A stretch of 64,000 bases of DNA from positions 36,818,213 to 36,882,212 of the forward strand of contig OZ234493.1 of the NCBI GenBank assembly GCA_965153455.1, written 5' to 3'. Shown here piece by piece: positions 1-64,000 of this stretch (position 1 is the stretch's first letter; each line of letters begins with the position of its first letter). The position numbers and the translations under genes are program-made. A model generated the notes under the pieces. It was given only the letters and a program-made list of their open reading frames with translations. It was not told where the DNA came from and did not search any database. This DNA is from Sphagnum compactum (Eukaryota).

Positions 1-245
1 TGGCTTGTCCCAACACCCAAGGGTGTTCCCGAATGTGAACTAACCCATTTATGGTTGGTTTTGGATGGAGATTCGTGCTTGATCTACTAGTCCATCTTCC
101 TAGTCTAATCCCAGGGCTCCCAACTCGACCCTCTACCCCTTTCTAGAGTTGGAAGTCGGGAGCGTGCCCCTTGGGTCCCCACTTTCCGCAACTTCACATT
201 GGTGAACCCTTAAGTGGGTTCACCCCGGGACCAAGGAGCGCGTCA
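1..245 (+). repeat. 5' LTR (3' part only) of copy 1, LTR family A
   Basis: Near-identical to about 6125-6369 and ends in CA just before the PBS. Confidence 0.95.
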
Positions 246-247
246 CG

Positions 248-259
248 TGGTATCAGAGC
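248..259 (+). promoter_or_regulatory. Primer binding site (initiator tRNA-Met)
   Basis: TGGTATCAGAGC, 2 nt after the LTR; the canonical complement of the tRNA-iMet 3' end. Confidence 0.93.
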
Positions 260-288
260 TCAAGGTGAAGCTGAACGACATTTTTGGG

Positions 289-3200
289 ATGGCACCCAAG
301 AAGAACCGGAAGCTAGCCCCAGAGCCTAGGTCCGAGGAGCCCATCGATGACCTAGTAGCCCCGCCGGAATCAATTGGGGAGGAACCAAACTTCCGGGAGG
401 ACCAAGATGAGCCCGAGGTTGAACCCGAGAGTGAGGAGGAACAACGGAGCTCGGTCCTATTCACCCCGGAGCAACTTGAAATCCTCCTCAAGATGAATAG
501 GCCCGACTTTGGTGAGTTGGTGGCGGCCCTCAAAACGGGGGCCTCCAAAGGCGAAAGGTTTCAACCGGCCAAGCCCGGGAATTTCGATGGTGCCCGAGAC
601 CGTAAGGTGGTGGATGCTTGGCTTGCGGAAATAGATGATTATATCCATGCCACCAAGGTTGGACGGAATTTCGCCGTGGAGCTTGCCCAATCCTACTTGA
701 AAGGCTATGCCGCCACATGGTGGCGGACGGTGAGACAAGAGGAGGGCAAGAACCATGGCTATACGTGGGAGTTTTTCAAGGATCGCATTAAGGCGGAGTT
801 CATTCCGAGAAACTCCAACTACATCTCAAGGTGCAAACTCCGCGACCTTGTGAATGCCACAAATGAAAATTTGAGGCAATATGTGAGGGCCTATTCCGAA
901 CTCATGGTGGAGATCCGGCACATGCACGAGTTGGATCGTGTGTGCCAATTCGTGATGGGACTTCCGACTTGGGCCAAGCGAAAGCTTGAGGAGAGTTGGC
1001 CCGCCTCATTATCCGAGGCCATCACGAAAGTGGAGAACTTCTCGGATGTGGGGCGGAGCGACAAATCCGGGTTCAAGAAGGACAACAAGTTCCTTCACAA
1101 AAAGCCAAGGCATGAGGGGGAATGGAACCGGGGGCAAGGTAGCCCAACCAAGGATAAGCCAAAACAATTCCAAGGCTCGGGGTTCAAGCCAAATGGTAGC
1201 TTTGTGAAAAAAGGGGCTCCTTTCAAAGGGAGCCAAACTAAGGGAGACTTTGGAGCAAAGCCCAAGGGTGCATGTTTCAATTGCAACGAGGTGGGGCATT
1301 ACTCCAAAGATTGTCCCAAATCCAAAACGGGGGTTGGGAGCTCTAAGGTACTTGCTCTCAATGCCACTTTAGCCCAACCGGAATGCAATCGACTTATATT
1401 CTTGAAAGGGAAGATTGCTAAACGAGAAATCTTATGTCTTTTGGACACAGGGGCCTCCCACAACTTCATAACTCGGGAGAGCGCCGAAAGGATGGAGCTC
1501 CACTTGGAGGAGCTCAAGGCACCCATTGAGATGCATTTCGCGGATGGGGTTCCCCATCCAACTACACTACAAGCAAAGGGAGTGCCTCTCCTATTGGGAA
1601 ATTGGAGAGGAAAGGTGAACTTGTTGGTTTCCACCTTGGGTGGAATGGATTGCGTTCTCGGAATGGAGTTCATCACCCAAAACAATGTGCTCATAGAAGG
1701 GCACAATAGGTTGGTTAGAATCCCATCTAAAAGTGGGATTGTACGAGTTAAGGCACATGAGTTGCCTTGTGTGGGTGGTTCGACCATCCACTTCATGTTA
1801 GGAAAAGCTTGGGAAAGAGAATGCGTGGGGGGTTTCGGCATGATGTGTGTCATGCGGGTGTTGGACGAATATGAGCCCGAGGGAGCCACCAAGTTGGTGA
1901 CTTCCGCCAAGTGCATAAAGCAAGTCTTACAAGAGTTCCCGGATGTGATGCCCGAAGACTTGCCCGAAGACTTGCCCCCGAGAAGACGAGTTGATCATGC
2001 GATTGAAGTGATACCGGGAGTGGAACCGCCCGCCAAGGCCCCATATAGAATGAGCCACGAGGAGTTGAAGGAACTCAAGGTTCAACTTGAGGAACTCCTC
2101 GCGAAAGGTTACATCAAACCAAACAAGTCACCATATGGGGCACCCGTCCTTTTTGTTCACAAGAAGGATGGGACTTTGAGGATGTGTGTGGATTATAGAG
2201 CACTCAATAAGGCAACGGTGAAAAACCGTTATCCTTTACCTCGCATCGATGATCTATTTGATCGTCTCTCGGGAGCCAAGGTTTTTAGTAGAATTGATCT
2301 ACGTTCGGGATATTACCAAATAAGGATTGCGGAAGGGGACGAAGAAAAGACCGCTTGTCGCACAAGGTATGGGTCATACGAGTTCTTGGTGATGCCCTTT
2401 GGGCTCACCAATGCACCCGCAACATTTTGCACCCTCATGAATGACATTTTCCGCGAATGGCTTGATGATTTGGTGGTCGTCTACATAAACGACATTTTGA
2501 TTTATAGTAGCTCCATGGAGGAGCATGCGGAGCACCTTTGCAAGGTGTTCCAAAGGCTAAGGGAAAACAAGTTGTATGCCAAGCTTGAGAAGTGCGAATT
2601 TGGGGTGACGGAAGTGGATTTCCTTGGGCATAGGATAACTCAAGATGGTTTGATGATGGATGATCACAAGGTCAAGGCGATTTTGGATTGGGAGCCGCCT
2701 AACTCGGTTCCCGCCTTGAGATCCTTTTTAGGATTGGCCTCCTATTATCGCAAGTTCATAAAGAACTTTGCGAGAATAGCGGCCCCTTTGACAAACCTCT
2801 TGAAGAAGTCCGCCGTCACTTATAATTGGGATGAAGCATGCGACGAAGCCTTTGGAATGTTGAAGGGCATTTTGGTAAAGGCGCCGGTGTAGAAGTTGCC
2901 CGACTTTGACAAGGAGTTTGAAATCCATTCCGACGCCTCCGACTTTGCAATTGGGGGTGTCATAGTGCAAGATGGAAGACCGGTGGCCTTTGAAAGCAAG
3001 AAGTTGAGTGAGACGGAGCGAAGGTGGCCAACTCACGAGAAGGAAATGTGGGCGGTCATACATTGTCTCAAAACTTGGGGCCATTACATAGGCTCCAAAG
3101 ATGTGGTGGTGTGGACCGACAATGTGACCTTGAAGTACCTCGCAACTCAACCCAAGTTGTCATCAAAACAACAAAGGTGGCAAGACACATTGGCCTTGTT

Positions 3201-4770
3201 CAATGTGGACATCCGGCACAAGCCGGGAAAGGAGAACATAGTCCCCGATGCTTTGAGCCGGAAACACCAACTTAGAGCGGTGTATGTGGGAGAGTCGGAA
3301 CTTCAAAAGGAAGTTAGATTAGCAAACCGCCGGGATGCTTTTGCTAAGGAGGCAAGGCAAAGCATCCAAAATGGAGCCAAGTCCCACTTCCACTTGAAAA
3401 ATGGATTGTTGTGGTACAAGCAAAACCGACTCTATGTGCCGGAAGGGAAAATTAGGGACACACTTTTGAAGGAATGTCACGATGGACCGCTTGCGGGCCA
3501 TGGTGGTGCAAAGCGCACCACAACATTCTTAAAGAAGTCCTACTATTGGCCCAACTTGAAGGATGATGCGGAGGAGTACGTGAAGACTTGTTTAACTTGT
3601 CAACAAAACCGGACCCTCAACAAGAAGCAAGCGGGTTTGTTGCAACCTTTGCCAATTCCCGAAGGGCCGTGGGAAAGTGTGTCAATGGACTTTATGGTAA
3701 GTTTGCCCCCTTCAAACGGGTTCGATGCCATCATGGTTGTGGTGGATCGATTAAGCAAAATGGCACACTTCATTCCCACAAAGGATGAAGCCACGGCTCA
3801 AGAGACGGGGAGGTTGTTCTTCTTCCACATTTTCAAGCATCATGGCCTTCCAAAGGACATAGTGTCGGATCGGGATCCGAAGTTCACGAGTAAGTTTTGG
3901 AGGGCCTTGTGGAAGCGAATGGGGTCGGAACTCAAAATGAGCATTTCATTCCGCCCCCAAACCGATGGACAAACCGAGAGGGTGAACTTGGTGATCCAAC
4001 AATTCCTAAGGAATTACGTGGCGGCGGATCAACAAAATTGGGTGGACCATTTGGAGTTAGCCGAGTTTTGTTACAACAACTCGGTACACTCCGCAACGGG
4101 ATTCACCCCATTCCAAATGGTGACGGGCAAGTCACCAATTGTGCCCATGACTTGGGCCGCACAAGGACAACCTTCGATTGATGCAAGTGAGGAAGTGCCA
4201 ATGGTCACACAACTTGATGAAGAAAGAAAGCGCTTGTGGGAGTTGGCAAAAGCCAACTTGGAAAAGGCGCACAAAAGGTACAAGGATTCTGCGGACAAGT
4301 CCCGACGAGAGGTGAAGTTTCAAGAAGGAGACGAGGTGTGATTGAACATAAAGAACTTCCGGTTGCCCGAAGGGTTAAGTCATAAGTTTATGGGCCCATT
4401 TGCGGGTCCATTCAAAGTATTGGAAAAGAAACTTTCCGACACTTATAAATTAGAACTTCCGGAAAATCTTAGAGTTCATCCCACATTTCATGTTTCCCTT
4501 TTGAAGCCGGTCTCCCGCGACACCTCAAGGCCTAATAGAGAGCACCATTCAAGGCCTCCACCGGACTTGGTTCATAATGAACCAGAGTTTGAGGTAGAGG
4601 CCGTGCTCAAATCGAGGCAACTTAGAGGGCGAGAGCGGGAATATTTAGTTAAGTGGAAAGGTTACCATGCAATAGAGGCTTCTTGGGTGAATGAATCCGA
4701 CATGGAACATGCCCAAGAAGCCATAGAAAAATTCCACACTAGACCGGCGAAGAAAAGACGTAGAGCGTGA
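289..4770 (+). pseudogene. gag-pol polyprotein (Gag, zinc knuckle, protease, RT, RNase H, integrase, chromodomain) with two in-frame stops
   Basis: ATG at 289. Motifs: [30 protein letters not shown] (YIDD in the other copies), [10 protein letters not shown], integrase H-H-C-C, SDRD and GPF, chromodomain EFEVEAVLKSR..YLVKWKGY..SW. Stops are TAG 2890-2892 (TTG in other copies) and TGA 4339-4341 (TGG in other copies). Confidence 0.96.
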
Positions 4771-5536
4771 TGAGGACATCACCTTTCTTTTAGAGGGGGA
4801 GAGTTTCATAAAATGTACCACATCAAGTTGCAAGTGAAATAAAAAGGGCTTTAAAACTTCCAAGAGATTGTATCATGAAAAATTTGTTAAGGCAAATAGG
4901 GTTGTGGCATGGACAAATAGAACTCTCTTGCGTAGGCCCAAATCAAAATCGGACTCCTACTTTGGGGTTGAGGAAACTTGGCCCCAAAAGAGGAGGCAAG
5001 CAAGGTGAGCTTGCGGGGACATGCACATGCTTTAAGTGCATCCCAAAGGGTTGGTTGGTAGTGTGGCCAACGCGGGAAGTCATGACCCCGCTCGCATACT
5101 TTAAGTGTAGTTTGGGACTTGGGTTTGGCAAACCTAAGTGTTGCTTCTCGTACCTTGATAAGCAAACCTTTTAGTTAAGGCTTGGTTGTTTTCACCAAGG
5201 CGCGAGATAAGAAAAGGAGTCATGTTAGTTAGCTTAGGTCAAGAGTAGACTTGACTTAAGTCCTCATGAAGGGAAGGATGGAAAAAGGTTCCTCCCAAAT
5301 GAGGGCTTCGTCAATTAGACTAGTTTAGTCTTTTGACGAAGCAAAGAAAGAGGGTTCCCTACAAGACCTTCTTGGACTTGTCAAGAAAGTGTTGGAAACT
5401 TAGGGACGCCTAAGTTAGCTTGAGACAAGGTCCGAGCCGCAAGAGTCGGCAAATGGCCAAGGATCCAAAAGAAAGCAATTGCAATTGTATGAAGGAAAAT
5501 TCTAAGTGTCAATGAGGACATTGACCTCTTTCTTCT

Positions 5537-5548
5537 AGTGGGGGAGAG
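5537..5548 (+). promoter_or_regulatory. Polypurine tract of copy 1
   Basis: AGTGGGGGAGAG directly abuts the TG start of the 3' LTR. Confidence 0.9.
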
Positions 5549-6369
5549 TGTCTTAACCCCACTTTGTCCAAGTGTGGGGGTGAAGCCCAACACTTGGAAA
5601 AGTTGGAGGTTTGGAGTTCTCCGGGACTCCCGAATGTTCAGAGCCCAACAGCAAGGCCCAAAACACCTCGCATTGGGGTGTTCTTGGTGTCATTGGAAAG
5701 GTCTTGAAACGTAAATATCGAAAATGGCCTCGCATTGGCCATTTGGACATCTAAAGCCCAAGTTATAGGCAAAAGAAGGGCCGGGAGTCAAACTGGCAGT
5801 TTGACTCCCGACCAGTAAAAGTCAGGAATCGACCCTTTCCCGACGTCGCCTTTGGGAGTGCGACATGGCGTTGGAAAGATCTTGACAAGGGCTACAACTT
5901 TGATTGAGATCTTGTTGCGATCGGATTTCAGAATCGGGAGTTATGATCATTCAAAGTCCCGGGAGTCCCGCCGGGACAATTTCGGGACTCCATTTCGGGA
6001 GTCCCAACAAAATGTGCCATTTGGATGTAGCCTCCGTGGTGAGCTGCAGAGATAACTATAAGGGGGAAGGTGGTGGCTTCCCCCAAGTCCGGGCCGTGGT
6101 GAGTCAAGTAGTCCGAAGTGCCCGTGGCTTGTCCCAACACCCAAGGGTGTTCCCGAATGTGAACTAACCCATTTGTGGTTGGTTTTGGATGCAGATTCGT
6201 GCTTGATCTACTAGTCCATCTTCCTAGTCTAATCCCGGGGCTCCTAACTCGACCCTCTACCCCTTTCTAGAGTTGGAAGTCGGGAGCGTGCCCCTTGGGT
6301 CCCCACTTTCCGCAACTTCACATTGGTGAACCCTTAAGTGGGTTTACCCCGGGACCAAGGAGCGCGTCA
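5549..6369 (+). repeat. 3' LTR of copy 1 (family A, about 820 bp)
   Basis: Runs TGTCTTAACCCC...GCGCGTCA, with a TATAA at about 6057 followed by a G/C hairpin. Confidence 0.96.
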
Positions 6370-6618
6370 TTTAGGGAGCTGGAATTAGGGCCTTATGGCC
6401 TAATCAGTACTTTCAATTTTTTGTGGGATGGTCGCCCACTTTTATTGGGGGCTGTAAAGGCTAGCAATTTAAATCCACTTCCATTCCAGGCTCACCTTAA
6501 ATGGGCTCGTGACCTTTACCTCCAATTGCTTGAGCCTATGTCTTTCCATTTGAATAACTATAAAAAAGTAAAACAAATCATTTTCAAGAGAGCAACTCAA
6601 AGAGCATGCATGACCATT

Positions 6619-7438
6619 TGACGCGCTCCTTGGTCCCGGGTTGAACCCACTTGAGGGTTCACCAATGTGAAGTTGCGGAAAGTGGGGACCGAAGGGCACG
6701 CTCCCGACTTCCAACTCTAGAAAGGGGTAGAGGGTCGAGTTGGAAGCCACGGGATTAGACTAGGAAGATGGACTAGTAGATCAAGCACGAATCTGCATCC
6801 AAAACCAACCACAAATGGGTTAGTTCACATTCGGGAACACCCTTGGGTGTTGGGACAAGCCACGGGCACTTTGGACTACTTAACTCACCACGGCCCGGAC
6901 TTGGGGGAAGCCACCACCTTCCCCCTTATAGTTATCTGTGCAGCTCACCACGGAGGCTACATCCAAATGGCACATTTTGTTGGGACTCCCGAAATGGAGT
7001 CCCGAAATTGTCCCGGCGGGACTCCTGGGACTTTGAACGGTCATAACTCTCGATTTCGAAGTCCGATCGCAACAAGGTCTAAATCAAAGCTGTAGCCCTC
7101 GTCGAGATCTTTCCAACGCCATGTCGCACTCCCTGAGGCGACGTCGGCAAAGGGTCGATTCCTGACTTTTAGTGGTCGGGAGTCAAACTGCCAGTTTGAC
7201 TCCTGGCCCTTCTTTTGACCATAACTTGGGCTGCAGATGTCCGAATGGCCAATGCGAGACCATTTTCGATATCTACGTTTCAAGACCTTTCCAATGACAC
7301 GAAGAACACCCCAATGCGAGGTGTTTTGCCGCTTGCTGTCGAGCCCTGAACATTCGGGAGTCCCGGAGGACTCCAAACCTCCAACTTTTCCAAGTGTTGG
7401 GCTTCACCCCCACACTTGGACAAAGTGGGGTTAAGACA
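6619..7438 (-). repeat. 3' LTR of copy 2 (family A)
   Basis: Reverse complement of 5549-6369, adjacent to the PPT complement CTCTCCCCCACT. Confidence 0.96.
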
Positions 7439-9039
7439 CTCTCCCCCACTAGAAGAAAGAGGTCAATGTCCTCATTGACATTTAGAATTTTCCTTCATAC
7501 AATTGCAATTGCTTTCTTTTGGATCCTTGGCCATTTGACGACTCTTGTGGCTCGGACCTTGTCTCAAGCTAACTTAGGCGTCCCCAAGTTTCCAACACTT
7601 TCTTGACAAGTCCAAGAAGGTCTTGTAGGGAACCCTCTTTCTTTGCTTCGTCAAAAGACTAAACTAGTCTAATTGACGAAGCCCTCATTTGGGAGGAACC
7701 TTTTTCCATCCTTCCCTTCATGAGGACTTAAGTCAAGTCTACTCTTGACCTAAGCTACTTGACATGACTCCTTTTCCTATCTCGCGCCTTCGTCACAACA
7801 ACCAAGCCTTAACTAAAAGGTTTGCTTATCAAGGTACGAGAAGCAACACTTAGGTTTGCCAAACCCAAGTCCCAAACTACACTTAAAGTATGCGAACGAG
7901 GTCATGACTTCCCGCGTTGGCCACACTACCAACCAACCCTTTGGGATGCACTTAAAGCATGTGCATGTCCCCGCAAGCTCACCTTGCTTGCCTCCTCTTT
8001 TGGGGCCAAGTTTCCTCAACCCCAAAGTAGGAGTCCGATTTTGATTTGGGCCTACGCAAGAGAGTTCTATTTGTCCATGCCACAACCCTATTTGCCTTAA
8101 CAAATTTTTCATGATACAATCTCTTGGAAGTTTTAAAGCCCTTTTTATTTCACTTGCAACTTGATGTGGTACATTTTATGAAACTCTCCCCCTCTAAAAG
8201 AAAGGTGATGTCCTCATCACGCTCTACGTCTTTTATTTGCCGGTCTAGTGTGGAATTCTTCTATGGCTTCTTGGGCATGTTCCATGTCGGATTCATTCAC
8301 CCAAGAAGCCTCTATTGCATGGTAGCCTTTCCACTTAACTAAGTATTCCCGCTCTCGCCCTCTAAGTTGCCTTGATTTGAGCACGGCCTCTACCTCAAAC
8401 TCTGGTTCATTATGAACCAAGTCCGGTGGAGGCCTTGAATGATGCTCTCTATTAGGCCTTGAGGCGTCGCAGGAGACCGGCTTCAAAAGGGAAATATGAA
8501 ATGTGGGATGAACTCTAAGATTTTCCGGTAATTCTAACTTATAAGTGTCGGAAAGTTTCTTTTCCAACACTTTGAATGGACCCGCAAATGGGCCCATAAA
8601 CTTATGACTTAACCCTTCGGGCAACCGGAAGTTCTTTATGTTCAACCACACCTCGTCTCCTTCTTGAAACTTCACCTCTCGTCGGGACTTGTCCGCAAAA
8701 TCCTTGTACCTTTTGTGCGCCTTTTCCAAGTTGGCTTTTGCCAACTCCCACAAGCGCTTTCTTTCTTCATCAAGTTGTGTGACCATTGGCACTTCCTCAC
8801 TTGCATCAATCGAAGGTTGTCCTTGTGCGGCCCAAGTCATGGGCACAATTGGTGACTTGCCCGTCACCATTTGGAATGGGGTGGATCCCGTTGCGGAGTG
8901 TACCGAGTTGTTGTAACAAAACTCGGCTAACTCCAAATGGTCCACCCAATTTTGTTGATCCGTCGCCATGTAATTCCTTAGGAATTGTTGGATCACCAAG
9001 TTCACCCTCTCGGTTTGTCCATCGGTTTGACGGCGGAAT

Positions 9040-10127
9040 TGTCGCAACCCTAGCCTTTGGCTTGCGACCAAGGCAAGGGGGTTGTGAGGTTGCGGGCCTA
9101 GTAGTAGACCCGGGAGGCACATCACATGCTCCCGGGAGTGCAAGGAGTGCAAAGAGTCCAGAGAGTGTGAGGGAGTGAACCCTCACACTCCCAAGTGAAC
9201 TCCCACGTTGGGAGTTGGTGAGAGTTGGAGTCCCGGAGGGACTCCCGAAACTTCAGAGAGCGTTTTGAGGGGTCAAAACTCCATGGCTTGTTTTGCACTT
9301 TATATCAATGGAAAGCTCTTGAAGTGTAGATGTCCAAAATGGGCTCGCATTGCTCATTTGGACATCTGAAACACAAGTTATGGCCAAAAGAAGGCCCGGG
9401 AGTCGAATTCCCGGGAGTCGTCCAGTTTTGACTCCCGACCACTAAAAGTCGGGAATCGACCCGAAATACTGGGCTGCAGAGGACGTGCGACATACCGTTG
9501 GAAAGGTCTCGACGAGATCTACAACTTTGCTTCAGACCGCATCGCGATCCGAGGTCTGCTCGCAAAGTTATGGGGCTCCAAAGTCGCGGGAGTCCCATTT
9601 GGCGCGATTTCGGGACTCCCACTCGGGAGTCCCGGGAAAAATAGCCATTTGGATGTAGCCTCCGTGGAGTCACAGAGTATACTATAAGGGGGGAAGTGGT
9701 TGGCTTCCCCAAGGGGGAAGGTGCTGGCTTCCCCACCAAAGGGAGTGAGGTGGTGGCTTACTCCCGAGCCCGGAGTGTGTGTGTGTTCAAAGTGAGTCCG
9801 AGTTCACCCGTGGCTTGTCCCAACACCAAAAAGGATTCAACATGAGTCCCAAGGGGGAAGGTGATGGCTTCCCCAAGGTCCGGGCCGTGGCTCTTCCTAG
9901 CACCAAAGGTGCTCCAACTTTGGACTAACCACTTGGAGTGGTTAATGGAGGGTCCGTGTGAGCGAGTCAAGCTTGTCAACTCTTCCTAGTCCCATCTCGG
10001 AGCTCCAACACACCCTTCTACCCCTCAAGTGTTGTGAGCTAGGGAGCGGCTCCAAGTTCCAACCGCTTCCGCATTGCCGCATACTTGGACCCTCGAGTGG
10101 GTCCACAAGGAACTTGGGAGCGCGTCA
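9040..10127 (+). mobile_element. Solo LTR, family B (1088 bp), inserted in the integrase of copy 2
   Basis: TGTCGCAACCCTAG...GAGCGCGTCA, TSD GGAAT (9035-9039 and 10128-10132), no PBS or PPT. Confidence 0.95.
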
Positions 10128-11182
10128 GGAATGAAGTGCTCATTTTGAGTTCCAACCCCATTCGCTTCCACAAGGCCCTTCAAAACTTACTCGTGAACTT
10201 TGGATCCCGATCCGACACTATGTCCTTTGGAAGGCCATGATGCTTGAAAATGTGGAAGAAGAACAACCTCCCCGTCTCTTGAGCCGTGGCTTCATCCTTT
10301 GTGGGAATGAAGTGTGCCATTTTGCTAAATCGATCCACCACAACCATGATGGCATCGAACCCCTTTGAAGGGGGCAAACTTACCATAAAGTCCATTGACA
10401 CACTTTCCAACGGCCCTTCGGGAATTGGCAAAGGTTGCAACAAACCCGCTTGCTTCTTATTGAGGGTCCGGTTTTGTTGACAAGTTAAACAAGTCTTGAC
10501 GTACTCCTCCGGATCATCCTTCAAGTTGGGCCAATAGTAGGACTTCTTTAGGAATGTTGTGGTGCGCTTTGCACCACCATGGCCCGCAAGCGGTCCATCG
10601 TGACATTCCTTCAAAAGTGTGTCCCTAATTTTCCCTTCCGGCACATAGAGTCGGTTTTGCTTGTACCATAACAATCCATTTTTCAAGTGGAAGTGGGACT
10701 TGGCTCCATTTTGGATGCTTTGCCTTGCCTCCTTGGCAAAAGCATCCCGGCGGTTTGCTAATCTAACTTCCTTTTGAAGTTCCGACTCTCCCACATACAC
10801 CGCTCTAAGTTGGTGTTTCCGGCTCAAAGCATCGGGGACTATGTTCTCCTTTCCCGGCTTGTGCCGGATGTCCACATTGAACAAGGCCAATGTGTCTTGC
10901 CACCTTTGTTGTTTTGATGACAACTTGGGTTGAGTTGCGAAATATTTCAAGGTCACATTGTCGGTCCACACCACCACATCTTTGGAGCCTATGTAATGGC
11001 CCCAAGTCTTGAGACAATGTGTGACCGCCCACATTTCCTTCTCGTGAGTTGGCCACCTTCGCTCCGTCTCACTCAACTTCTTGCTTTCAAAGGCCACCGA
11101 TCTTCCATCTTGCACTATGACACCCCCAATTGCAAAGTCGGAGGCGTCGGAATGGATTTTAAACTCCTTGTCAAAGTCGGGC

Positions 11183-12005
11183 TGTCGCAACCCCACTTTG
11201 TCCAAGTGTGGGGGTGAAGCCCAACACTTGGAAAAGTTGGAGGTTTGGAGTCCTCAGGGACTCCCGAATGTTCAGAGCTCGACAGCAAGGGGCAAAACAC
11301 ATCTTGCATTGGGGTGTTCTTGGTGTCATTGGAAAGGTCTTGAAACGTAGATATCGAAAATGGCCTCGCAATGGCCATTTGGATATCTAAAGCCCAAGTT
11401 ATGGGCAAAAGAAGGGCCGGGAGTCAAACTGGCAGTTTGACTCCCGACCACTAAATGTCAGGAATCGACCCTTTGCCGACGTTGCCTCAGGGAGTGCGAC
11501 ATGGCGTTGGAAAGATCTCGACGAGGGCTACAACTTTGGTTTAGACCTCGTCACGATCGGATTTCAGAATCGAGAGTTATGACCGTTCAAAGTCCCGGGA
11601 GTCCCGCCGGGACAATTTCGGGACTCCATTTCGGGAGTCCCAACAAAATGTGCCATTTGGATGTAGCCTCCGTGGTGAGCTGCAGAGATAACTATAAGGG
11701 GGAAGGTGGTGGCTTCCCCCAAGTCCGGGCCGTGGTGAGTCAAGTAGTCCGAAGTGCCCGTGGCTTGTCCCAACACCCAAGGGTGTTCCCGAATGTGAAC
11801 TAACCCATTTATGGTTGGTTTTGGATGCAGATTTGTGCTTGATCTATTAGTCCATCTTCCTAGTCTAATCCCGGGGCTTCCAACTCGACCCTCTACCCCT
11901 TTCTAGAGTTGGAAGTCGGGAGCGTGCCCCTTGGGTCCCCACTTTCCGCAACTTCACATTGGTGAACCCTCAAGTGGGTTCACCCCGGGACCAAGGAGCG
12001 CGTCA
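11183..12005 (+). mobile_element. Solo LTR, family A (823 bp), inserted at the RT/RNase H boundary of copy 2
   Basis: TGTCGCAACCCC...GCGCGTCA, TSD CGGGC (11178-11182 and 12006-12010). Confidence 0.95.
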
Positions 12006-12653
12006 CGGGCAACTTCAACACCGGCGCCTTCATCAAAATGCCCTTCAACGTTCCAAAGGCTTCGTCGCATGCTTCATCCCAATCATAAGTGACGGCGGAC
12101 TTCTTCAAGAGGTTTATCAAAAGGGCCGCTATTCTCGCAAAGTTCTTTATGAACTTGCGATAATAGGAGGCCAATCCTAAAAAGGATCTCAAGGCGGGAA
12201 CCGAGTTAGGCGGCTCCCAATCCAAAATCGCCTTGACCTTGTGATCATCCATCATCAAACCATCTTGAGTTATCCTATGTCCAAGGAAATCCACTTCCGT
12301 CACCCCAAATTCGCACTTCTCAAGCTTGGCATACAACTTATTTTCCCTTAGCCTTTGGAAAACCTTGCGAAGGTGCTCCGCATGCTTCTCCATGGAGCTA
12401 CTATAAATCAAAATGTCGTCTATGTAGACGACCACAAAATCATCAAGCCATTCGCGGAAAATGTCATTCATGAGGGTACAAAATGTTGCGGGTGCATTGG
12501 TGAGCCCAAAGGGCATCACCAAGAACTCGTATGACCCATACCTTGTGCGACAAGCGGTCTTTTCTTCGTCCCCTTCCGCGATCTTTATTTGGCAATATCC
12601 CGAACGTAGATCAATTCTACTAAAAACCTTGGCTCCCAAGAGACGATCAAATA

Positions 12654-13743
12654 TGACGCGCTCCCAAGTTCCTTGTGGACCCACTCGAGGGTCCAAGTAT
12701 GCGGCAATGCGGAAGCGGTTGGAACTTGGAGCCGCTCCCTAGCTCACAACACTTGAGGGGTAGAAGGGTGTGTTGGAGCTCCGGGATGGGACTAGGAAGA
12801 GTTGACAAGCTTGACTCACTCACACGGACCCTCCATTAACCACTCCAAGTGGTTAGTCCAAAGTTGGAGCACCTTTGGTGCTAGGAAGAGCCACGGCCCG
12901 GACCTTGGGGAAGCCATCACCTTCCCCCTTGGGACTCATGTTGAATCCTTTTTGGTGTTGGGACAAGCCACGGGTGAACTCGGACTCACTTTGAACACAC
13001 ACACACTCCGGGCTCGGGAGTAAGCCACCACCTCACTCCCTTTGGTGGGGAAGCCAGCACCTTCCCCCTTGGGGAAGCCAACCACTTCCCCCCTTATAGT
13101 ATACTCTGTGACTCTCCACGGAGGCTACATCCAAATGGCTATTTTTCCCGGGACTCCCGCGTGGGAGTCCCGAAATCGCGCCAAATGGGACTCCCGCGAC
13201 TTTGGAGCCCCATAACATTGCGAGCAGACCTCGGATCGCGATGCGGTCTGAAGCAAAGTTGTAGATCTCGTCGAGACCTTTCCAACGGTATGTCGCACGT
13301 CCTCTGCAGCCCAGTATTTCGGGTCGATTCCCGACTTTTAGTGGTCGGGAGTCAAAACTGGACGACTCCCGGGAATTCGACTCCCGGGCCTTCTTTTGGC
13401 CATAACTTGTGTTTCAGATGTCCAAATGAGCAATGCGAGCCCATTTTGGACATCTACACTTCAAGTGCTTTCCATTGATATAAAGTGCAAAACAAGCCAT
13501 GGAGTTTTGACCCCTCAAAACGCTCTCTGAAGTTTCGGGAGTCCCTCCGGGACTCCAACTCTCACCAACTCCCAACGTGGGAGTTCACTTGGGAGTGTGA
13601 GGGTTCACTCCCTCACACTCTCTGGACTCTTTGCACTCCTTGCACTCCCGGGAGCATGTGATGTGCCTCCCGGGTCTACTACTAGGCCCGCAACCTCACA
13701 ACCCCCTTGCCTTGGTCGCAAGCCAAAGGCTAGGGTTGCGACA
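12654..13743 (-). mobile_element. Solo LTR, family B (about 1090 bp), inserted in the RT of copy 2
   Basis: Near-identical reverse complement of 9040-10127, TSD AAATA (12649-12653 and 13744-13748). Confidence 0.95.
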
Positions 13744-15743
13744 AAATAGATCATGGATGCGAGGTAAAGGATAACGGTTTTTCATCGTTGCCTTATTAAG
13801 TGCTCTATAATCCACACACATCCTCAAAGTCCCATCCTTCTTGTGAACAAAAAGGACGGGTGCCCCATATGGTGACTTGCTTGGTTTGATGTAACCTTTC
13901 GCGAGGAGTTCCTCAAGTTGAACCTTGAGTTCCTTCAACTCCTCGTGGCTCATTCTATATGGGGCCTTGGCGGGCGGTTCCACTCCCGGTATCACTTCAA
14001 TCGCATGATCAACTCGTCTTCTCGGGGGCAAGTCTTCGGGCAACTCTTCGGGCATCACATCCGGGAACTCTTGTAAGACTTGCTTTATGCACTTGGCGGT
14101 AGTCACCAACTTGGTGGCTTCCTTGGGCTCATACTCGTCCAACACCCGCATGACACACATCATGCCGAAACCCCCCACGCATTCTCTTTCCCAAGCTTTT
14201 TCTAACATGAAATGGATGATGGAACCACCCACACAAGGCAATTCATGTGCCTTAACTCGCACAATCCCACTTTTAGATGGGATTCTAATCAACCTATTGT
14301 GCCCTTCTATGAGCACATTGTTTTGGGTGATGAACTCCATTCCGAGAACGCAATCCATTCCACCCAAGGTGGAAACCAACAAGTCCACCTTTCCTCTCCA
14401 ATTTCCCAATTGGAGAGGCACTCCCTTTGCTTATAGTGTAGTTGGATGGGGAACCCCATCCGCGAAATGCACCTCAATGGGTGCCTTGAGCTCCTCCAAG
14501 TGGAGCTCCATCCTTTCGGTGCTCTCCCGAGTTATGAAGTTGTGGGAGGCCCCTGTGTCCAAAAGACATAAGATTTCTCGTTTAGCAATCTTCCCTTTCA
14601 AGAATATAAGTCGATTGCATTCCGGTTGGGCTAAAGTGGCATTGAAAGCAAGTACCTTAGAGCTCCCAACCCCCGTTTTGGATTTGGGACAATCTTTGGA
14701 GTAATGCCCCACCTCGTTGCAATTGAAACATGCACCCTTGGGCTTTGCTCCAAAGTCTCCCTTGGTTTGGCTCCCTTTGAAAGGAGCCCCTTTTTTCACG
14801 AAGCTACCTTTTGGCTTGAACCCCGAGCCTTGGAATTGTTTTGGCTTATCCTTGGTTGGGCTACCTTGCCCCCGGTTCCATTCCCCCTCATGCCTCGGCT
14901 TTTTGTGAAGGAACTTGTTGTCCTTCTTGAACCCGGATTTGTCGCTCCGCCCCACATCCGAGAAGTTCTCCACTTTCGTGATGGCCTCGGATAATGAGGC
15001 GGGCCAACTCTCCTCAAGCTTTCGCTTGGCCCAAGTCGGAAGTCCCATCACGAATTGGCACACACGATCCAATTCGTGCATGTGCCGGATCTCCAGCATG
15101 AGCTCGGAATAAGCCCTCACATATTGCCTCAAGTTCTCATTTGTGGCATTCACAAGATCTCGAAGCTTGCACCTCGAAATGTAGTCGGAGTTCCTCGGAA
15201 CAAACTCCGACTCAAGGCGCTCCTTAAAGAACTCCCACGTATAGCCATGGTTCTTGCCCTCCTCTTGTCTTACCGTCCGCCACCATGTGGCGACGTAGCC
15301 CTTCAAGTAGGATTGGGCAAACTCCACGTCAGAATTCCGTCCAACCTTGGCGGCATGGATATAATCGTCCATTTCCGCAAGCCAAGCATCCACCACCTTA
15401 CGGTCTTGGGCGCCATCGAAATTCCCGGGCTTGGCCGGTTGAAACCTTTCACCTTTGGAGGCCCCCGTTTTGAGGGCCGCCACCCACTCACCAAAGTCGG
15501 GCCTATTCATCTTGAGGAGGACTTCAAGTTGCTCCGGGGTGAATAGGACCGAGCTCCGTTGTTCCTCCTCACTCTCGGGTTCAACCTCGGGCTCATCTTG
15601 GTCCTCCCGGAAGTTTGGTTCCTCCCCAATTGATTCCGGCGGGGCTACTAGGTCATCGACGGGCTCCTCGGACCTAGGCTCTGGGGCTAGCTTCCGGTTC
15701 TTCGTGGGTGCCATCCCAAAAATGTCGTTCAGCTTCACCTTGT

Positions 15744-15755
15744 GCTCTGATACCA
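15744..15755 (-). promoter_or_regulatory. Primer binding site (tRNA-iMet) of copy 2
   Basis: GCTCTGATACCA on the + strand, 2 nt from the LTR. Confidence 0.92.
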
Positions 15756-15757
15756 CG

Positions 15758-16577
15758 TGACGCGCTCCTTGGTCCCGGGGTGAACCCACTTGAGGGTTCA
15801 CTAATGTGAAGTTGCGGAAAGTGGGGACCCAAGGGCACGCTCCCGACTTCCAACTCTAGAAAGGGGTAGAGGGTCGAGTTGGAAGCCCCGGGATTAGACT
15901 AGGAAGAAGGACTAATAGATCAAGCACAAATCTGCATCCAAAACCAACCACAAATGGGTTAGTTCACATTCGGGAACACCCTTGGGTGTTGGGACAAGCC
16001 ACGGGCACTTCGGACTACTTGACTCACCACGGCCCGGACTTGGGGGAAGCCACCACCTTCCCCCTTATAGTTATCTCTGCAGCTCACCACGGAGGCTACA
16101 TCCAAATGACACATTTTGTTGGGACTCCCGAAATGGAGTCCCGAAATTGTCCCGGCGGGACTCCTGGGACTTTGAACGGTCATAACTCCTGATTCCAAAG
16201 TCCGATCGCAACGAGGTCTAAACCAAAGTTGTAGCCCTCGTCGAGATCTTTTCAATGCCATGTCGCACTCCCTGAGGCGACGTCGAAAAAGGGTCGATTC
16301 CTGACTTTTAGTGGTCGGGAGTCAAACTGCCAGTTTGACTCCCGGCCCTTCTTTTGACCATAACTTGGGCTGCAGATGTCCGAATGGCCAATGCGAGGCC
16401 ATTTTCGATATCTACGTTTCAAGACCTTTTCAATGACACCAAGAACACCCCAATGCGAGGTGTTTTGCCCCTTGCTGTCGAGCTCTGAACATTCGGGAGT
16501 CCCCGAGGACTCCAAACCTCCAACTTTTCCAAGTGTTGGGCTTCACCCCCACACTTGGACAAAGTGGGGTTGCGACA
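15758..16577 (-). repeat. 5' LTR of copy 2 (family A)
   Basis: Direct repeat of 6619-7438; outer end GGTTGCGACA followed by the TSD. Confidence 0.96.
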
Positions 16578-19569
16578 CCATTCCTTTTCCAACATTAAGG
16601 TAGATGTAAACTATAGTGGTTCAAAAGTGGCAAGAATCCTAATTATGATTCTTAATTTTTGGAAAAAAATCATCTAAAAATTCTCAAATCTTTTTTGGTT
16701 CTTTCATTACACCTTATGATTCTTTGGGTTTTTGAAATACCTAGAACTAACGATTATTTGAATCTGAGTTTTTTCAAATTACCCAAACCCAACGATTATT
16801 TGATTATGAAAATTTCCAAATACCTAGGCCTAATGGTTATTTGATTTTGAATTTTTTCAAATGCCCAGAACCAATGGGTCTTACAAAAATCAAATATTCA
16901 ACCCACATTAGCTGATTCCCTTATTATTGTGCATTTTGGTAGCCCCACTTGATAATTACGTAGTTCCGATGCTTCAATCCTCTTTAACTTTACTTTGAAA
17001 TAATTATTATTATCATTGTTGGATGGGTATTTATTTCATTGATAACCACTATTACAATTATTGTTTCGAAAATCAACTAAGCACATATTCTAGTGTTTGT
17101 TGAAAAATTAAATTTTAAAAAATTTGAAGATATAACCATCTATGAGTGGTAGAGAATATGGTCATCTGTGTGTTCAGGGACCATCAAGGGCTTAGTATTC
17201 CTGAACATGTAGAAACACATGTATAACATGTCCCTAAATATGCGTATGTCCATTGCTGTTGTTCAAACTGCTCCTTAATTTTTGGTTTGGTTTTCTCTTC
17301 TCTTTAAGGTTGAATTTTTTCTTTTTTCATGCCTGCCTGCTGATTGTTGCTGTTATTTATTTCAGATCTTATATATATAATTTCTTCTTTCAAAGAAATT
17401 TGATATGCCCCAAAATCGTAGACCTTACAGGAGCTGGATAAACGTTGGGCTGCACTCGGGTTTTTTAAACTAACGTTCTATGATGAAGTAACCTCCCAAT
17501 GTGCTGACAGCTAACCTTTGGTGATGTTTGCCTTCACATCTCAGGAAAAACAAAACCGAGAGTGGATGGGTTTACTCAAAATCCCACAAACCACAACTTC
17601 TCCCTCCATTCCTCGCCTCAAAGACCCATCCCTTCCACTTCCACCAAAGGAAACATAGCTAAAAAAAACCAACACTAATACACAGAACAACTCAGCAGCA
17701 TCAGCAGCTGCAGCGCTAGGGAGACAAAACAGACAAACAACCTCAAAAGATCTACCGCAACAACACAAAACTTCCAGGTGTTCTTCTATGGATAACGACC
17801 ACAAAGAAGACACAGGCCTCACAGCCCAACAACAAACCTATTAGATGAAATGAGAGAGTAGGAAAAAAGGGAAACAAAAATGGGAAGCAGAGTGCCACAA
17901 AATGGGTACCTTTTTTTTAGCGGGAAGAAAATAGATGCGAGAGTAGCGTGAAGAAGCAGCAGGAGGAAGAGGAGGAGAAGCCGGAGAAGACGACGCTGGA
18001 TCCTTTCGCAGCTCACTCACAACTCTCAGGAAGAAGGTTCATACAGAGTGCAAAAGAAAAACCTGCCTTCAAATATCACCCAAGGTCCTTGATGATTATA
18101 TCAATTGAATAATAACATCAGCAGCAGCAGGGCAACGGGACCCCCAACCTCCTTCTCCCCGCTTTGCTTCACTTCAGAAGGCAGCGTGGCCGTGTGGATG
18201 CGAGAGCGTGGAATCCGTACGTCAAGGAGGGATGGGAGGAGGCGGCCTAAAATTTTTTTACAAAAATTCTTGGCCGGCAGACAATAGGCAGGCAGATCAT
18301 TGGGTTCCTTGATTCTCATCCGCACTGCGACATGGCAGATCGGTCGCATCACATCGCATCGCATAATCACTTCGTCGGAGATTAAAAAGCCTAAGATCAA
18401 CTGCTAATGAGATGTGAGGAGCTCGCGAGGGCGGCGAGAGGCCATCCCGCACCCACATGCATACGGACACGTGTCCCACCCTTCGACTTGACGTCCGTCT
18501 GTCCGGAATCAAGGGAAGGAACTTTCTTCCTTTACAATATAAGATGATATTGCTAGCACATGCAGAGCGTGCCAACAACAATAAAAAATTAGAAAAGTAG
18601 GTGTTGTCTTTTATTGGAACAACAACACTTTCATATATATATATATACATTTTTGTCCAAATGTTTTTCCTGGATAAGACTCATCCAAATCTGGATTGTG
18701 GGTATTGATGTTCTAGATAGATTACAGCAAATGTAATCTTACACCAAATTTGGGTTTACAAGTTAAAATTTTCAATAAACTTTGTAAAATGAAGCTCTTT
18801 ATTCAAACCTAGGGAAAGGGAAAACAAACAGGCCTTGGGTAAAGCCGCAGCTAAACTGGTAAAATGGCCAAGAAAATAAATCCAAATTGATTTATGAACA
18901 TTACAAATTTCCCGAGTTTTAATATTTAAAGGGCTGGGGCTCTCGAGTCCAAATTTAAGATTTTGCAGGTTAAATATATGCACTAAGAAGCCTCAATCAT
19001 CTTTCAACTTTTCATTTTTTTTCACAAGCAACAAAGTTGGAACATATTCATATGGACATTGATTTAAACATTGATTTTCGTCCTCTAATGTTATTGTATG
19101 CACAAAGAAAACAACTCTTTCACTGTGGGTACACATTTTTTAATGGTTTTTTGATTTTTTTTAAATTATTTTTCTCAAAGAACTAGAACCAACGGTTCTT
19201 TCACAAATTCAAAGATCTGCACAACTCTGTTAATAACTAACCCCTAGTCTCTTCTTCTTCTTCTTTGGGAACGTGGAACTGGCGGGTAAATTCGGGTATA
19301 TGTATTTCTTAACTGGTGAGTGTATGAAATCAAAGAAGCGGTTCTGACCCTTCACGGCTAGGCTAGTTCTCAAAAAAATCATACAACTGGATTTGACCCC
19401 TTAACCGGGGTTCTCAAAAAATCAAAAATCAAAGAACCTATCCTAGACAACTGGATATTTGCCGATTCTTTCATCATAACTACTCAGACTACTTTCAATT
19501 TTGGAACTATTAAAGAACCAGAACCAAAGCTCCTTTGAATTATGATTTTTTTAATAATTTTAAAAAAAA

Positions 19570-19885
19570 AAACCCAGAACCAAAGGTTCTTTTGTCTTGT
19601 GAATAAATTAAATACCCGGAACGAAAGGTTCTTGATTTATGAATAATTCAAAAACCCAAAACCAACAGTTCTTTTGATTTGTGAATAAATTAAATACCCA
19701 GAACTAAAGGTTCTTTGATTTGCAAACATGTTAAAAACCCGCAATCAAAGGTTCTTGGATTTGTGAAAATATGTATATGAAAAACCTGCAACCAAAGGTT
19801 CTTTGATTTGTGGATATATTAAAAACCCAGAAACAAAGGTTCTTTGATTTGTGAGTATACTAGAAATCCCACAACCGGAGGTTAA
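19570..19885. repeat. Degenerate tandem repeat, unit about 40-45 bp, about 8 copies
   Basis: Recurrent AAACCCAGAACCAAAGGTTCTTTGATTTGTG-like unit at about 19571, 19612, 19651, 19693, 19735, 19781, 19822 and 19865. Related units lie at about 16730-16880. Confidence 0.75.
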
Positions 19886-20870
19886 TTTTAAAAATTTGAG
19901 AATTGCCCCCAACACTGCTTGAAACCAGCGCTTTGGGACCTGATGATTAGTACTTACAGAGTATTCCTCCCTCGTTCTTCTTCTTCTTCTTCTTCTTACA
20001 ACAACAAACAAAGCAGCTGCCGGAATTCTTCCCACTGTCAGAAGCAAGAAAAGAAGTACCGGAATGCTCCTGCTGCTGCAGTTGCAGTCAGGACTGAGGA
20101 CTAGTAGTGCTCACAATTTTGAATGGAAGAAGCAAGAATTTGAATACTAGTGGGAAGTGTGAAGACGATGAAGAAGAAGATATAAGTACTTTCTGATTGC
20201 TGAACAGCATGGCTCAGCTTACATAACTTACTACCAGACACAGCAGCCAAGCTGATTGAAATGATAGTTTTGGTGATCGAGTGAAGTACCTTACAACAAT
20301 GCTAAGTTCCAACAACAACAACAAAGACTTGCAATTGCAGGGCAGCAGCAGCAGCAGCAGTGCAGTAAAGCAGTTCCCAGAACTAACTCTCTTCTGCCTT
20401 TTCTGATGTCTCTCTCCGACTTTTCACATTAAAAGTGGGCATATGTATCTGTCATGTATCATCCAATCTTTTGAATCTGAAATGTTGTGTCCTTTTGTTT
20501 TTCTAGAGTATAACCACTTGCTTGCTGTAAAGCATGATCTATTAGAGTCATCCCTAAAGTAACCCTGTCTTTGGGCCTCCTTTCACCCCCTATCCCCTCT
20601 TTCAATCGTATTTGCAAAGTGAAGACATTTTAATGAATCTCAGAACGAAATGTTGAAACTCAACATCTAATGCACAAGGTTGGGGACTAATTATAGTAGT
20701 TGTACAGGTAAGAGGAGGGAAAATATATGTAGCAGCAGTGTAGGCGTTCAGGAAAAAGGAAAGATAGGATGAAACTCAATTTACCACCAGAATTGATGGT
20801 TTTCTAAGTTTCAACCCCCCTCGAATGCTAATGTAATTTCTTGCGTTTTTTTCTTGAATCTCACCCTCTG

Positions 20871-21690
20871 TGTCGCAACCCCACTTTGTCCAAGTGTGGG
20901 GGTGAAGCCCAACACTTGGAAAAGTTGGAGGTTTGGAGTCCTTCGGGACTCCCAAATGTTTAGAGCTCGACAGCAAGGCCCAAAACACCTCGTATTGAGG
21001 TTTTCTTGGTGTCATTGGAAAGGTCTTGAAACGTAGATATCGAAAATGGCCTCGCATTGGCCATTCGGACATCTGCAGCCCAAGTTATGGGCAAAAGAAG
21101 GGCCGGGAGTCAAACTGGCAATTTGACTCCCGACCACTAAAAGTCGGGAATCGACCCTTTCTTGACGTCGCCTGAAGGAGTGCGACATGGCTTTGGAAAG
21201 ATCTCGACGAGGGCTACAACTTTGGTTTAGACCTTGTTGGGATTGGACTCTGAAATCGGGAGTTATGACCGTTCAAAGTTCTGGGAGTCCCACCGGGACA
21301 ATTTCGGGACTTCATTTCGAGAGTCCCAAGAAAATGTGCCATTTGGATGTAGCCTCCGTGGTGAGCTGTAGAGAATACTATAAGGGGGAAGGTGGTGGCT
21401 TCCCCCGAGTCCGGGCCGTGGTGAGTCTTGTGTGTAAAAGTGCCCGTGGCTTGTCCCAACACCCAAGGGTGTCCCGAATGCTAAACTAACCTCTTGTGGT
21501 TGGTTTTTGGATGCAGAGTCACACAAGCTAAGCTAGTCCCTCTTCCTAGTCTAATCTCGGGGCTTCCAACTCGACCCTCTACCCCTTTCTAGAGTTGGAA
21601 GTCGGGAGCATGCCCTTCGGTCCTAACTTTCCGCAACTTCACGTTGGTGAACCCTCAAGTGGGTTCACCCCGGGACCAAGGAGCGCGTCA
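20871..21690 (+). mobile_element. Solo LTR, family A variant (820 bp)
   Basis: TGTCGCAACCCC...GCGCGTCA, TSD CTCTG (20866-20870 and 21691-21695). Confidence 0.95.
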
Positions 21691-22434
21691 CTCTGTATGA
21701 CGAAACTGAGGGTTCTGGTGTTGTGTTTGTCTTACTTTACGGATAACTCTATTGCATGAATTATATTATGAGGTTTGCTTATTAATGTACAGTACCCCAT
21801 AGTTCATCACAAAATAAAATTCTTTATGTTGTTGAAGAAAGGTCTACTTTTGTTTTGCATTGCCCAAAATTAAAAAACAAAAATAAACTCTTCACTGGCG
21901 ATTTCCAAATCAAGAGGTATTGTGATTATATTTGATTTATAATGGGCAGTTATTAATCTATTTCTCTTTTCTCTGGGTCGTGTCAAAGTTTGGTGAACAT
22001 CACACATCAAACGAAGGAGTGCTGTTGAACACCTGCAAGGATCACACTATGGCCATCATGATCCTTTGAGGGTCTCTTTCCAATAGGCCAATGTGATCAT
22101 AGTTACACACAGAATGATATAGTCATGATGGAGTAATCCGAAAGAGAGTCACTGAAATGGAGCCCTGTTTCTCACTGCACGGACAAGCACCTCACTAGAG
22201 AGTTCCAATGTGGTCTGGAAATCCCTAGGTAATTATTGTTGAGAAAGTTAGGAATTTTTCACCAGGAAGCACGTAGGTTGACTTTGTGGAGTGATGAGTG
22301 CGCACCTTCTTTCCTTATTAGAAACTAGTTCGAACCATGTGCCTACATTACAGTCATAAGGTCAGAGGCTGGAGGCTGTTTGACGACAACAAGAACCCAG
22401 CGTATGAATGCCAGGCTGTTTTAGCCCAATGTTT

Positions 22435-23241
22435 CAGACCTTCTACCACTACAAAGTTAACTACTTTAACTATTTTTTTTCATATTCGGGTTGTGACAAT
22501 CTCTAAGTTAACTATTTTTTTTCATCTTCGGGTTGTGACAACCTTTAAGTTAACTATTTTTTTTCATCCTCGGGTTGTGACAACCTTTAAGTTAACTATT
22601 TTTTTTCATCCTCGGGTTGTGACAACCTTTAAGTTAACTATTTTTTTTCATCCTCGGGTTGTGACAACCTCTAAGTTAACTTTTTTTTTTCATACTCGGG
22701 TTGTGACAACCTCTAAGTTAACTTTTTTTTTTCATCCTCGGGTTGTGACAACCTCTAAGTTAACTATTTTTTTACTTCCTTGGATTTTCATTCCTCGGGT
22801 TACCACTTAGTGTAGTTAGTGGCTTTTTAGTGCCAAAAATTTTTAATGGTAGAAGGTTTGCAAGGGTTGCCAGCAGAAATTCTTCAAAAAATTTCCACTA
22901 CAGTAGTTAACTACAGTAGTTAACTAAGTTAACTTTTTTTTTTTCATCCTCGGGTTGTGACAACCTCTAAGTTAACTATTTTTTTTCATCCTCGGGTTGT
23001 GACAACCTCTAAGTTAACTATTTTTTTTCATCCTAGGGTTGTGACAACCTCTAAGTTAACTATTTTTTTTCATCCTCGGGTTGTGACAACCTGTAAGTTA
23101 ACTATTTTTTTTCATCTTCGGGTTGTGACAACCTTTAAGTTAACTATTTTTTTTCTTCTTCGGATTTTCATTCCTCGGGTCACCACTTAGTGTAGTTAGT
23201 GACGTTTTAATGCCAAAATGTTTTTAGTGGTAGAAGGTCTG
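22435..23241. mobile_element. Non-autonomous hAT-type element (MITE) filled with a 42-bp tandem array
   Basis: 17-bp perfect TIR CAGACCTTCTACCACTA / TAGTGGTAGAAGGTCTG and 8-bp TSD CAATGTTT (22427-22434 and 23242-23249). About 12 copies of AAGTTAACTATTTTTTTTCATCCTCGGGTTGTGACAACCTCT in two blocks. Confidence 0.92.
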
Positions 23242-23779
23242 CAATGTTTTAGGCTCCAAACTCGAAGATCGCGAATTCATGTCGTAGTATCCACAACCCG
23301 GCTAGAATGAGGTGGGACCATTTCATAAAGGTCAAGCTTTTTTCATTCATTCATCGTGTTTTAAAGCTCGTGGTGGAGTTAATTTTTGCTCAAAAGTGCC
23401 AAGTTTGCAAGATATAGGAAATTTGGGGTTTTTGTGTTGGATGGGCATCTTGACCGAATTGCAGTTTTTTTCCTTATATTTGGAGGTGGCCTATACATAT
23501 GATCTGGGCATTACGCCCGTAAGGTTGCAGGTCGGAGGCTGTTTGACCACCAAAAACATACTGTAATGCCAAGCTGTTTGAGCGTAACGTCAGGCTTTTT
23601 TCTTTTGACTTTTTTCATTTTTTGTTATTTTTTGTTACTGCTTGTAACTTTTATAAATTATTTTTTGCTGTCAAAGGTTCATTGTTTGTTACTTTTTTTT
23701 ATTACTCGTAATTTTCTTGAATTATTTTTTACTATGGAGAGGGGCCAGGGGAATCGTTTTATTATATTTATTCATTGTT

Positions 23780-24245
23780 GAAAAGGGGGGGGGGGGGGAA
23801 GGGATGTGCCTTGATTTTTTTTTTGGTTTATTTTATTCTTGAAGAGGAGGGGGGGGGGTACAAGTTAATGTTTTTCTTTTTCCTCCTTCATTTGACACGT
23901 GGAAGGAAGAGGGGAAGGGGGTTGGTTTTTTTTTCCTTGAAACCATTTTTTCATCGTTGAGTGGCTAGGGAGGGGGGGCCAAGGGTTTAGGGTATATATA
24001 ATATATGTTGAAAGGGGATGGGAGGGAAGGGGGTTGATTTTTTTACTGTGGAGCGGGAGGGGGTGAAGGTTTATGTTTTTTTTTTCTCCTCCTTCATTTG
24101 ACATGTGCAAGGAGGAGGGGAAGCAGGTGAGTTTTTTCGTAGAACTTTTTTTTTCATTATTGAATGGCTAGGGAAGGGGGCCAGGGTTTATTTTTAAAAA
24201 AATATGTTGAAGGGGGGATGAGAGGGGGAGGGGGTTGATTTTTGG
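23780..24245. repeat. G-tract/T-tract imperfect tandem duplication; a related fragment lies at about 62470-62575
   Basis: The blocks CCTCCTTCATTTGACA..GGAAG and TGGCTAGGGA.GGGGGCCA.GGTTTA occur twice here. TTTCATTATTGAATGGCTAG also occurs at about 62540. Confidence 0.6.
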
Positions 24246-25235
24246 TCAAAAGTAGCCATTTTCGAAATAAAAAGCACTCACGGGCCTTGATTCATTAGTG
24301 CTTTTTTTTCTTTTCAGACGGCATCGCTACCATCTACCTAATAGGCCGTGAAGTCCTAAAAATTATACATACATGACATTTATAATTATTTAAAAAGATT
24401 AAGCAAAAGGCATTTACGGGGTACTTGAACAACTCCACAATCCTAAAAGAGAATAAAAAAGAGAAGGAAGAAGATATAAGAGGAACAAAGAGGAATTCTC
24501 AGATTTTCTCTTAAGAGAGTATCCTCGTCTCGTAACAAGCTAGTTCGTTCTCCAATTTGTAAATCAACAGATCAAAATATTCTTACAAAAGGAAGATCAC
24601 AACAAAACCATAAATTTTTTATAAACAAGAATGTGAGTAATGAATTTTTTAAAAAGACGGCTCCATGATGATATTTTTATTGAAGGTGGACGTCTCCTGA
24701 ATGCCAATTGGCACGTACAGACCTTGATTAGGATCGATCTAAAGGTTTGTAATGCCATACAGCAGGTCAGGAGGTGTCCACCCACAAGAAATAAAAAACA
24801 TCCATAGCTTTGAATAGAAGGAAGATGCCCCGGAAGTAAAAGAAATTTATAAGTACCAATGTCAGTTGTGGACAACGATAAATTTTCCAACCTGGATTAA
24901 GAGACGTTTTGTTCTCACATCAAAGGACAATGAATAAAAAAACACTCATGCTAATTCTCGGACAACACAGTAATACAAGATGTGAATGGTCAAATTCTTG
25001 CAAACCATCAAAGCCACGAATAAAGGTTTTAACAAATGCCAAAGGAGGACTTGCCAAGCGGCAGGTCGAGTGGTTAAAAAGTCAGGATGTCTCTGAAAGA
25101 CAAATTGCAACAATCTAAAGGTGGAGCAAAAAAAACTTGGACATCTTCCAAAGGTGAAAAGGCTCGCCACAACTATGGTGTTAGTTTGGCAGATATCAGA
25201 TATGCACTTTCTATCTGTAACTACCCTAGAGATTC

Positions 25236-28200
25236 TTAGAACTCACGTTCATAGATGCTGCGTACACCATCCCTAAGGGGACCGTGGTCAAGGAATCGGT
25301 CACTGCACCCTTTTGTAACATCACAAAGAATGCTCCTGTAGTCATTGCAGGCAGCATTCTGATCAAAGAGAACTCTGGCCAGCCAGTCTTTGCGAATAGA
25401 GGACTCATGGATTTTGTGCTCTTCATCTGTGTTGGCAGCAATCAAACGGTACACTACAACCTTCCTCTGTTGCCCAATATGAAAGGCTCGGCTTATTGCC
25501 TGCCGAGCAACAGCCGGATTCCAGGAAACCTCCAACAAGACTACTCGAGAAGCTCCCACAAGAGAAATTCCTTCACCACACGCTTTTACGGATGCACATA
25601 ATACCCGAGATTCAGAGTTGGAGTTGAAGCGAGTTATGGTACTCTCCCTTTCTGCTGGATGCATCTTCCCATCCAACCGAAGGATTTGCACGCCCTTGCT
25701 CCAGCCCATCCGGCGACTTGCCATATTCTCAATAAGGGCAAGTGCATACAGGTACTCACTGGAAATAAGTAGCCGCTCTCCAGCAGCATGACACAATCGC
25801 ACCAAATCAAGGACCCACCTCAGCTTCGCACCATCTCTTACCTTAACATCACCTTGTAGTCTAAGATCATCCTGACTCTTACTGCCGGTTTCTGCCACCG
25901 GTTCCAGAACAGGATGGACATAGATGGCTGCAGCTCGTTTCTGTAAATTGTCGTTATTCTTCATCTCTGACAAATCAAGCAAACGTCGTTGCATTGGTGT
26001 GATGTGGAGCATAACCGTGAAGTCAGAAATTCCTGGTAAGGTGTCCAAGATTTCACCCTTGTGCCACGATACAAAAGGAACAATGAACGTCCGCAGATGT
26101 CGCAAGGCTTCCGTCATCTGTTTTGGATCCCCACTGTCAATCCCATCCCCAAAAATGTCTTTGAATGCTTGCCTCCCATTTGAAGGCTTCATAACTGATG
26201 TGGATTGGCTTGCCGCCACCATCTCAGATGCAAATGACTTCAGTTGAATTTGTAGTTGGAGACAGGCTTGCTCCAGTTTGCAGCATAATATTTGGTCGAA
26301 TTAGCTCCAGAGTATGGTAAAACTCATCAGAATTATTGTTGAATGGTGTACCTGACAGTAGCACACGTCTCTTGGTACGTACTTGCATTAGTGATGTCAA
26401 AATCTTAGTATTCTTGGTTCTTGCCAAGTGACCTTCATCTAGGATCAGCAACCCAGGACCCTCTGTGAGCAGCTTCCCAACGTCACCAGTCATGTTTACA
26501 AATTGTGGGTATCCTACCAGCAGGACACTTCTCTCTTGCTGCTGCCATTTCTGGAGCAGGTCTAACTGGCTTTCTACGCTATTTGCCTCATACAGGTCAA
26601 AGATAGGAATCTCTTCCACTTCCCATTTCTTGAATTCTTGAGCCCAAGGTCGGAGCATGCCCTTTGGAGCAACAACCATGGGTTTAGCATGAGGAACCTG
26701 GATCAAGAAACTCTGCAAAAAGCTGATGACAAGAAAAGTCTTCCCTGTGCCAGGTGCAAATGCAAGCATGCAACCACCTGCATCCTCCTCTACCAGATTC
26801 CTCGAGAGGAACTTGAAGCCATCCAGCTGATGAGGGTGCAGTGCTTCTTCCAAGGAGGGGTGCACCTCTAATCCAGGAATTCGTAGTGGTTCTTCTAGCT
26901 CTGCATCATCACCTTCTTTGGACCAGTAGCTAGGTTGCCTTTCCCCTGGGGTCAAACGTTTCCGCTTGGAAACCTGGTTTTGAACACAAAATTGACATCT
27001 TTTAGACTTTCAAATTGACAACAAAAATTTATATTGTGTATGTCCGTTCAACTCCACACAGTGAAACTGGAATAAAATTAGTTCATGCACATGTCCACCA
27101 TCCAATATTGCACTGGATTCGCATAAAGTGTAAAGTATCAAGCATATGGTATGTTATGAAAGCATAAGCACGGTATGTATTATCAATCAAGAATTTCTAA
27201 AGATATATGCAATTTTTTCTCCCTGTGAACATCTCCATTTTTATCTTCTCTTATTTTCTTGCTCTTCTTCTCTCATATCCTCTCTTACCAATGTTAGGGT
27301 GATTGGACACTCGGAAGGTGGGGTGTAAAATGAACAGATTAACCCAGATTGTATAGATATCTCCAAGGAGTCAACATTGACCACAGGTGACAAGGTACAT
27401 TTGTCCTTGTCAATGGCGGTTCCATTGGCAAGGCCCACGGGGATCAGGAGGAGTCGAGAAGGGTTGACGTTCATCTTGATGCTGAGACAGAAGAAGAAAG
27501 GAGAGTCTTTAGGTCTCTAAGCTTCAGAGGAAAATGGAGAAAAGGGACAAAACACCACCGGGTGAAAGGAGATACCACAATGTTGATACAACAAAGAAAA
27601 ACTTCTCTTCAGGAAGTTTTCTTTAATTTTTTCTCCTCTCCTATCCTGTTCTCAATTTTCCTACGTGTTTTTTTTTTGCCCTTTTGGTTGCTGCTTAACC
27701 AAGGGACGACATGTTTCTAAGCCATTGCTTACACGTAAATTAGTACATGTACTAACACATATAATTTCCAAGCCCAGTAAAGCTGGTTTCATCTAGACAA
27801 AGCTTTACAGTAACATGAGGTGTGTTAAGGACACGTACAGGTTTGTGCCACATAAATACCATATCCTTGATATGTTCCACGACCAAACCACAGATAGTGC
27901 ACGACCTTCCAAAGTCTAAGGTTGTTATGAAACTGTGCACACAATCCTCTTTCTTCTCCTCCAATGCAGGTTTGATTGCATCCTGCATCCAACACAGACT
28001 CACCTCCTGGGTACGTCAGTGAATGGTACTCAGAAGACAAGATAGCGGTATCACAGATCTGCTTGTTCCGTGATTGAATACTTTTTGGTCACTGTTCAGA
28101 AAAAACACATCATGAAGCAGGATGAAGGATTTCTCCAAAAGAAAATGCTGCAAAAGAATGATGAGGTTTGAAAATCCATACCTGCTGTGACATTATTGCA

Positions 28201-28747
28201 AACTCCTTCCACGCCCAATCAAGTGGATCCTTCTGCTCATCCTCTACTTCAGAATCACCGCTTCCAGAATCTTCTGCAAGCTCAAAATCAGGATAAACCT
28301 CACTCTCATCTGATATCTTTGCCTTCACAGTCCTGGGCTTTGGAGCAACATCATCTACAAAATCACCTTCACTGTGAGTCTCTGACCTCTGACCTTTTCC
28401 ACCATCCTGACTGGCAGTCTTTTTTGCCAGAGGCCTTTCACAAGGATTCTCTTTTTCAGCCCACGGAACGGTACCTACGACTGCTTCAATATCCTTTAGA
28501 GTAATGCCCTCTTCGTCCGGAAAACTCGGTTTGAACGACCGGTTCAGTGAGAATGGTAGGACATCTTCATCTTCCTCCTCCTCATCATCAGTAGAGTCCA
28601 ACACAATCAAAGGAATGTTAGGATGTGGCAGAGTTGCCAAAATCGAGCGATTCTCTTCTCGGCGCTTGCGCTTGCTTCTAGCATCAACAACCGGTTCACA
28701 TGGAGCTTTCTTGCTGCCTCGACTCATCAGATCCTCTCCTCTCTGAC
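25236..28747 (-). pseudogene. SNF2-family chromatin remodeller of the CLASSY/DRD1 (RdDM) group, frameshifted
   Basis: Exons about 28747-28182, 27982-27839 (CVH..CTICGLV motif) and 26973-25236. Motifs: HPHQLDGF, GGCMLAFAPGTGKT, LILDEGH, LSGTPF, GEGISLVGASRVVLLEVSWNP, QAISRAFHIGQ. Frame change between ORFs 26224-26955 and 25236-26222. Possible 5' exons up to about 29324 are unresolved. Confidence 0.88.
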
Positions 28748-30147
28748 CTGCAACAGAAAGCAGCAACAAAGAAATTTCTGTCAAGAGAGAAAGGATACAT
28801 TCCAAGCATTGTCCAATCTTTGGAACACCGGAAAAGACAGTACATTTGTAGCATGGATTCTGAGGCAGCAAGCAGCTCACTGTCTTAGGTAACAACACAA
28901 GGTATATGTTGATCCTTGTAGCTAGGAAGTGATCCTTTCGTTCCTAGGGACATAAGGCCTCTTGAGCTAACTGTAGTAATGTCCTCTACACGAACCTTGG
29001 CCAGGAACACTGTGTGTTTCCACAAATGCACAAAAAGAGAAACAAAGCGACTCTTGGCATGCATGCGCGAGCAGAAAAGAGCAGATTTTTTCTTCTTTAC
29101 CGTCATCAAAAGCCACAAGCTTAACATATCCAGAGACAAAACACTACAGAGTCCTTCTACAACTGCTCGAGCTCCCCTTCCCCGCCGGCCAGCCGGCCCG
29201 GACTACTGAAAAGAAATTAGGGAGTGAAAATGAGGCTATTTTTCTTACTACGCGGTGTTTCTCTGCGGCTCTCTGTACGGCGACGCCCGCCACGCTCGCG
29301 GCGTTGCCGTTGCACCTTCGCCATTATCGTGCTCCTCGACCGCGCACTTCTTCGGAGTACTACGCTGGTAGCATCTCCACAGAGCAAGCTCGGCGGACGC
29401 CAAATCCGAATCCAAATCCAACCTTCTTGCATTGCCTCATTTTTTCTTTCTTTCTTGCTCACATACAAGACGAAGAAGAAGGAGATGGAGAAGAGGGAGA
29501 AGAAAACCTCGCACAGGAAGAAGAAGAGAGCCCGAAGCCGAGTCCTCAAATTTTCCCGGATCCCTTCTCCTAGCAAAGCAAAAACCCCGTAGCATCCGTC
29601 ACGCCTGATACTGTAGATCAATTAATGGTAGCATTCTTCGTAATGATGGATAAATAGAAGTAATAAAAAATCTTTTTTTTTCTTTTTGTTGGTGAATAAA
29701 TCATAAATCCATCTCCGATATTTCTATCTGGCGAGTTTATTTTAATCATATTTACGTATTTTTTTTATATGGATAAATAAACGTATATATTCAATTATAG
29801 TAGCAAGAAGTGAAAGATTTTTTTAAAAAATTATTGATTTAGTCCAAGGGATTAATCAAAGCAAGAAAATAATGTTTTTTATCTTTTGAAAAGAAAAAGA
29901 AGAAGAAGAAGGAGGGGGGTTCATCAAGGTAATTTCATGTATTGTAATTGTGATTCAAGGGAAAAGATTTTAGTGTATTGTAAAAGATCGAAGTTTATTA
30001 GCAATTATAATATAAAATAAAATTCAAGGTTATTTTTTGAGCTCATTCTCAAGGGAAGAGGCATGTGAAGGTGCCTTGACGATCGTCCGTCTTTATGATC
30101 GAAGGTGCCAGGCCGAATGTTGCAACAAGTCAGTAATTTTTTCTAAA

Positions 30148-31328
30148 TCATATGCAATTAATAGTGGCGTTATAAATCGGAGTCAATAATTTGCTATCAT
30201 CATTACATGTAATAAAAGAACAATGGTACCGACAATGATACCGACAATGAAGCCGCCCCTGAAGCCGCGGACAGACAGTCGCCTTTAGAAAGGAAGGAAG
30301 TTCCTTCCCCTGACTCCGGACGGACAGTTGGCCCAATCGGCTGCGGGCACGCGGATGTTAAATGAAGCATACCCTGAAGCCGTCCGGTCCGTCATCCATC
30401 CGTTCGTCATCCGTCCAGTCCGTCACACCATCCCTCTACTGCAGCTGACACTGCAGCTTTCTGCCCGGGTGGGGGTGGTGGGAGGTTGGAGGGGAGGTTT
30501 TTTTTTCAAGCTGTATTTGGTGTGGACAGTGGACAGTCCATGTCCACTTGGACAGTGGACAGTGGACTTTCCATGCAAGTTTTATTCGGGCGCGGGGGGG
30601 GAGGATTTATTTTCCTTTCAGCGAATGGGAAGGCCCAAGGTGCCTTGCTTTTATTCCTTTTAAGTTTGGGGGGCGGGAAGGATTTTTTTTCCATTTTTCC
30701 CTGTTTCACAATGCGTTCCTCAATATGTTCTCCATATAAGCACCTCACTTTTATCGCATATGCTAAAGCTGTCCCGTGATCCATCCAGCCGGACGGACAT
30801 TTCATCCATCCCGCTGACTCCGGACGTCGTCATCGCTCTTGCTGTTGCTATTCCTACTGCTGCGACTCTTCCCCTGACTCCGGATGGACAGTGCCTAAAT
30901 ATAGCACTGCATGCGGGTAGGTAGGTGGGTAAGGGGTGATTTTTGAGAGAAATAGTGAGAAGGTAGGTAAGGTGGGTAGTGAGAAAGCAGGAAATGAGAA
31001 AGTAGGTACAAGAGCCTGCGAGGTAGGAAAAGAAGCACATAGGTAGGTAAGAAATTCGATAGGTAGGTGGGTCGGTAGGTAGGTAGGTTGTGGTTTTGGG
31101 AAGGTAAGGGATGGTTTTTGAGACAAATAGTGAGAAGGTAGGTAAGGTGGGTAGTGAGAAAGCAGGAAATGAGAAAGTAGGTACAAGAGCCTGCGAGGTA
31201 GGAAAAGAAGCACATAGGTAGGTAGGAAATTTGATAGGTAGGTGGGTCGGTATGTAAGTAGGTTGTGGTTTTGGGAGAGAACGGGATTTTTATTCCACCT
31301 GTGCATTAGGCACGGGGCTCACAGTAGT
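30148..31328 (+). mobile_element. Possible non-autonomous Helitron-like element
   Basis: 3' hairpin CCTGTGC-ATTAG-GCACGGG (31298-31316) followed by GCTCACAGTAGT (CTAG-like end with one mismatch). The 5' TC boundary at about 30148 is a guess. Confidence 0.35.
30935..31275. repeat. 175-bp tandem duplication of purine-rich AGGT-repeat sequence
   Basis: The block GTGAGAAGGTAGGTAAGGTGGGTAGTGAGAAAGCAGG... repeats at an offset of 175. Confidence 0.85.
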
Positions 31329-31442
31329 ATTATGTTATAACAGACAAAATATTGTGAAAATGATTACAAGAATACCACCTCCATTGACATGACATATATC
31401 TTAGATTATTTTGGCTTTGGCCCTCTTGTATATAATTGTATT

Positions 31443-32300
31443 TTGAACCAATCTAAGGGTCATTAGTTGTTAAGTGATGCATTAAATTTTGTCCTATCCA
31501 TGAATCTAAAATTCAAGAATGAAATTGATTCTTAATGGAATTCTACAAATGTTGATTTTGAGATATCATTTTTAGTTTCCAACATGAAAAAGGACATTGT
31601 TGGAGTTTTTGGTTTCTTTTATTTCCTTTTAAAAAAATATGAAGACAAATTTTCATAATAAGTTTTCTTTGACGTTGGACCCTAGGTTTAAAACTTTTTG
31701 CTTTGTGTCCTCACTTATTGTTCATGAACAAAGGAAAGCCATTGTTGGAAAATATGGTAGTAAACCTTTATTTCCTATGTTTATTAAATGTCATTCTCAC
31801 TAACATCCTTTGGCCGAATTTGAAAGGGGTATTGTTGGTCAAGGGGTTGAAGAGGATAGGAATTTGGATATTTTTCAGATGACAAATAACACAAGTGAAC
31901 CAACAATGAAATTGATCATTAGAGAGCTTTTAACTTTCATGCACTATCAACTGGACATCAAAGACATCAAATGTCCACTTTAATGGTGGAAAAAACATGA
32001 AAATATGTTTCTTACAATTGGTTTCTATGTTAAACAAATTTTAGGGACAATTAAATCCCAATTTGAGATAAAGAGGATTTTTCTTTAGATGGAATCCTTA
32101 TTAGTTTTAAAAGATGTCGTTTACAATCAAAAACTTTGGACAAATTGATTTTTGTCAACAAAAATGGGCCCAATGATCTTGAAATAGATTATCGATCCCC
32201 TTTTAAGTTAATAGAGATAATTGAAACTGATGTAAATTTAGAAGAGGAATTTGAATAGTTTGAAGAAGCTTTTGAAAGGGATGAATTTATGGAGTTTAAA
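31443..32300 (+). pseudogene. Degenerate hAT transposase, C-terminal/dimerisation region
   Basis: Manual translation: LTLDPRFK...DIKCPL*WWKKHENMF..KQILG..SQFEIKRIF..CRLQSKTLDKLIFVNKNGPND. This matches the hAT LDPRF and WW..ERxFS dimerisation pattern, with many stops. Confidence 0.8.
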
Positions 32301-32847
32301 ATTTTGGATTAAAAATTTGTTACAATTTATAAGTTTTCATTTATTTTTGGTGATCTTTAAAATTTATTTTTTAATTTATGAATTTATGAAATTATTAATT
32401 AATTAATTATGAAAATTGATTTTAATTAATGGAAATTTTAATACTTGAGTTATGAGAAATTGAATGAAAATAATAATCGATTATTATTACATATGTGATA
32501 ACTGCCCTATCTAATAATCAGATGAATTTGGAAAAATTATGAATTTTGATACCTTGGTCCATTCTTACCAACCCCAAAAAAAATTATGATTTGATCAGGT
32601 TTTCATAACATTAACTAAGAACTGAAACCAACCAATTCTAACAAGAAAATGACAATTACCCAACATTGGTTTGAACCTACCACAAATAGCAAAATTGCTA
32701 CATAATGAGCTACTTGTTTATACTAGAATCGGGATATTTATGATTGTGGTTGAATATAATTTATAACCATTAAAATGTATAAAATTTGATTTTTTACATT
32801 AAAAATTTAAAAATGGTTTAATAATTGGAACTATGGGTTCAAAATGT

Positions 32848-34920
32848 CTAATAATTGACATCGGAATTGAATTGCAATTCTTGCCAACATTGTTGTAGAA
32901 TTAGAACTAAACAAATAATTTTTAATTGCCTTTGAACCCACCAATCATAAATTTGCTTCCCCCGAGGATATTGGTGCAAATGTCTGCTTTCAAAGTTCAC
33001 GCGATATCTTTCATTTAAAACATTCCAAGTATGATTGTTTAATGTATCCCAAGTATCCTCGTTTAAACTGTCCGAAGGATGCTTACCCACAAGGTCCTTG
33101 CAATATTTCCTGTACAGTGTGTCCCGATCCACGTGTGTCTCAATTAATAACATCCATGCAAGAAAATGCAATTTCAGTTCAAGCAGTGAAAATTCTGCCA
33201 TTATCTTCTGCACTTGCTGCAACGCATTCTTGGCCACTTTCCAAGCTATATTCGTGGCTTCTTGAGCTGAGGCTGCCATCCGAGCTTCCATCCATGCTTG
33301 GTAGCCTTCCGGGCTCTCTGCATGCCAAGCAGCTAAAGCGGCCTGTACACCAGCGACAGATGGTCTCCCCCTAAGGTTGTAGAAATTCCAATTGAAGTTG
33401 ACGTGTTTTATGACCGCTTCAAAAAGTTCTGAAGCTGCCAGACTTTGTGCAGCCCAACATTCCAAGGCAATATCTTGCTTTACAGCTGCATCGAAGGCTA
33501 TGATCAACTCCTGGAATCGTGAGTGCACAGTCGCCTCCATGTCTTCAAGCTTCGTTTGGAAGTCGCTTAACTCCTTCGCCAGGTTAGAAGGGCTGTCTCT
33601 TTTGGTACCTGCCTTCCAGAGTACAGCCATCTTCCCATGTTCACGCTTCTTCTCGAATGCGATTCGCTCCTCCGAGTAGGTGATGACTGTTTTAGCACCC
33701 ACGCTATCCCAGATTATAGCCAGCTCCCCGAGTGCATGCTTCTTCATGAAGAAGATTAGCTCTATCGCCGAGATCATGTTTTCCCGAATAGGAAGAGGAA
33801 TTTCTCCGTCCATGGTGACGAATTCTGGAGCACCCCGTTTGAACCGGGATCGCTTGAAGAGAAATTTGATTAAGCTTTCAATAAGTTTATCCCGTGAGTC
33901 CACCACATCAACATGAAGTGACTTCGGTATCTTCTAGAGTTTTGCCCCCGGTCCCTCAATCTCTAAAACCCCTGTAGATGACGTTTCGGCACTTTGATGG
34001 TCAATGTCAGGACGAAACTCGGTAGAGGAGGCTAACAACCCTGTAGATGATGATCCGGCACTTTGATCTTCAATGTCTGTAGACGATTCCATGGAGGGCC
34101 TTTCAACTTCTGGAATACGTTTCAGACGCCTATAGAGACGAGGATTCCGAACTGAAGGCTGGTGTAATTGAAAATTCGTCCTTCAAGTCCTTTATAATCA
34201 CGGTCCATCCCGGTCGTTTCTGTGGTTCCGTTTGCCAAGAACGATGTAACAAGTTCCTCATCCGAGAGTTCACGTGAGCAGGAAGCTCTGGTCTTTGCCC
34301 TGAAAGAACCACATCATAGTCTGATAAACGACACTCTCCAAATGGAATCCGTCCAGTTAGGAGCTCGTAACATAACATCGCGAAACTGTACACATCTCCT
34401 TCACAGGACCATACAGAGTTGGTCCCATCTTTTAGAGCTTGAAGCACTTCCGGTGTCTCCAGAATCCTGTGCCCATCACGTCGTCTGAACTCTCATAGTC
34501 CCCGATCTTGACGTAGAAATAAAATGACTCCAAAGCTTGCTCCAATCCAATCACTTCTGCACGACGTGAGTTCAAAGACAAAGGCGTAACCAGGACATTC
34601 GAAGCCTTTAAGTCTCTATGAATCAATCCGCAACCGTGCAGGTCCTCCATTCCTCGTGCAATGTCCATCATCATCTTGACGGTGTCGCTGTAGTCAAACG
34701 GCATCTCCCCAGGCTTCACATAGTGCATCTGCCCATCGTCCACATAGCCCACATAGCGCACACCATGGTCGATGAGATTTCGCAAATCGCTATTCATGCG
34801 TTCCATCAGGATCCACCCGTTGCCTAAGTTGTCCTTTCCGACGGCCATCACTCTGCAAATCGCAGAAGAGTGCTCTCTCACGAGTCTCATCACCCGGTCC
34901 ATTCGCCTTCGCAATCTCAA
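32848..34920 (-). pseudogene. Protein kinase (TKL/Raf-like, DYE in place of DFG) fused to an unrecognised C-terminal region; 5'-truncated and frameshifted
   Basis: Motifs ILMERM, DIARGMEDLH..IHRDLKASNVL, VKIGDYE, GTGFWR, then a 1-nt deletion in the APE codons (about 34457), DVYSFAMLCYELLTGRIPF and RP. A further frame change and a stop precede ORF 32848-33906. The glycine-rich loop and VAVK motif are absent. Confidence 0.85.
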
Positions 34921-36299
34921 TAAATTAACAGGGCATGGCCCCCCCGCCCCCCCTTTTTATGCCCTGGTTACTTGCCTGAACAATAGGAGAATTTTCTAGG
35001 ATATTTGTTTTCCCAATTTTGGGCAGTCTGTAAGGGAATATTTGATTTTATTTTGGAAAAACTGCTAGAGGACATAAAATTGCGTGCAAAAAAAGAAGTT
35101 GGAGCCGCTAGCAGCCTGCCAGGATCGCATCAGAATCTGTGTTCTTCCAGTGGACGTCAACGGAAGAAACCCTAAACCCAAAAACACAAACCGAGCAAGC
35201 CCCACAGCCCTTCTTCCCCCAACACACAGCAACAAAAAAAATTCAAAATCTTCTGGTTCTTCTTCTTTTATTTGCTGCGTTTCTCACTCTTCAGGTGTCC
35301 ACAAAACCCAGATGTCCGTCCGTGCGTCCGTGCTATTCTGTCCGTGACTCCTCCTCCCCTTGAATTCAAAATTCAAGAGCAAAAAAAAACCCGGGATCTT
35401 TAACCTAAACCGGCCTAACCCGAAAGTAGACCCAACAGTTCGGTACTCAAATTGTTCAACATCAAGATAGCCAAGGACCAAATTTTCCAAAGAAAAAAAG
35501 AACACGCGCATACGTCCGACAGCCCTCGACGATCTCGCAGCCAGAAAAGAAGTCATTTTTGCAAATCTCAGAGCTTTTGTCTCACCACAGTGCTCTGGAT
35601 TTTTATGGTGCGGGGGGGGAAGCAAGGAAGGAAGGAAGGGGAAGAAACTAGAGAAGAAAGCAACACCCATCAGAAGAGCAAAGACAACAAAAGCTTCTTA
35701 CAGGTGCCCAAAACCCATCGCCACAAAAGCGACGGAGCGAGGAAAACGGGCATGATAGGGAAAAGGTTGATAAGTTTGGGAGGAAGAAGGGAAAAGGTAA
35801 GAAGCGGGGCATAAGCGGGAAAAAGTTGAAAAGTATAGGAGAAGCAGGGCAAAAGGTGAGAAGGTTGGTAGAAGTGGGGAAAAGCGGGGGAGTTTGGCAT
35901 AAGCGGGGCAAAGGGCGAGAAGAGGGGCATGAACGGGCAAAAGGGGATACGTTTAGGGTTGAGGGGAGCAAAAGGCAAGAAGTTTGGCAGGAGGCGGGAA
36001 AAGGGAATAAGTTTGGGATAAGTCGGATAAGACGTGGAAAGTGGGAGAAAAGCGGGCAGAAGGGAATAAGTTTGAGAAAATGCAGGAAAATTTGGGAAAA
36101 AATTGATAAGTTTGGGAAAATTTGGGAAAAGTTAATAAGTTCGGGGGAAGGGGGGCAAAGGGTGAAACGTAGGGAGAAATTGAAGAAAGTTTGATGAATC
36201 GGGCTTAAGCGGGCGAAAATGGGAAAAAAGTGAGCGTAAATTGGCGAAGAACGAAGGAGGAGGGGTTGAGAGTGGAATAAAAGAGGGGCGAAGGAAAGG

Positions 36300-37333
36300 G
36301 GGGTAAAGCGGCGAGGTAAAGCGCGAGGTTACACAAGATTTAAAGCGCGGTAATTTGGGCGAAGCGGGGTAAAGCGGGAGGTAAAGCGCGTTAAAGCGGG
36401 GTAAGGAAAATTGAAGCGGGGTGAAGCGGGGTAAGGGGAATTGAGGCGGGGTAAAGCGGGAGTTAAAGCGCGTTAAAGCGGGGTAAGGGGAGTTGAACCG
36501 GGGTAAATGGGAATCGAAGCGTGTTAAAGCGTGTTGAAGCGGGGTAAGGGTTTATGGTCGTGGAGGCAAAGCGTGAGTCGTAGCAGGGAAATAGGAGTTG
36601 AAGCGGGGTAAAACAAGAGTTAAAACGCATTAAAGCGGGGTAATCGGAGTTGAAGCGAAGCAATCGGAGTTGGAGCGGGAGTTATAGCGCGTTAAAACAA
36701 GATAACAGGAGTTGAAGCAGGGTAAAGCGAGGTAAAGCGGGGTTAGGGGAATCAAAACGAGGAGTTGCAGCGAGAGTTAAAGCACGTTAAAATAGGATAA
36801 CGGGAGTTGAAGCAGGGTAAAGTGTGCGTTAAAGCATGGTAACGAGAGTTAAAGCAGCGTAAAGCGGGCTAAAGCGCGCAAAAGCAAGATAACGGGTTTT
36901 GAAGCGGGGTAAAGCGGCGGTTAAAACGAGTTAAAACAGGATAACGAGAGTTGAAGCGGGGTGAAGGGAGGGTTAAAACGCGTTAAAGGAAGACAACGGG
37001 TTTTAAAGCGGGGTAAAGCGGGGGTTAAAGCGCGTGGAAGCGGGATACTAGGATTTGAAGCGGGGATTAAAGCGCGTTGAAGCAAGATAATGTGTTTTAA
37101 AGCGGGGTAAAGCGACGGTGAAAGCGCGTTAAAGGAGGATAACGAGAGTTGAAGCGAGGTAAAGGGAGGGTTAAAGCGCATTAAAGAAAGATAATGGGTT
37201 TTAAAGCGGGGTAAGCGGGGGATAAAGCAGGGTAAAGCGGGGGTTAAAGCGCGTTGAAGCAGGATAATGTGTTTTGAAGCGGGGTAAAGCGGAGGTTAGA
37301 GCGCGTCAAAGCAGGAGAATGAGAGTTGCAGCG
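36300..37333. repeat. G-rich satellite built on a 10-bp-like TAAAGCGGGG / TTAAAGCGCG motif with higher-order units
   Basis: Dense recurrence of AAAGCGGGGT and AAAGCGCGTT, preceded by purine-skewed sequence from about 35750. Confidence 0.85.
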
Positions 37334-37410
37334 GGGTTTAGGGTTTAGGGTTTTAGGGTTTAGGGTTTAGGATTTAAGGTTCCCAGATTTAGGGTTTAGG
37401 TTTAGGGTTT
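37334..37410 (+). repeat. Interstitial plant telomere-type repeats (TTTAGGG)n, partly degenerate
   Basis: GGGTTTAGGGTTTAGGGTTTTAGGGTTTAGGGTTTAGGATTTAAGG...TTTAGGGTTTAGGTTTAGGGTTT. Confidence 0.88.
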
Positions 37411-38083
37411 GGTATTTTTTCCAGTGAGAATTTGGTGGTTAATGTTATCCTTTCTTCTCGTTTCCTGTGGAGTCTCCTATATTGTCATGGAGATGTAACA
37501 GCCTAGCACAGCCCACTAACATCCCCTGTTTTTCACTAACTGTTCATTTCCAAACAGTGTAAACTAGACCCACATAGAGATGGAGTGTCCAGGAACAAAT
37601 CCAAATTTCATCCGGCGAGTTTCTGTGTTACCAGTTACCAGTACCTGTGGGGCTTCGGTTTAAACCGGCTTCATCTTTCAAAGATGGACAACTTTCTACC
37701 CTTGTTTCATTGTATTGTCCTTAACCCTACTGCGTTGTATTCTCATTCCTTGAGGATGCATCAGCTAGATCTACAGTGTACCTTTCCAGTTATTTTTCCT
37801 TCGTTTACACAACCAGTGCAGGTGGTCCTGCATATCTTCGGGCATGATAGGATGTTACTAGTCTCCCTTTTCTCTTATCTAACCATTACTAATCTGTCTG
37901 CAATTTTGTCAAATGTAGTTCTCCTCTCTCTTACATGTTCTCGAGTCACATACTAGTATAGCAAATGAATGTTGGAGCTTACCACCTTACCAAAGGACTG
38001 GGAGGTGGCATCCACTGTCTTTGCTCCTTGATCAGAATTTGTAATATTTTTGTTTAGAGTTTAGTCATGGCGATCGGGCACAG

Positions 38084-39080
38084 TGACGCACTCCCAAGTT
38101 CCTAGTGGACCCGCTTGAGGGTCCAAGTATGCGACAATGCGAAAGGAGTTGGAACTTGGAGCCGCTCCCTAGCTCACAACACTTGGAGGGGTAGAGGGGC
38201 GTGTTGGAGCTCCGGGATGGGACTAGGAAGAATTGACAAGCTTATTCACTCACACAGGCCTGCACACAACCCACACAAAGTGGTTAGTGCATAGTTGGAG
38301 CACTTTTGGTGCTAGGACGAGCCGCGGGCAACACGGACACACAAGACTCACCACGGCCCGGACTTGGGGGAAGCCACCACCTTCCCCCTTATAGTATACT
38401 CTGCAGCTCTCCACGGAGGCTACATCCAAATGGCTATTTTTCCCGGGACTCCCGAATGGGAGTCCCGAAATCGCGCCAAATGGGACTCCCGCGACTTTGG
38501 AGCCCCATAACGTTGCAAGCAGACCTCGGATCGCAATGCAGTTTGAAGCAAAGTTGTAGATCTCGTCGAGACCTTTCCAACGGTATGTTGCACGTCCTCT
38601 GCAACCTAGTATTTCGGGTCGATTCTCAACTTTTAGTGGTCGGGAGTCGAAATTGGCAGACTCCCGGGAATTCGACTCCCGATCCTTCTTTTGGCCACAA
38701 CTTGTGTTTTAGATGTTCAAATGAGTAATGCGAGCCCATTTTAGATATCTACGCTTCAAAAGCTTTCCAATGATATAAAGAACGCCACAAGACATTGAAG
38801 TTTGACACCTGCAATTGCTCTCTGAAGTTTCAAGAGTCCATCGGGACTCCATCTCCCAAAGTGGGAGTTGCCTTGGGAGTGTGAGTGTTCACTCCCTCAC
38901 ACTTTCTTACACTCCCGGGAGTGTGATGTGACTCCCGGGCTTTCTCTTGCCTTGGCTCCCGGGCTTCCTCTTGGTTTAACTCCCGAGCTTCCTCTTGGTT
39001 TAACTCCCGGGCTTCCTCTTGGCCCGCAACCTTATAACCCCTTTCCCTTTGGTCCCGGGCCCAAAGCTAGGGTTGCGACA
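38084..39080 (-). mobile_element. Solo LTR related to family B (997 bp)
   Basis: TGACGCACTCCC...AGGGTTGCGACA, TSD CACAG (38079-38083 and 39081-39085), internal 24-bp tandem copies at about 38930-39020. Confidence 0.94.
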
Positions 39081-39107
39081 CACAGATTGCAACCAGAGAC
39101 AACCCCT

Positions 39108-39688
39108 TTTTTCGCGGTTGTCCATGGTTTCAGCTTTTAGTGTCCTTTCCTTCTTTCTTGAGTGAAGAAAAAGTTGAAGATACCCCTACTTTTTGCTGGG
39201 CTCTCCTCAAAAACGAAGTGGGCAACTGGGGAAATATGTGCAGTTGTGTGATACCGGTCTTTGGAAGCTGGGGTATGTAGTGGACCAATGTATAAAGTCA
39301 TGTAATGACAACCATAGTAATAGGATCAACTCTTCTGAGGCAGGATATTTTATGGAATATTGCAAGAAAAGACTTCTGGATCGATAAGCCCATGGTTGTC
39401 CATGGTTTTTCGCGGTTGTCTATGGTTTCAGCTTTTAGTGTCCTTTCCTTCTTTCTTGAATGAAGAAAAAGTTGAAGAGACCCCTACTTTTTGCTGGGCT
39501 CTCCTCAAAGACGAAGTGGGCAACTGGGGAAATATGTGCAGTTGTGTGATACCGGTCTTTGGAAGCTGGGGTATGTAGTGGACCAATGTATAAAGTCATG
39601 TAATGACAACCATAGTAATAGGATCAACTCTTCTGAGGCAGGATATTTTATGGAATATTGTAAGAAAAGACTTCTGGATCGATAAGCC
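39108..39688. repeat. Tandem duplication, period 298 bp
   Basis: 39108-39390 and 39406-39688 are nearly identical; short ORFs 39193 and 39491 are offset by 298. Confidence 0.92.
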
Positions 39689-40362
39689 ACTATATGCTGC
39701 CGTTGCAAACATGGTTTCCATTCCTTCATAGCTTTTTCTGAATAGAAGGTAGACGGGAATTTCTTAGATTCTGAAGGCTGTTTTGATTTGGACTTGTTCA
39801 AGGTCGTTGCCTCTCAATTGGAAAGAAAATGGATGAGTACTTTGCACCCTTTCTTTCCAAGAGGTCACAACTTAATAGGCAAGTCAAACCTTAATAAGAC
39901 GTTCATACCTTAAGGGTGCATCAAGCTTTTGCAATGTTGTGGAGATAGGGCAGTAAACCTTTGTTTGCTCGTCTTAACAACAAAGTCTGCAGGGTTCCTT
40001 TTAAAGTTCTTCCCGTTGTTGCTGGAAGTTTTCCTCCTCCCTTGCCGGTTTCCGAGGAGACTGGTTCCCCTCCCGATGATGTGCAACTAAATCACAGAGG
40101 GGTCCCTCACCTTCATCCTCCCAAAATTTTTGGCTGCAGAATTTCCAAATGAAGGCTGGTATTCCTTTCTTTTCTTACGGCTCAGGATAAGTATTCTATT
40201 TTTTTCTCTCCAAGTATACGACAGCGAATCTAGTTCGTATGCTTTTGTTGCTGTCTCACTTTTCTCCTTTTGTTCTTGGTCCTCCTGTTAGCTAAGCTTT
40301 ACAATTGTCCAAATTTCCGAGTAATTTTATAACAAGTGATAATGCTCTTCGTTATTTGTCAT

Positions 40363-42845
40363 CACTACTAGGAAATGCGTCCTAGTTCACTATGGGTTTC
40401 ACTAGATTTTTGAGTGAATTTGGACAGTTTCACTAGGTGAAATTGTTTAACCTCCTAGTGAACGGGGACCAGTTGCTACGGACAATGACTTGTTTCACTA
40501 GTAACTACTGAAACAAGGTTATTCTCAAGTGAAATACAAATTTACCAAACCATTCATTTACTAGTTAATTAACTAACCAGTATTAATTAAATTTTAATTA
40601 TTTAATATATAATACTATTGATAATTTCATGATTTTTAAAGCCTATTATTTATTGACACGTGTCACTACTTACGATAGGTTAAAAACCTAGCCTAGGTAG
40701 GTAGGGAGGCCACGTAATCAACCTAAGCACCTAACCTTGGAATTTGAGAGGAGAATATTTGGTCAACATACCATGTTGACCACACACAACACCACCCATG
40801 AGGTTTGATCCCTTGACCTTTGGAATGGGGGCAAACACTTTTACCATCAAACCACCCCACTTGTTGTGATAATATGTTACATTACATTCTATTTATCAAA
40901 TACTTCATTTTGAACATTACAAAAATATAAACTTTGAAAATTGGCAATCCTAAGCAATTATAATATATGGCTATTGGTTGTTTTTTTATTAGTGTTATTG
41001 GTGGTTATTAATGGCTATTGGTACCTATTATATTTGTGGCTATTAATGTTTTTTAGTGGTTATTCTATTAATGGCCATTAGTAGTTATTCTATTGGTAGT
41101 TATTCTATTAATGGCTACTGGTAGCTATTCTATTAATAACTATTCGTGATTAATGTATTAACGGCTATTGGTGGTTATTTTATTAATGGCTATTGGTGGT
41201 TATTCTATTAATGGCTATTGGTGGTTATTCTATTAATGGCTATTGATGGTTATTTTATTAATGGCTATTTGTGATTAATTTATTGATGGATATTAGTGCC
41301 TACTCTATTAATGGTTATTGGTGGCTAATATATTAATGGTTATTTATGATTAATCTATTAATGGCTATTGGTGGCTAATCTATTAATGGCTATTGATGGC
41401 TAATTTATTAATGGCTATTGGTGGCTATTATATTTATGGCTATTGGTGCTTATTCTATTAATGGCTATTGGTGGCTATTTTATTAATGGCTATTCGTGAT
41501 TAATTTATTGATGGATATTGGTGCCTACTCTATTAATGGTTATTGGTGGCTAATATATTAATGGCTATTTATGATTAATCTATTAATGGCTATTGGTGGC
41601 TAATCTATTAATGGCTATTGGTGGCTAATCTATTAATGGCTATTGGTGGCTAATCTATTAATGGCTATTGGTGGCTATTATATTTATGGCTATTGGTGGC
41701 TATTATATTTATGGCTATTGGTGACTATTCTATTAATGGCTACTGGTGGTTATTTTATTAATGGCAATTGGTGACTAATATATTAATGGCTATTGGTGGA
41801 TATTATATTAATGGCTATTGGTGGCTAATTTATTAATGGCTATTGGTGGCTATTCTATTAATGGCTATTCTATTAATGGCTATTGGTGGCTAATCTATTA
41901 ATGGCTATTCGTGATTAATCTATTAATGGCTATTGGTGAATATTCTATTAATGGCTATTGGTGAATATTCTATTAATGGCTATTGGTGGCTATTTTATTA
42001 ATGGCTATTGGTGGTTATTTTATTGGTGGTTATTTTATTGGTGGTTATTTTATTGGTGGTTATTGACGGCTATTTTATTATGGTTATTAATGGTTATTGT
42101 ATTATAAGTTATTGTTGGTTATTATATGTTATATTACAACTATTGGTTTATTGTATTATAAATTATTGTTTGATATTTTACGTTATAATATCATAGGCTA
42201 TTGGTAGTTATTATATTGTAAGGTATTTAAAATTATTTTTCATAAGTTATTATTTTCTATTTTAAGTTATTTTTACCTTAGGCCATTATATTCTATTTTA
42301 GATTATTTTAAAGTTATTATGCTTAGGATAAAATCATTTATAATAACATTAAGTAGAATGACCTTGAATAATTAATTTAAAGTATAACTTGAAATAACAT
42401 ACATTAATTTAAAATAAATAACCTAAGGTATAGCCTAAAGTTAGTTGAATAATTTAATTTTAAATAATTTAAAAGCTTATAATAAACTAGTTAAGATACT
42501 TTAAGGTAAAATAACATATAATAATTTAGGATACAATAATTTATAATAGCTTATAATAACATAAAATATAAGTTAAAATAACTAAAATAGCTTAAAATAA
42601 TATAGGGTATATCATAAAGTAACATAGATAGAATATTTTAAAAAACATAGAAATAAACCTATTTGCTATAGTAAATTGTAATAGTGAATTATGTTAACTA
42701 GAAATGAAACACGATGTCTACATAGTGATATTATAATGAAATAACTTTCACTAGGTGAAATCAGTAAAATGCAATGAAGTTATTTCATTTTTAAGGTCCC
42801 ATAGTGATTTAAGCCAGTAAATTACACCCCACTTTGGTAGTAGTG
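40363..42845. mobile_element. Non-autonomous CACTA (En/Spm) DNA transposon
   Basis: Ends CACTACTA... and ...TAGTAGTG, 3-bp TSD CAT (40360-40362 and 42846-42848), subterminal TTCACTAG motifs near both ends, no transposase ORF. Confidence 0.9.
40965..42110. repeat. 21-bp minisatellite inside the CACTA element
   Basis: Consensus TATTAATGGCTATTGGTGGCT(A/T) repeated tens of times with variants. Confidence 0.92.
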
Positions 42846-43938
42846 CATCCAGTGCCCTCTTTCATAGGCAGAGATCTCACGATCTCTGTTTTTGTGGAGG
42901 TAGGCCTAGGGGCTCAAAACGCAAGATGAATCTTCACAGTGCCACTTGGCATCATTTAAAACACTTTCCAAGCTGGGCTGAAGGTGACCAACCAGTCATC
43001 GGTGTAGGCGCTGCAAGTTGGCCAGGGTGAACAGTACCCATGTTGGTACCTTGACCTTTTTGAGTGAAGCCTCTTAGTGGCCATATTAAGACCAAAAAAT
43101 GTTAAATCTTAACTCAGACACCCTAATTCTGTCTAAGCATGGGATATTTGTAATGCTTGGAAATGCTTTAAATGGACGCTTGGGTTCGCCCAAAGGCTCT
43201 CAAGTCACTGTGCCCTTGTTGGCTGATGGAATATCATTGAAACTACTTAATAAGCTAGATGGGAATTTGTTCGGAGTCCACAATTCTTTTATAAAAACAA
43301 TCAAGGCGTTGAGGCTTGTGTTGCCCTGTTATTGGGGAATTTTATTTTTTAATAAATATGTTAGGTACCGATGAAGGGCACAATGACAGGCTCTTGCAAC
43401 CTGCATGCCGCTTCTCAGTACTAGCAACAATGTTCGTTTTGGGAAAAGAGAAAGGTGAGCTAGCTAGAGTTGCACAAGAAGTCCAAGGCCATGTAATTCA
43501 CAGGGCTCTTGTGAAAATCCCCTCCGATCTCGTTTGTGTCATTGAATCCATCAGAGACATGTCTGTGGACATAAGTCGCAGACAAGCGTCCAGGCGCTAT
43601 AGAAGACTTATGTATGCCAGTGCTTTTGTAGCTGCTGCTGGCTTGTTTATCCTCCCCCCCATGTAGTGTAGGCTGAGCAGTATGCAGTTTCCTGGGTAGC
43701 TTGGTCTACAACGTTAGAGAACAATACTCTGTTAAGATCCTGTAAATAGTCCAACTGTTCCAAATTACCACGTTCTTTTTTCCGAGTCTCGTGCTGTGAT
43801 TGGTAATCATTCAGTGTGTTTGTAGTAGCTGGAAACAACAGGCTATGTGAAATTTTTGGAAGTCCTCACCTCTTCTTAAACAGTAATGATTAGGTAATAT
43901 TGTAGACGAAGAGTGTGATAGCATCATCCGCTTTGTCT

Positions 43939-44143
43939 GTGTCGACTCTCTCTAGTGACCCAAGCTCACAACGTTCTGTTCAGTGCTGTAAGAGCAGTAC
44001 TACTGTCCGTGTCGACTCTCTCCGGTGACTAGAGCTGACAACATTCAGCTGGGTGCTGCAGGAGCAGTACTACTGTCAGTGTCGACTCTCTCTAGTGACC
44101 CGAGCTGACGATGTTTAGGTTAGTGCTGCAGGAGCAGTACTAC
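43939..44143. repeat. 70-bp tandem repeat, 3 copies
   Basis: GTCGACTCTCTC starts at 43941, 44011 and 44081, and each unit ends with GAGCAGTACTACT. Confidence 0.9.
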
Positions 44144-44729
44144 TCTACTTGAGAGAGAGATGGACATAGTCCATAAAGGACCGGTGTTTGGCCTACCTCC
44201 ACTCCAGGTCCCAGAAGGGACCGACTAGTTTCTTTTCCTACGGATGGTTTGAGTCTCTCTTCCATTTTGAGCCTTCCTTCTGTGTTGGACTGTCTTCCTC
44301 TGCTTGTTGGAAAGTGTTGATCCCTTCCCTTCGTTCCTTGCAAATATGCTAAAACGTCTGGTCAAGAGTTTTTTAGCTATGGGGCGTTGGGTACATCTAC
44401 CCGTGCTCCTCAAGTTAGTAAAATTATTCCCTCTGGATGTGCTTGTTGTTGTTTCCCCTAGTTTTGTCGGTTCCCATCATGGTCATGTTATTTCTTAGAA
44501 GAGGATTGTTATTTAAGAATCCTGCTGCAGTCTCTTGATTTCTTAACTCTGTGCACTAAAATTGACTCAGGGGATCTAAAAGCTCGTAGCAGAATTCTAC
44601 GAAATAAAGTGTTCTATCGGACGCTAAAGCTTCATCGTTTTAAGTTATTGATGGTTCCAAAAATTGTTTTGAACTATCAGTTTTCCTCGCCGCAAAAAAA
44701 AGCAGAGAGCAGTTTGTTTAAAAATCCTA

Positions 44730-44915
44730 GGCTTTAAATTTGTAGAGGCTTCAGATTTGATCTCTGGTTGGATTTCATATTAGACAATTTGTTTCTCTGT
44801 TTTGCCCGACGTGCGTGTAAACAAATGCATCGGTATCCCCATGGGTACAAATTTTGCGCTCTATTGAGCTAATCTCTTCACCCGGGAGTTGTCCTTTGCC
44901 CCATTTATAGATTCT
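44730..44915 (+). pseudogene. Degenerate reverse-transcriptase fragment, Penelope-like element type
   Basis: Manual translation: WLDFILDNLFLCF (44765), then CIGIPMGTNFALY*ANLF (44826), then PFID. This resembles the PLE RT pattern FLIDNIYV.FG..QxxGIPMGTNCAPxLANLF..R(Y/F)IDD. Confidence 0.6.
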
Positions 44916-44955
44916 TGAGACTTTTTAGTTTCGGAAGAAGTTTTTTGTCTTCCAA

Positions 44956-46690
44956 ATGGTCAGTCCTATTCTCTTTCTGCTGAAGGTAAAAGGCTACCCT
45001 TTTAGAAAACTTCTAAAGAAAACTCGAGCGTTGGTTATTGAAGAAGGATTCTTATTTGGGATTTTTGCTTTTAGCAGGTTTCAAATGATTTTGCTTTGAG
45101 CCATGCGAGTGGGGAGCTTCCTGTAAGCCCGCTTTATCCTTCCTTGTTGTTTTCCCTTTCTCTCTTTCTTTGTTTCTTTGACTGGTCTTTGTTCTGAGGT
45201 ATGTTGTTGGCAGGGTCAACATCCTAAACCCCTCACGGTTGCACTATGGGAGGAGCCCAAGCCTTTGGCGATGAGAGACCAATATGCAATCGACGCAGCC
45301 GGGGACTCGTTCGGTAGCCTTGTGACAGTGGAACTTCCACCTCCAGAATGGTAAGGGCCTCCTGAGGATAACCTCGTATTGTCCAGCTCAAGGTTTTTTT
45401 CCTTTCTTAAGTCGATTGTGAAGGTACTCCTCGTAATTTGATACGGATTGTTGTTAGGAACACAAAATTGAGCTTCACCAAGCATTGGGGAGCCCAGGAA
45501 AGTGCCTCCATTATCCGACATTTTCGTGCTGCCGGGCATAGTGTCCCGGACTCCGTGCGTAAGTTAATAGGCATGGGCATCCCGACCTCATCTCCAGAGG
45601 AAAACAAGGGACATTATCCGAATCTTGAGGATTTTCAAGAGATTTGTGAAGACTCTATGTTGATCCACAATGGGGAGATGGTGGCCATTATTTTTCATGC
45701 ATTTGTTCCTTTGATTGAAGCTTCGGAGCACGTTCAGACCTTGGGAGATCTCTTTCGGTATGGCGGCACCATGCTTTGCACCTGTTCTCCGGAGTCTCAA
45801 ATGGCGTTGTTTGGGCACAGGTTTTGTCGTGGCGATCTCACTGTGAACAGGTCGGTACTCTGTAACCAGGATGGATGCTCATTCAAAAAAATTTATTTTA
45901 CTTTTTTTTTTCTCATGGCGCGTGAAGTTCTTTCCTTTCAGGTACCGGCACAGCACGAAAAGAAACGCAGGAGACAAAGGGACCTGGTCGTAGGAGGAAC
46001 TAGAACGGTCTGCAGATGCTTGGGCCACAAAATTTGTGTAGACAAATTTGCATCCGCAGCTTGAGTCGTGGTTGAGAGAGTTGGACAGCTTTTTCCCTAA
46101 GGAATTACCATTTGGCACCTATAGAGTGGGAAGAAGTTGTTTCACGGCCATGGCGGTCACTGAAAACTACCAGTCCACACCGCATACTGACAGGGACTTG
46201 TGCAATTCTGTGATCTCCTGATTTTTGGAAGGTGAGTGTTCTTTGTAACTTTTGTTTATTTTAGACACTATGAGCCTTGTGAAAGGGGAAAAAAAAATGA
46301 TTGCATACCTTCCTACTCACATTTCTTCATTGGGAATTCGGTTGGAGTTGGACAGGAGAAGTAACATCAGGAGGGCAATTTGTGTTTCTAACGCACAAAT
46401 TGTTTTTTCGGCCCAGGCAAGGGACTGTCATACTCTTCCAGTCTACATGGCTTCAACATTGTACCATGCCCATCCGAGGGGAAGGACGGCAATTGGGTTG
46501 CGCATTGTACCTTCGGAAGCAGACGCTCTCCCAATACACAGCTCGACAAGCAAATCTGTTTCGAATCAATCGAGCTCTGAATGAATCTATGCGAACAGCA
46601 AGTTCCATTCGAAGACGGGGGAAAGGCAAAATGGGTCCACTTGAAGGTGCTTTGCTCATCACCTATCGTGGCAATGATGTCCAGGTCTAG
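44956..46690 (+). pseudogene. TET/JBP-family 2-oxoglutarate/Fe(II) dioxygenase, six predicted exons, three nonsense codons
   Basis: Phase-compatible GT-AG exons 44956-44985, 45078-45122, 45214-45350, 45458-45850, 45942-46231 and 46356-46690. Spliced protein contains QMALFGHR, FTAMAVTENYQSTPHTDRD (HxD at 46183-46191), GGQFVF, PRQGTVILF, LQHCT (His 46457) and GRQLGCALY (Arg 46487). Stops: TAG 45991, TAG 46039, TGA 46219. Confidence 0.78.
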
Positions 46691-46702
46691 GACGAAGATT
46701 GC

Positions 46703-48526
46703 TCTGCGACTGAAGGCTGGGATGGATGAGTCCAGCTTTTGAGAGCTGTGACCAACAAGGCTTTGTTCGTTGTTTTTAAGAGCAAAATTGGGGAATTGGG
46801 TGAAAGAGTTGTGTATTTGGGTAGAGAGGAGGAGGAGGATGGTTTGCGAGAAAAAATGAGGGGGGACCCTAAAAAGGGAGGAAGAACGGGAAAAAGTAGA
46901 ATCGAGATTGATTAGGAGGATCATACCTTAAGGTGCCGGGAGAGAGAGATGGAGAGAGATCATGATTTTTGACACGTCCGGTTTAGGAGGAGATTGAGCT
47001 CACAGAATGGCAGGCAGAATCAGGCATACCAGATGTGGGAGAGCTACAAAGAGCAAGAGGAATTTGGCAAAGATGTGTTGAAACAATTCCAAAACCATCT
47101 CTCCAAAATCCCACTTCCTATACCCGATGATGCACTTGCACCAGCAGCAGCCACCAAGACTGGAGCAGTGGCAAATTCAAGGTGGGGATCAAATGGTTAC
47201 TCGGCAAATTCGAAGGAGCTTAATGGTGATGGACTTCCCGATCTGCTGCAACAATCAAGAAGTGATGCAATTGCACCAAACAAGAGATCAAGGGTCGATC
47301 GACCGAGTAATAATGGAACAGGTCTGTCATCGTTGGAAACAGATTGTCTTGAGCTCGAATCTTTGCCTTCCGAGAAGAGATGATGACAAGCAATAGCTGC
47401 ACGAAGATCAGCAATGAGTTCGACTTATCAAAGAGGGAGACAATCCAGGAGACACGAGAGCTACAAGATCCGGGTGCAGAGTAGTTGGAGCAGCTGTTGA
47501 TGTCAAGTAGCTGTTTTGAACCTGAAATTGAGATGTCGGACATCAACTTCCTCTCTGCAATCACAAATCCCAGTATCGCAAACTAACAACTCCTTGGAAT
47601 TCTTTCCTGATCTGCGACTGAAGGCTGGAATGAATGAGTCCAGTTTTTGAGAGCTGTGGCCAACAAGGCTTTGTTGGCTGTTTTCAAGGGCAGAATCGGG
47701 GAATTGGGTGAAAGAGTTGTGTATTTGGGTAGAGAGGAGGAGGAGGATGGTTTGGGAGAAGAAATGAGGGGGGACCCTAAAAAGGGAGGAAGAACGGGAA
47801 AAAGTAGAATCGAGATTGATTAGGAGGATCATACCTTAAGGTGCCGGGAGAGAGAGATGGAGAGAGATCATGAATTTTGACACGTCTGGTTCAGGAGGAG
47901 ATCGAGCTCACAGAATGGCAGGCAGAATCGGGTAGACCAGATGTGGGAGAGCTACAAAGAGCAAGAGGAATTTGGCAAAGATGTGTTGAAACAATTCCAA
48001 AACCATCTCTCCAAAATCCCACTTCCTGTACCCGATGATGCACTTGCACCAGTGGCGGCCACCAGGACTGGAGCAGCGGCAAATTCAAGGTGGGGATCAA
48101 ATGGTTACTCGGCAAATTCGAAGGAGTTTAATGGTGATGGACTTCCTGATCTCTGCAACAATCAAGAAGTGATGTAACCGCACCAAACAAGAGATCAAGG
48201 GTCGATCGGCCGAGTAATAATGGAACAGGTCTGTCATCGTTGGAAACAGATTGTCTTGAGCTCGAACCTTTGCCTTCCGAGAAGGAGATGATGACAAGCA
48301 ATAGCTGCACGGAGATCAGCAATGAGTTCGACTTATCAAAGAGGGAGACAATCCAGGAGACACGAGAGCTGCAAGGTCTGGGTGTAGAGTATTTGGAGCA
48401 GCCGTTGATGTCAAGTAGCTGTTGTGAACCTGAAATTACGATGTCAGACATCAACCTCCTCTCTACAATCACAAATCCCAGTATCGCAAACTATCATGTA
48501 GACAACTCGAAATTCTTTCCTGATCT
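46703..48526. repeat. Tandem duplication, period about 908 bp, containing a frameshifted ORF of unknown function
   Basis: Both units start CTGCGACTGAAGGCTGG (about 46703 and 47612) and end TTCTTTCCTGATCT; both encode MWESYKEQEEFGKDVLKQF... Confidence 0.92.
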
Positions 48527-51500
48527 ATTATTTCCTAATATAGTAGTATTAAGCAAGTTATTACTACATATCGACATGGTCGTTTGTACACCCCATGATT
48601 TTTTTGATGCCACTGGTTCCATCTTTCCACCTGAGCTTGGGAATTAGAGAAATTGAGCTTTGCGACTGAGATTCATTTTCCAGCTTTCTCTGCAAGTGAC
48701 TCTTGTTAGGAAACATTTGTCTTGTAGCTCATGGGTACATCGATGATCTCTTGAGGGTGGATTCATATTCGAACTTGGCAAGTCGGTGTTTCATCAACTC
48801 ATGGGTGTACTGTTTTGCCTGCTATTTGATAAGAGATGAACAGATCTGCGGCAAGTTCTTAAGCTTAACATTGCTGACTAGCAACATGCCAAATTTCAAA
48901 CTTAGTTCCTGTGTGCATCACTGTTTAACCCTAAACCGTTTTTGATAGAGATGCTACGATGCTTTGCTTGAGGCTGACATATTATCAGCAGCAGCATCAG
49001 TGATCAGCTTAAGGAAAGGTACAGCTTTTGTGCTCTGCCAAGTTGTTAGTGGCAGAATACAGAGACAACCAACCCATGGTATATTGGTTTGTTGTGGACA
49101 CAAATTTCTGATCTTGATGAGAAAATCCCACATTCTTTTGTGCGAGCAGTGTGGGTCCAATTGTACAGATTTGTGTGGTAAACCCATCGTGAGTTGAATC
49201 AAGGACTGGAATTCTAGACCTGGAAGAAACTGTTCTGGTTTTCTTCTCTCCAGGTTTTTGTTTCAAATCGGTGTTATTGAGGAGGAGGCTGTGATCGCAC
49301 TTCAAAACACTGGATGTCGGTGAGGCCACGCTGCTTGTTCATATTTGATCGTGATTTCCTCTAAGAAGTTGGAGAGCATTTTTTTGACCATTCGGACTAA
49401 AGCCTGCCCCAGTGCATCAAGTGAAGTATCCCAATGATGGGTGAATCTTGTAGTTATCCAAGTTCTTTCAACGCAAAGGAAAAACAGATTAAGTTTTAAT
49501 TGAGTGGGCGAAAGGTTAGGCAAAAGGCACAAGCACCCAATGCATGGAAACATACCGTAGCACTCTCATGATGGATTATTCACCTGGGGAGGGCTTAAGT
49601 TTCTCTTTTGAACCAACTCACATTGTAGATGTGTGATGTTTTCATACCTTACTTGCTTCTTTTCATTCTTCTTTGGTGTAGCGATGCTAGGGGAGGAGAC
49701 AGCTGCAATCTATACGTGTTGCGCAGCGGTGATCGATCGAGTGCAACCGAACGCATGGTTGGTTGAAGAAACAAACATGCAGTCGTGTCTGGAAATGAAC
49801 GAAGGTTCCACGTGAGAAACTTGGAACAGTAGAATCTCCAAGACCTGGCTGAATCTGATGGGGAGAGGATAAAACCAATGACCCCAAGTCATCCCTCACG
49901 AACTAAACATGATTGGCATCGACTCGAACTACTTCTTGTTGCCGATCTCCGTTGATGTTCGTTTCGGCAGTCCGATGGGTGAACTCTCGGGCTCGCACCA
50001 CCCCGAAGAAGAAGTAGCCCAGCACCGAGTTCCTGCAGCTCTTTGCATACAGCTTGATCGTTCGAGCTGGGGCAGAGAATGACCGGACATTGCGTTGCAG
50101 CAGGTGGTAATTTGTGCTTTATGTCATTCTCTTTTAGCTTCCGAACTTCGAGGGGATGCATACCTTAAGGGTCCATCCAAAACAATCTCTTCGAGGCAAT
50201 GCACGATCCCAAGAGGACCGGTGGCTTTCTGGCATGCTTGCATTTTACCGAGGGTAGGACGCCCTCTAATTATACCATGGAAGGTCTAATTGTTCTTTAT
50301 GAGTTGATGAGGCGCAAAATTTTACAACCTAATCCATACCATCCTTCGATCGCTGAAATCTCTGTAAAACTAAGAGCCTCCAGAGTTTTCTTTGAGCAGA
50401 CAGCCACTTTGGGTATGTATATGTTTTGCCTCGATCATGCAGAGAAAGGAAACAAAGGTGTTTCATTGGTCATAACACTGACCACAGCATTTTGGCTCAT
50501 CTTTGATTCGTGACGGTCCCGGGTGGGTGCGTGCACGCGAATGAACCACTGTCCAACCCGCAAAAATTTGTAACATTTTGAACCCATCGAGAAACAAATC
50601 ACATCACATTTAAAGTGATACCCCTCACCATATTGCATATGATACATGTTATTGTTCCCATTTGCCTTTCCCCCCTGCGATGGGAAAAAAGTTGGGCATC
50701 TTCAATGCACGTTGAGGGTTACTTCTCAAGTCCTTTTTTTTTTTTTTTTTTGCAATGGATCGCTTTGATCAATTCATGACAAAAAAACTTCCAAAACTTT
50801 GGAAATTTCCCCCAAATAGAAGTTTGCTCTCCCAATGTATGTAATTGTTCAAGGTTAATTGATATTGGTCATCACTAATATATATATTTTTAATGTATCT
50901 TTGCCCTTCGAGAGAAAACATGGAATGGTGGTTGTTTTGTTTTCATTGACAATGTTTAACAGGACAAAGATGGTCTATTGAATGATTTATAATTCATGAC
51001 ATTATAACATGTCTAAAATTAAGTTTTTTATGTGATTTAAATTGGATTTTTAATATTGGAAATTATTGAGATCTCCCATGAAACATTATTGACATATTAA
51101 ACTAATTTCAAAAAATGGCTTAAATCACTAACTGCATTTGGAGGCATGAAAGCAAGGTTTTTTCTTTTTTCCCTCATCCATGCCTTTGTGGGCACCCATA
51201 CCAAAGAAAAAATTTATTTATTCTTCCCATTCTTTGCTTTTGTTGCTACCTAGGTAAAGGTTCAAGCAAGTTTTCTTTCTTTCCCTTTTTCCCCTTTTGC
51301 GGTCGTAGAGAGGGGTTCAAGCAATATTTCATTCTTTTTGTCACCCTCCCTTTTTCCGTTATGGTTGGTGAAGGGTTCAAGCAAGGACCTTTTTTCCCCT
51401 CTTTGCCTCGCGTTCTTTCGTTGTTTTCATATCAAGTTGTCTCTCATTTGAGGCAATTACATGTTCAGTAACTAGTCAAAATGGGACTTGGTGAAACAAA

Positions 51501-53682
51501 AAAGGTTTCATGCAATGTCTTTTTGGGTCTTCTACCAATGCCCTTTTGTGTTTTTTGGGCATCCCTTTTCAATGTTTACAAATAAATAGTTTTTGTTTTG
51601 ATATCATTGGGAAAAATATTGTTGCCAATAAGTAGATAGTTTTTGTTCTATTACCAATGTTGTGAAAATATTGTTGGCAATAACAAGGGTGGCGTGTGTC
51701 TCCTCACCATTACTTCCTTTAAACTCCTTGGTGGCTTGAAAGTTATGGAAGCTTTCCATTGGAGTCCAATTGGGGAGCATCTTGGTCACAACGAGAATTC
51801 TCGAGCTCAATAGGAGGTTGTAAATTCTTCTTTCACTCAAAATTTTTCAATTTTCGTTGTTTACTTGAAAGATTTAAAGATTTTGTCTTGATGATGATGT
51901 TTTACAATATGTACATGGTTTGTAATGTTTGAATTTATAAGGTTATTCTAGTATGGGTTATAAAACTAGACTTGATTTAAATTTGGAACTATAAGATTTT
52001 GTTATCAAATTGTTGGCTTTTGAATTTTACCAAAACATCTACAACAACATGCACATTCACATTATGTATAAACATTCTCTATACGTTCATACTTCATTAT
52101 TTTGACACATAACATGGTTTCATCTACATTTCATTTTTTTTTTCAATTGCCATCAATCAAATTTTATTTTCCCATTTGCATTTCATTTGGGCATCATTGT
52201 TCTCCCCATAATTTCCACTTCATTGGATTACCATTTTGACTCGTATTAAGTTGGGTGTCCATTTATTTGTTAGTTGCTCATGGATAAGTTTTTCTTTTTT
52301 CTTTTTTACAAGTTTATAAATAATGGCTTGTTTTCACCACAAGAATGAGAAACCTCGAACTTAGAGCTAACTTGAGCCTTCAACTTTGATTTGGGAAAAT
52401 GGATATAAATCATGGATGAAAATTAAATGTTGGATGAATGGGCACAAATGGTCAATAGATAAAAAAACATCTAACCAATTGTTGGAATTCATTTTATTAG
52501 AAACATCTAGAAGGAAACCATGAAAGAATTAAAATTTGTATTCCATTTCATGTGAAATATTTCATTCATGACCAAGGACAAAAACATTGCATCTTGTTGA
52601 ACTACAATGAAATATGTTCAATGGAAAAACAATAAATACTCCAGAATTCAAGTAATTGGAAATGCAATAAAACAAGGAGGTTGCAACAAAACCACAAGAG
52701 TTCAAAATAGTGTCAAATGAAAATTTTACATCTTTTGAAATGAATCTAACGATCGGAAACATTCCATGCAAAAATTACTATGTGGTCAATATCCGTATGC
52801 AATCAATGTGAAAGATCTCACACAAGACCATTTTTTCCCAATCTGAGCGCACATTGCAAGAAAAATGTGTAAGAGGTTTTCTCACGTGTCCTTCGCCCTG
52901 GTAGGTCTCATGTGAAAGGAAATAATTCGACAGCCAGAATCCAATGAAAGTTCGACCATCCACACTTAGTTTTCGGTGATTTCAAATCGGAAAAAAATCC
53001 CTATATTTCGAATTTATTCATTTATTTGGGGCAATTTCTTCCCCCAAGAAAAAGGACGCCCTAAACCTTGGACAACATTTTTTTCTCCAAGTTTGCGATG
53101 TAGCCAGTTTGGCAATGCTCCACAATTCAGTTCAGCAAATTTTGATTATCCACAAGATAAAGTAAGAGAGTAACAAATTAAAAGGGAATTTTAGTGTTTT
53201 CTAAATAGTTGTTTCTTAGAGTTGTAAAGTTTCCATTTTCGTGGGTTTTCTATAGATACTTTCCCCTTGGTTTTGTTATTTTATATATATATATATATAT
53301 TTTATTTGTTGTGCTTGCTAGAAAGGTTGGTTCATATTTCATATTTCATTCTTAGTTTTCATTTTCTACGATGTTTGCAAAAAACTATTTCTCTGTTGTG
53401 TATTTTTCCTTTTTATTCTACACAGTCAATTTTTAAATTTTAGGGGGTTTGAGTTTTCAAATAAAACGTAGTTTCTTCGCCTTCTTTTTCTTCCGACAAT
53501 TTTTGTTGTTTATTTCTTTTTGTATGTTTCTTTTCTTTTTCTTTTACGACCTTTTTTTGGGCATTTGTAACTTTGGATAACCTTTTTTTTATTTTTTTTA
53601 TGTTTTTTGGGTTTCTTTTTTCTTATACTTTGGTTTTTCAAATACGTAAGTAGATCGATAATACTTATAAGATTTTGTACAG

Positions 53683-54530
53683 GTGACTACAAGAATTCCT
53701 CTCAGCTATGCTTTAATTTGTGATTGCGCATAACTACATCCCTTGGTTTGATTTGTTGTTCGCACGGGAGCCAACGAGCATTTCGATTGAGACACGAACC
53801 GTATTTAAAAGTCAACCTGGATTGCAAGATATTTTGCACGGCTCCTACGTCCCATTCCATTCCGCCCAACATCGAGCATGCCGTATTTATGAGCAAATCT
53901 TGGTAACGTTCATGTTGATATTTCTAGAAATAATCCAACGACCAAAAACGTTGGATGCAAAATTTGCATCGTGGTGGAGAGAACGTTGGAATCAAAATGG
54001 AAGATCTCACGTAAAGCATTTTCTACCAACCGCAGTTGAAAAAAAATGTGCATGAGATTTTAGGCTTGTCCTTCGCAATGCCAAGATCTCACGTTAAAGG
54101 AGGTAAATAAGCTCTGAAAATCCTATGATCTCGAACGTATCGTTGTACGTGGGACAAGATTTCTTGCCTTGAATGAAACAGACTCAAGGTAACTCAATGC
54201 AATATAAAAGATTGCACAGGGTGGTCGACTCATTGAATCATTCACGTAAAGGTTTTTTTCGCAGGTCATTGATATATACTTGAATCGCACAACCCTTATT
54301 CCCTCCGTGCACAATTCACAAGCTAGAAAGGTGCGGAATTAGTTTTATTTTAGCATAGCCAATCCTTTTGATGGCATTCTGTTGATCATAAATTGTTGTT
54401 AGTTTTTTATCAGCGTTTATGGTCTTCCAAGAGGCGTCAATTTTCTGTCCATTTGCTTCAAAATATTTTCAGTCTTATGATCGTATTTTTTGCAGATGTG
54501 AGAACCCGAAGCCACCAACCTGATAGACAT
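53683..54530 (+). pseudogene. 5' exons of an unidentified spliced gene remnant interrupted by chromovirus copy 3
   Basis: Protein-like ORF 53720-54055, small GT-AG exon about 54264-54329 (VIDIYLNRTTLIPSVHNSQARK), and frame EPEATNLID joining MPSNVR across the TSD. Confidence 0.4.
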
Positions 54531-55349
54531 TGACGCGCTCCTTGGTCCCGAGGTGAACCCACTTAAGGGTTCACCAATGTGAAGTTGCGGAAAGTGGGGA
54601 CCGAAGGGCACGCTCCCGACTTCCAACTCTAGAAAGGGGTAGAGGGTCGAGTTGGGAGCCCCGAGATTAGACTAGGAAGATGGACTAGTAGATCAAGCAC
54701 GAATCTGCATCCAAAACCAACCACAAATGGGTTAGTTCACATTCGGGAACACCCTTGGTGTTGGGACAAGCCATGGACACTTTGGACTACTTGATTCACC
54801 ACGGCCCGGACTTGGGGGAAGCCACCACCTTCCCCCTTATAGTTATCTCTGCAGCTCACCACGGAGGCTACATCCAAATGGCACATTTTGTTGGGACTCC
54901 CGAAATGGAGTCCCGAAATTGTCCTGGCGGGACTCTCGGGACTTTGAACGGTCATAACTCCCGATTCCGAAGTCCGATCGCAACGAGGTCTAAACCAAAG
55001 TTGTAGCCCTCGTCGAGATCTTTCCAACGCCATGTTGCAGTCCCTGAGGCGACGTCGGCAAAGGGTCGATTCCCGACTTTTAGTGGTCGGGAGTCAAACT
55101 GCCATTTTGACTCTCGGCCCTTCTTTTGCCCATAACTTGGGCTTTAGATGTCCAAATGGCCAATGCGAGGCCATTTTCGATATCTACGTTTCAAGACCTT
55201 TCCAATGACACCAAGAACACTCCAATGCGAGGTGTTTTGCCCCTTGCTGTCGAGCTCTGAACATTCGGGAGTCCCGGAGGACTCCAAACCTCCAACTTTT
55301 CCAAGTGTTGGGCTTCACCCCCACACTTGGACAAAGTGGGGTTGCGACA
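54531..55349 (-). repeat. 3' LTR of copy 3 (family A)
   Basis: TGACGCGC...GTTGCGACA next to the PPT complement. Confidence 0.96.
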
Positions 55350-56127
55350 CTCTCCCCCACTAGAAGAAAGAGGTCAATGTCCTCATTGACACTTAGAATT
55401 TTCCTTCATACAATTGCAATTGCTTTCTTTTGGATCCTTGGCCATTTGCCGACTCTTGCGGCTCGGACCTTGTCTCAAGCTAACTTAGGCGTCCCCGAGT
55501 TTCCAACACTTTCTTGACAAGTCCAAGAGGGTCTTGTAGGGAACCCTCTTTCTTTGCTTCGTCAAAAGACTAAACTAGCCTAATTGACGAAGCCCTCATT
55601 TGGGAGGAACCTTTTTCCATCCTTCCCTTCATGAGGACTTAAGTCAAGTCTACTCTTGACTTAAGCTACTTGACATGACTCCTTTCCCTATCTCGCGCCT
55701 TGGTCACAACAACCAAGTTTTAACTAAAAGATTTGCTTATCAAGGTACGAGAAAGGATATTTAGGTTTGCCAAACCCAAGTCCCAAACTACACTTAAAGT
55801 ATGCGAGCGGGGTCATGACTTCCCACGTTGGCCACACTACCAACCAACCCTTTGGGATGCACTTAAGGCATGTGCATGTCCCCGCAAGCTCACCTTGCTT
55901 GCCTCCTCTTTTGAGGCCAAGTTTCCTCAACCCCACAGTAGGAGTCCGATTTTGATTTGGGCCTACGCAAGAGAGTTCTATTTGTCCATGCCACAACCCT
56001 ATTTGCCTTAACAAATTTTTCATGATACAATCTCTTGGAAGTTTTAAAGCCCTTTTTATTTCACTTGCAACTTGATGTGGTACATTTTATGAAACTCTCC
56101 CCCTCTAAAAGAAAGGTGATGTCCTCA

Positions 56128-59100
56128 TCACGCTCTACGTCTTTTCTTCGCCGGTCTAGTGTGGAATTCTTCTATGGCTTCTTGGGCATGTTCCATGTCG
56201 GATTCATTCACCCAAGAAGCCTCTATTGCATGGTAGCCTTTCCACTTAACTAAGTATTCCCGCTCTCGCCCTCTAAGTTGCCTTGATTTGAGCACGGCCT
56301 CTACCTCAAACTCGGGTTCATCATGAACCAAGTCCGGTGGAGGCCTTGAGTGATGCTCTCTATTAGGCCTTGAGGCGTCGCGGGAGACCGGCTTCAAAAG
56401 GGAAACATGAAATGTGGGATGAACTCTAAGATTTTCCGGTAATTCTAACTTATAAGTGTCGGAAAGTTTCTTTTCCAACACTTTGAATGGACCCGCAAAT
56501 GGGCCCATAAACTTATGACTTAACCCTTCGGGCAACCGGAAGTTCTTTATGTTCAACCACACCTCGTCTCCTTCTTGAAACTTCACCTCTCGTCGGGACT
56601 TGTCCGCAAAATCCTTGTACCTTTTGTGCGCCTTTTCCAAGTTGGCTTTTGCCAACTCCCACAAGCGCTTTCTTTCTTCATCTAGTTGTGTGACCATTAG
56701 CACTTCCTCACTTGCATCAATCGAAGGTTGTCCTTGTGCGGCCCAAGTCATGGGCACAATTGGTGACTTGCCCGTCACCATTTGGAATGGGGTGGATCCC
56801 GTTGCAGAATGTACCGAGTTGTTGTAACAAAACTCGGCTAACTCCAAATGATCCACCCAATCTTGTTGATCCGCCGCCACATAATTCCTTAAGAATTGTT
56901 GGATCACCAAGTTCACCCTCTCGGTTTGTCCATCGGTTTGGGGGCGGAATGAAGTGCTCATTTTGAGTTCCGACCCCATTCGCTTCCACAAAGCCCTCCA
57001 AAACTTACTCGTGAACTTCGGATCCCGATCCGACACTATGTCCTTTGGAAGGCCATGATGCTTGAAAATGTGGGAGAAGAACAACCTCCCCGTCTCTTGA
57101 GCCGTGGCTTCATCCTTTGTGGGAATGAAGTGTGCCATTTTGCTAAACCGATCCACCACAACCATGATGGCATCGAACCCCTTTAAAGGGGGCAAACTTA
57201 CCATAAAGTCCATTGACACACTTTCCCACGGCGCTTCGGGAATTGGCAAAGGTTGTAACAAACCCGCTTGCTTCTTGTTGAGGGTCCGGTTTTGTTGACA
57301 AGTTAAACAAGTCTTCACGTACTCCTCCGCATCATCCTTCAAGTTGGGCCAATAGTAGGACTTCTTTAGGAATGTTGTGGTGCGCTTTGTACCACCATGG
57401 CCCGCAAGCGGTCCATCGTGACATTCCTTCAAAAGTGTGTCCCTAATTTTCCCTTCCGGCACATAGAGTCGGTTTTGCTTGTACCACAACAATCCATTTT
57501 TCAAGTGGAAGTGGGACTTGGCTCCATTTTGGATGCTTTGCCTTACCTCCTTGGCAAAAGCATCCCGGCGGTTTGCTAATCTAACTTCCTTTTGAAGTTC
57601 CGACTCTCCCACATACACCACTCTAAGTTGGTGTTTCCGGCTCAAAGCATCGGGGACTATGTTCTCCTTTCCCGGCTTGTGCCGGATGTCCACATTGAAC
57701 AAGGCCAATGTGTCTTGCCACCTTTGTTGTTTTGATGACAACTTGGGTTAAGTTGCGAAGTACTTCAAGGTCACATTGTCGGTCCACACCACCACATCTT
57801 TGGAGCCTATGTAATGGCCCCAAGTCTTGAGACAATGTATGACCGCCCACATTTCCTTCTCGTGAGTTGGCCACCTTCGCTCCGTCTCACTCAACTTCTT
57901 GCTTTCAAAGGCCACCGGTCTTCCATCTTGCACTATGACACCCCCAATTGCAAAGTCGGAGGCGTCGGAATGGATTTCAAACTCCTTGTCAAAGTCGGGC
58001 AACTTCAACACCGGCGCCTTTACCAAAATGCCCTTCAACGTTCCAAAGGCTTCGTCGCATGCTTCATCCCAATTATAAGTGACGGCGGACTTCTTCAAGA
58101 GGTTTGTCAAAGGTGACGCTATTCTTGCAAAGTTCTTTATGAACTTGCGATAATAGGAGGCCAATCCTAAAAAGGATCTCAAGGCGGGAACCGAGTTAGG
58201 CGGCTCCCAATCCAAAATCGCCTTAACCTTGTGATCATCCATCATCAAACCATCTTGAGTTATCCTATGCCCAAGGAAATCCACTTCCGTCACCCCAAAT
58301 TCGCACTTCTCAAGCTTGGCATACAACTTGTTTTCCCTTAGCCTTTGGAACACCTTGCGAAGGTGCTCCGCATGCTCTTCCATGGAGCTACTATAAATCA
58401 AAATGTCGTCTATGTAGACGACCACAAAATCATCAAGCCATTCGCGGAAAATGTCATTCATGAGGGTGCAAAATGTTGCGGGTGCACTGGTGAGCCCAAA
58501 GGGCATCACCAAGAACTCGTATGACCCATACCTTGTGCGACAAGCGGTCTTTTCTTCGTCCCCTTCCGCGATCCTTATTTGGTAATATCCCGAACGTAGA
58601 TCAATTCTACTAAAAACCTTGGCTCCCGAAAGACGGTCAAATAGATCATCGATGCGAGGTAAAGGATAACGATTTTTCACCGTTGCCTTATTGAGTGCTC
58701 TATAATCCACACACATCCTCAAAGTCCCATCCTTCTTGTGAACAAAAAGGACGGGTGCCCCATATGGTGACTTGCTTGGTTTGATGTAACCTTTCGCGAG
58801 GAGTTCCTCAAGTTGAACCTTGAGTTCCTTCAACTCCTCGTGGCTCATTCTATATGGGGCCTTGGCGGGCGGTTCCACTCCCGATATCACTTCAATCGCA
58901 TGATCAACTCGTCTTCTCGGGGGCAAGTCTTCGGGCAACTCTTCGGGCATCACATCCGGGAACTCTTGTAAGACTTGCTTTATGCACTTGGCGGAAGCCA
59001 CCAACTTGGTGGCTTCCTTGGGCTCATATTCGTCCAACACCCGCATGACACACATCATGCCGAAACCCCCCACGCACTCTCTTTCCCAAGCTTTTCCTAA

Positions 59101-60609
59101 CATGAAGTGAATGGTTGAACCACCCACACAAGGCAACTCATGTGCCTTAACTCGCACAATCCCACTTTTAGATGGGATTCTAACCAACCTATTGTGCCCT
59201 TCTATGAGCACATTGTTTTGGGTGATGAACTCCATTCCGAGAACACAATCCATTCCACCCAAGGTGGAAACCAACAAGTCCACCTTTCCTCTCCAATTTC
59301 CCAATTGGAGAGGCACTCCCTTTGCTTGTAGTGTAGTTGGATGGGGAACCCCATCCGCGAAATGCACCTCAATGGGTGCCTTGAGCTCCTCCAAGTGGAG
59401 CTCCATCCTTTCGGCGCCCTCCCGAGTTATGAAGTTGTGGGAGGCCCCTGTGTCCAAAAGACATAAGATTTCTCGTTTAGCAATCTTCCCTTTCAAGAAT
59501 ATAAGTCGATTGCATTCCGGTTGGGCTAAAGTGGCATTGAGAGCAAGTACCTTAGAGCTCCCAACCCCCGTTTTGGATTTGGGACAATCTTTGGAGTAAT
59601 GCCCCACCTCGTTGCAATTGAAACATGCACCCTTGGGCTTTGCTCCAAAGTCTCCCTTGGTTTGGCTCCCTTTGAAAGGAGCCCCTTTTTTCACGAAGCT
59701 ACCTTTTGGCTTGAACCCCGAGCCTTGGAATTGTTTTGGCTTATCCTTGGTTGGGCTACCTTGCCCCCGGTTCCATTCCCCCTCATGCCTTGGCTTTTTG
59801 TGAAGGAACTTGTTGTCCTTCTTGAACCCGGATTTGTCGCTCCGCCCCACATCCGAGAAGTTCTCCACTTTCGTGATGGCCTCGGATAACGAGGCGGGCC
59901 AACTCTCCTCAAGCTTTCGCTTGGCCCAAGTCGGAAGTCCCATCACGAATTGGCACACACGATCCAACTCGTGCATGTGCCGGATCTCCAACATGAGTTC
60001 GGAATAGGCCCTCACATATTGCCTCAAATTTTCATTTGTGGCATTCACAAGGTCGCGGAGTTTGCACCTAGAAATGTAGTCGGAGTTTCTCGGAATGAAC
60101 TCCGCCTCAATGCGATCCTTGAAAAACTCCCATGTATAGCCATGGTTCTTGCCCTCCTCTTGTCTCACCGTCCGCCACCATGTGGCGGCATAGCCTTTCA
60201 AGTAGGATTGGGCAAGCTCCACGGCGGAATTCCGTCCAACCTTGGTGGCATGAATATAATCATCCATTTCCGCAAGCCAAGCATCCACCACCTTACGGTC
60301 TCGGGCACCATCGAAATTTCCGGGCTTGGCCGGTTGAAACCTTTCACCTTTGGAGGCCCCCGTTTTGAGGGCCGCCACCAACTCACCAATGTCGGGCCTA
60401 TTCATCTTGAGGAGGACTTCAAGTTGCTCCGGGGTGAATAGGACCGAGCTCCGTTGTTCCTCCTCACTCTCGGGTTCAACCTCGGGCTCATCTTGGTCCT
60501 CCCGGAAGTTTGGTTCCTCCCCAATTGATTCCGGCGGGGCTACTAGGTCATCGACGGGCTCCTCGGACCTAGGCTCCGGGGCTAGCTTCCGGTTCTTCTT
60601 GGGTGCCAT
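56128..60609 (-). pseudogene. gag-pol of copy 3, intact except for one nonsense codon
   Basis: ORFs 57748-60699 and 56128-57741 are in one frame with CAA>TAA at 57748-57750. YIDD, DTG, HHCC and the chromodomain are all intact. Confidence 0.96.
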
Positions 60610-60638
60610 CCCAAAAATGTCGTTCAGCTTCACCTTGA

Positions 60639-60650
60639 GCTCTGATACCA
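60639..60650 (-). promoter_or_regulatory. Primer binding site (tRNA-iMet) of copy 3
   Basis: GCTCTGATACCA, 2 nt from the 5' LTR. Confidence 0.92.
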
Positions 60651-60652
60651 CG

Positions 60653-61472
60653 TGACGCGCTCCTTGGTCCCGAGGTGAACCCACTTGAGGGTTCACCAAT
60701 GTGAAGTTGAGGAAAGTGGGGACCCAAGGGGCACGCTCCCGACTTCCAACTCTAGAAAGGGGTAGAGGGTCGAGTTGGGAGCCCCGAGATTAGACTAGGA
60801 AGATGGACTAGTAGATCAAGCACGAATCTGCATCCAAAACCAACCACAAATGGGTTAGTTCACATTCGGGAACACCCTTGGTGTTGGGACAAGCCACGGG
60901 CACTTTGGACTACTTGACTCACCACGGCCTGGACTTGAGGGAAGCCACCACCTTCCCCCTTATAGTTATCTCTGCAGCTCACCACGGAGGCTACATCCAA
61001 ATGGCACATTTTGTTGGGACTCCCGAAATGGAGTCCCGAAATTGTCCCAGCGGGACTCCCGGGACTTTGAACGGTCATAACTCCCGATTCCGAAGTCCGA
61101 TTGCAACGAGGTCTAAACCAAAGTTGTAGCCCGCGTCGAGATCTTTCCAGCGCCATGTCGCAGTCCCTGAGGCGACGTCGGCAAAGGGTCGATTCCCGAC
61201 TTTTAGTGGTCGGGAGTCAAACTGGCAGTTTGACCCCCGGCCCTTCTTTTGCCCATAACTTGGGCTGCAGATGTCCAAATGGCCAATACGAGGCCATTTT
61301 CGATATCTACGTTTCAAGACCTTTCCAATGACACCAAAAACACCCCAATGCGAGGTGTTTTGCCCCTTGCTGTCGAGCTCTGAACATTCGGGAGTCCTGG
61401 AGGACTCCAAACCTCCAACTTTTCCAAGTGTTGGGCTTCACCCCCACACTTGGACAAAGTGGGGTTGCGACA
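60653..61472 (-). repeat. 5' LTR of copy 3 (family A)
   Basis: Direct repeat of 54531-55349. Confidence 0.96.
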
Positions 61473-61889
61473 GACATGCCCTCAAATGTTCGGATTAACA
61501 TCCTTAAGTTTTTATGGGCTGGGGAGTATGATGCATGGGAATATGAGGAGAATGGTCGCATTTTAACAGTTGACCTGCATAAGTTGCTTGCCCCTGTCAC
61601 TGATGAGTGGGAAAAGCAAATGACAGACATTCTGGCCCATGTTCACCTCGGGGTGGTGGACCATCTCATCATCCTGGCATACTTAGAAGCCATTGAAAGA
61701 AGCAGACGTTGTTATACATTGTATCACCCCCTAAAGGTAGAATGGTTCCCAGAACTTGATAATCTGGTCCACAATCCGCCTCCGAACATGCTCGTCACTA
61801 TTAAAATGCATGGTGACGACATCCCTGAGGTGCATCCTAACAACATATATGAAACGCCTGGTGACGACATTAATGACAAGAAGGAATAA
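61473..61889 (+). pseudogene. 3' exon of the unidentified gene interrupted by copy 3
   Basis: Open frame DMPSNVRINILKFLWAGEYDAWEYEENGRILTVDLHKLL...NDKKE* with protein-like composition; family not recognised. Confidence 0.45.
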
Positions 61890-62612
61890 ATTTGTCATCG
61901 TAATAGTAATCATTCATTTTTGTCGGCATTGTGAGAAAAAATGCTTTTGCTAGTTTTGTAGTTAATCTTTTTGCGAAGGATTGATTGCGATGTAAATACT
62001 TGATGCAAAAGCAATGAAAGTTCAAAAAGATGCAGATTGTTCATTGTTGTAAGAATTGTGAAAAAAATACTTGTAATGGCTTTGCAGTCAATTTTTTTTT
62101 GGTTTTGCACGCATCAAGTGTAATTCTTTAGTGGAAAAACCAGTGAAGGCTCATGGCCCCACTGAATGTAGGATAGCCGTCACCCAGCGAAGTCAACTGG
62201 TCTACCATGCTCATGGACACCCTACCTTTGAACTGCAATTCTTGACCAGTTGTAACTTTTTCACCTGAGAGCAATATTGAATGTGACCTTGTTTTCCTTT
62301 GCCATTTGTTTGGCTTCTAGAATCATGACTTTCTTTATTGATTACTTAAGTCAGTCTACAATGTTACATGTGTTTATGTCAATTTGTTTAGAAGGAGTAC
62401 GTGCATACTATGACCTCTGTGCCAATTCTATCATTTTTGAGATAGCATGGCTTCTTTTACAGATTCGTTATGAGAGGGGGGGGGGTTTGGACGGAGGAGG
62501 AGGGGTAAGGGGGTTAGCTTTTTTTCGTAAAGCTTTTTTTTCATTATTGAATGGCTAGTGAAGGGGGCCATGGGCTTTTACCAGATGCATACATTGAATT
62601 GAATGTTACTAG

Positions 62613-63650
62613 CAAGCAGCGCTCTTCAATGATGCGGCCAGTGGGTCGGATATTTTGGTGGCTAATGATGCTGTTGGGATGGGATTAAACCTTAATATTA
62701 GGCACGTCACCTTCTCCACGATTGAAAAATCTGATGGCACTTCTATGCGGGCTTTAACTGTGGCTGAAATCAAACAAAATTACAGGACACCTGTAGTGTT
62801 TGTATTCTTATTTCAAGATGCTAGTTGCTTTGGTTGTTTTTAGGTTGGTGGCAGTGCCTTCTTCAACCCTTGAATGAGTTCTTTGAACTATTATATGAGG
62901 CCTTCCTTGGGAAAACATACGGGATTATAATGCAGGATGTTTATGCATCAAGCACCCAGCAAATTGTTGCAAAGTTGAAGTTTGACTTGAGTGGAGGAGT
63001 GTTTTGTGCAGGTCGAGCAAGCAGATATGGATCAAAGTTTCCAGAGGGTGCAGTAACATGTTTAGACAAAGAGGATCTTCCATTACTCCACCACTCCTTC
63101 ACTGATCTGACACGCCCCCTCGAGGTGATAACAATACCTGTATGAGGGCTTCGCCAAACAACAAAGGATTGATTCTGCTGTTTGAATCTCAGTCCTTGGC
63201 TAAAAAAGTGGGCGTTGAAAACAAAGTATCTCCGGGTCTTGGTTGGTCATTCCTCACCTTGTTATGAAGAAAGAAATGACATGTAGAACTACTGGTGGTT
63301 TTTAAGGCTGCTGGACTCTTCCCATCTTTTGATTTACTGGCCCTAAATTCGGCATCACACCCAAATATGACATTCTCTACAGTCATGGTAATTTTTGAAC
63401 TCTTTCTCATTGAGCTTTGTGATCTTCGATGACCAATCCGACCCTGGGCTTTTCTGCCTAACACAAGTGTGAATACCAATGTTTCAAATATTGCACTATC
63501 TCACTTGATTATGGTGGTGGGTCTTTCTTTTGTTTTTTGGTTATATGCTAATTAACAGGAGCACCAAGGTGCTAGATTGATCAATATCTGGTTCTTGAGC
63601 ATGGCTTAAGCACAGATGTATCTCTGAAGCATCCTGATCGACATGAGTCG
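62613..63650 (+). pseudogene. SUV3: SUV3-type mitochondrial RNA helicase, degenerate C-terminal exons
   Basis: Exon translations: FNDAASGSDILVANDAVGMGLNLNIRHVTFSTIEKSDG..LTVAEIKQ, GRASRYGSKFPEGAVTCLDKEDLPLLH (63012-63124) and AAGLFPSFDLL (63307-63387). Conserved ASDA, KFDG and RAGR are altered, a donor site is lost near 62788, and no N-terminal exons are seen. Confidence 0.85.
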
Positions 63651-64000
63651 TTCCTTGTTGTAAAACTGGAATTTGAGGATGCAACTTTCATATAGTTAAG
63701 TCTATATTTATGTGACTGAAATATATCATCGAGTGCACACCTCTAGCATTGCTCAAAATTACTGTTGCACATTCTTACACGATAATCACGATTTCAAAAA
63801 ATATCTCACCCGGGATGCCGAATCCGTGAGCAGGGCTGTCACAACACAAATTTATACTATAATTTCGAAAGAAAAAAAACGACTCAGCCATTCTTCAATA
63901 GGAAGATACCTTTACTAAATAAAAATCAAACAAACAGTGAGAAATTTAAAACGACGGGTTCATGAGGTTCTATTTTTTAAGAATCGAAGGTGAACACCTC

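Follow-up and report, generated by a model that had tools for sequence, protein, structure and literature searches.

The enzymes that most resemble the gene described here are those of the TET/JBP type. CMD1 of Chlamydomonas reinhardtii (PDB 7cy4-7cy8) glyceryl-modifies 5-methylcytosine (5mC), and related folds are known from NgTET1 of Naegleria, CcTet of Coprinopsis and human TET2. Their co-substrate arginines have been reported as R1261/R1896 in TET2, R224/R289 in NgTET1 and R244/R410 in CMD1, and the vitamin C contacts of CMD1 as R244, H249, S335, T337, W358, T399 and S414 (PMC7854593). Several TET/JBP genes travel on transposons: CMD1 lies in DNA-1_cRei, described in these sources as having no recognisable transposase, others are found in Helitron2, and the fungal ones in KDZ and other elements (bioRxiv 10.1101/2022.06.16.496473; PMC12730594). 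In particular, the fungal Tet-like oxygenases (PF20515) are associated with KDZ, hAT, IS3EU and other elements (PMC12730594). Plants are described as relying on DML glycosylases for active DNA demethylation (PMC6801703).

In this work, a 64-kb stretch of Sphagnum compactum DNA (hereafter the window) was analysed around one gene of this kind. The first-pass annotation had considered it the relic of a TET/JBP-type dioxygenase in a moss, and this holds. With a probability of about 0.85, positions 45214-46690 are a non-functional, unprocessed pseudogene of a moss family in which a C2H2 zinc finger is joined to a TET/JBP-type Fe(II) dioxygenase, with a domain nearest to CMD1 among the solved enzymes, and the copy has decayed via methylation.

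Gene Structure of the Window Copy

Four exons, with GT-AG borders and compatible phases, can be read directly from the forward strand of the window between 45214 and 46690. The first of them, at 45214..45350 (GQHPKPLTVALWEEPKPLAMRD...PPPEW; acceptor AG 45212-13, donor GT 45351-52), is the second of five exons in the gene of the family. Exon 3 (45458..45850; acceptor AG 45456-57, donor GT 45851-52) encodes the N-terminal half of the dioxygenase domain, exon 4 (45942..46231) carries the HxD iron site and is interrupted by three stops, and exon 5 (46356..46690; acceptor AG 46354-55) runs through the C-terminal tail to the stop TAG at 46688-90. The codons split at the three joints are TG/G (W), AG/G (R) and G/GA (G).

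Each of these exons is supported by tblastn with Sphagnum proteins. In detail, exon 2 is matched by P0005 (residues 77-115) and P0022 (residues 75-133), exon 3 by P0007 (residues 9-139, 66% identity) and P0013 (75%), and exon 5 by P0004 (residues 100-222) and P0006 (residues 183-307). The last two junctions are crossed by gene models, with P0007 connecting 45459-45851 to 45940-46212 and P0004 connecting 45928-46236 to 46343-46723, while P0005 aligns with exons 2, 3 and 4 in the same order. There is no second copy of the gene elsewhere within the 64 kb (tblastn).

All the motifs listed in the first-pass annotation are present. Exon 3 contains MALFGHR (M 45801-03, G 45813-15, R 45819-21), which corresponds to the family consensus M...G.R. 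Exon 4 contains FTAMAVTENY..HTDRD, with H at 46183-85 and aspartates at 46189-91 and 46195-97. Exon 5 contains the GGQFVF strand, PRQGTVILF, LQHCT with the distal His (46457-59), GRQLG with an Arg (46487-89) and the aromatic + Arg pair of ALYLRK.

Of the six exons originally proposed, these four stand. The remaining two, at 44956-44985 (exon 1) and 45078-45122 (exon 2), keep the reading phase, yet neither is backed by a homologue or an RNA joint. Both fall within a block at 44904..45206 (+) which is common to the paralogues, where it forms the -540 to -1 region (blastn). The true first exon of the paralogues is a 77-codon C2H2 zinc-finger exon, which precedes the "GQ..." exon by about 85 bp, and it was not found anywhere in the 64-kb window. 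Compared with paralogue L037, window 44904-45206 aligns with L037 548-841 and window 45207-46704 with L037 1365-2864 (blastn). Since adjacent window blocks match either side of it, L037 842-1364, including the zinc-finger exon at 1058-1255, has no counterpart in the window, and the exon is missing at 45206/45207. The window copy has lost the first exon of the family.

Relationship to CMD1 and the TET Enzymes

The protein search gave 25 candidates, of which 16 are close relatives (E<=0.01), and all six species-named rows among them are Sphagnum; in a second search, two of six rows carried this name. Sphagnum being the only genus among the species-named close matches, the moss origin proposed from the letters alone is in agreement with the searches.

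Four of 10 Sphagnum models have Tet_JBP as their top Pfam family (best 25.0 bits, E 1.2e-5), and five of the ten have no Pfam match. The two core exons of the window also have Tet_JBP at the top, with 12.3 and 12.4 bits, and they fall where they should along the profile (68-97 and 119-164). The gathering cut-off of the family (34.9 bits) is reached by no Sphagnum sequence, and relatives score 15.6-20.2 bits. The Tet_JBP assignment is thus kept as the best Pfam family, but below its cut-off. Because all Pfam scores are sub-threshold, a different enzyme has to be considered, namely a 2OG oxygenase of proteins or small molecules, similar to prolyl hydroxylases, which would have only the double-stranded beta-helix in common with TET. 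The last exon alone fits this reading, with 16.5 bits for 2OG-FeII_Oxy_3 versus 12.4 for Tet_JBP, as do the two ESM Atlas clusters nearest to P0004, which are automatically named prolyl 4-hydroxylase. On the contrary, 23 of 30 Atlas matches belong to the set carrying PF12851, and two distant relatives (P0074 and P0130) score above the cut-off of PF20515, a Tet-like family, although Sphagnum remains below it (best 18.0 vs 27). The Atlas clusters nearest to P0004 are basidiomycete.

Among solved structures, CMD1 is the only significant sequence match. A profile of Sphagnum sequences and distant relatives (A4) retrieved it from the PDB with E 5.3e-16 (next match 0.57), and a profile of Sphagnum alone (A2) with E 0.006 (next match 0.78). 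An earlier profile, A1, retrieved only a prolyl 4-hydroxylase at chance level (E = 1); it was rejected as a poor alignment because its GGQF columns were lost and the cleaner A2 and A4 gave CMD1. In these searches of the PDB, none of NgTET1, CcTet and TET2 reached significance by sequence.

In place of a full-length intact Sphagnum protein, folds were compared using an AF2 model of the distant relative P0052 (pLDDT 76), which shows the double-stranded beta-helix, and a model of the partly frameshifted Sphagnum P0006. For P0052, the Foldseek ranks down to 25 are all CMD1, NgTET1, CcTet or TET2 (7e-13 to 8.5e-8). CMD1 is the best match, the next-best folds are NgTET1, CcTet and TET2 (2e-12, 1.5e-9 and 8e-9), and the first non-TET enzyme is PHD2 at 2.7e-6, so that on the full-length model the TET enzymes precede PHD2 by about six orders of magnitude. 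For P0006, the top seven matches are again all TET enzymes with a smaller margin, and a viral collagen prolyl hydroxylase stands at rank 8 (2.1e-5 vs 1.3e-6 for CMD1). The P0052 clade contains the closest non-moss relatives, and a weak lead in the ESM Atlas (0.78) points to Chlorophyta.

The iron triad of the window (H 46183-85, D 46189-91 and H 46457-59) aligns to H345, D347 and H397 of CMD1. In the HMM alignment, the distal Arg at 46487-89 misses CMD1 R410 by one position, and the distant relatives do not conserve it. The window also has the N-terminal M...G.R(F) motif (R 45819-21), in a part that lies outside the alignment to the solved chains. With CMD1, the moss family has in common TEN, HxD, I.WF, GG.F, the distal H.T and the aromatic + Arg pair (F416/R418 in CMD1). 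The counterparts of the vitamin C contacts T337, W358 and T399 are identical, whereas S335 and S414 are both Ala in Sphagnum, and R244 and H249 lie outside the alignment. Identity is about 20-24% over the core. Sequence does not distinguish the use of vitamin C from that of 2-oxoglutarate. At the positions holding the cytosine in CMD1 (D350, F416 and R418), Sphagnum has D, Y and R, with the aspartate after HxD one residue closer than in CMD1. Both systems come from the green lineage; however, the moss proteins (about 400-470 aa) have an N-terminal C2H2 finger, and none is reported for CMD1. In NgTET1, CcTet and TET2, the N-terminal Arg, HxD and distal His follow one another as they do in the moss family, the match of the distal Arg being tentative, but Cys-rich or CXXC modules are absent from the moss family.

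As profiles and folds both find their best matches in TET enzymes of nucleic acids and not in prolyl hydroxylases or PhyH, the TET/JBP-type reading of the first-pass annotation is upheld. The cytosine-holding residues and the fusion to a finger of the nucleic-acid type also speak against an enzyme of proteins or small molecules, which we regard as very unlikely. A DNA-modifying activity is proposed for the family. The aspartate of HxD(x)xD and the pair of aromatic residue and Arg sit where CMD1 has residues that contact cytosine. Intact members of the family would bind DNA and flip 5mC into the active site, and they would then either oxidise it or glyceryl-modify it in the manner of CMD1, thereby opposing methylation.

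Transcription of the Locus

In a polyA RNA run (X10; about 12 million reads, some 12 in 100 of the run), no reads were found over 45208-46622, and none of the five junctions proposed at first appeared as an RNA joint. Reads of the same run pass from 45206 into the MAESSR upstream ORF of a paralogue, which suggests that an expressed member exists. The gene is covered by unspliced, low-depth metatranscriptome contigs, one of them unspliced across 44963-45366. These contigs, from runs X1 and X2, may be DNA carry-over and consequently show neither expression nor silence. The tables of X1 and X2 are identical, apparently one data set filed twice.

Stop Codons and Decay of the Paralogues

The in-frame stops of exon 4 are TAG 45991-93, TAG 46039-41 and TGA 46219-21, at positions where homologues have Q, Q/E and W, respectively. 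At 45991, the 12 closest loci covering the codon have CAG in seven cases, CAA in two and TAG in three; at 46039, the tally for 13 loci is nine, one and three. At 46219, the homologous proteins covering this part have W, and among the other closest loci a stop is listed only in L010 (TAG). It had been claimed that each stop is a single transition away from a sense codon, and the codons of the closest loci and the homologues confirm it.

Could the copy nevertheless function, by reading through its stop codons, by RNA editing or by using other exons? The splice sites and every catalytic residue are intact. Bryophyte organelles edit C to U, which lends little weight here because this direction creates such stops rather than removing them. 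Against this stand the triple interruption of the essential HxD exon by stops, the lost first exon, the different stops of the sister copies, the polyA run without gene-body reads and the metatranscriptomes with only unspliced contigs. A functional window copy is extremely improbable.

The pseudogene was compared with 58 related loci from metagenomes, collected with a narrower alignment (A3). Stops occur in 22 of the 24 near-complete copies among them (i.e., those covering exons 3-5), and the close loci L001 and L023 have no stop within the exons covered. Between the window and L005, divergence at codon positions 1, 2 and 3 and in introns is 0.053, 0.047, 0.071 and 0.053, versus 0.25, 0.21, 0.49 and 0.40 in one deep pair. 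At deep paralogue splits, dN/dS is 0.10-0.11 (Nei-Gojobori), which, judged from these sequences, is strong purifying selection and would mean that the family was once functional. Among recent copies, the ratio is 0.34-0.51 and not 1 (Nei-Gojobori). This is attributed to uncorrected transition and C>T bias; residual constraint may also exist, and the recent divergence looks neutral. With its disabling lesions, its retained introns and codon positions 1 and 2 diverging like introns, the window copy has the marks of an unprocessed (duplicated) pseudogene, neutrality being imperfect according to the same dN/dS values.

The first-pass annotation had spoken of recent inactivation. This is contradicted, because about 10 same-locus haplotypes have diverged at dS 0.08-0.16, with codon positions 1+2 changing as fast as introns, and most of them have their own, different stops.

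Substitutions are strongly skewed, with 247 C>T/G>A versus 41 A>G/T>C events, and C>T-type events affect 61% of CG, 64% of CHG and 18% of CHH sites. The window copy would have been silenced by CG/CHG methylation, and the silenced gene would then have decayed by 5mC deamination, producing the CAG>TAG and TGG>TGA stops.

Genomic Context and Transposons

Directly 3' of the gene lies a 908-bp tandem duplication (46700..48527), which is single in L002, L005, L007 and L009 and double in L056. Upstream, a 2.5-kb AT-rich insertion (40364..42847), with a 25-bp satellite array of 41 copies from about 40940, is specific to the window and absent from L006, L008 and L010.

Given the precedents in Chlamydomonas and fungi, the family may be thought of as transposon cargo, with an enzyme serving transposon anti-silencing and the window copy as the passenger of a dead element. 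The genes are multi-copy with scattered partials (L013/24, L026/34/35, L038/42 and L043-45 have only exons 3-4), and a single metagenome sample contains at least four distinct versions of the collinear >10-kb block of this locus (L002, L005, L006 and L010). Purifying selection between clades with neutral-looking decay inside them is a TE-like pattern, the CG/CHG deamination signature is typical of silenced repeats, and P0020 is called "transposase" by one source. The fungal PF20515 genes and the moss family are both multi-copy, lineage-specific expansions with many decayed copies.

However, the 145 ORFs of the window include no transposase domain except in three Ty3/gypsy elements, all of them at a distance of over 8 kb. 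Nor was a transposase found in 36 flank ORFs of nine paralogue loci together with two window ORFs, in scans of a kind that can miss intron-rich transposases; the neighbours in the paralogue flanks are a GTP cyclohydrolase I, a RhoGAP and a plant VARLMGL-motif protein. Homology between clades is confined to the gene and its immediate surroundings (about -540 to +60..+180), and its ends are staggered. Inspection of one boundary pair showed neither a terminal inverted repeat nor a target-site duplication, and a search of window 36000-56000 found no inverted repeats. The moss gene therefore differs from CMD1, seated in its element, and from the transposon-associated fungal systems, as no element around it and no adjacent transposase were found. 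The transposon link, sought in window ORFs, paralogue flanks and boundaries, was not recovered, and cargo status is considered unlikely.

Two candidate elements were discarded. The unit of L032/L047, with a 5'-TC start and a hairpin near the 3' end, was rejected as a Helitron because homology does not stop at the CTAG, about 40 nt separate the hairpin from the end, and the limits in other clades differ. The direct repeat 38345-38471/54793-54919 was set aside as probable LTR material, since its second copy adjoins the gypsy element at 56-61 kb.

Relatives in Physcomitrium patens and Significance

Two uncharacterized proteins of Physcomitrium patens, XP_024362000.1 (LOC112275673) and XP_024366530.1 (LOC112277918), have ORFs annotated as intact, unlike the broken window copy. 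They show the same layout, with C2H2-type finger(s), M..G.R, FT..A.T..F...PH.D, the distal H.T and Q/L-G motifs. The alignment of XP_024362000.1 to the Sphagnum profile has a probability of 95.3% and E 2.2e-8 (hhalign), with only 28% identity over 116 core columns. By their sequences, these proteins belong to the same moss family. The earlier suggestion of functional paralogues is borne out in part: XP_024362000.1 is an intact-looking bryophyte relative, but functional paralogues in Sphagnum itself remain putative, with nearly all near-complete copies broken. Candidates for a Sphagnum copy with all five exons open are those of the L028/L020 type. The literature provided no description of the function of the P. 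patens genes, and a search of full texts yielded nothing on TET-type genes in mosses; an earlier mention may exist in comparative TET/JBP surveys and supplements.

The window copy itself is an ordinary dead gene of little importance. As a group, the Sphagnum copies offer a clean natural example of gene death driven by CG/CHG methylation. Of more interest is the family in land plants, a CMD1/TET-like + zinc-finger fusion now seen in two moss lineages and under purifying selection over its deep history. Tentatively, and with more doubt than confidence, mosses (Sphagnum and Physcomitrium) may retain working zinc-finger-fused CMD1/TET-type enzymes which oxidise or glyceryl-modify 5mC. In Sphagnum, such genes would undergo birth-and-death turnover, their copies being silenced by CG/CHG methylation and then deaminated, in an arms race between the enzyme, possibly transposon-allied, and the methylation machinery of the host. 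Because apparently intact genes have been annotated in P. patens, a transformable model moss, enzymatic 5hmC or 5gmC in land plants is directly testable. If this proves true, land plants would not be restricted to ROS1/DME glycosylases for the removal of 5mC.

Structure of the Gene Remnant

On the forward strand, sequence reading and translation resolve four exons, all with canonical GT-AG borders and compatible phases. Numbered after the five-exon gene of the family, these are exon 2 (45214–45350), exon 3 (45458–45850) with MALFGHR inside, exon 4 (45942–46231), that is, the HxD exon with FTAMAVTENYQSTPHTDRD, and exon 5 (46356–46690) with GGQFVF, PRQGTVILF, LQHCT and GRQLGCALYLRK, ending in a stop at 46688–46690. 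In tblastn comparisons, Sphagnum gene models P0007 and P0004 span the exon 3–4 and exon 4–5 junctions, respectively, and P0005 matches exons 2, 3 and 4 in order. The core of the first-pass annotation, namely spliced exons carrying these motifs and three stops in the HxD exon, was borne out. Its two leading exons (44956–44985 and 45078–45122) keep the phase but have no support from homologues, and one metatranscriptome contig covers 44963–45366 unspliced.

In the paralogues, the first of the five exons is a 77-codon C2H2-type zinc-finger exon (C-x2-C-x12-H-x5-H), separated from the "GQ" exon downstream by approximately 85 bp. It was not found anywhere in the window. By comparison with paralogue L037, the segment 842–1364, which contains the zinc-finger exon, is missing from the window at 45206/45207. 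In one paralogue clade (L012, L015 and L019), ~128-bp tandem repeats form an array ahead of this exon, covering −66 to −1500 or beyond.

Related Loci and Age of the Inactivation

One scan of metagenome contigs revealed 58 related loci. Thirteen of them (L001–L010, L023, L056 and L058) are versions of the window's own locus, because they are 90–95% identical to the window and several remain collinear with it for kilobases past the gene (together ~40000–53835). The remaining loci, 65–87% identical across exons 3–5 and their introns only, are paralogues. The proximal zinc-finger exon is absent from every version of the locus covering the 45206/45207 junction, all being window-collinear there.

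The HxD exon of the window has in-frame stops at 45991–45993 (TAG), 46039–46041 (TAG) and 46219–46221 (TGA). Among the closest loci, the first codon is CAG in seven, CAA in two and TAG in three of the 12 covering it, and the second is CAG in nine, CAA in one and TAG in three of 13. The third, which is W in the homologous proteins, is a stop among the other closest loci only in L010 (TAG); the window TGA is private, and the same Trp codon was hit independently in L010. Two window stops are common to L004, L006 and L008. The stops differ from version to version of this locus, and L001 and L023 are without a stop in the part covered. In-frame stops occur in 22/24 sequences covering exons 3–5; L028 has a frameshift in the C-terminal tail only and L020, a partial contig, is clean.

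Between deep clade pairs, divergence is 0.22–0.26, 0.16–0.21 and 0.47–0.51 at the first, second and third codon positions and 0.40–0.49 in introns; within a clade (window against L005), the respective values are 0.053, 0.047, 0.071 and 0.053. Divergence by codon position separates an old history from a recent one. Deep pairs show dN/dS of 0.10–0.11 with saturated dS (Nei-Gojobori), and recent pairs 0.34–0.51, below 1 by a method uncorrected for C>T mutation bias. From the locus-group consensus, 247 C>T/G>A versus 41 A>G/T>C events were counted (288 transitions, 81 transversions), with C>T/G>A affecting 61% of CG, 64% of CHG and 18% of CHH sites. Such a bias is what deamination of 5-methylcytosine is expected to leave where plants methylate CG and CHG sites, and it would explain the CAG>TAG and TGG>TGA stops. 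The inactivation had been proposed to be recent, but it predates approximately 10 diverged haplotypes (dS 0.08–0.16) and is consequently not so.

In one metagenome sample, L002, L005, L006 and L010 represent four distinct versions of a >10-kb collinear block (dS ~0.12 between versions), two of which are also present in another sample; paralogous segmental copies, subgenomes or a mixture of species may account for them. Some copies (P0018; locus L021, 4437–4658) show internal tandem repeats of the "ASEHVQTLGDLFRY...MALFGHRFC" exon 3 segment or a stray extra exon 3 fragment, as further evidence of decay by rearrangement.

Expression

In the polyA RNA-seq run X10 (same species label; ~12% read, ~12 million reads), no reads fell on 45208–46622, which for this fraction of one run is not proof of silence. 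The 176 aligned reads all lie outside the gene body and are 90–99% alike (154 at 90–95%), 172 of them matching only in part. Metatranscriptome contigs over the gene (runs X1 and X2, with identical tables) have a depth of 2–17 and unspliced introns, and could be DNA carry-over. For the splice junctions of the first-pass annotation, no joint was seen in this part of X10 or in the metatranscriptome contigs.

Reads ceasing to match at 45206 continue into sequence found upstream in paralogues L047 and L049, where the continuation starts a conserved short ORF ("MAESSRCS.NCS..."), so a paralogue is probably transcribed in its 5′ region. The ORF may belong to the family, either as a uORF or as a 5′ exon, or represent a different, abundant transcript. 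Short stretches of the upstream block (window 44400–45207, L047 1706–1723, L021 and L032) match very abundant RNA, with contig depths up to ~1,700 in the metatranscriptomes and up to 29 in X10 reads, the matches being partial and mostly 90–95%.

Genomic Context and Mobility

The window carries three Ty3/gypsy chromovirus copies with gag, protease, RT, RNase H, integrase and chromodomain, at 214–4767 (+), 8220–15855 (−) and 56131–60789 (−), the last with the longest open frames (1013 and 539 aa). Exon pieces of an SNF2-family helicase (25239–27009, −) and of a Ser/Thr-Tyr protein kinase (34133–34956, −) are also present, so that the pseudogene is surrounded by ordinary gene space, with retroelements on either side. 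A 908-bp tandem duplication follows the gene directly (46700–48527; halves 92–96% identical), whose open frames of 98–165 aa have no Pfam matches; the unit occurs once in L002, L005, L007 and L009 but twice in L056. A 2.5-kb AT-rich insertion (40364–42847), absent from L006, L008 and L010, contains a 25-bp satellite array of 41 copies from ~40940. At 36358–37350, G-rich "GCGGGGTAAA"-like 10/52-bp tandem repeats produce a strong GC skew.

It is unlikely that the gene family is transposon cargo, even though the precedents are strong. One source (bioRxiv 10.1101/2022.06.16.496473) places CMD1 of Chlamydomonas within DNA-1_cRei, an 18.4-kb element in which no transposase is recognisable, and most other Chlamydomonas TET/JBP genes in Helitron2 families; another (PMC12730594) describes fungal TET-like copies carried by several DNA transposon lineages. 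Constraint between clades with decay within them, the scattered partial copies and the four block versions in a single sample also agree with mobility. On the contrary, no transposase was found near the gene in the window, where the chromoviruses are >8 kb off with the SNF2 and kinase pieces in between, nor among 36 ORFs flanking nine paralogue loci, nor in two ORFs of the window. The neighbors of these nine loci are ordinary plant genes. Homology from clade to clade ends raggedly (~−540 and +60 to +180), and at the one boundary pair inspected neither an inverted terminal repeat nor a target-site duplication was seen.

Relationship to TET/JBP Dioxygenases

Of 25 candidates for the read-through HxD exon, 16 proteins reached E ≤ 0.01 (best 89% identical), and the six rows with a species name all belong to Sphagnum (fallax, tenellum twice, compactum, troendelagicum and jensenii). 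Exon 3 added six proteins, two named Sphagnum and one labelled "transposase" by its source. The models are mostly fragments or run into introns, and no complete intact Sphagnum protein was among the homologues found. Searching 1.84 billion representatives with a profile yielded 176 matches at E ≤ 1e-3, including full-length distant relatives such as P0052 (413 aa, E 4e-27). Exact look-up put names to two of the matched clusters, Physcomitrium patens (XP_024366530.1 and XP_024362000.1) and Coccomyxa sp. Obi (BDA41471.1). The 418-aa P. patens protein combines C2H2-type fingers with M..G.R, PH.D..D and a distal H.T, and matches the Sphagnum profile in hhalign with 95.3% probability (E 2.2e-8).

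Tet_JBP is the top Pfam family, yet below its cut-off (34.9 bits) in every case. The two core exons of the window reach 12.3 and 12.4 bits, both where expected along the profile, and the best Sphagnum model 25.0 bits; the family is listed in 4/10 models, with nothing listed in five. Among the distant relatives, it is listed in 9/17 (15.6–20.2 bits), and two of the 17 pass the threshold for PF20515, a Tet-like family. Against all solved chains, a profile of Sphagnum and relatives matched solely CMD1 (E 5.3e-16; next 0.57), and a Sphagnum-only profile gave CMD1 at E 0.006; an earlier, badly aligned profile had no match.

The AlphaFold2 model of P0052 (pLDDT 76.0, pTM 0.69) resembles in Foldseek CMD1 (E 7e-13), NgTET1 of Naegleria (2e-12), CcTet of Coprinopsis (1.5e-9) and human TET2 (8e-9) ahead of PHD2, the first non-TET enzyme (2.7e-6). 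For the weaker model of Sphagnum P0006 (pLDDT 60.6), CMD1, CcTet and NgTET1 are in the top seven with prolyl hydroxylase close behind. Look-alikes of P0004 in the Atlas are for the most part Tet_JBP clusters. The TET-type identity was tested against enzymes not acting on nucleic acids, and these were not the best matches.

Aligned to the CMD1 residues described in PMC7854593, the family keeps the iron triad, Thr of "TEN", Trp of "I.WF", the Thr following the distal His, and the aromatic and Arg pair (Y and R in Sphagnum) by which the cytosine ring is held. In the distant full-length relatives P0052, P0077, P0083 and P0086, the distal Arg kept in Sphagnum is absent, with T, E, P or S there and Q-x-G conserved, and in P0086 the first iron-binding His is Tyr; such residues may point to a changed use of co-substrate or to members without activity.

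Within the literature that could be searched, no paper describing TET-type genes in mosses came up. The window locus itself is a relic without function. Because of the fold, the CMD1 profile match and the active-site layout, the family is filed under the TET/JBP superfamily, with scores below the Pfam cut-off; it is a divergent green-lineage branch of these dioxygenases, closest to CMD1 and fused to a C2H2 finger, and its members would use 2-oxoglutarate or ascorbate and may act on 5mC.
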